Part shown: positions 1-64,000 of the stretch, piece by piece
Layout: every line of letters starts with the position of its first letter
Numbering within the stretch: position 1 is the first letter of the stretch
From: Octopus sinensis
Lineage: Eukaryota
Assembly (NCBI RefSeq): GCF_006345805.1
Contig: NC_043007.1
Span: forward strand, 8,246,001 to 8,310,000
Direction: 5' to 3'
Length of the DNA stretch: 64,000 nt
The notes under the pieces: generated by a model
What the model saw: the letters and a program-made list of their open reading frames with translations, nothing else
Database searches by the model: none
Told to the model about the DNA's origin: nothing
Program-made: the position numbers and the translations under genes

Positions 1-1740
1 CCTTTTACATCGACCACAACTGCTTTACCTCCCAAGCTAACCTGTCATATCTCTCGACTTTTCTTTCTTCCTTGTCGCATACCTTGTTGTCAGCTGGGAA
101 TGCTATATCTATGATCCAGCATAGTTTGTTTTCTTTCTCAATTAAGACTATGTCTGGCTTCCTATTCATAAAATCATAAAATCCCACAGAATCTTTGCAT
201 TTCTATTTTCTACGATGCCTTCATGTTTGTGGTCTATTGTGTATTTTATGTAGTTTGTTCTTAGTGCTTGCTCTTGGGCAGCACAGATTTAGAGCCTCCA
301 TTTCCGGTTTTAAATCACTTTTAGTCATCCACAGCCATCTTTTCTCTTTTTTTGTCTTATCTTCAACATCCTTATGAAATTGACCATGCATCCTTTTCTT
401 TACCCACCTATTTTCAGTTTCATTCGTTTTCAATTTCTTGTACAGTGCTTTATCTTTGCAATCTTTCATCCTACACAAGCGCGACCTTCCTACTTCTAAT
501 TACAGCGGTTCTGTGGCATTTTTTACACACCATGCTATGTTGTTTTTTCTGTTCTAATGCTGTGTTCGCATCCAATCAGTCCTCTTCCCCCTCTTTTCCT
601 TGGTACATACAGTCTGTCTGTGTCACATTTTGGGTGGAGTGACCCATATCTAATTAGCAACTTCCTTGTCTTTCTGTCTAAGCTGTTTAATTCGTCTACT
701 GTCCGTGCGATTACCCCTGCTCCATATCTGAGGAGTGAAACCGCCCAGGTGTTGATAGCTTCGATCTTATTCCGTCCATTTAATTTCGACTTAAGGATCA
801 GTCTCAGTCTGCGCAAGTACTCCTCCTTAAATTTTTCTGTCATGTCTTTCTCCGTCAATTTATTCATTTCCAGTATCCCCAAGTACTTATAGCCCGTCTC
901 TTCTATCTGCTTCATAACCTCCCCCGACGGTATCGCTAGCCCCTCCATACATTTGATTTTGCCTCTCTTCAAGATTAACACACCACACTTTCTCAGTCCG
1001 AACTCCATTCTGATATCAGCACTGAAGGTATACACTGTATCAACGAAGGAACTGACAAGGGCTTCATCTTTACCATAAAGTTTGAGGTGGTCCATGAATA
1101 ACAAGTGGTTGACTTTTTGTTGGCGACTTTTGAATACATACCCAGCTTTTGCTTTCCTCAGAATCACTGTTAGTGGTATCAAGCACAGTACAACGATCAG
1201 TGGGAACAGGCAGTCCCCTTGGAGGATGTCCCTCTTAATTTCTACCGTCCCTAAATTCTTTTGATCCAGTAGCCTTGAACTCCATCTGGTCCCGGGGCCT
1301 TCCGGTTGCTCTTTTTTGGTGGGGGGGGGCTGATTTCCTTCACTTCCTTAACTGAAATGACTAGTTCTGCCTGTTTTAGACAGACTACTGTTTGTTTCAG
1401 TTCTTGCAACCATTCAGAATCCTTCTTGTGCTCCTTGTCTTTGCTCCAGATGTCACTCCGAAACCTTTGACTTTCAATGTTATCTGGTATCAACTTTTCA
1501 TCTGTACACTCACCATTTATATCTTTATAGAATCTCTTCTGATCTACTCTGAATAGCCTATTCTGGTGGTAACCCTTCATTCTTTGGTCGTATCTTACCA
1601 TCTTTGCTTTCTTTGCTACGAGGCGCTGTTTCAGTTCCTCCACTTCTACTTTCAGGCCCTTTCTTTCAATATTATACTTCCTTTTCAGTGCCCTATATTT
1701 TTGTTCGCTTTTAAGCTCCCCTTAAATTCGTCGAATGACA
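1..1740 (-). mobile_element. Degenerate RLE-type non-LTR retrotransposon (R4/Dong-like): RT plus restriction-like endonuclease fragments
   Basis: Collinear broken minus-strand ORFs: 1251-1643 (KAPGPDGVQGYW), 535-1182 (NHLLFMDHLKLY, YKYLG, RLYVPRKRGGRGL), 221-478 (KRMHGQF), 5-187 (RKPDIVLIEK..WIIDIAFP..K..RY, a PD-(D/E)xK RLE motif). Frameshifted; runs off the window start. Confidence 0.85.
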
Positions 1741-1969
1741 GGCAGAAACTTTATTGAAGAACACTCTTTGTCTCACACACAGTAATGGCTCCGGCTGTTA
1801 ACATACAAAATAAGCTTGACTCTGATATTGAAATTTCACGAAATCTAAATATATTTTTATTTTCTTCGATAAAACCAATAAACTATACGAAATAAACAAT
1901 AACAATATATACACAATTACTTATAAAAACTATCGCTACCAATTAATGAAAAATTAGTGCACAGATATA

Positions 1970-1971
1970 AT

Positions 1972-2046
<75 letters not shown>

Positions 2047-2075
2047 AACAACAATAACAACAACAAACAAACAAC
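1970..2075 (+). repeat. (AAC)n microsatellite
   Basis: Directly visible. Confidence 0.95.
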
Positions 2076-2379
2076 GTAAATAATGAGCCAAAAAATAGAG
2101 ATCAGGAAGTGATATTAGAAAATAGCTTTGTGCGAGACGAACAACTCAAAATGTAGGTTAATTAATTCAGCTAAATCAGAGATTGAGCAAATTAGTTAGA
2201 AAATATTAAGTAAAAATAACAAATAGCATTAGAAAGACAACCCGGTACCAACAATGGAAAGCAAGGATTGGTTTTCCTATTAATTTAAAGCATGACTCGA
2301 CGTTTGACATTGCTGTTTTTTAATGTTCGCGTTAGCACCCTACATTTCGACAGAAGATACAACAGCCTAGATAACAGAG

Positions 2380-3600
2380 ACATAGCAAATGGTATGCATT
2401 CAAGAAAGACTACTTTTCAATGAAATTCTGCTTGAGACAAAAAATCAGATCCAACCGGTCCAATTGATGTTTGCATGTAATGGTTTGAGAGAACAAATAG
2501 TCGGAATGTCGTTGGTCTACGTACCCAAGGCGTACTAACCGCGAAATTCGCTCCATCTACCACAGGAATCTTTAGAGTCGACAGACTTACCGCTTCTTCT
2601 CACGCCAGTTGGCCTACATTAGAAAACGTTAGGAAAATTCGTGAACACATTCAAGAATTTCGATCCAAAAATGACCATCATCGTAGTTTTGTAAACATCT
2701 TAAGTGTCACCCTCGACTTACACACTTACAAAGTGCACACTAAACTCAAAGACATACTTATTAACATTGGTTCCTGTTTTCTATCTTCAGTCTTTAGAAA
2801 TTTAATTAGTAACATTAGTTGAAGAATCTCCAAATTTTCTTCAAACAAAAATCTTCGATAAGCCAGTTTCCTGTTACAGAATTGATTTAGCAAACAAGAG
2901 TCAAAGATAAAATTACTTACATTCGTCTATGCTACATGAGAATTGACCCTGCAACATTTTATAGGTTCTACTCCTTGCTGTAAACATGTTGTTGCAAAAA
3001 CATTTCTAGACTTAAAAGATAAATATTTTTCAATTTAACACCAAGACAGAAAATTCTTCATCGGATACCACTTAAAACTTAGTTACAGTAATATGTCCAA
3101 CATGAAATGCATCACAACACAAGAGCACAATGCCATATTAGGTAATGTTCACGTGCAGAAACACCGATGCACACCTACTCATTCAACTGCGTAATGCTGA
3201 AGCGAAGTATAGGAAGCAAACGTCACCTCTGCCAAATCTAATAGAACAACAGAGCGTAAAAAATATCAGGAGGGGCATGTTCAAACTACATAAAATATAA
3301 CAGGGATAAATTCAAACAACGTTGCCTTCATCTTTCTTCATCTTTCAGCCTTGTTAAAAAGAAGAACGCAACGACTTTGTCTAACAACATTTGGAACTTA
3401 AAAGGACACATCAACGATTTTGATAATAATACTAGAGCAATACACACGTTATACGACTGATACAAACAACTGCAAATTATACAGCAGAGAGGGAAGCAAC
3501 TACATACTGGAAAACAAGAAAATTCGCAAATTACTTAAACACAAGATTTGAATTTTTCACGAAAATTCACTTCGCCAAATTCGTAATTCAATTCTGGAAA
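2380..3600 (+). mobile_element. Highly decayed Penelope-like element remnant (RT and GIY-YIG-region fragments)
   Basis: Short translated patches resemble PLE RT (KKTT..DPTGQ.DV, NILSVTLDL) and the C-terminal FKQR..SSF..KKKNATTLSNNIWNLK motif. Similar to the better preserved copy at 32370-33120. Confidence 0.55.
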
Positions 3601-3859
3601 TTCACACCGCTGCTGGGTCTAAAATTCATACATTAAGCATACAGCTGCACTCCCTTTACTTCTAAACCTTGTTGCCTGAACATAGTTCCACTCTTAAACT
3701 CCCGAAATTTACAACACCACCGGATCAAACTTTAAGCACCCCACCTTTTGTTAACTCTCCCTATTTATATTATCTCTTGTTCTGATTCCTTAGATTAGCT
3801 TTACCTATCAACACCGCCAACTTTCATTCGCTTATCCGTTTGTTTATCCTACTCTCTTA

Positions 3860-4075
3860 CTCGTTTTACTCTTTTACTTGTTTCAATCATTTGACTGCGG
3901 CCGTGCTGGAGCACCGCCTTTTGTCGAGCAAACCGACCCCAGAACTTATTCTTTGTAAGCCTAGTACTTATTCTATCGGTTTCTTTTGCCGAACAGTTAA
4001 GTTACGGGGACGTAAACATACCAGCATCGGTTGTCAAGCGATGTTGGAGGGACAAACACAGACACACAAACATAT
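3860..4075. mobile_element. Dispersed SINE-like repeat (tttcagtcatttgactgcggccatgctggagcaccgcc family)
   Basis: Near-identical to 41500-41705; related copies at about 4490-4690, 28580-28800 and 30750-30910. Confidence 0.8.
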
Positions 4076-5754
4076 ATACACACACACACACATACACACT
4101 CATATATATATATATATATATACATATATAACCAAACTGGACCTTTGACCAGATTGAACCTTTTAAATATAGGCACAGTCCACGCGATGGGCTTAGGCTC
4201 AAGTTGGCCCCAGGACGTAGAAGAAGTAGACATTTTAAGATGCATTGAACTCGATCCCTCGAGATTACGAGGTGAACTTCTTAATCGGTCATTCTGCACC
4301 TATTTCTTTTACGAAGCTCACTTTGGAACCATGTGGTTTCGGGTTCACTTCCACTGTGCAGAACTGTGGGCAACTGTCTTTTACTATAGTCCCGAGCTCA
4401 CTAATGTTTTATGAGTAAATTTAATTGGTGGAAACTATGCGGAAGCCTTTTTATATATCTATATATATATATGTATGTGTCTGTCTTTGAATCTGTGTTT
4501 GTTCCTACACACCGATCGTAACCTGTGTTGGTTTGTTTATACCCCTGTAACTGAGCAATTCGACAAAGGGTGATCGATAAAATAAGTATCAGACTTTAAA
4601 TTAAGTAGTAAGGTCGACTTGTACGACTAAAACCCGTCGTTGACGTCCTCCAGCATGGCCATAGTCCAGTGATTAATACAAGTAAAAAAAATAAAAGGTA
4701 GAAGATAATAAACTATGATTAGAAAAAGATGGGATGGTTATGGTTGGAACACCGTTGATCATAGGTTTACTTAATCAGATCTAATCCGGGATTAAACAAC
4801 AACAAAAGAAACGGCAAGCAGGTTTTTATGTTTTTGGTGGAGTTTTGTGTTTATGAGTTGGTCAGTCAATGACGGGACAGTGCCCACAACCCTTATAGAC
4901 TTTACCATACAAACCTAGGTCAGACATGGGGTGGGGATTAAAGGTCGAGTCCAAAAGACAGCAACAGAGTCGATTCGGATAAAGGAGCCAAAAAAAAAAA
5001 CCAACTGTAGCTTTCGTGTCTTTTTTTAAAGTGTAATGTGATTCCATGACGTATATGCTGTAGAACCAGAAAGAATAGCTTCTCCGAAGTCATTTGATCT
5101 GCTAGAAATAGGAACCAAATCTCCCCCAAAGCAAATCCTAATGTTTTAAAAAAATCGGGAAGGTTGCATTTGATGATACACTTCTAGATATACATGATAG
5201 AATGGTCAGAAGTGGTTTGAATTTGATCATAGAACCTTCCCAATTGGAGCTGACCTGAATCTAAACAAGAAAACCATATTTCCCTGTCATCTAGAGACTT
5301 GTTTCTTCTAAAAATTTTAATAATATAAACAGAAAATAGAAACACGAACATACATACACATATGCGCGCACACGCACACATATCGGTAGCTCTATCTAAA
5401 TGAACGTTCGATTACTAAGCTACTGCTGTCTATTAATCATTTAAACGAAACCATTATTTGTTTCTTTTATCAGATCTAACCAGATATTAGAGGAAAATTT
5501 TAAACACAGCTGACGTCACTTACTTAATCTACTTCGCGAAGTTATTTGATTAAAACTTCGTCTGGTTTTAAGCAAGCTGTATTCATGGTCTATTACACAC
5601 TTCCTGACCGATATTCAAACCGAACATCGGTCAATAATGCAAGATTTTCATCATTCGACTGGACATTATTGAATGCTATATGTTGTATGAAACAAAAATG
5701 GCCGCCGATGCAGAAACAGACGACCGACCAAAGGAGATTGACGGTTCGTATCGT

Positions 5755-5890
5755 TTACAATTCTACATTGTGTTCGTCCGTGGTCGAGGAACTTTCACTG
5801 ATTCTGTAAATCTTCTTTGGTGTCCGTCTATCTGTCACGAGAGACATTGGAGTTTGGGAACACGGATCAGTCAGGATTTGAGCTGCAGCA
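5755..5890 (-). CDS. Candidate terminal coding exon of an unrecognised minus-strand gene (AAAQILTDPC...DEHNVEL*)
   Basis: Good acceptor ttcttcttcgtag; 44 open codons to TAA in the phase required by the candidate exon 7111-7246. No homology recognised. Confidence 0.4.
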
Positions 5891-6811
5891 CTACGAAGAA
5901 GAATAAAGCAATTCACCGTCAATGTTGTTGCTGCTATTTTTCACTGATGACACTGGAGTATCCTCTTTCGAACACAAGCCTGAGTTGGGTGTATGGCGAT
6001 CCAGGGCTGCCCAAACACCAGAGTCACAGACTCTTAACCTCTCTACTGTAACCCAAAGGTGTGTAGAACAATATATTTGGCACTAGTTTGGCTGCAGAAT
6101 TTGCCATAAGAGTGTCCAGCAGACACCAAACTCTCTTTGGTGTTCTATTCCTAATTTTTATAAGGTTAACTCCCTACGTTTACCACACTAGATTGTGAGA
6201 TTTTTACCTTTAGTTCCGAATCTGTATCACTAGACATGGTGCCATATCAGATAATATCAACTGAAGCCAGCTGAAATGAGATTCATCTAAGACTGGAATG
6301 TTGCACACTGAAGTAGTAAGAGAGGATGTTATTCAATACCTAGAGTAAAATAAAGTACAATATCTAAATTCTTCATTGAAACAACTCAAGAAAAACCTTT
6401 TACATGAAATTAGAAAAGAAGCTTTAAATTTTAAACTATCTCCAGAAACCATGATGTTATGTACCAGTGATCAATTAAGATTTAAACTTAAAGTGCTTGC
6501 AGTGACTGTCACATTTCATAATAGACACTGCAGTGTAATGTCTCGACCTAGAGACGCTCCCACCCCGCCCATCACTGAGCTACGCACCCAGTCGAATAAG
6601 GTGCGATTTAAGGAAAGGTAACTGATATTTCTTACAGGCTGAGCGACCACGTGTAAATTTATGCATGCAATTCATTGCAGTGAGCAGCGATTTGAGTGTA
6701 TGCTGGGTGGGGAGAGGGAGAGAAATTACTAATATTTAACTATTCATCTTATTAGAAAATTACTATTTTTAAACCTCATAACGTGAGATATTCAGCAATA
6801 GTACTTTGTTG

Positions 6812-7041
6812 TAAAGATTGTTTGCCAACATAATATGGCAGTCCTGGTTTAGGACGAATGTTGCTGTAATTTAGCCCCAGGAGACATCGTCTCCAGCTGG
6901 TTATACGACACGATCTGTTCGAAAATATAAGGACACATATCGTGTCGTATAGCCAGCTGGAGACGATGTCTCCTGGGGCTAAATTACAGCAACATTCGTC
7001 CTAAACCAGGACTGCCATGTTATGGTGGCAAACAATCTTTA
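6812..7041. mobile_element. Hairpin MITE with ~103-bp near-perfect inverted arms, TA at both ends
   Basis: 6812-6914 is the reverse complement of 6939-7041 with few mismatches; 24-nt spacer. Confidence 0.85.
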
Positions 7042-7110
7042 TTCATCTTATGTATTGGACAGTTCATTTGCCACACTGAGGTAACCGCCACCTGGTGGTG
7101 CATATCTTAC

Positions 7111-7246
7111 TTGACTATCGGAGATTCCACAAAGTGAAAGAGCTTAGAAAATGCCTTCGTCCAATAGTTTTGTCTCATTTCATTATCGTCGTTGTCGTCT
7201 TCATCACCATCATCATCAGCATAAATCTCTGTTGAGCATCTTCTTC
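7111..7246 (-). CDS. Candidate internal exon of the unrecognised minus-strand gene (RRCSTEIYADDD...LFHFVESPIV)
   Basis: Open frame, strong donor AA|GTAAGA; the acceptor (taatctaaag) is weak. Confidence 0.35.
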
Positions 7247-7299
7247 CTTTAGATTATCTCTACTCAAATGAGGATGTTAAACGTTTTTGGAGTTGAGTA

Positions 7300-7860
7300 C
7301 TTTGATCGGCTTTACTTTTCATTCCTCCGGGGTGAATAAAATAAAGTTTCTGTCATCGCTAAAGGTCGATAATATTGACTAAGCTCTTGCTCCCTCAAAA
7401 AATTGCTGGCCTTGTGCCTAAATCAGAAACTATTATTGAAGGCATTGAGCCAGCAGAATCGTTAGCACGCCGGACAAAATGTTGAGCGGCATTTCTTCTG
7501 GCTACAATCTTGCCGAGGTTAACTTTACCTATCTTCCTTTCGGGGTCGATAAAATAAGATATCAGCGAAGCATGGAGACCAATATAATCGATTTTCCCCC
7601 TCCCCTCAAAATTCTAAACAATTATTATTATTATTACCATTCGAGGGCGGCGAGCTGGCCGAATCGTTAGCACGCTGGACAAAATGCTTAGCGATAATTC
7701 GCCCACCGCTACGTTCTGAGGTCGACTTTGCCTTTCATCTATTTGGGATCGATAAATTAAGTACCAGTTGCATACTGGGGTCGATGTAATCAACCCATCC
7801 CCACCTCCCTCAAGCTGCCTTTGTGGCAAAAATTTGAAATAATTACTATTACCATTCCAT
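7300..7860 (+). mobile_element. Tandem cluster of tRNA-derived SINE copies (ggcggcgagctggcagaatcgttagcacg family)
   Basis: Same family recurs at about 11160-11975, 16444-16660, 36610-36790 and 49220-49325. Confidence 0.75.
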
Positions 7861-8208
7861 TTAGTAGAGGTCACTTCACAGTAATTGTAGCTTAGGAGGG
7901 ATTTTGAACTCAGGGCTGGAACAGAAACCACAAGTCATCTCGTTAACAATTCCAAATACATTCCAAATTCTGGAACTTTATTTATTGATCCCGGGAGGAT
8001 AAAAAACAAAAGTTGACCTAAGTGGGGTTTGAACTTACAGTGTAAAAGGCCGTAACAAATTAGCGGAATATTTTATTTAAAATGATGCATGAACGACCCA
8101 TCCGGTTTAGCACCTCCATTGCCCTTCCATAAACAGTTTCATATTTGGTGGTAGGGAGGACCAAATAACATATTCACTCGTTGTTTTTCATTGTTAGTTT
8201 TACACACA

Positions 8209-8248
<40 letters not shown>

Positions 8249-8311
8249 ACATACATATATGTATGTATTTATATGAATATATTTTGGACTTTTGGACTTT
8301 CCTCTATCTCC

Positions 8312-8348
8312 TGTTTCTGAAGAGGAGCTTTGCTCGAAACGTAAAATA
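8312..8348 (+). ncRNA. Minimal type-I hammerhead ribozyme-like motif in a Penelope-type repeat
   Basis: tgttt-CTGAAGA-g-GAGC-ttt-GCTC-GAAA-C-GTA-aaata: core boxes, 4-bp stem II, palindromic ACGT stem III, 5-bp stem I. Confidence 0.55.
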
Positions 8349-8556
8349 ACTTTTCTTTCCCTCAGCGTCTTATTAATACCTTCCATGTACCACTAACCCG
8401 CGTTGTTTTACAGTCAAGTTTCGACTGCTATATCTAGCATGCTGGTATCTCTTAGATACCCTTAATTATAATTTTAATAATAATTATTACCTATGAGGTT
8501 TTTATTCCCATGCCAGCCACTTGATATGATCGGTATTTTAAATAACGATCTTATTC

Positions 8557-8601
<45 letters not shown>

Positions 8602-8643
8602 CTTATATATATATATACCAGAGTAATCTCATATATATAAAGA

Positions 8644-8694
<51 letters not shown>

Positions 8695-8740
8695 GAGGCT
8701 AAGTAAACCGACAGCTTCTTCTTTATCTCCTTCGACCAAC

Positions 8741-8769
8741 CGTTTGTCAAGTTTATCCTTCCACTTGAA
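8741..8769 (-). CDS. Candidate small exon of the unrecognised minus-strand gene
   Basis: ttacag acceptor, G|GTTGGT donor; 29 nt bridging phase 2 to phase 1. An alternative donor lies at about 8708. Confidence 0.3.
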
Positions 8770-8897
8770 CTGTAATTATGTTTGTGTGTTGTGTGAGTGA
8801 GTATGTGTTAGTATTTGTGTGTATGTGTGTGTGTGTGCTTGTTTGTGCGTATGTTTGCATGCCTGTGTGTACGTGTGTAGAAGCATATGCCATATAC

Positions 8898-9058
8898 CTG
8901 GCTTCTATCGACCAAGTAGATTTTGTCATCTTCATCGCCCACCCCCACCCCTTACCGCTGCTCGTCCGTTTCAACATTTCCCTGTCGACTTTATCTTTGA
9001 TGTTAAATCTGTGCATCTCTCTTTTCGTCTCCTTTTCTCCTTTCAATGTAAAACGTGG
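8898..9058 (-). CDS. Candidate exon of the unrecognised minus-strand gene (PRFTLKGEKETKREMHRF...WSIEA)
   Basis: tttctcaag acceptor, CAG|GTATAT donor, 53 open codons; an island of complex sequence between CA/GT microsatellites. Confidence 0.4.
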
Positions 9059-9229
9059 CTTGAGAAATCAAACACCCAACCAACACTTTTATCAACTTTC
9101 ATTTATACACACATCATACATACATGCGTGCGTGTGCGCGCACGTGTGTGTGTTTGAGTGTTTGAGTGTTTGTGTGTGTTATTTTTGCTGAAGTAAATTT
9201 CAGTTTCATATTTTAAAAATTTATCTCAC

Positions 9230-9293
9230 AAACGTCGTCTCCATAAAAAAATTTCTGTTGGCATATTTAGCGCAATGAGTATTAAGAAAATAA
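9230..9293 (-). CDS. Candidate exon of the unrecognised minus-strand gene (YFLNTHCAKYANRNFFMETTF)
   Basis: atttctag acceptor, T|GTGAGA donor, phase-compatible with 8898-9058. Confidence 0.35.
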
Positions 9294-9399
9294 CTAGAAA
9301 TACTTTTACGATGTAGAGATAAAAATAGCATTAGCTCTATGGAAGCTCCTCTAGCGCCACTGCTCTCTCTCCCGGAAGAGGAAGCTCCGCATCTACAAT

Positions 9400-9880
9400 A
9401 CATGTCCTCTCCATTCTCCTCTGTGGAGCAGAAACGTGGCCCCTCTCGAAGACCCTGGCAAAGAGAATTGACAGCTTCGATAGCAGAGCCCTGGTACCAT
9501 CACATTTCCGACAAAGAATTTCGTGGGCACTCGCATCAGCCCGTAGCCTCCCACCTCATTGCTATCCGCCGCAAGCGCTGGTACGGACATGTCCTCCGCC
9601 TCCCGCGAGATCATCCTACCGGGGTTTTACTCTTATTTGATGCAGCAGCTGCGGGTTGGAAGAGACCCCATGGCAGGCACAGCACCAGATGGCTGGACGA
9701 GATTGGGGAGAATCACCAGCGGCTCAAACTCACCTTGGAGGATACAAAAGGACCGACAGGAGACCGACAGCAATGGAGAGCACTGGTAAACCTGGTCGGC
9801 TCTACGCATGATGACACCTCTGGGACCACTAACCTGGAGTCACCCCAGCCCCACTACGCAAGAGAATGAAGTCTAGAAAG
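9400..9880 (+). mobile_element. RTE-clade LINE 3' fragment
   Basis: RRKRWYGHVLRL...WKRPHGR..TRWLD...DRQQWRALV is the typical RTE ORF C-terminus. Confidence 0.8.
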
Positions 9881-12309
9881 CCAGCCAGCCAATGATTAAT
9901 ATCATTTTATTATTATTTGAGAAAGAGACACAACCTCAGAACCTTTTTAGACCCCAACAAGACATTGATTTCACAATACAGTCCATAGTTGTTGCCCCTA
10001 TTCGTTGAATTGATTGATAGAAAATTAATCATTGAGTTAGCAAACATGAACATTTCTAGTTAGATTTATTATTGTCACTACACTATTAAATATGTTATCA
10101 CTAACTTGACTATTTTTATGAGGCAGGCGTCACTGAGTAATTAACCTCAATATTTTGAAGTTGTTATAGTCGTTGTTTTAAATATGTGAAAATGCTCTCC
10201 CTCCGTCGAACACAATTGAATCGCTTATCTCCGTTCCGTATTACATCGTTAATTTGATACAATTTTTTGTCCAATCGTTGACAGTTCTTGGGCCTTCCAC
10301 ATCATTCACTTCTTTTGCCGTTGTCCACAGAGCGAAAAATGACTCTAATTGCATTTTGATTTTACCTTTCATTATCAAAGCTGCAAAATAAAGAATACAT
10401 AATTAATGTTAATCTGTTATACTTGAAAAAAAAAGAACAAACAGGGCCCTTGAACGGAACACCAATCCATCGCAGGGTAACCCGAGTTGACTGGGGCAAC
10501 GTGAAATGAAGTGTTTTGCTCAAAAACACAACACACTGCCGATCTGAGAATCGAAACCACGACCTTGCGATCGTGAGTGTAACGTCCTAACCACTAGGGC
10601 ATACGCCTTTACAAAACAGATGAATACGATTGGCTGAAAGGAAATTGTAACGTCATGGGATTTCTCGTCTGTATTAAAGATGGACAAAAGAAGATTAAAA
10701 CGCCTGGCAAATATCCTCCACCTTTTCCAATTCAGTGGACATAAAAATGCAAGACCAACGTTTGTTAAGTAAATAACGTCCGTGAATTGCAAGCGGTCCT
10801 TCTGGCTCATTGCCTAAAAGAAGTTCTGCTAGCTTGGTGGAATTTTCCGCGTATAAAACTTACGAAATTGTGGAAAGGAAAATTCCACAATTCCGTAACT
10901 TTTATGTTCCTATAAGCGGAACTCTTGCCGAGGAAACTTCAATATTTGCTATCCGACTCCACACTGCACACGCATAGACATATGCACACATAAACATACA
11001 GACGTACACACACATGCACACACACTCACACACACACACACGCGCACACACACACACTCACACACACACTCACACACACACGCACACAAAGCTATGCTGG
11101 TTCACCATTATATATTTACTTACACTCCAAGGGCGATAACATCTCTAGTTACACCAAAACATGCATGTTCTGAGTTCAAATCCTGCCAAGGTCAAATTCG
11201 CCCTTTCAAACTTTTTGTGCACTGGGGTCGATGTAATCCGCTACCCGCCTCCCCACCTTCACCCGAAATTTCAGGCTTTGTGCTAATAGCAGAAAGGATA
11301 TTCGCTCCGGCTCTTTATTTGCAGGATTTTAATTACGCCGAGGTTAACTTTGCCGTTATATTCTTCCAAGATCGATAAAGTACCAATCAAGCACTGTAGT
11401 CGATATGATCGAATGGCCTCCTCCCTCTTCTGTAATTGCTGGCCTTGTGCCGAAATTAGAAGCTATAAGGTGCAATGGATTAGCAGAATCGCTGGATTAT
11501 CGGACAAAATACTTTGTGGTGTTTGTTGCTGTTCTTTCAGAGTTCAAATCTTGCCGAAGTCAACTTGACCTTTTATCCTTTCAGGGTCGATAAAATAAAG
11601 TACGAGACAAGTACTGAGGTCGATTGTTCATACACACACACACACACGTTCCTGGCCTCGTACCTGTGATACAAGCAATCGCTATTTCTATCGTGCTTTG
11701 AGGGAAGAGAACGAGGAACAAAATCAAACTCAGAAATTTGAATTTCTTGGTTTGAATATTCTTTTCTACGCTAGACACAAGGCCCGAAATTTTGGGGATA
11801 GGGGGTCAGTCGATTAGATCGACCCCAGTACGCAACTAGTACTTAATTTATCGACCACGAAAGGATGAAAGACAAAGCCAACTTCGGTGGAATTTGAACT
11901 CAGAACATGAAGACAGACGAAATACCGCTAAGCATTTCGCCCGGTGTGCTAACGTGTCTGCCAGCTCGCCGTCTTACTTAGTTTAAATATTGTAAAACAC
12001 TTCATCCAAGTCTTTTTTGTTCGTAGAAAAACTTGAACGTTTTTCCACAAAATTGAACGAAAATCCAGAGAAATGAATGCTGGTTGGATCGAAACTGGAT
12101 CTAAAATACAGCTGACTGGCTGGCTGGAAGTTATCTTTTTCAACAACGTTCGCAGGTTGACGACTTTGGGGGGAATATGAGCTGGGGAACGAAGTCTCAT
12201 TGCTTGAAGATTTCCTTTGAGGTTTAGAAACCTAATTAAAAAAGAAATTGTTTTAATGAAGAATAAAATATAAATTGCAAAACAAAATGGCCATCTCCGA
12301 CGTGCATCA

Positions 12310-12835
12310 GCTTGGTCTTGGCCCAAAGGCCAAGCTTTGCTGATCCTTCACTGAACTTCCGAGCTGGTCGATCGAGTTGCTGGATAAGTCCACACACTTC
12401 AGGTCAGCAAGGCGGTAGTTGCTGAAGGTAACGCCAAACACTCGCTCACAGACTTTGGTCGTCAGATAATCGATGACACAGTTGAAGTGGTCAGGATCGG
12501 CCACGCAGCCCTGACTGATCCCGCTGTTGATGGGGAACCCGCACGCAGCTCTCGGCACTGTTATAGAACTGTTGGAACAAGGCGGTGATCTTGAGAGGCG
12601 CACCGACAAGCTTGAATATTTGCCCGAGGAATGTGTGGTCGACTGTGTCGAAAGCTGCGTTGAGGTCAACGGAGGCGGTGTAGAGGTGGTGGTCATTGCT
12701 GGAGGTGAATAACAAAGATTTCCAGAGGTTCGATGTCGCTTTGGCGGATGCAGGGGTGGGGCTGGCACGACACCATCAACGATGGCAAACACTGGTAGAC
12801 CTGGGAACACTAACCTGGGATGACACCAGCCCAAT
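12310..12835 (-). mobile_element. RTE-like LINE reverse transcriptase fragment
   Basis: VDLNAAFDTVDH, and INSGISQGCV...FNCVIDY...LADL in a second frame. Confidence 0.8.
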
Positions 12836-12929
12836 CAAGCAAAATCATGAAGCGAAAATAAAATAGACACACCAGTATCCTTCCATCATGCAATCAAAAT
12901 TAATATGGTTGCTTGATACAATCGCGCGA

Positions 12930-14278
12930 GTGTGCTTGGTCTTTCTGCAACAGATATGGACAACCTTTTTCGAGAAGCGGGTCGCATGACAAAGGGGCCA
13001 TCATCAGCGGACAGCACTACGAAAAAAATGTCAACGAGATTTTTCATTTGGCTCACCATTCAAAAAATCCTGCAGGCCGCAGTTTGCCCATGATTGATCA
13101 AGAGGGCGGAGGTTGCAGAGGTGTTTATCGCCTCTGTAATCACTTACCACCTGACCGTTGTGCCTTGCCCCGATTCGTAGCTGAACAAGTTGGAAGGCAT
13201 GCTCTTTCGCTTTTTGTGGAGGGGCAGCAGACCTCTTGTAAGGCGCTCTATCTGCTGCCAAAAGCCGCTGAAGGGTGGGCTGGGGATGTCGTGGCTAAAA
13301 TTGCGCAGACATGCGCTGAGGCTCAGGCAACTCTAGCTTTACCTGGGCGGTGAGCAGGTATGGTCTCCGTTCGTCAAGCTGTTATTTCCACAGTTCACAT
13401 CGTTTACCGAACTGGAGCCGTGGATCAAGCGTAGACCGAGGTTGGGCGCGTGGCATGCAGAGTGCCATCAGGCATTCGGGCTTCTCTCCCAGTACTACCT
13501 CGTTCTTCTATAGACGGTTAGTAGAGTTCAAGTGTAACGACGTCCTGGGAGAAACCCTAGGCTTCGGCGAAGAACAACTGACCAACCTGTTCCAAAGAAC
13601 ACTCGGGACGGAGCCTATGTCTTTAGACACGGGTATGCACCTTCGCCGGTTTATGCAATTTGCGAGCGGGACAGTGAAACTGTCCTGCACGCGACTGAAT
13701 TCTGGACTTGTGAACTCTGGGCTTATATCGAACACCTGCTGTCACATTCGGGAAGAGTACAACTGTCGAGCGAATCTGTAATTAAGATAGTTCCGCCGAC
13801 CTCCCTGAATAGGGAGGAGCGAGCCTGTTTTCTCTCGGTAGTTGCTGTTGTGAAAAAGGTAGTATGGAAGACGAGAGTGAAAGGAATTGCAACAGGCATG
13901 TTCATCTCCAGTCTCGGGTTAATCGACTTTTTCGTTTTCCACATGAAACGGAAAATAAGACTGGAGAAGAAATGCCTGTCGCAAAGTGTGTTTCGTAAAA
14001 GATGGAAGTCTACAGCAAGTATGTTGCGAGTGACAGAACCTGTCTAAACGAGGACAAAAAAAAAGGAAAACAAGGTCTTCAGTGGTCGTGGTTTGTGGGG
14101 TCGACCGTATCCTTCGCTTCATTTTTTGTAAATCACTCACTCTCAACTAATTGTATATATATTTTAATTGTTTATTCATGCGTTTCGTCCCATTCGATCC
14201 CCTGACCCCCAACGTTTGTTTTGTCTGTCCTCCTATCGTCCCCCTTATTCTCAAACTTATATGCTTAATAAAGAAATT
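12930..14278 (+). mobile_element. Tx1/L1-clade LINE, decayed 3' portion
   Basis: A frame not called in the ORF track reads LNKLEGMLFRFLWRGSRPLVRRSICCQKPLKGGLGM..LRRHALRLRQL (Tx1/L1 RT thumb FLW...GGLG). It continues through 13350-13781 and 13850-14047 and ends in a pyrimidine-rich 3' UTR with AATAAA. Confidence 0.7.
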
Positions 14279-14934
14279 GACTGATCAAGAAATTACAACT
14301 TTCACTGCAGTATCTTCTCTCTCTCACTCTCGATATCTCTCTCCTTCTCTCTCTCTCTCTCTCTTTCTTCTCTCCCCTCTCTCTTTCTTTCTCTCCCCTC
14401 TCTCTTTCTTTCTCCCTTTCTTTCTTTCTCCCTTTCTTTCTTTCTCTTCCTCTCTGTCCTGAAGGGAAGTTAACCAACAACCGCAAATATTCTATGCTTA
14501 GGATGTAAGGGAAGTAACTCTTGAAACCCCTCTTCAAGAAAGTTACGTTATTCTGCACCGAGAAATCTTGAAATGTTTAATAAAAAGTAAAAACACGAGA
14601 AACAGTTCCAAGGATTTAATTTTTAATCTTTCAGCATCCATTAAACTATCAGAAATTGCATAAATGGTTAACAATGAACAAACAGAGAGAGAGAGAGACA
14701 TAATTAAATGACGTTATAATGGAATACATGTGTTGTCTAGTACACAATTTCGACAGAGAGAGAGGATAGGGGTTGTGTTGTCAATAGCAACACGGCCACA
14801 CACACACACACACACACGCGCACACACGTACGCACGCACGAACACACACAAACACACACACACACACACACACGCACGCACACAAACACACACACACGCA
14901 CGCACGCACACACACACACACACACACACGCACG

Positions 14935-14979
<45 letters not shown>

Positions 14980-15127
14980 ACGCACGCACGTCTTTCCTTT
15001 CACTTTCTCTTCTCTTCTTCCAGTGTTTTCATTCTTCTCTCAAAACGATCCATTTTGTCTCGTGTTTTTCTTAACCTGAATTCTTTCATTTTCTTTCTCC
15101 CTTTTTTCTTCTGATTTGACTTGAAAG

Positions 15128-15188
15128 AAGCAAAACGCGAGCAAAACCTCTCCGAATGCTGGACTTTCTACTCTCCCTGTGAAGCTAT
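15128..15188 (+). other. VASH: Putative non-coding 5' exon of vasohibin (3' boundary defined by a U12 donor; 5' boundary uncertain)
   Basis: Perfect U12 donor GTATCCTTTT at 15189 matching a U12-like branch/acceptor TTCCTTGAT...AACAG at 20511-20532. Confidence 0.45.
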
Positions 15189-16684
15189 GTATCCTTTTAA
15201 TAATAGATTCATTCTTTGTTCTGGTTTCGAATCTCACTGTTGACGACTTTGTCTTTCCTCTTTCCGAGTTTTAATTAAGTATTTTATAAAAGAATTTTTT
15301 TTTCCTTTTCTTTTTGAGATAAAATTATAACCGCCCTCGAAATACTGGTTTTATGGGTCGATATAAATTTACTGTCCACTTCCTTCAAAAAACCCTGGGG
15401 GCGGGAAGGGTTTTTATTTTTATTTAGTTGCTATGGAAGAAGTCAAGTAGAAAACATATTTTATGTTCTGATCAATTTAATTTTAAATAAGAACTTTTCG
15501 CATATCAGGGAGGGGTTCGATCTTTATTTCCTAAACCACTGGTCAGTAGAATGGTCAGTATTGACGCCTGTGGTGGATGGGGGGGCCTGTATAGCTATCC
15601 AAAGGATTTTGAGCATTAAGCATGTGTGATTTAATAAGGAATTGAATTTGGAAGAGCGTCGGTAATTAAGGTTAAAAACTCACTAATTGCCAACCAAATA
15701 CCGATGCAATAACTAGCGCTCACCAAACACATATTTCCCATTAAATATTCCAGCTACATCGATATAACATGACTGAATTTTTATTGTTTTGTATCAATTT
15801 CGTTAAGTTTTTTCTATAAATTTTTTCAAATATTTCTTATTAAAATATACTAAAAATACAGAAGAAGCAGAGAATTATTGATTTTAAATGTAGAAATTTT
15901 TTATTAATGACATTTTAATTTCTCTTAAAAATTTACCGGATAGAGTTTGATAAGTTATCGGCATACCTATACATGTTTGTCCCCCCCCCTCATCTCACCT
16001 GCAATTTTGTTTCCTCATAACTTTCGGTGAATATTTATAGTGACATTTTCTTCAAATACCTTTCAAAGGGTGTACATTCTGTTTATACTGGAACCTGTTG
16101 TGAAAAAATATTTTTCGTGGGTAGGGAGAAGAATTTGGGGGTAATTCACATGAGTTGACTTTATGGCATATCTTTCGGGAAAATGGGTTTTTGTTAATGA
16201 AATTTTGTTTTCATATACCTTTTGAACGGTGTAGATTTCAATTGTAGCGGATTTTAAAGTGGAAAAAAGAAAAGTGGCAGACGCACACACACAAATACAT
16301 ACAGACACACATCACATAATTTTTTCAAAATTTTAAGTTTCATTTTGCAGATACGTATGTGATGGGCATCGGTAGGAGGAAACAAAGTCGATGTGCTCAG
16401 CTATCGACGATTCCATGAAGGGCTCAATATCATAAGACGTTTAAGGCGGCGAGCTGGCAGACACGTTGGCACGCTGGGTGAAATACTTAGCCGTATTTTA
16501 TCTGTCTTTACATTCTGAGTTCCAATTCCACCGAGGTCGACTTTGCATTTCATCCTTTCGGGGTCGATAAATTACGTACCAGTTGCGTACTGGGGTAGAT
16601 CTAATCGACTGGCCCCCTCACCAAAAATTTCGGGCTTTGTGCCTAGAGTAGAAAAGAATATTATAAGACGTTTTCCTACACCTA

Positions 16685-16722
<38 letters not shown>

Positions 16723-16728
16723 TTCTCT

Positions 16729-16785
<57 letters not shown>

Positions 16786-16919
16786 CACTGTAAATCTGTT
16801 GCTTCTGTACCTATTCTGTGAGTTAACAAGGAAGAAAGGGAGAGGAGTTGGATTTTTTGTTTTGTTTTGTTTATCTTTTTATATATATCTTTAATTGTAA
16901 ACGTATTTGTGTATGTAAA

Positions 16920-18090
16920 TTTATATGATAGTATGATCATGAACTAATTGTATACAGTGCTCGGGTGCACTACAACCAGTGGCCGACTGGCCGGGTTGCC
17001 AGCTTGCATGATGGCAAATGGGCCCCTATGCCATTGGAATCCATATATGGGGGCCCATGTTAGTATCTAAGGGGCCCATCCCCTCAAGTTTGAGAATTTT
17101 TTATTCACTCTTGGAAGAATGCATTATTTATTTCAGCCTGGCTTTGTTTGGAGACAGTTGGGAAGAATAGTTTTAACAAAAAAAAATTAAGTGATAGCAT
17201 TGTAGTCGTGGAGGGGACCCCTTGTAGTTGTGGATGGGCACCCTGGTAGCTGCAGGTGAGCCCCCTTGTAGTTGCGGGTGAGACCCCTAGTAATTGCAGG
17301 TGGGCACCCTTGTAATTGCAGGTGGGCCCCCTTGTAGTTGCAGGTGGGCCCTGTTGCAGTTGTGGGTAATCACCCTCCCTTGTAGTTGCAGGTGGGCCTC
17401 CTTGTAGTTGTGGGTGGGCCCTCTTAGTTGCAGGTGAGCCCCCTAGTAGTTGCAGGTGGGCCCCCTTAGTCTCCTGACAACCAATATTTTTAGACCCAGT
17501 CCACCACTGACTACAACTCATCAAGTAAAGTAGCAAAAGGCACCGGAAGTGAATGACTCATTTTAAACAAAAATCTTTAAACAAGTTAAAACAAAAGGAC
17601 TCCATTTGCTGCGGAAATTTGGAAGAATGTAATGCTCCGACAACTAACAACTGGTGTGGATAACTTGTTCCATGCTTCAGCAATTCTGAGAGTGAAAAAA
17701 TGTTTCTGAGAGTCAAGGATGCTGTGTTGTATTTTGATTTTGTGAGCCACGAGTGTTTGACGGATTGAACTCTAAAAGATGCCCAAGGTTGTTGTTGTTG
17801 TTGCTGTTGGGAAGATGGTTGTTGATCTTGAGAGTGTCTACCAAGTCAGTTGCCAGATGCCAGGGCTTTAATCTGTCCATGCCCAGAGAAGCAGGACGTT
17901 CAGATTATGGCAGATGTCTGGTTCCACATTTCTGAACATTTTCCAGAATACTGATATGCTGAGCAAGAGAAGAGTTCCAGACTGGTGATGCCAACTGTGG
18001 ACGTTCCGTAGTCCTACACAGCTTTAAACAGGTTGCTGGAGAGCAGCTGGCAAAAAGCACCTTAGAGAGTAACATGTGCGACGTCTTTAC
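16920..18090 (-). mobile_element. CR1-like LINE 3' remnant, interrupted by the hAT MITE
   Basis: KHFFTLRIAEAWNKL motif on -; the 3' region matches the plus-strand copy at 48610-49060. Confidence 0.65.
16977..17509. mobile_element. Non-autonomous hAT element (MITE) with internal ~21-bp minisatellite
   Basis: 14-bp TIRs CAGTGGCCGACTGG / CCAGTCCACCACTG; perfect 8-bp TSD ACTACAAC (16969-16976, 17510-17517); about 12 degenerate ccttgtagttgcaggtgggcc units at 17215-17470. Confidence 0.9.
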
Positions 18091-18103
18091 AGGTGCATGG
18101 GAA

Positions 18104-18149
<46 letters not shown>

Positions 18150-19424
18150 TGGCATAATTTTGTATGTGTAAAATAAATAGTTCAGTCTATAAAGAGTAAA
18201 TCCTTTGTTAAGCTCTGTATGTGCACACATATTCATGTGTGTGTGTGTGTGTGTATACTGGTATGTAAGCATGTGTGGACGTTTGGATGTGTATATTTGG
18301 TGCTTATGTGTATGGATGTGTATGACTAGAGTTTGTGTGTGTGTGTACGTGTGTGTGTGTGTGTGTGTGAACCCAGCATGGAGTCAATAACTGACTAGCA
18401 TTAGTACTTAGTGACACAAATACTTGAGATGGTGAACAAGTGCTTTATAAGACAGCTTTGGGAAGTGATGGGCCTGTAGTTCTTGTCAGGACATGTTTTG
18501 GAAAGGGACAGAGGTGGCTCCTTTGATATCTCCCACAGCATTGTAAGTCCAAGAAAACAAAACCTAGCAGAATGCTTCCTGATAGAATAACAGGCTGTCA
18601 ATCAGCTTCTCTTCACTTTGAAGAGGCTGGATTTCCTGCAACCCCCTGCGGCTGGAATGCGCTTTAACTCATCTTGTATCACCTTTGCCACTAGATCGAT
18701 ATTGAAGAGGGATTCAGTGAAATATGGGAATGAACACCTTCACTCCCCACCCGGCTTTGTCATGAACACCCTCACCCCCCACCCGGCTTTGTCCCTCGAC
18801 TGAATCTCCATCTTTGTTTCATTTTCTTCTCTATTTCTGCACTTCAAAAATTGTATTTGCTTAACCCACCAAAATTCCCACATCATCTTAGGTTAAACAT
18901 TCAATTCAAATTTCAGTGACCTAATTTGGCTTTGACACAGGTATATCCCCAAGACACCTGTAAAAAAGAAAGCAGCTTCTTCGCTCTGTGGCTATGAGAT
19001 AGTTTACTTCCATCACCTTTTGTCAGCTTCCTTCTGCCAGCTTCAAATTTCACTGAGACTTAATTGTCACACACACACACACACAAACTTCTTTCTTGTG
19101 AGCCTGGAACCCTTTACTTTTCCTTTCACACATTTAATGGCAGACTACTAAGAGATATTCCATGCAAACAAACACTTGTTCACAACACAAATGTGTGTGC
19201 TTTCTTCCAAATTCTCTGTTGCTTCTCTCTGATTCAATCTGTACGATGCCAGCATGCAAAGCAGGCATTACAGGATTATGAAGAGGCAATAATTATAGAC
19301 TTTGTTACATTAATTTATTTCAATAATTCAGAAATTACTTATTACATTTCACTTGTTACACATATACTGTAAAGATTCAGAATAACTATATATTTAATAC
19401 AGTTCTATATTTAAGAGATGAGGA

Positions 19425-19752
19425 ATTATGTGCATTATTTACATTATTTACAATTCATGGATATTTGTCTCCATCTTGTTTGTTGCTAACACAACATTTC
19501 AGCTGATGTACCCTCCAGCCTTCATCAGGTGTCTTGGGGAAACTTTGAACCTGGGTTCTCATTCCTAAGACATTTTTCAATGTTATTATTATTATTATTA
19601 TTCAAGTCACTGCCTGGAATCAAACTCAGAATCTTAACCACTACGCCATATGCCAGTGGGACATATGGCGTAGTGGTTAAGAGTGTGGGCTACTAACCCC
19701 AAGATTCCAAGTTTGATTCCAGGTAGGGACCTGAATAATAATAATAATAATA

Positions 19753-19784
<32 letters not shown>

Positions 19785-19950
19785 AATAATAGTAACATCA
19801 AAAAATATCTTAGGAATGAGAACCAGGTTCGAAATTTCTCCAAGACACCTGAAGAAGGCTGGAGGGTATATCAGCCGAAACATTGTGTTAACAACAAACA
19901 AGATGAGGACAAATATCTGTCAAATGTAAATAATGTAAATGACGTAAATA
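19425..19950. mobile_element. Head-to-head inverted dimer of a tRNA-headed SINE with Penelope-like (hammerhead-core) tail
   Basis: About 19430-19651 mirrors 19661-19945; A box TGGCGTAGTGG and B box GTTTGATTCC; tail CTGAAGA-a-GGCTG..CAGCC-GAAAC. Confidence 0.75.
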
Positions 19951-20553
19951 ACTATATATTTGTATCTATAAACTACTCCAGCTTTAGACAAAATCCATCT
20001 CTAAACATAGCAGCCAGATACATCTCATTCACACATCATCATCACCATCATTGTCATCATCCTCATTTTGATGTTCACTTTTACATGCTTGCATGAGTTA
20101 GAAGGAGTTTATTGAGGCTGATTTGCCATGGCTGGATATGCTTCCTGTTGCCAACATCAGGCCTAAGAATATCTGCCACAACAAATTCTGCATGACCCAA
20201 GCAAACATGGAAAAGTGGACAATAAATGGCGGCGGCGGCGGTGGTGGTGGTGGTGGTGGTGGTGGTGTGGTGGTGGTGGTGGTGGTGGTGGTGTGGTGGT
20301 GGTGGTGGTGGTGGTAGTGGGGAAAAGGTTTTTCTCATTTAACGAAATTCATGTTCTGGAAGTTTTCCATATTTTGGAATTTCAATTAAAGGATTATCAT
20401 TTGTGATAAATTTGTGAACAAATTATGAATCAATGTGTATTTTTGTTTCTTTTTGTTTTTGCTTTTATCTAATGCTAGTTTTTAATGCTGCCATATAAAA
20501 GAACAAAGGATTCCTTGATCTGCATTTAACAGATAAGTCAAGCAATTGGCTGA

Positions 20554-20766
20554 ATGTCAGTTCGTAAGGCAAGTTTACCTTTAAGGCAACACAAACACAA
20601 CGATAAACTGAAGCACAATGCCGGCTGTTTCTTTTGGGTCAACCGAAGTGGTTTGCCACTGAAAGAAGAAACATGGGAAAGAATGTGGTCATTTGCTGCC
20701 AAGCAACATCCAGATGGAGAGAACATCATTGAAAGCATTAGAGTTCTTTGTGATAACCTTCCAAAG
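20554..20766 (+). CDS. VASH: Vasohibin (tubulinyl-Tyr carboxypeptidase) coding exon 1
   Basis: FWVNRSGLPLKEETWERMWSFAAKQHPDGE...LPK resembles human VASH1 [30 protein letters not shown]...LPK. ATG is preceded by an in-frame TGA; donor AAG|GTAATT. Confidence 0.95.
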
Positions 20767-20874
20767 GTAATTATTATATAATTCTCTAATATTTGTGAAT
20801 TCTTCAAAAATGAAAGATTAATTTAAAACCTGTAACAGCAGAAATGTTGTGGGCTTGACAATGGGGAGGTAAAT

Positions 20875-23800
20875 GTAATAGCTGCTGTTGTGGGAGTGTC
20901 ATGAAGTTGACAGTGGGAGGATCAAGGAATAGCTGCTACAGTGGGAGTGTCATGAAGTTGGCAGTGGGAGGATCAAGGAATAGCTGCTGCAGTGGGAGTG
21001 TCAGGAAGTTGGCAGTGGGAGGATCAAGGAATAGCTGCTGCAGTGGGAGTGTTATGAAGTTGACAGTGGGAGGATCAAGGAATAGTTGCTGCTGTGGGAG
21101 TGTCATGAATTTGGCTGTGGGAGGATCAAGGAATAGCTGCTACGGTAGGAGTGTCATGAAGTTGACAGTGGGAGGATCAAGGAATAGCTGCTGCAGTGGG
21201 AGTGTTATGAAGTTGACAGTGGGAGGATCAAGGAATAGTTGCTACAGTGGGAGTGTCATGAAGTTGGCAGTGGGAGGATCAAGGAATAGCTGCTACAGTG
21301 GGAGTGTCATGAAGTTGGCAGTGGGAGGATCAAGGAATAGCTGCTGCTGTGGGAGTGTCATGAAGTTGGCAGTGGGAGGATCAAGGAATAGTTGCTGCTG
21401 CAGTGGGAGTGTCATGAAGTTGGCAGTGGGAGGATCAAGGAATAGCTGCTACAGTGGGAGTGTCATGAAGTTGGCAGTGGGAGGATCAAGGAATAGCTGC
21501 TGCTGTGAGAGTGTCATGAAGTTGGCAGTGGGAGGATCAAGGAATAGCTGCTACAGTGGGAGTGTCATGAAGTTGGCAGTGGGAGGATCAAGGAATAGCT
21601 GCTACAGTGGGAGTGTCATGAAGTTGGCAGTGGGAGGATCAAGGAATAGCTGCTGCAGTGGGAGTGTCATGAAGTTGGCAGTGGGAGGATCAAGGAATAG
21701 CTGCTACAGTGGGAGTGTCATGAAGTTGGCAGTGGGAGGATCAAGGAATAGCTGCTGCTGTGAGAGTGTCATGAAGTTGGCAGTGGGAGGATCAAGGAAT
21801 AGCTGCTACAGTGGAAGTGTCATGAAGTTGGCAGTGGGAGGATCAAGGAATAGCTGCTACAGTGGGAGTGTCATGAAGTTGGCAGTGGGAGGATCAAGGA
21901 ATAGCTGCTGCAGTGGGAGTGTCATGAAGTTGGCAGTGGGAGGATCAAGGAATAGCTGCTGCAGTGGGAGTGTCATGAAGTTGGCAGTGGGAGGATCAAG
22001 GAATAGCTGCTGCAGTGGCAGTGTCATGAAGTTGGCAGTGGGAGGATCAAGGAATAGCTGCTGCTGTGGGAGTGTCATGAAGTTGGCAGTGGGAGGATCA
22101 CGGAATAGCTGCTACAGTGGGAGTGTCATGAAGTTGGCAGTGGGAGGATCAAGGAATAGCTGCTGCAGTGGGAGTGTCATGAAGTTGGCAGTGGGAGGAT
22201 CAAGGAATAGCTGCTACAGTGGGAGTGTCATGAAGTTGGCAGTGGGAGGATCAAGGAATAGCTGCTGCAGTGGGAGTGTCATGAAGTTGGCAGTGGGAGG
22301 ATCAAGGAATAGCTGCTACAGTAGGAGTGTCATGAAGTTGGCAGTGGGAGGATCAAGGAATAGCTGCTGCTGTGGGAGTGTCATGAATTTGGCAGTGGGA
22401 GGATCAAGGAATAGCTGCTGTGGGAGTGTCATGAAGTTGGCAGTGAGAGGATCAAGGAATAGCTGCTACAGTGGTAGTGTCATGAAGTTGAGAGTGGGAG
22501 GATCAAGGAATAGCTGCTGCTGTGGGAGTGTCATGAAGTTGGCAGTGGGAGGATCAAGAAATAGCTGCTACAGTGGGAGTGTCATTAGGTTGACAGTGGG
22601 AGGATCAAGGAATAGCTGCTGCTGTAGGAGTGTCATGAAGTTGACAGTGGGAGGATCAAGGAATAGCTGCTGTTGTGGGAGTGTCATGAAGTTGACAGTG
22701 GGAGGATCAAGGAATAGCTGCTGCTGTGGGAATGTCATGAAGTTGGCAGTGGGAGGATCAAGGAATAGCTGCTGCTGCAGTGGGAGTGTCATGAAGTTGG
22801 CTGTGGGAGGATCAAGGAATAGCTGCTACGGTAGGAGTGTCATGAAGTTGGCAGTGGGAGGATCAAGGAATAGCTGCTGCAGTGGGAGTGTCATGAAGTT
22901 GGCAGTGGGAGGATCAAGGAATAGCTGCTACGTAGGAGTGTCATGAAGTTGACAGTGGGAGGATCAAGGAATAGCTGCTGCAGTGGGAGTGTTATGAAGT
23001 TGCCAGTGGGAGGATCAAGGAATATTTGCTGCTGTGGGAGTGTCATGAAGTTGGCAGTGGGAGGATCAAGGAATAGCTGCTGCTGCAGTGGGAGTGTCAT
23101 AAAGTTGGCAGTGGGAGGATCAAGGAATAGCTGCTGCTGCAGTGGGAGTGTCATGAAGTTGGCAGTGGGAGGATCAAGGAATAGCTGCTACAGTGGGAGT
23201 GTCATGAAGTTGGCAGTGGGAGGATCAAGGAATAGCTGCTGCTGTGGGAGTGTCATGAAGTTGGCAGTGGGAGGACCAAGGAATAGCTGCTACAGTGGGA
23301 GTGTCATGAAGTTGACAGTGGGAGGATCAAGGAATAGCTGCTACAATGGGAGTGTCATGAAGTTGGCAGTGGGAGGATCAAGGAATAGCTGCTGCAGTGG
23401 GAGTGTCATGAAGTTGGCAGTGGGAGGATCAAGGAATAGCTGCTGCAGTGGGTGTGTCATAAAGTTGGCAGTGGGAGGATCAAGGAATAGCTGCTACGGT
23501 AGGAGTTTCATGAAGTTGACTGTGGGAGGATCAAGGAATAGCTGCTGCTGCTGTGGGAGTGCCATGAAGTTGGCAGTGGGAGGATCAAGGAATAGCTGCT
23601 GCTATGGTAAGAGTGTCATGAAGTTGACAGTGGGAGGATCAAGGAATAGCTGCTACGGTAGGAGTGTCATGAAGTTGACAGTGGGAGGATCAAGGAATAG
23701 CTGCTACGGTAGGAGTGTCATGAAGTTGACTGTGGGAGGATCAAGGAATAGCTGCTGCTGCTGTGGGAGTGCCATGAAGTTGGCAGTGGGAGGATCAAGG

Positions 23801-24455
23801 AATAGCTGCTGCTGCTGTGGGAGTGTCATGAAGTTGGCAGTGGGAGGATCAAGTAATAGCTGCTACAGTGGGAGTGTCATGAAGTTGGCAGTGGGAGGAT
23901 CAAGGAATAGCTGCTGCTACAGTGGGAGTGTCATGAAGTTGACAGTGGGAGGATCAAGGAATAGCTGCTGCTGTTGTGGGAGTGTCATGAAGTTGGCAGT
24001 GGGAGGATCAAGGAATAGCTGCTACAGTGAGAGTGTCATGAAGTTGGCAGTGGGAGGATCAAGGAATAGCTGCTGCTACAGTGGGAGTGTCATGAAGTTG
24101 ACAGTGGGAGGATCAAGGAATAGCTGCTGCTGCTGTGGGAGTGTCATGAAGTTGACAGTGGGAGGATCAAGGAATAGCTGCTACAGTGGGGGTGTCATGA
24201 AGTTGACAGTGGGAGGATCAAGGAATAGCTGCTGCAGTGGGAGTGTCATGAAGTTGGCAGTGGGAGGATCAAGGAATAGCTGCTATGGTAGGAGTGTCAT
24301 GAAGTTGGCAGTGGGAGGATATAGGAATAGCTGCTGCAGTGGGAGGATCAAGGAATAGCTGATGCAGTGGGAGGATCAAGGAATAGCTGCTGCAGTGGGA
24401 GGATCAAAGAATAGCTGCTGCAGTGGGAGGATCAAGGACAGCTGCTGCAGTGGGT
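20875..24455 (+). repeat. Intronic minisatellite, 51-bp unit (48/54-bp variants), roughly 65-70 copies
   Basis: Unit gtcatgaagttggcagtgggaggatcaaggaatagctgctgcagtgggagt; generates the 681-aa and 471-aa repeat ORFs. Confidence 0.97.
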
Positions 24456-25638
24456 ATGACTCAGGTTGAAAGTGGGAGGATCATCAAATAGCTGTAGTAG
24501 TAGGAGTGGTAAGGCTTGAGAGTGGGAGGATAATGAAATTACAACAGCAATGGGAGTGTCAAAGATTGAGAGCGGGAGGATCATAGAAGAGCAGCAGCAG
24601 CAGTAGGAGTGATGGAGGTGGTGGGGAAGGAGAAGATTACAAAACAACATGAACTGCATAATTAATTAGATTCATTAGTTTGCAACTATTTCAACAAAAA
24701 CAAATGAAATAATACTATGCGATGCATACGACTCCATATTACCTGAGCATCATCATCATCATCATCATCATCATGAAGCTGGATCCTTATATTATACATT
24801 TATGTATGTATATATGTTGGACAAACGAGCCTTCTTTTACGTAGAAGAGTAGCGGTCCATAAAGAACAGATAAATCTCCCAGAATACCGTCAAATTCCAC
24901 TAAGTAGTCACATAGACTCGTGCGCTAGAGGCAAAAATCCTAAATTTCACATATTCCCTTTCTATCAATGTAAAGACGGAATCACTACACAAGAAAGAAT
25001 CAACAAGGAGAATCTTTTTATTGAAAAATTCCAAATGCATCTTAATATGCAAACTCCACGATGACCATACTCCTTTTTTCAACATCCTATCTGACAAAAA
25101 ATTGATATAAGCATCCTGTTTGACAAAAAGTTCATCATCCCAATTGAAGAGCATAAAATCCACAGAGTTGTCCCCCCTTACTCACAGGAACTGGATAACT
25201 CCTACTCCATTTCCTGTTTTGACACTCTTTTACCAAACACTTTAAACTAAGCACCACGTTTAATCACATGGATCCTGATCCTCCTAAGAAGTTTTTCCAA
25301 GGACTATTATTGAACTCTAAAAGCATAAAGACTCTACCATGTATTGGTATACTTATTTATTAATTTTTGTATATATGTATTATTATTTTTTTGAAAAAAA
25401 CATTGTAAATTTATTTTTTCCCCTTCCTCAATTTAAAAAAAAAATCTTTTCATCTTTAAAAAATCTTGAAACTTTGCCTTGCGATGAAAACCGGTCTGAT
25501 TTATTATTTTTTCTTTTTTAATTTTCCATACACCCATTTTTATTAAAATTTACTTTCAATTTAGCATCCTGCCTTATTATAATTTTTCCTCTCCTATCAT
25601 TTCTCCATGTGCAGTCAACACAACCCCACCATTTATTG

Positions 25639-25639
<1 letters not shown>

Positions 25640-25676
<37 letters not shown>

Positions 25677-25920
25677 GGATATATATATGTGTATATATAT
25701 CTCTATATATATATATGAATATATATATATAGATATATATATATGTGTGCATATGTGTATATATATGGATATATATGTATGTATGTATGTATATATATAT
25801 ATATATTATATATATATATACATACACACACATGCGTGTGCACACATACATACATACATACATACATACATGTATATATATACACAGAGACAGATATATG
25901 CATATACACACCACATACAT
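25640..25920. repeat. (TA)n/(TACA)n low-complexity tract
   Basis: Directly visible. Confidence 0.9.
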
Positions 25921-28900
25921 AATGCTACTCCTTGATCCCATCACTCATCTTTACTCTTTACTCTTTACTCTTACAACGCCAATGAAAAGTGTAAGCAGTT
26001 CTTCTTCCTTCAAACTTCCTCTCTCACTGACATCGATTTCACTCAGTTTAGCAATTTCAGTTTCATCTCTTTGAAACTCACTGACTAAAGATGTTCTGAA
26101 GAGGAGAGCAATCTATTGCAAGTTGTTACATTCTGTTCAGCAAATCTTAATGTATTCGTCTGTTTCTTTTTTCCTAGATGTATATATTCGAAATTAAACC
26201 CATGCTCTTTCTTATTCTGTGCAACAACCAAGCCAATATGAGCTTTCTTATTCTGTTGTGATTCTCAAAGTCATTTGGAATAAGGAAATAAAGCTTTGCT
26301 GGTTACTTTCTTTCCTTTCTTGGTGCTCTGTTGCCAAGTTCCAGGGGGAAAGGCTGGCCAAGACATCTGAAGGCTGCACTCTCTGTACTAAATACAGAGA
26401 GAAAGGAGAGTTGCCCCTTAAACTTCTTTCAGGAGCAATCACAGTGCAGCTTTTGTGTTGCAATGTTACAGAGGGTGACGTCATGCACCTTGTTGCAGGT
26501 AGCATTGCTTCACCTATCTCTTTTCAGCACCCACCACCAGCTTGCTCATGCAGAAAGCAAGGTGAGTGCTCAAGCCTTTCTTGTTGGTGCATAACCTCTC
26601 TGTTACCAAGATCCCAATCAAACCACCATGCCGTAACCAATGGCAACTATGTCCCTGTGAGCCTTGGCTAATTGCTTGGAGATCAAACACCACGCTGTGA
26701 TTGCACTCACTCGCACACGTCATGCATATATGTAGACACACAGACACGCATACATACACATATAGATATTCACATACAAACACACATGCAAGGATTACTT
26801 CCCAAATGCCACGCTTCCTTCTTTCCACCCAGCTAATCTCCGCATGCATGACAACATGACAACATGACAAATTGTAATCTCTTGAACCAGATTTATTTCA
26901 CTTCCACAAATGTTGTTCTCTCTAATTAGTTTACGCTTGTGTCGTGGACCTGCTTGAACAGATCTTACCAAGCTTATTCAATGCTATTATCATGAACCAA
27001 TGGGAGACCCTCGGCATGTTCCCTCAGCCTGCTAGAAATAACAGCCAATTCTCCTTTAAATTACACTACCAACTTAATGAAGGCCATGCTGGATAATGTG
27101 GCCGTAGACGACTATATTATGTCTATCAAAACAGGATGGTCATGGCTGGAAAACCTTTGGTCATATGTCTGATAGGCCAAGTCTGATTTGAAGTGGACAA
27201 CAACAAAACCAACAACATGAGTGGATGCACAGTGAAGTTTCAATTAGGAAATTATAATAATAATTTAATTCTTAAACTTTTATGTTGATTCTATAAATAA
27301 ATTAAGAAAATAAGAAACTTATTGTGTCTTGGGCTGGTCATTACACCAATAATAATAAACACCTGAACTGGTTTAATATCCCTTCTGTATTGAACCAGTG
27401 CAGGTGTTTATTATTATTGGTGCAATGACCCTCCCAAGACACAACATGATTTGTTTCAACACATAAATTCACATCAAGAACCTTGCAAACCCACAATGTG
27501 ATCAGAAAATAAGAAAACACTTTGGAAATTTCATAGGACACAAATTTTAAGTAATTAATTAGTTATATACACCTGCCTTTAATTAGCTGTCCAGGTATGG
27601 CTGCTTTTGGATAATTGGTTAGATGCACCTGTCTTTAAAGAGCTGAGGTGTAGCTGTGTGGTTAAGAAGTTTGCTTCCTGACCATGTGATCTCAGGTTCA
27701 GTCCCACTGCATGGCACTTTGGGCAAACATCTTCTACTATTACCCTGGGCCAACCAAGGCCTTGCAAGCAGACTTAATGGATGGAAAACATCCTACGAGC
27801 AGTGATGTTCCTTTCCAGTCTTCAGGACAAACAGGTGAGAGTTGGGGACTGGAAGGGCGTCCAGCCATAGAAAATCTCTCTCAACAAATTCCATCTGACC
27901 CAATGCAAGCATAGGAAAGTGGACATTAAACGGTGATGATGATGATGGTGGTGGTGGTGGTGGTGGTATACTTATCTTTGCATAGTTGGTTAAATATGCT
28001 TGTCTTAATCTATTTATTGATTTTTGTTTTATCCTTTCCCTGCCCAAATCAATTCTATCTGGATCAATGAAAAAGACATTTCTATACCAGTTATTGTGGT
28101 TGTTGATTTAAACACACACACACACACACTTAAAATACTCTTTTTTTTAGCTTTAATGATTTCATCTTTTATCGTTTATTTGTTTCAAAGATTGGACTGC
28201 GACCATGCTGGAGTATCACTTTGAATATGAATAATATGTGTGTGCGTGTGCATTAGACCAGAATGAGGGTAAAATAGCGAATACTGGAGAAATATTTTCT
28301 TTGACAAGAGAAAAGATAGAAGAGAGAGATAGGATATGTCCAGTCCTTAGGAAAGTCCTGAAAGAAAAGAAAGTAGAGGGCTTAGAAGAATTCAGTCTGT
28401 TGCATTGTGTGTGGGAATAGAATCCTAATTAACTGGTTCTCCTGTATTCTCTTTTACCTAAAGCCAAGACCTTTTCAGTACTCCCTCATATATATGTGTG
28501 TGTGTGCGTGTGTGAATGTGTATGTATATATATACTTATGCACACAGACGTGTGTGTGTACATGTATGTTTGTGCATCTGTGTTTATGTTTGTCTCCCAC
28601 CAAACCTAAGAAGCCAATACCAACTACTGTTGGTTTGTTTACATCCCCATAACTTAAAAGCTTGGCAAAAGACACCAACAAAATAAGAATGATACTTTAA
28701 AAGAAAATAAGCCCTGAGGTTGATTTGTCTGACTAAAACCCTTTATAGCAGTGCTCCAGCATGGCTGGAGTCAATCACTGAAACAAGTAAAAGATAAAAT
28801 CTTTTCAATTGAAATTCCTCAATGCGGTTCTCTTGTTCTCCTAAAAGAAACATGTCATTACCATTACAGAAAACCATTTTGGAAAAATGAGATTTTTTAC

Positions 28901-28988
28901 CCAAAGAATGATTTCATTTAATTTACTATTTCTTGATCTGATTTCTGTATAATTCTTGAACCATGGCTGTTTTTCTTTGCACCAACAG

Positions 28989-29074
28989 ATTCCATTTCCG
29001 ACGTCAACCATACATTCTAATATGAGTGTCTACCAGAAGATAATTGAAATCCAGAAATACATAGAAGCTCTTGA
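28989..29074 (+). CDS. VASH: Vasohibin coding exon 2 (IPFPTSTIHSNMSVYQKIIEIQKYIEAL)
   Basis: Resembles IPIPSVP...LEAVQRYIRELQ; aacag acceptor; followed by U12 donor GTATCCTTT. Confidence 0.92.
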
Positions 29075-29879
29075 GTATCCTTTGTAGAAATTCAAAGAAA
29101 AATGGTATTCTCCATTTATCTATTTTTTTTTTTTGTGGTTTTGTCAGTAAAGAATGAAGGGCAATGTTGATGACTCTTTTACAAGATCCCAAAGACAAGT
29201 AGAGGGAAAGAAAGAAGAATTTGATATCTTTATATCGGAGACATGATCCAAATGTTTGAAACAAAATAGATTCTGCCACTCTGCTAAAAAAAATACCCAA
29301 GAATCAATCAGTGGTTTTAACCATTTTAATGCCAACCATCCTGAAACAAACACTTGAAGTGATCTTAATTAAAACCTTCCACAAAAATTTCATGTTAAAT
29401 TTGTTCTAAATACCAGCTTAAAATCAGCAAAGGTATTTTAATAAATCCTTCATTATATTTAAAATTAGCTGAAGCAGGGGTAGTGCATTCCAGCAGAAAT
29501 ATGGTAACAAAAGGATTAAAGTGATTTCAATTAAAACCTTCCTAAAGCTTGGGGTTAAAAATTTAAAACAAAAAATATTTACAGCAATCAAATAAATCAC
29601 TTCATAATTTTTACTTGTTTAATTTTTTTTTATCCAAAGTTATTGAGCCCATGTTTAACTTATTGGGGCCTTTTAGATTTAAAATGCCATTAAATTTAAT
29701 CAAGTCCCTCAGAATCTACTGAAACCCTTTTTAATTTCAGAGTCTCTTCAAATTGTTTCGAGCCCCTACAATTAACGGGACCCTCTAAATTATCTTCTTA
29801 TACTTCAAATAGTGCCTTTTTCAAAAATACTTTGAGCCTGTTTTCTTAGAATATAATTAGAGGGCAATCAACAGCTATG

Positions 29880-30075
29880 CATTATCTCAACAAAGTAACA
29901 TCAACTGTTTAGATGAAACATCTTTTCCAAAGTTGAAGAGAATAGAAGACCACTTGTGACCAACTCTCATTCAACAAAGTTGGGCTGCTCTTAGTATCAT
30001 GTGCATTGAAGCAGATAAACTCCATGAAAAAAGTTTTGATGACTTAATCAAAGCCTTTATTGTTTATAAATAAAT
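29880..30075 (+). mobile_element. hAT transposase C-terminal dimerisation-domain remnant
   Basis: ETSFPKLKRIEDHL*PTLIQQSWAALSIMCIEADKLHEKSFDDLIKAF resembles the ERSFSKLK..K..LRSTM.Q.RL..L..L.IE motif. Confidence 0.65.
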
Positions 30076-30610
30076 TTTAAAAATACAGTTTAATTTATTC
30101 TGTTCTTGGCTACAAATCTTATTATTATTTATTTTTCAGTAAAAACTGTGATCCCTAATTTTAGTTTTCTCAAACTATTCATATCTTTAAAAAACCTGCT
30201 CTTAATAATTGAATTTATTTATATTCTGTCAGTTTTTTTATGTGCAATATTTTATGTTGGTTTTTCATTTGTTCCTTAAATCCTGATCCTTTAGATCAAA
30301 CTGCATTTAGTTTTGCTGTTCAACTCTGTTCATACCGACCTGTAATGACCCTTTGCCATGTTGCAATTTAATGCTGTGATGCAGTCTTTTGGTTGTTTGG
30401 TTGCAGCAGCCAAATGCATTTATTAGTTTTGACATAATGAGATTATGATTGGCTTCAGAAATCTAAACAATTAAAAATAATGTATGCAAAACCGTAGGGG
30501 CACCCCAACCAAAACCCCCCCAAAAAAGGAAGCCTATTGGCCCCAGGATTCCAGCAGATCTAAATCTGCCACGTTTCAATATCCCTATTATTTTGCTTAA
30601 CTGACTTCAG

Positions 30611-30667
30611 ATACAATTATACGGGGACACAGTTTTTCCATATCCAGAAGTCTAAACCTCTTTGCTT
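30611..30667 (+). CDS. VASH: Vasohibin coding exon 3 (YNYTGTQFFHIQKSKPLC)
   Basis: Resembles YNHTGTQFFEIKKSRPLT; U12-like branch TTTGCTTAAC upstream; donor TT|GTGAGT. Confidence 0.95.
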
Positions 30668-30927
30668 GTGAGTTGGAACCATTTTGCTTCTGATTAATTC
30701 TTCTAATTACAATCAGGATATTGAGTCAGTCTTTTGTCTTTAATCTTTTATTCTTTCACTTGTTTCTGTCTATGACCATGCTGGGGCACTGCCTTGAAGG
30801 GTTTTAATCAAACCAATTAATACCAGTACTTACATTTTTTTATAAGCATGATACTGATTCTGTCAGTCTCTTTTGTCAAACCACTAAGTTACAGGGACAT
30901 AAACAAACCATACATATATATATACAT

Positions 30928-30996
<69 letters not shown>

Positions 30997-31000
30997 ATAT

Positions 31001-31290
31001 CACGTGACCGACCAGTCCATCAGATGTAGTTACACATCACTGGTCACAATGCGTTCGCATTGTTTTAGCCTTCGAATGAGGCCACCCCGCTGGCTAAGCG
31101 AGCAGGCCAACAGACGAAAGAGTGAGAGAAAGAGTGGTGAAAGAGTACAATCGGGATCACCACCCCCTGCCGGAGCGTCATGGAGCTTTTAAGTGTTTTC
31201 GCTCAATAAACACACACAACGCCCGGTCTGGGAATCGAAACCGCGATCCTATGACCGCGAGTCCGCTGCCCTAACCACTGGGCCATTGCA
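31001..31290 (-). mobile_element. tRNA-derived SINE
   Basis: Minus-strand head TGGCCCAGTGGTTAGG...GGTTTCGATTCC with Pol III A and B boxes; partial copy at about 10480-10605. Confidence 0.75.
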
Positions 31291-31428
31291 ACGAGGTAAA
31301 TACATATTTACCTGATATACGGAACAGCTGTAAACTTACACTAACATACTCTCATCTTAATTAATTAATTAATTAATGGCTTTATAACACCAAAGATCCA
31401 CTTCTCATTGTTATTTATTTCTCCATTT

Positions 31429-31432
<4 letters not shown>

Positions 31433-31479
<47 letters not shown>

Positions 31480-31495
31480 ATATATTATATATATA

Positions 31496-31526
<31 letters not shown>

Positions 31527-31528
31527 CA

Positions 31529-31589
<61 letters not shown>

Positions 31590-31640
31590 CACATACACAC
31601 ACACATATATATATATATATATACATATATATACATATAC

Positions 31641-31675
<35 letters not shown>

Positions 31676-31723
31676 GATGTATATATGTGTATATATCTAT
31701 ATATATATATATATATAATATAT

Positions 31724-31754
<31 letters not shown>

Positions 31755-31755
31755 G
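31433..31755. repeat. (CT)n-(TA)n tract
   Basis: Directly visible. Confidence 0.9.
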
Positions 31756-31849
31756 TGGGCAGCTGGGTGCAATATAAACCGTATAGGCAAAATTTAGTCA
31801 TCACTAATTGTGACCATATGTGCTACAAACACATATATTGCTAGAAATA

Positions 31850-33120
31850 GCAGTTAAACCACTCATAGCTGCATGAAAACACATTTATATATACCAAGAG
31901 GGTAGATAACTGCCCCAGGATTGAAGCAAAACTGGAACACTGGACTGCACACTTTGCATCATGTGCTCCAGCTGAGGCAGTGCCCATGCTGTTCCATGAG
32001 CACCTATTTGAATCTAGCATGATGTTCCCTAATGCCAAATGTAGTGGACCAAAGACGTCACATTGTGTCTTTCTAGGATCCTGAAAGAAAATTTGGGCTT
32101 ATTTAAGCACAGCTCAAAGGGAACCTCCATTACTCCAATATATTTCTTTGTATCATTAGTGCTGCTGGTGTTGTTGCTGCTGCTGCTATCATTGCCATTC
32201 CTGCTGTTACTGGTAGACACCAACTCTGTCTCTTAGACCATGGCATCGGAGTTCCATTGACCTCCTTCTGAGAATTCACTGTTAACCCTACTTGAGCATC
32301 CTGCCTCAGTTGAGAGTTTAGGGGATTCACAAAAATCTTTTTAACACTGGGCACACTGCTGAATGAGACCCTTACCATGTGTCTATTAAATAATCCCCTG
32401 TACTTGAGAAGGGTGGGATAAACCAAATGACCTTCTGGTAGCACTTTCTTTTGTGGGTGTTAGAGCTTGGCATAAAGGTGTCCTTAAACCCATTGGCTGC
32501 CAAAGCCCCATTGTAATAGGGGACCACACCATTAAAAATCTCTTTATTCAAAGACGGGTTCAAAATACTCTTACTGACAACCTTCGCCAGGTTCTTCAAC
32601 TCAAAAGGTTGTTGGTAGATGGCTGTGTCAATGTACAATGGCAATTCATTTGGTTTTCAGTAGGGCCTGTATGAACTGGTACCCAAATGGAGTGTAACAT
32701 CTAAAACGGTAACTATGTTAAGATTGGTCTCAATTGTAGTTTGAAGACCAAGGGGTCTAAGTGTGTGAATTAGGTCCTTCCTAAGCCTATCTAGGGTGTG
32801 CCCATTTGTACCTCTAGAAATGGCTAAAGCGCTATCTCTGCATAGGCCAAAATGGACTGATGGGATGTTAAAAGTGTCCAGTATATACAATCTTGTGTGA
32901 TTGCAGATGTCCATTCTGTTGAATGCTCCCATTGCCCCCTCGAAGGAGCCTATTGGGTCAGTTATTATGACCCAGGCTAAACCTTTGTTGAACAGCAGGG
33001 TTTTCTTAGCATGTATAATTACATCTGAATCTCTATCACTAATGTCAATAAATTCCCTAGGGAACATAAGAGTTGAGAGTTTTGTATTTATTGGAGTATC
33101 GTGTTTAGTGGAGTAATTTG
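31850..33120 (-). mobile_element. Penelope-like retroelement (Naiad/Chlamys-like), decayed RT and linker
   Basis: IIHAKKTLLFNKGLAWV...F..AMGAF...GLCRDSALAI..LDRLRKDL...IETNLNIVTVLDVTLHL..SYRPY*KPN.LPLYI...EIFN..VPYYNGAL...KVIWFIPPFS. Confidence 0.8.
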
Positions 33121-33464
33121 GAGAACATCGTGTGAAGACGTATAGAATGTATATATCCAACATATAGAAGCATATAAAAAGTATGAATGTCTTCATTGCC
33201 TCATTTATATCCTTGTATACGTTGGATTTACAGATTCCACAAAGCGAGGATAGACGCAACTGTCTTCACACGATGTTCTTCAAATTGAAGCTCCAATAAA
33301 TACAACTCTCAACGATCTCAATGACTTCCTACAACTTCCACGAGTTCTCTACGATTCCCACCTCTTCTCTCTCATCTCTGACTCTCGCCACAACACTGGG
33401 TTAATCAGGTGGCACTTGGGGTTGGAGGTGAAGTTTGGTTTGGGATCTTTGATGGTGATAAAAG

Positions 33465-33531
<67 letters not shown>

Positions 33532-33653
33532 ATAAAGAGAGAGAGAGATTACATATGTGTGTGTGTGTGTGCGTGAGTGTGCAGGTGTTCACACACATGT
33601 ATGTATGTATATATTTATATGTATGTATGTGTATATATGTTCCAATCTTTCAG

Positions 33654-33728
33654 CTTAATGGAAACAGCCAAAGAAATCATGAAGGAATGCCTTCCAATCA
33701 AATGCCTCGAAGCTGTCATTCTTGCTGT
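33654..33728 (+). CDS. VASH: Vasohibin coding exon 4 (LMETAKEIMKECLPIKCLEAVILA), catalytic Cys
   Basis: LPIKCLEAVIL is identical to human VASH1; ctttcag acceptor; U12 donor GTATCCTTTT at 33729. Confidence 0.97.
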
Positions 33729-35316
33729 GTATCCTTTTGCTCAAACATTTAAACATTTGTTTTCTGAAAATTCTCCAAAGGAAATCCAAATAATTTCTAA
33801 GTACTTTTCCACAACTTTGCTGTTGTAGAAGGGGTTTTTTTGTCATCATTTTGGAGGAGTGTACGTCATTTTTATGACCATATTTATTGGGGAGGAGTCT
33901 TTTTAATTATCATTTTTAGAGAGTTTGCCATTTTCATTACCATTTTAGACCACTCCTCTTCAGCACATTTTTTTTATCATGTTCTTTTATGGTTTTACCT
34001 TTTTTCTTTAGTTATCATGAGTGGTGTGAAGGTGCGTGGCTTAGTGGTTTGGGCGTTCAGCTCAGAATCATAAGGTCATGAGTTCAATTCCCGGAGACAC
34101 ATTGTGTCCTTGAGCAAGACACTTTATTTCACATCCACTCCAGTCCACTCAGCTGGCAAAAATGAGTTGTACCTGTATTTTAACCTGTAGTTCTCATGGA
34201 GATTCAGCCTGACATGGAGTGGGACAGGGCTGGCAATAAAATTACAAAACGAAAACAGGCAAAACAATATAAGGGCTTACTGTACAGGATCATTGGCATA
34301 ACCTGCTAGAAATAACAGCTAAATTTCCCTTAAATTCAAATGTCTGCACTGGATGGTTTGAATTGACAACCTTCATGCCCTAATTTTTTTTATGTCCCTT
34401 CATCCTGGATAGGAAAACCTTTGTATTTAAGGTAAGGTGACTCTTCTAGATGGCTAGGTGAGCCGTAGCAATGAGGAATTAAGTATTCTAGTAGCAATGG
34501 AGCATTTATATCTGTAGTATCCAACCAGGGATCTTCAGACCCCTTGCAATCTCCTATGGGGGTCTATGATCTGAGTCAAAAATTTCTTGAGTGAACAGAC
34601 CTTTCGAAATATAGGGTCTCTGAGAAAAGCCATTTCCATAAAAAGAGATCCTTTGCAGTGAAATTATTGGGAACCATGCAACCACTTGATTTTCTATAAA
34701 TAGCAGCTAAATTTCCCTCACATCACTTCCTCTTGTTTCAAAACAAGAAGGAGGACACAGTGGATGAAGTAGTTGTAGATGTAGAAAGAGTTGAGATGGT
34801 CATGAATGGAATGCCTTTGATCATAGATCAACTCAATCAAGGTTGACTAAACTCAGGCAAAATTACAACAGCAAGAAATGCTCTGCCCAGAAACACCCTG
34901 TGATGCTTGTCTTGGACTTGAACTCACAACCCATGAACAGGTTGTCCAATCACTTTATCCACTCAGTTATTATGACCTCTGCTCATTAATGACATATTCA
35001 AGAAAATTAATTCGAGCACAACCTGGAATCAAAACAGAAGCTTGTGGGTTCAACTCACAACCTTTTGATCATCAACCCAACGACAGAAACACTCAGCCAC
35101 ATGCCTGCACTTCTAGACAATGTTTCCATGACTCTCTTATCCTATGTATCCTTCCATTTCTCATAATAGTAAGATATGATTATTGAGAGATTTAATAGCT
35201 ATTTCTAGCAGACAAAGCAACCACATAGTGGTTTCCTCCATTACCCATACTTAAATATCAATACTTTTAAAATAACCAATCAATAAAATTGAAGAATTTC
35301 CTGAACGAGACCAAAG

Positions 35317-35488
35317 TTATATGACAAATGGGATTCCAACTCTTGAAAGGTTTTCAATTGGGTTCAAGACAGTCTTCAAAACTGTGGAATATCGACATGT
35401 TGTCTTGGGTATCTACTACAAAGGGTCTTACGGTGCTCTTGGCATGAGCCGGAGGGAAAAACTCATGTACAAGCCACTAGTTTATTCG
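35317..35488 (+). CDS. VASH: Vasohibin coding exon 5, catalytic His and GMSRR motif
   Basis: YMTNGIPTLERFSIGFKT...YRHVVLG...YGALGMSRREKLMYKP; U12-like branch TTTCCTGAAC with no polypyrimidine tract; donor TCG|GTAAGA. Confidence 0.97.
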
Positions 35489-37359
35489 GTAAGAGGATTT
35501 TCTTTTTTTATCTTTTGACCATTTTCTTTGATGATTTATAGCAGTGATCCCCAGCCTTTTCACTACCGAGGACCCCTTTTCTTTAAATGAGTTTTCCCAT
35601 GGACCCCAGGATATTGAAAGGTCTGTCAGCTTATCATGTTCACAGACCCCCAGTACAACCTTTGCAGATCACTAGGGGTCTATGGACCTCAGGTTGGGAA
35701 CCCCCAATTTATAGCTTCATCTGCTGATCTGTCCCTGGCAGAATTTCCACTGCCTCTGGCACAAATTTTCCACACAGCATCATCATTGGTATCTCTTCGT
35801 GAGTGAATTTCGTTCCTTTGAATTTAGTTTTTATAAACTATAGGTTGTCTGCAAAAGCCTTTTTTTTCCGCTCTCTCAAAAAAAAAACGAAAATTGGTAA
35901 ATCAGACAAGAGCGACTGAACGGAACCATCCATGAATCCACTTGTAGGTGCATAACTGTGTGTTACTGATGCATACCACCATGCATTTGCAATGTGTATG
36001 TGCATAGCTGTGCATTGCTGATGCAGGCCACTATGCACAAATATGTTGACACTAAAATGAGAGGAGACTCTGGCAGATATGTGAGGCAACCCTTATCACC
36101 CTACACTAGAGATGCAAAAAAAGGGAAAAACTTATTGATAATAGATTGGTAAACGTGCGTTGATATGTGCTGCAGGCTGGTTCGCATCCACTGCTGTGTT
36201 GGTTTGCATTCGTTGGTGTGTCAATAAACATCCATCTGTGTTTCGTGTTTATGTGTGTGTTTATATGCAAGTGTGTAGCATTGTATGTTGGTGGAGGAAT
36301 TCCTTATTCTTTATTCACTTGAATTACTAGAAAGAATGGTGAAGAGATTTGTAAAATTATAATTTGATTCCCACTGATGAGGTCATGGATGGCAACGAAA
36401 GGATTCTGACAAGCGTGGCTGATTGATTTATTGTCCAAAGGATTAAACAAATAATCGATTGGTTAAACAACTAACTAAATCTCTAGCAGACAGGTCTAAC
36501 CAATATGGAGGAAGAGCAATTCCCAGAAAGCAGCCAGTCTGTTGGTTCCTGTCAGCGCCAGATGCGAGCTGTCTACTCTCTTGTTTGCAATATAACAGAC
36601 ACAGATATTCTTTCCTACTCTAGGCACAAGGCCCAAAATTTTAGTGGAGGGGGGGTCTAGTCGATTAGATTAATCCCAGTATGCAACTGGTACTTAATTT
36701 ATCAACCCCAGAAAGGGTGAAAGACAAAGTCGACCTTGGCGGAATTTGAACTCAGAACGTAAAGACAGACAATGTTTCTTCCAGCTTGCCACCTTATAAC
36801 AGACACAGATCATCATCATCGTTTAACGTCTGCTTTCCTTGCTAGTATGGGTTGGACGATTTTGACTGAGGGCTGGCGAACCAGATGGCTGCACCAGGCT
36901 CCAATCTTGATCTAGTAGGGTTTCTACAGCTGGATGCCCTTCCTAACGCCAACCACTTTGAAAGTGTAGTGGGTGCTTTTTACATGCCACCAGCACAGGG
37001 GCCAGTCAGGCAGTACTGGCAACGACCTCACTCAAATCTTTTTACACATGCCACTGGCACAGGTGACAGTAAGGCGATGCTGGTAATGATCACGCTTGAA
37101 TGGTACCTTTTACGTGCCACCTACACGGTTAGCCGCTCTGGCAACAATCACGCTCAGACACAGATATTGCATCATAAACTTGCTGGAGGATGTGTTCTCC
37201 TGGGGTTAAATCTTTTTCATTGCATGACTTCTCGTCAGGAACCTTACAAACCAAATAAAAAAATTTGAAACTTCAGAATCTTTTATAAGTTTTAGATTTT
37301 GAGTTGAAACATTGCATTTCAATAAAAACAATAAAAACAACCACCTTTATTACTTTCAG

Positions 37360-37405
37360 AGTTTACATGAATTGATATTGAATTACCAGATGTCTTACAA
37401 AGACT
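37360..37405 (+). CDS. VASH: Vasohibin coding exon 6 (SLHELILNYQMSYKD)
   Basis: Resembles TLSELVLDFEAAYGR; tactttcag / T|GTAAGT; phases fit. Confidence 0.9.
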
Positions 37406-39287
37406 GTAAGTTATTTGTTTTCCCCGTTTAGTCTGGTTGTAAGGTGTTGTGTTGCTCTGGCAGTGAGACAACATGGATTGATACTCGTTGCTTACAATAG
37501 GTGGTGCATGGTACTTCAAGATATGTATGTGTGTGTGTGTGGGCATTTGTATGCTGTATGTATGCACAAATATGTACATATATACGTTTGCATATATGAA
37601 TGTATATATACATATGCATGTGTATATGCATGTATGTTATGAATATATGTTATGTATGTATATATGTGTATACGTCACAAGTGCACCATAACTTACTACC
37701 TAGCTAAAATCATCATCATCATCATCATTTTAATATCCACTTTCCCATACATGCATAGTTCAGATGGAATGCATTGAGGCAAATTTTCTACAACTGGATG
37801 CCCTTCCTGTTGTCAACCCTCATCTGTTTCCAGAAAGATAATGTTTCTCTCCCTGACCAGACGTGTTTTCATTGAAGATCCTAAGCAAAAGACACCACTT
37901 GTATGTTGTATGATTTGCAACTATCGCACAAAGTCCAGTGGAGATTCTGGTGCCACTGGAATCCTGGTAGACTGTAGCTGACAAACAAATAAAAAATTTC
38001 CATTCAGATCTAATTAAACACGACACCATAACAAATATAAAGAAGATGCTAAGAAACCAGATTCCATTCCCAAACCAGAAAATGAGAGAATCTTGAAGAG
38101 TACAAAGACAGTATGGTGAAAAGCGTACTCAACACCAAACCAATGAGTATGAGTCAACAACTCCATAGACATCACCATAACAGTTCTTTCATTCAAACAA
38201 GTATAGACCTCTCATCATCTGACCCTTTCAGAATCCTTATAATATGTAAAGAGTTTGTTGGTTGCAGTGGTTCCTCCTTGTTTCAGAGTATTTCTTTCCA
38301 TCTTTTCTTTCTACTTCCTCATTTGTGTCAGTGTCTCTGATGGCTGGCAAGGCTGATTTTTGTGTGGAGCAATTGTCCTTAAACTTTACATCTCGTGGTC
38401 AGTGAAGGCCTTGATTGCATTTGGCAGCTCTTTCATCATAACCATTTAACCTCTTCATTTCCTCAACAGGATTCTTTAAAATTCCCTATGTCTATTTTGA
38501 TAATACGATGCCAAATTGTTCTGCATTGTTTATATGTGTGTAAATATGAAGGTTGGTACATATATGTATAACCTTTTACAGGGTCGGGTTTCCAGCATCA
38601 AAACCAGCACACTTAGCAGGCTCACCTGGTTGTTTGAAATCCAAAGGAAAAAACAAAGAATGGCTGTCAGAAGGCACGATGAACCCAGTATAGGGGGCCA
38701 ATAATCATTGACCCCTAGCAACAGTGCATGAGATATAGAAATGCACTTGATGGTAAACAAGCAAGCTATAAGACCATTAAAAATAATTATGCTCCAAAAC
38801 CAGTAATAGACTCCTAGAGAAGGCCCCTGTTGGGAGTCCAGAAAGACAAATGCTAGAGGGATGCACCTTGAAAAACATAAAGATGTGGCGAGCTTTTAAA
38901 GTAGTTTTGAAGAGACCCTATTTTGAGCACCCTCCTGCATTTGGAAGGAGGTACTAGTCTTCTTGAGCCACCGTTGCCACTGGAATTATATATATATATA
39001 TATGTGTGTGTATATGCACACACATGCATACATATATGCATATGTATACATACATGTATATCTATATATAATGCGCGTATGTATGTATATGTATGACAAG
39101 CTTATTTTCAGTATATTATATCCATTTGCATGGCTTAGAAGCTCGGTGGTGGTGGTGGGGGGTGGGGGTCTGCATGCCTGTATGCCTGCAAGAACAAGAT
39201 TGTGCTGACTGGTGCCAGTCATGTGAAAACTGTACAAGATTCACTGATTGCAAGAAAGGAACATGTGAAAGCTCGTCCATATGTTTG

Positions 39288-39610
39288 TCATTGTCATCAT
39301 CATCGTCATCAACATCATCATCATCGTCATCAACATCATCATCATCGTCATCAACATCATCATCATCAACATCATCATCATCATTGTCATCATCATCGTC
39401 ATCAACATCATCATCATCGTCATCAACATCATCATCATCATCATTATCATCATCATCGTCATCAACATCATCATCATCATCATCATCATCGTCATCAACA
39501 TTATCATCATCATCATTATCATCATCATCGTCATCAACATCATCATCATCGTCATCAACATCATCATCATCAACATCATCGTCATCAACATCATCATCAT
39601 CATCATTATT
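39288..39610. repeat. (CAT)n array with CAA/CGT variants; expanded tail of a minus-strand SINE-like element at 39610-39820
   Basis: Directly visible; abuts gtccgttttccatgctggcatgggttg, the reverse complement of the family's 3' end. Confidence 0.9.
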
Positions 39611-40152
39611 TAGAGTCCGTTTTCCATGCTGGCATGGGTTGAATGATCCATCGAGTTGCAGGGCTGCATCAAACTCTGGTGCCAGCTTTGGCATGGTTTC
39701 CACAGTTGGATGCCTTTCCTAATGCCAACCAATTTACAGAGTGTGTATAGGGTGGGTTTTTTTCTTAGCACCAGCACTAGTGAGGTTGCCAGGTAATTAG
39801 CAAGACAAAAAAGTTGTTAGCAGGAAATGGAAAAAGAAAGAAAAAAGAAGAAAAAACCTTCACTAAATGGAAGGGAGAGATATAGAAAGGTGAGGAGGTG
39901 ATTGTAAGCCAGGTATTGAAGGACCGTAGGGTATGACAGAGGATAATTCTTGAATGGAGGAACAAATGGAGAAGGAAGAGCATCGTTTTTTTTCTTTGTT
40001 TTAATCATTATTTGTGTATTTGTCTTTTAATGGCAACAGTTGTCGTCGTCGTAAAATCTCTTGTTTTTCTAATTATCAAAAATCTTTTGTCTTACATTTT
40101 TATTTATTTTTAAGGATTTTATTTACTTCTCTTCTCTTATTTCTTCATCCAG

Positions 40153-40232
40153 ATGGTCACAAAATGCTAAAACTTCACATTGGTTTACCAATTACCCATA
40201 ATCCTACATCATGTAGAAGTATAGTATGGAAG
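40153..40232 (+). CDS. VASH: Vasohibin coding exon 7 (GHKMLKLHIGLPITHNPTSCRSIVWK)
   Basis: Resembles WHVLKKVKLGQSVSHDPHSVEQIEWK; catccag / AAG|GTAAGA. Confidence 0.92.
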
Positions 40233-41282
40233 GTAAGAGAGGAACAAAATTGTGATGCTTTTTTTTTAGTCTTCTTTGTTTCACTGGGTTTTTTCTTTTT
40301 TTCTTTTTGATGCCATAATTAGAGGAGGAAGGGTAACATTTCTAATCCTTTTTAAGAATCACTGGGATTTGTTGGGTTAAGATAGTGCAGTTGAGAGGGG
40401 CACATGAAGATATGGGGTGATCCTCCACAGACAGGGTACCAGGTCGGCTAAATACTTACAATACAGTGGATTCCACTGGAGATATTCAAGAGCCACCACC
40501 ACCACCACCACCATCACAGTCGTTAACATAATCACCATCACTACCACCACTACAAACACCATCACCATCAGTGACACCATCATTACTGCCATCACCACTG
40601 CTATTACCATAACCATCATCGTCAGTGTAGGCATTCAAGAACCAACACCACCTCCACAATCATCACTACTATCATCATCATCATCATCATCATCATCATC
40701 TTAAAGTCCACTTTTCCATGCTCACAAGACTCAGACAGAGCTTATTGAGGCAGACCTTCTATGATTGGATGCTCTTCCTGTTGCTGACCCTCACCTCTTT
40801 CCAGTCAAGAATTCTGCTCGTTAAAATAGTCCCCTTATATAAATAATACATTATTTACTGTATACGTGTAAGGCCTAGTGGTTAGATTGTTGCTCTCACA
40901 ACCAGAAGATTGTGGTTTCAATTCCTAAATTAGGCAGCACCATAGCGAGTCCACTCTGCTCTAAATGAGCAACCTTGCAATGGACTGGCTTCCTATCCAG
41001 GGAAAAGATTGTGATCTTGCTTACTTATTTGCCATGGAAACCAGGTAACTATGGCCTAGTGAATCTTTGGGCTCAAGACAGACATTACTGTGCTTTTTAC
41101 TTTATTTACTGGAACACTGATGTACTTTGGTTTTGCGGTTGCTTCAAGAACTTGTTAATCCTGCCTCATATATTGGTTGATATAAGAAATTAGAATTGTT
41201 TACAGAATCATTTACTGTTAGGAAGTTCTGTTTTATAATTCTTCCAATACGTCTTTGATTCCTAAAATGTTTTCAATACCAG

Positions 41283-41366
41283 GGAATTGTCATCAACATG
41301 CAAAGCACGGATCCAACCGATCTCTTCAGGAAAGTTCAGAAACATGCTCGTTTGATTAGAAAATCT
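41283..41366 (+). CDS. VASH: Vasohibin coding exon 8 (GIVINMQSTDPTDLFRKVQKHARLIRKS)
   Basis: Resembles HSVLDVERLGRDDFRKELERHARDMRLK; taccag / TCT|GTAAGT. Confidence 0.88.
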
Positions 41367-41401
41367 GTAAGTACTTTTTGAGCAATACAAAAACCAGGAT
41401 A

Positions 41402-41434
<33 letters not shown>

Positions 41435-41499
41435 ATATGTACTTATACACAAATATGTATATATATATATATATATATAATATATATATATATATATTC

Positions 41500-41905
41500 T
41501 TTCACTCTTTCACTTGTTTCAGTCATTTGACTGTGGTCATGCTGGAGCACCGCCTTTAATCGAGCAAATCGACCCCGGGATTTATTCTTTTGTAAGCCTA
41601 GTACTTATTCTATCGGTCTTTTTTGCCGAACCGCTAAGTAACGGGGACATAAACACACCAGCATCGGTTGTCAAGCAATGCTAGGGGGACAAACACAGAC
41701 ACACAAACACACACACGCATATATATATATATACATATATACGACAGGCTTCTTTCAGTTTCCGTCTACCAAATCCACTCACAAGGCTTTGGTCGGCCCG
41801 AGGCTATAGTAGAAGACACTTGCCCAAGGTGCCACGTAGTGGGACTGAACCCGGAACCATGTGGTTGGTAAACAAGCTACTTACCACACAGTCACTCCTG
41901 CGCTA
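41500..41905 (-). mobile_element. Near full-length tRNA-derived SINE
   Basis: Head on - strand gcgcaggagtgactgtgtggtaagtagcttg...ggttcagtccc; body shared with 3860-4075, 4320-4690 and 27640-27790. Confidence 0.85.
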
Positions 41906-42319
41906 ATATATATATATATATATATATTGATAAAAACGGTAAAATAACAAAAGAAATAAAGAGACCTCAATATTATGTAAATAGAGGAATTTATCTGTAA
42001 ATGTAATATGTGACAATTATACGGTGGCCAAGATAAAGCTTTGAGTTTCGGATGCCGAGGTGGAAATCCATACCACCATCTCTTCAGTTATCCAGCCATT
42101 ATATATATATATATATAATAGAAATATTAAGATTACTAAGTCTCTCTAAATAGCTATCTTAAGGCGATGGCCTCATGGAGCTAATCAGCAACAGCTTTTA
42201 GTCTTATATCTATAAGACTGCCATATTAATATGGCAATAACAATTAATATATATATATATATATATATATAATAGAAATATGTTTCAAAAAGAAAATAGA
42301 AACTACACATGGAAAAGAT

Positions 42320-42650
42320 ATGGGGGAAATAAAAAGAAAAAAGTGAAAATGTACATTAAATATATAAAAAAATAAAGGCTTTTTTTTTATGAAATGTAGC
42401 GATAAATAAATACAATTAGATGAACTGAGGTAGAATTAAGAGGAATTAAATTAAAGCCATAGAACAGCAATGACAACAACATTTTGACTTTGAATCTCTT
42501 TAACAATTCATAAAATAATGAATTTAATTCCTCTTATTTCTACCTCAGTTCATCTAACTGTATTTATTTATCGTTGCTTTTCATAAGAAGCCCCTATTTT
42601 TTTTTATATCCAATGTGCATATTTGCTTTTTTTCTTCTTACTTTCCCTAT
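42320..42650. repeat. Imperfect inverted repeat, ~130-bp arms (old fold-back/MITE)
   Basis: gataaataaatacaattagatgaactgaggtagaattaagaggaattaaatt (about 42401-42452) pairs with about 42521-42572; looser pairing extends outward. Confidence 0.75.
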
Positions 42651-42657
42651 ATATATA

Positions 42658-43902
42658 TTGGGTTGTCCAGAAAGTTCATGCCGATTTATAGTATCTTACA
42701 TGGATGAGTCCGTAACATGGATGAGTCCGTAAAATAGGATTTGACTACACCTCCATTTAGAGCACAGTTTAAGCTATCTTTTCATGGAAGAAGTTTTACA
42801 TTCCTATAACCTGTGTTAATTCTGTAACCCTTTAAAATGGGAGATAAGAAAGTTCATTTTCGGCACTTGGTGCTTTTCCTTTTCTGTAAAGGGAAAAATG
42901 CCTCACAAGCAACCAAAGAAATATACACAGTTTACGGCAATGTTTCTTTATCCGAAAGAACTGTACGGAAGTGGTTCGCAAGGTTCCGAGCTGGAGATTG
43001 TAGCCTTATTGATAAAGAGCGATCAGGCAGACCATCCACTACAGATGATGACCAAATCAAGTCATTAATTGAGAATAACCCACATTGCACAACCCGAAAA
43101 TTGGCAGAAAGCCTCAACATATCAAAATCCATCGTTCATGAGCACCTTGTAAAGCTTGGGTACACAAATCGCTATGATGTTTGGGTACCACATGAGTTGA
43201 GTGAGAAGAACCTTTTGGATCGCATTTCCATCTGTGATTCGTTTTATAAACAGAATGAAAACGCGCCTTTTTTAAAGCAAATTGTGAAAGGTGATGAGAA
43301 ATGGATTATCTACCGAAATGTTCAGAGAAAGCGATCCTACAATAAGCGTGTCTTCACCCTAAAAAGTCTTGCTTTGTGTCTGGCGAGATTGGAAAGGAAT
43401 TCTGTACTATGAGCTTCTCCCAAGTAACCATACATTTAATTCTGAGAAATACTGCACACAACTGGACGAGTTAAAAGCAGCAATTCAAGAGAAACGTCCA
43501 GAATTGGCCAACAGGAAGGGTGTTGTTTTCCAACATAATAATGCAAACCGCACGTTTCTTTGGGAACGAGACAAAAATTGCTGCAGCTCGGCTGGGATGT
43601 GTTACCCCACCCTCCATATTCACCAGATATTGCTCCTTCGGACTTCCACTTATTCAGGTCTCTGCAGAATAGTCATAATGGTAATTTCAATTCCTTGGAT
43701 GGCGTAAAAAGATACCTTGATAAATTATTTGCTATGAAACCACCTCAATTCTGGGAAGAGGGTATTTTCAAGTTAAAGGAAAGATGGAGATGCATTGTGC
43801 AACAAAATGGTTCATATTTGGTTGATTAAAAATGTAATGGCAAATATTTATTGACCTTTTTCTTTCCTTTAAAAATCGGCATGAACTTTCTGGACAACCC
43901 AA
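42658..43902 (+). mobile_element. Mariner (DD34D, mellifera-subfamily-like) transposon, near full length, inactivated
   Basis: Perfect 30-bp TIRs TTGGGTTGTCCAGAAAGTTCATGCCGATTT, TA flanks. Transposase in three frames (42837-43829) with WVPHEL, GDEKW, YSPDIAPSD; second catalytic Asp reads N (QHNNA). Confidence 0.95.
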
Positions 43903-44110
43903 TATATAATGAGGAGGTGCTAGAAAGTGTCTGGGCTTTAAGGGTATTGCAAAAGGCCTCAATGGAGAATCAAACTTCTGAGTTCTTTTACAGGGCTTAG
44001 AGAAACTGAAGGGCCACTGCAATAAGTGTGCGAATCTGAGAGGGGAATATATTGAATAAAACCGTAATTAACTGATTTTACCCAAAGCCAGGAACTATTC
44101 AGCACCCTCT

Positions 44111-44142
<32 letters not shown>

Positions 44143-44318
44143 GGGAGAGAGAGAGTGGTGGTGGTTTTGGTGGTGGTAATGATGATGATAATGATGATGA
44201 TGATGACATATCTTCCTAAACATTTGTTTTCAATAGGTTACCAAATATTTTCATTGATGCTTATATGAGGTTATTATTTTACGTCTTTTACTATATTGAA
44301 ACTAATTCTTCTTTTCAG

Positions 44319-44368
44319 GGAAGTCCAGGCAGAAATGTACGCAAGTCAAATAATTTCTCACAACCAAA
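44319..44368 (+). CDS. VASH: Vasohibin probable coding exon 9 ([16 protein letters not shown])
   Basis: Strong ttcttcttttcag acceptor and AA|GTAAGC donor; phase-compatible; basic unstructured tail with little homology support. Confidence 0.7.
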
Positions 44369-44529
44369 GTAAGCTGACGCCTCATCATAATTCTATCAGT
44401 TATTTTAGTTTTATACCTACATACATACATACATATATACTATATATATTTATATATATATTATATATATATATATATATGTGTGTATGTATATGTGTAT
44501 ATATGCATATACATAAATATATATATTTT

Positions 44530-44597
<68 letters not shown>

Positions 44598-44622
44598 GCA
44601 TATACATAAATATATATATTTT

Positions 44623-44694
<72 letters not shown>

Positions 44695-44695
44695 A

Positions 44696-46040
44696 CAGGA
44701 TGTTTAAAAAAATCTGACCATCACAGAAGCTCGATGGTCAAAGCCAATGAAACTAAACAGGCTTAATGTTGAGCAACATAGGATTTATTCCTCCAAATTT
44801 AAATGAGGAGAAATTGAAAGGATTTGTGGATTCCATGAACGATTTCACAAATGTTCAACACGCCCACCACCTGAGACACGACACATGTCAAGTTGGTTGT
44901 CCAGCTCCTCCCAGACACACTGCAGCATGTCTTGGGTAACAGTCTCCAGTGCAGTAGTGATTCTCTGCTCGAGTTCCTCTAGGTCTGCAGGAAGAGTGGT
45001 GGGGACATAGACCAGACCCCTCACATAGCCCCAGAGAAAAAAATTGCAAGGTGTCAGCTCAGGTGAACATGGTGGCCATTTCAACAGCACATTGTCTTCA
45101 TCACCAGCACAACTGATCCATCTCCCTCGCAGATTGTCATTGAGATAAGCCTGCACAGTGAGCTTCCAGTGAGGTTGAGCCCCGTCCAGTTGAAAAGTGA
45201 AGTCTTCATGTTCATTTGCAATGAGCTCATCCATTGACCAATTCTGAACCATTTGCAGATAAACATCACCAGTCACATTTCCCTCAAAGAAAAACGGGCC
45301 ATGAAGATGCTTCTTGGAGATGGTGCAGAGCACATTCACTTTTGGTGAGTTCCTCTCATGCTCAACTGTGGAATGGGCATTTTCTTCACCCCAGAAGTGA
45401 ACATTATGCTTATTGACTTTGCCATTCATATGAAATGTAGCCTCATCACAGAAAACAAGACATTCCTTGAACTCGGCTTTTTCAAGTTTCTCCTGCATAT
45501 CAACATAGAATTGTTTGCAGTTTCACTTGTCATCTGCCGTTATGGTCTGAACAAGCTGCAGCTTGTTGGGTTTCATTAGCAAGCGCTTCCTCAGGATGCA
45601 CCAAATTGTCGTTGGAGGAATCTGAGTTTCCAAACTTGTTCTTATGCACTTCTTGGGGCTTCACAAGAGCTTTTGGCAAACCCACTCAACCATCTCTTCC
45701 GATGTTAGTGGTCATCCTGATCCTTTTACCCTGCACAGACGGCCTTCCTCTTTGAATTTTTTGTACCATGTCCAAATCTGCTTTGTCATTGGTGACTTTT
45801 TAGAGAACTCTCTCACAAATGCACGCTGCTTTGACTGTGTTCAAGCATACTCCAACACTCAAAACGCTTTTTCTCCTCCAATGAATACCATTTCTAGGCC
45901 TGAAAAGATAAGCATATCAAACATTAAACTTAAAATTCTGACCTGTTTCTACACATGCTGTTAAAATTTGAAGTCATTTGAACAAGAACTGGAAAAGTTA
46001 TTAGATTGCAAAATGATATCAAATTTTTTGAAACACCCTT
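44696..46040 (-). mobile_element. Tc1/mariner-superfamily transposon, DD41D (rosa/VS)-like, decayed
   Basis: VFCDEATFHMNGKVNKHN, FQLDGAQPHW, WPPCSPELTPCNFFLWGYV; stop-interrupted HTH region to about 45890; imperfect TIRs CAGGATGTTTAAAAAAATCTGA / TCAAATTTTTTGAAACACCCTT. Confidence 0.88.
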
Positions 46041-46244
46041 TATGTGTGTGTGTATATATATATAATATATTCCATAATATATTCCATTAGTTCATTTTCC
46101 ATCACTTTTTTCTATGCTTGCATGGAGTGGATGAATATATGATATTATTATACACACACATACACACAAATGTATGTATGTAAATATGCTTATATGTAAG
46201 TACATACACACACACACATACATATTCCATCACATACCAGGGGT

Positions 46245-46480
46245 AAAAACTAGAAGTAGTTGATAGCTTTTGTTACCTAGGCGACCAAGTTTATAGTGAG
46301 GGTGGTTGCTCTGAGAGTGTAGCGGCTAGAATAAGAATAGCTTGGGCAAAGTTCAGGGAGCTCCAACCTCAGCTGGCAACTAAGGGCCTCTCGCTCAGGA
46401 CGAAAAGTAGACCGTATGATGCATGTATGTGAACTGCCATTCTACGTGGCAGTGAACCATGGGCCATGACTGCTGAAACT
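46245..46480 (+). mobile_element. RTE-like LINE fragment
   Basis: LEVVDSFCYLGDQV..EGGCSESVAARIRIAWAKFREL...KGLSLRTK..GSEPW. Confidence 0.75.
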
Positions 46481-46689
46481 GGAGAATCTTGCTTAAGAAC
46501 ATGATACACTGCCAGTCTGCAAATTGAAACCATGATGTTACAATCATGACTGAATCGTCTTAACCACGAGTTTACATACCTTAATATGTGTGTATGTACA
46601 CACACACACACACGCATACACATACATTCTTCTTTTACTGTAGCTTCAGCTCAGAGTTGCGGCCATGCTGATGCACCACCGTTTTGCTA

Positions 46690-47060
46690 CAGTTATTACT
46701 GAGAGCCTCCTCCAATATGTGGCACTTGGTGAAGAATGGAGTTTGATGTAGCTGCCCCCATTGCACCTCTTGCTGTGGGATAGGTTCATCTGGGACTCTT
46801 GACAGGAAAAGGCCCACCTTTGATTTAAAAACACTTATATCAACTTTGTGTAGGTTCCTCAGGCTCTTTGGGAGAATATCAAAAAGCTATAGGCCCCTGA
46901 AACCCAGGCTGTTGCAGTAACTGGTCCTGAAGCACGATGGCATTGCTGGGATCTTTGACACTTTGCAGTGTCAACCCGTTCTGGCATTGGTGTAACATTC
47001 AATGCCAAAATTTGGCACAATTCCTTCCAGAATCTTCCAGATGTATATTGCTGCATACCT
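46690..47060 (-). mobile_element. CR1-group LINE 3' fragment
   Basis: Minus-strand frames give ...ILPKSLRNL..VDISVFKSKVGLFLSRVPDEP. Confidence 0.55.
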
Positions 47061-47456
47061 CCCCCGCCTATTTGAACATTTTCATATATTCGTATGTTAT
47101 ATAATTTCATAATTCGATATTTCATTTTCTTCTTAGCAACTCCATGAATTATTCCAGTCTTCTTCCATTCTCCAATATTCCTTTTGTTTTTCTCTCTGTT
47201 CTCTTTCACTATTCCCAACTTCCAAAGTTTCATTATATAAATGCAATATTTGGTCTGTGGTCCTCATTGTGATTCCAAATATTAAACACATATTTATGTA
47301 TGCATGTCTTTTACATGCATCAATGAATGCAATATGCATGAGAGGGTGTGTGGTTGGGGGAGTATGTTTGTTTGTCTGCATGACGAACCCAAATGCCTCA
47401 TCAGAATCCAGTAGTTCCCTGTAAACTAATAGACTAAATATTTTTTTTTTCTACAG

Positions 47457-47511
47457 GATTACCTTTCCTTGGCTGCCAGCAAAGAAAAACCCAAAAAGAA
47501 CAACAGTTTAG
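47457..47511 (+). CDS. VASH: Vasohibin probable terminal coding exon ([17 protein letters not shown])
   Basis: Strong T10-ctacag acceptor; phase fits exon 9; TAG at 47509-47511. Total spliced CDS 918 nt = 305 aa. Confidence 0.65.
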
Positions 47512-47526
47512 AAGACAAACAAAATT

Positions 47527-47554
47527 CACACACACACACACACATACACATATA

Positions 47555-47607
<53 letters not shown>

Positions 47608-47728
47608 CTATATATGTATATACATATATATATATATGTATATATGTATATCTATATATATGTATATGTGTGTATATATATATACACACACATATACATA
47701 TGTATGTACATGCATATATACATACATT

Positions 47729-47789
<61 letters not shown>

Positions 47790-47816
47790 GTATGTATTTA
47801 TATATATATATGTATG

Positions 47817-47848
<32 letters not shown>

Positions 47849-47930
47849 ATATAATGTATGTATATATATATATATACATATATATATACATATATATATA
47901 TATACATATATATATGTATATATATATGTG

Positions 47931-47961
<31 letters not shown>

Positions 47962-47974
47962 GTATATATATATG

Positions 47975-48037
<63 letters not shown>

Positions 48038-48062
48038 TATGTATGTATATATATATATATAT

Positions 48063-48118
<56 letters not shown>

Positions 48119-48184
48119 ATATAATATATACATATATATATATACATATATATATATATACATATATATATGTATATATATATG

Positions 48185-48215
<31 letters not shown>

Positions 48216-48222
48216 GTATATA

Positions 48223-48297
<75 letters not shown>

Positions 48298-48305
48298 GTA
48301 TATAT

Positions 48306-48352
<47 letters not shown>

Positions 48353-48358
48353 ATATAA
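47527..48358. repeat. ~830-bp (CA)n/(TA)n tract directly after the VASH stop codon
   Basis: Directly visible. Confidence 0.95.
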
Positions 48359-48609
48359 GCAAAATACTATGTTTGTGGAAATATTTTGTTTGTTGGTTGT
48401 TGTTTTCTTCGTAATCCTTTGTAAAATATTCATCAAATACATTTTTATCTCCACTGAACCAGTCTTTTTTGAACCTCATACTTTTTTACAACTAGAGGGA
48501 CCATTTTCAATTCTGGCAATTTTTGACCCCTTTCAGAGTAAGCAAATGAGATTTTTTTGTTTCTCATATGAAAGATAATTTGTGAGAGGTCCCTAACAGA
48601 AAAAAAAAA

Positions 48610-49060
48610 AATGCTACCTTTTGGTTGCCAGAGATTTGCAGAATTGTTAAAGCATCAGAGATATTTGAATTGAATGCCCCTGAAATCCTTGGAGATTTTT
48701 GTAAGACCAAAACACAACTCAGAATCCTTGACTTCCACAAACATTTCTTCACATTCACAATTGTTGAAGCATGGACCAAACTGTTTCAGTTATCAGTTGT
48801 TGGGACACTGCTTCCTTCCAAAATTCCATGCTTCTTGAAATTAACCAACACTGCTCCTCATGTGTCTCTCTGCGCCTCTTATAAATTTCTTAATATTCAC
48901 TTTTCGAATTGTTTGTGTTTTTTCTGGTGTACTTCGTGTATGTACTTCAAGCTTTCATTCTGTCGTTCTTTATTTTTGACTTATGTCGGCTTTCTGTCCT
49001 TTTTTAAAATCTTTCCTGATGAGTTGTTGTGCACCTCAGCACTGTATACAGGAAGCTCGT
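48610..49060 (+). mobile_element. CR1-like LINE 3' fragment
   Basis: LDFHKHFFTFTIVEAWTKL; 3' end shared with 16920-18090. Confidence 0.6.

Positions 49061-64000: not shown

What the first reader, a model, noticed from the sequence alone, without database searches (positions are those of the whole stretch)
29075..35316. Two U12-type (minor spliceosome) introns in the vasohibin CDS
Seen: introns 29075-30610 and 33729-35316 both start GTATCCTTT, are phase 2, and have a U12-like branch sequence (TTTGCTTAAC about 30592-30601; TTTCCTGAAC about 35297-35306) roughly 10 nt before the AG. The second has a purine-rich acceptor. Known: this is the U12 GT-AG signature, such introns are rare, and genes with several are rarer. 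My recollection that vertebrate VASH genes carry minor introns at these positions needs checking. One sits nine codons after the catalytic Cys, so minor splicing could rate-limit detyrosinase output.
Basis: partly seen in the sequence, partly recalled or inferred. Interest (0 to 1): 0.7.

Follow-up and report, generated by a model that had tools for sequence, protein, structure and literature searches.

The report
Octopus vasohibin's three minor introns
An octopus gene for a tubulin-trimming enzyme carries three introns with the signals of the rare "minor" splicing machinery, two at the same places as in the human genes and one extra before the start codon, and database isoforms from octopus to human join the two shared ones so that the catalytic residue is skipped, which would give an inactive enzyme.

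Summary
Observation confirmed. The window is an octopus vasohibin gene (spliced model identical to NCBI Octopus protein P0002), not a vertebrate one. Both introns start GTATCCTTT, are phase 2, and have branch sites complementary to the genome's own U12 snRNA; U11, U12, U4atac and U6atac genes are present. Junction 33728^35317 stands in transcript-like contigs of 2 of 4 runs. The introns lie at the positions of the two minor introns already listed for human and mouse VASH1/VASH2, so the core is known and old. Added here: (1) a third U12-type intron in the 5' UTR (15189-20532), spliced in 2 of 4 runs and not listed for human; (2) first donor joined to second acceptor removes 44 residues with the catalytic Cys in frame; this form is annotated in two octopus species, a sea urchin, sharks and human VASH2 (311 aa), but I did not see it in octopus contigs; (3) a probable dicyemid contig in the same assembly holds both introns as 24-26 nt major-type introns. 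Rate-limiting control is untested. The scan's notes had no vasohibin finding.

The parts
15024..15188 (+). 5' UTR exon (3' end exact; 5' end uncertain, 15024 is a U2-like acceptor, one contig has 229 nt upstream of the junction)
   Evidence: loose ends in X2 and X17 equal window 15159-15188
15156..15182 (+). 8-codon upstream ORF ending 6 nt before the UTR minor donor
   Evidence: sequence; use untested
15189..20532 (+). third U12-type GT-AG intron, in the 5' UTR (5344 nt): donor GTATCCTTTT, branch box TTCCTTGAT at 20511-20519, branch A about -15
   Evidence: spliced in contigs of 2 of 4 runs
20533..20766 (+). first coding exon, ATG at 20554 directly after an in-frame TGA
   Evidence: P0002 starts here
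28989..29074 (+). coding exon 2 (86 nt)
   Evidence: (loose ends behind 20766 read its first letters)
29075..30610 (+). U12-type GT-AG intron, phase 2, in codon Glu100 (human VASH1 Gln133); branch box 30592-30601
30611..30667 (+). coding exon 3 (57 nt; Tyr101, substrate loop)
33654..33728 (+). coding exon 4 (75 nt) with catalytic Cys136 (codon 33703-33705; human C169)
33729..35316 (+). U12-type GT-AG intron, phase 2, in codon Val144 (human VASH1 Ile177); branch box 35297-35306; a nearer AG 4 nt behind the box is passed over
   Evidence: joint 33728^35317 in X2 and X4
29075..35316 (+). composite U12-to-U12 intron of the skip isoform (removes 132 nt of exon, 44 residues)
   Evidence: model equals NCBI P0001 letter for letter; same deletion in P0016; not seen in contigs
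35317..35488 (+). coding exon 5 (172 nt; His171, Ser188, Arg189, Leu193)
37360..37405 (+). coding exon 6
40153..40232 (+). coding exon 7
41283..41366 (+). coding exon 8
44319..44368 (+). coding exon 9
47457..47511 (+). last coding exon to the stop codon
   Evidence: 305 aa product equals P0002

Best explanation
This is the single octopus vasohibin (tubulin detyrosinase) gene; its two coding introns carry U12-type signals at the same positions as the known minor introns of human VASH1/VASH2, a third such intron lies in the 5' UTR, and all three are likely removed by the minor spliceosome as old, mostly constitutive introns. Shown: signals, positions, two of the three junctions, presence of the four minor snRNA genes. 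Inferred: U11 (then U6atac) pairs with donor +3..+10, U12 pairs with the branch box and bulges the branch A, and the 3' AG is chosen by distance (12-15 nt) without a pyrimidine tract, which explains the purine-rich acceptor and the skipped nearer AG. Because both coding introns are U12-type and phase 2, the first donor can also be joined to the second acceptor, deleting 44 residues with the catalytic Cys; I read this skip as a real but minor side product of that geometry that yields a dead, probably SVBP-poor and unstable protein, with regulation possible but not shown.
For: Donors: U11 5' end pairs 6.5-8.5 of 9 positions with the three donors against 2-4.5 for the other seven introns; duplex energy with U11 -7.2 to -7.7 against +0.6 to -3.3 kcal/mol (top 0.8-1.5% of 6590 GT sites). 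Branch boxes score 7 of 8 against the genome's U12 in all three, against 3.5-6 in the other seven; 28 of 6485 AG sites reach 7. U12, U11, U6atac, U4atac found over cut-off. Junction 33728^35317 in X2 and X4; 15188^20533 in X2 and X17. Model equals P0002. One X17 contig has 436 nt behind exon 1, exactly the sum of exons 2-6 of the inclusion path (arithmetic, letters not seen). Human/mouse VASH1 and VASH2 each have two minor introns, with exon ends GCA|, ACA|, CAT| that fit Gln133 and Ile177; both VASH2 introns are retained more in U4atac-mutant cells (delta PSI 0.11 and 0.21), VASH1's second slightly (0.025). Skip form: 31 of the 120 listed clusters of a skip-shaped search, human NP_079025.2, and listed as U12 intron chr1:213134597-213145921.
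Against: No intronIC or PWM score. Free duplex energy with U12 did not separate the classes (a U2 intron gave the best value, -9.9), and a first fixed-register score with a misplaced bulge ranked the UTR intron low (6 of 11); the separation rests on the 8-nt register. Each branch box has a departure from perfect pairing. X1 and X6 showed nothing on exons 4-5. Runs are only guessed to be RNA and are contigs at depth 2-4 except X17. Dependence on the minor spliceosome is not shown for octopus; human VASH1's first minor intron did not change significantly with U12, U4atac or U6atac morpholinos (p 0.34, 0.90, 0.45). Calling the skip a side product is a judgement: its recurrence across phyla also fits a function.
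Confidence: 0.72

Rival explanations
1. The minor introns form a regulated off-switch for tubulin detyrosination: the state of the minor spliceosome, or of exon definition across exons 3-4, decides between the active enzyme, the Cys-less skip form and retained or intron-terminated forms, and the 5' UTR intron adds a throttle in octopus.
For: The exact skip recurs in records of two octopus species, a sea urchin (Diadema setosum X2), three sharks (VASH1), teleosts, frogs, reptiles, birds and mammals; its junction residue varies D/H/Q as a composite codon should. It deletes C169, K168, K145/K146/R148, Y134 and part of the SVBP interface (PMC6937246 passages). Human VASH1B shares only residues 1-176, so it ends inside the second minor intron; it is inactive, lowers detyrosination and is regulated by VEZF1 (PMC7708047 passages). 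Three separate minor introns in one gene are rare (human: 105, 20, 3, 1 genes with 2-5, overlapping in 85 of 129). One X4 contig runs 32 nt into the UTR intron.
Against: No levels, tissues or protein data here. In-frame skipping follows from equal phase and needs no selection; U12 introns avoid phase 0 anyway. Only the inclusion path was seen in octopus contigs (46 loose-end rows not shown). The search was built to enrich skip forms, and many rows are Ensembl-type models that may be projected from human; 6 of 120 rows show other partial deletions. Larue and Roy argue that most minor introns evolve neutrally. The probable dicyemid gene keeps both positions without U12 signals.
Confidence: 0.22
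2. The skip isoforms are annotation products (projection of the human model or rare mis-splicing kept by deep RNA-seq), with no biological weight.
For: Not seen in 4 octopus runs; several records come from UniRef only; inclusion contig at depth 239 runs through without a break (arithmetic in 74).
Against: Human NP_079025.2 is a RefSeq NP record; NCBI models of two octopus species and an urchin are far from human; the current O. bimaculoides model XP_052827975.1 is itself the skip form. Contigs drop rare variants.
Confidence: 0.15
3. The introns only look like U12 and are spliced by the major spliceosome.
For: GT-AG ends are shared by both classes; the first acceptor (TGACTTCAG) could serve U2.
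Against: U1 pairing is poor at these donors (5-5.5 of 11 against 6-9 for the others); three exact 9-mers at exon ends; orthologous human introns respond to U4atac mutation.
Confidence: 0.03

Closest known systems
Minor introns of human and mouse VASH1 and VASH2 (Olthof et al. 2019, PMC6717393, supplementary rows; Cologne et al. 2019, PMC6800510, supplementary rows)
   Same: Two GT-AG U12-type introns per gene, GTATCCT donors, at Gln133 and Ile177 (VASH1 numbering), bracketing the 44 residues with the catalytic Cys.
   Different: Octopus has one gene and a third U12-type intron in the 5' UTR; the human lists hold 3 entries for VASH1 and 4 for VASH2, none upstream of the first coding minor intron.
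Human VASH2 311-aa isoform (NP_079025.2; U12 intron chr1:213134597-213145921 in PMC6800510 Table S3)
   Same: First minor donor joined to second minor acceptor, residues 123-166 lost, no KCLE motif: the same event as octopus P0001/P0016.
   Different: In my 10 paper searches no text linked this isoform to minor splicing, to loss of the catalytic Cys or to invertebrates; octopus use is known to me only from NCBI models.
Human VASH1B (PMC7708047, PMC5710674; passages)
   Same: An inactive vasohibin that arises at the second minor intron.
   Different: It is made by intronic polyadenylation under VEZF1 and G4 DNA; the paper does not mention U12 (0 occurrences); no such form was tested in octopus.
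Regulated U12 alternative splicing: SRSF10, prospero, MAPK8/9, TMEM87, CENATAC (review PMC8329584, passages)
   Same: Minor splice sites decide between productive and other isoforms.
   Different: Those are U12 against U2 competition; here both sites of the alternative intron are U12-type. Regulation is shown there and not here.

Membership tests
U12-type (minor) GT-AG intron | 5' splice site RTATCCTTT, complementary to U11 and U6atac | tested here: met
   all three donors GTATCCTTT; pairing with the genome's U11 and U6atac
U12-type (minor) GT-AG intron | branch site near TTCCTTRAY, complementary to U12, close to the 3' end | tested here: met
   7 of 8 in fixed register, branch A at -12, -13, -15; 28 of 6485 AG sites as good; free-energy version did not discriminate
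U12-type (minor) GT-AG intron | no polypyrimidine tract needed | tested here: inconclusive
   pyrimidine share -20..-4: 0.65, 0.71, 0.53 against 0.53-0.88 in the seven U2 introns; clear only for 33729-35316
U12-type (minor) GT-AG intron | removed at exactly these ends | tested here: met
   33728^35317 and 15188^20533 in contigs; 29074^30611 only through identity with P0002 and contig length
U12-type (minor) GT-AG intron | host genome encodes U11, U12, U4atac, U6atac | tested here: met
   Rfam matches over cut-off, best E 4e-15, 5e-24, 1e-11, 2e-21
U12-type (minor) GT-AG intron | intronIC or PWM score in the U12 range | not testable with these tools
   no intronIC or published matrix at hand
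U12-type (minor) GT-AG intron | splicing depends on minor snRNPs | not testable with these tools
   octopus untested; human orthologues partly
Vasohibin (tubulinyl-Tyr carboxypeptidase) | Pfam PF14822 and likeness to VASH1/VASH2 structures | tested here: met
   3 of 4 exons scanned pass the cut-off; E 5e-79 to VASH1
Vasohibin (tubulinyl-Tyr carboxypeptidase) | catalytic Cys, His, Ser/Leu and active-site Lys, Arg | tested here: met
   C136, H171, S188, L193, K135, R189, Y101
Vasohibin (tubulinyl-Tyr carboxypeptidase) | partner SVBP | tested here: inconclusive
   PF15674 found nothing in G000, and nothing in the controls either
Vasohibin (tubulinyl-Tyr carboxypeptidase) | detyrosinase activity | not testable with these tools
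   inferred from homology

The most novel reading that the evidence does not exclude
Since the bilaterian ancestor, two minor introns bracketing the vasohibin active site have served as a splice switch that turns tubulin detyrosination off: minor-donor-to-minor-acceptor skipping makes a Cys-less protein in octopus, urchin, sharks and human VASH2 (the 311-aa form), VASH1B ends inside the second of them, and octopus has added a third minor intron in the 5' UTR. Minor-spliceosome state would then set microtubule detyrosination, with a direct test in U4atac disease cells and neurons.
Probability: 0.22. Interest if true: 0.75.

Novelty: new member of a known kind. Interest (0 to 1): 0.4.

Why it matters
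The finding as given mainly extends two catalogued human minor introns to a mollusc; Octopus sinensis is also among the species of a public minor-intron survey whose database I could not open. What deserves a look: a spliced minor intron in a 5' UTR, a class of which Larue and Roy write that almost nothing is known; and the point that the common 311-aa VASH2 isoform and its invertebrate counterparts are U12-to-U12 skips without the catalytic Cys. That matters for anyone who expresses or measures VASH2 isoforms, and gives a testable link between minor-spliceosome disorders and tubulin detyrosination.

Tried and rejected
Alternative donor GT at 33727 and nearer AG at 35309-35310: no open frame, and contigs use 33728^35317. 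Free RNA duplex energy for branch sites: no discrimination. First fixed-register score had the bulge misplaced and is superseded (then 51). Second vasohibin match in G000 is not an octopus paralogue by its make-up. SVBP search: nothing rang anywhere, no evidence; no complex was folded. AlphaFold model of the full protein from 11 sequences was weak in the region of interest (mean pLDDT 60.6; residues 101-132 under 50) and is not used; the skip form was aligned but not folded. Run search: no holder is on record as RNA; only contigs, so no retention or skip shares. X1 and X6 gave no cover on exons 4-5; no skip joint could show on the stretch laid and no loose end at 35317 was among the 18 of 64 rows shown. 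Niemela 2014 supplements: no VASH rows in 2 files, one file not searched. Ten paper searches gave no text on vasohibin minor introns or on the content of the 311-aa isoform; most subscription journals are not in the library. CAT9 in Olthof's table is a cryptic exon, not the skip.
Full report
Question.

The gene. Ten coding exons (20554-20766, 28989-29074, 30611-30667, 33654-33728, 35317-35488, 37360-37405, 40153-40232, 41283-41366, 44319-44368, 47457-47511) give a 305-residue protein that equals P0002 letter for letter. P0002 is named as Octopus sinensis XP_029643118.1 and O. vulgaris CAI9729607.1, so the window is octopus DNA. Three of four exons scanned pass the Pfam Vasohibin cut-off; the protein aligns to human VASH1 at E 5e-79 with C136 on C169, H171 on H204, S188 on S221, L193 on L226. 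The exon-5 search found this locus and one other match in G000, dealt with below.

The observation. Both introns are as described. GTATCCTTT occurs three times in the window on both strands, 0.41 expected, 2 of 100 shuffles reaching three. The count alone is modest; the placement is not: all three matches begin an intron of this gene. At the shuffle rate per GT, two of ten introns would start so with p about 2e-7 and three with p about 3e-11. The second intron cuts the eighth codon after the Cys.

Class. The genome encodes U12, U11, U6atac and U4atac over the Rfam cut-offs; U1 and U2 were fetched for comparison. With these RNAs, the three donors pair with U11 at 6.5-8.5 of 9 positions against 2-4.5 for the other seven introns, and with U1 at 5-5.5 of 11 against 6-9; duplex energies with U11 are -7.2 to -7.7 kcal/mol, reached by 56-96 of 6590 GT sites. 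For branch sites, free duplex energy did not separate the classes and a first register had the bulge misplaced. With U12 nt 18-25 and a bulged A, the three introns score 7 of 8, the other seven 3.5-6, and 28 of 6485 AG sites reach 7. The branch A lies 12-15 nt from the end. In the 33729 intron an AG four bases behind the box is passed over, in line with choice of the 3' site by distance (the minimum-distance rule is recalled). intronIC was not available.

Splicing. The run search listed 24 runs, none on record as RNA; I laid five of them, all contigs. On 33645-35600, X2 and X4 join 33728 to 35317 (GT..AG, 70-75 letters on the short side); X1 and X6 show nothing on these exons. On 20325-20870, X2 and X17 have loose 5' ends that read exactly window 15159-15188, X1 has 12 unprinted letters there, and X4 runs 32 nt into the intron at depth 2.5. 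So 15189-20532 is a spliced intron. It ends 21 nt before the ATG, which follows an in-frame stop, so it is a 5' UTR intron; an 8-codon uORF ends 6 nt before its donor. It is supported by identity with P0002 and by one X17 contig (depth 239) with 436 nt behind exon 1, the sum of exons 2-6 on the inclusion path and not an exon end on the skip path (arithmetic only).

What is known. Olthof et al. 2019 (PMC6717393; supplementary rows and passages) list two minor introns each for human and mouse VASH1 and VASH2, with exon ends GCA|, ACA| and CAT| before GTATCC; these fit Leu-Gln133 and Gly-Ile177, which align to octopus Glu100 and Val144. Cologne et al. 2019 (PMC6800510; supplementary rows, passages; file 4 not searched) list the same introns and show more retention in U4atac-mutant cells for both VASH2 introns (0.11, 0.21) and slightly for VASH1's second (0.025). 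Olthof et al. 2021 (PMC8034651; supplementary rows) show no significant change of VASH1's first minor intron with morpholinos. Their lists hold no VASH minor intron upstream of the first coding one. Larue and Roy 2023 (PMC10639083; passages, supplement search) include O. sinensis and O. bimaculoides, note that almost nothing is known of UTR minor introns, and argue for mostly neutral evolution; their database may already hold these introns.

The skip. P0001 (O. sinensis isoform X2, 261 aa) equals the model with exons 3 and 4 left out, that is donor 29075 joined to acceptor 35316. O. bimaculoides has both forms, 322 and 278 aa. The block is 44 residues in 118 of 118 stored proteins that hold both anchor motifs, of 128 stored. 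A profile without the block returned 388 proteins, 120 listed; 31 of the 120 have exactly this deletion: octopus, the urchin Diadema setosum, shark and baboon VASH1, and VASH2 of fishes, frogs, reptiles, birds and mammals. The search was built to enrich them, so this is no frequency; the full-length profile listed 1 of 120, and 6 of the 120 rows show other partial deletions. Cluster members include human NP_079025.2 (311 aa, KTLH|YLTN), and Cologne's table lists its intron, chr1:213134597-213145921, as U12-type. The deleted part holds C169, K168, K145/K146/R148, Y134, H136, F141 and A164, needed for catalysis, substrate and one of two SVBP contacts (PMC6937246, passages), so the product would be inactive and likely unstable. 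Human VASH1B keeps residues 1-176 only, so it ends in the second minor intron; it is inactive and regulated (PMC7708047, PMC5710674, passages). I saw no skip in octopus contigs, which drop rare forms.

A second vasohibin in the assembly. G000:C9530 holds a gene with six introns of 22-27 nt at the octopus positions and phases; the two at the U12 positions start GTAAGT and GTAAAA. The 60 kb around it have CpG observed/expected 0.91 and no long TA or CA runs, against 0.42 and many in the window. Dicyemids live in octopus kidneys and have a mean intron size of 38 bp (PMC6736024, passages). I read the contig as a parasite's, probably a dicyemid; earlier notes of this scan say the same of other pieces. 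If so, both positions were kept and both changed from minor to major type, which shows that the enzyme does not need minor introns everywhere.

Mechanism and verdict. Shown: three U12-type introns, two junctions, orthology of the coding pair, the skip in annotations. Inferred: removal by the minor spliceosome through U11/U6atac and U12 pairing; inactivity of the skip form. Untested: rate limitation and regulation. Equal phase makes the skip in-frame without selection, so I rate it a side product (0.72 for the whole reading) over a conserved off-switch (0.22). The finding as given is a new member of a known kind. The UTR intron and the cross-phylum skip lift it a little: interest 0.4. Other papers seen in passages only: PMC7367187, PMC8329584, PMC4033919; PMC4066798 in the listing and a supplement search without result.

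Noticed in passing
G000:C9530:70400-71115 (L017-L018), minus strand: Second vasohibin with 22-27 nt introns at conserved positions on a CpG-rich, microsatellite-free contig: probably dicyemid DNA in the assembly; the two U12 positions carry major-type donors there.
   Followed up: partly
G000, 43 places: U6atac gives 43 matches over the cut-off among 46 scored candidates, spread over many contigs, against 1-5 for the other minor snRNAs: likely a burst of retrocopies.
   Followed up: no
L003 (C6303), L007 (C1794), L012 (C11297): Weaker U12 and U11 matches and a U6atac match lie on small unplaced contigs; some might be the parasite's own minor snRNAs.
   Followed up: no
window 15156-15182: 8-codon upstream ORF ending just before the UTR minor donor; could lower translation or invite decay.
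   Followed up: no
window 20877-24508: 51-bp minisatellite of about 70 copies (91% alike) in the first coding intron, 110 nt behind the donor.
   Followed up: no
window 52916-53992, minus strand: Last exon of a convergent neighbour with an exonuclease/endonuclease/phosphatase domain (PF03372); looks like an Angel/CCR4-type gene (name recalled).
   Followed up: partly
window 42828-43830 and 44848-45522: Mariner/Tc1-type transposase remnants in introns 8 and 9 of the gene (PF17906, PF13358).
   Followed up: no
window 54730 to at least 59500: Multi-kilobase (GAT)n satellite.
   Followed up: no
P0173-P0175, P0185; PMC6800510 Table S3: Carnivore VASH2 models have 2 extra residues at the second minor intron, and human VASH2 has a further listed U12 donor (chr1:213140439) for the same acceptor: more alternative use of this intron.
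   Followed up: no
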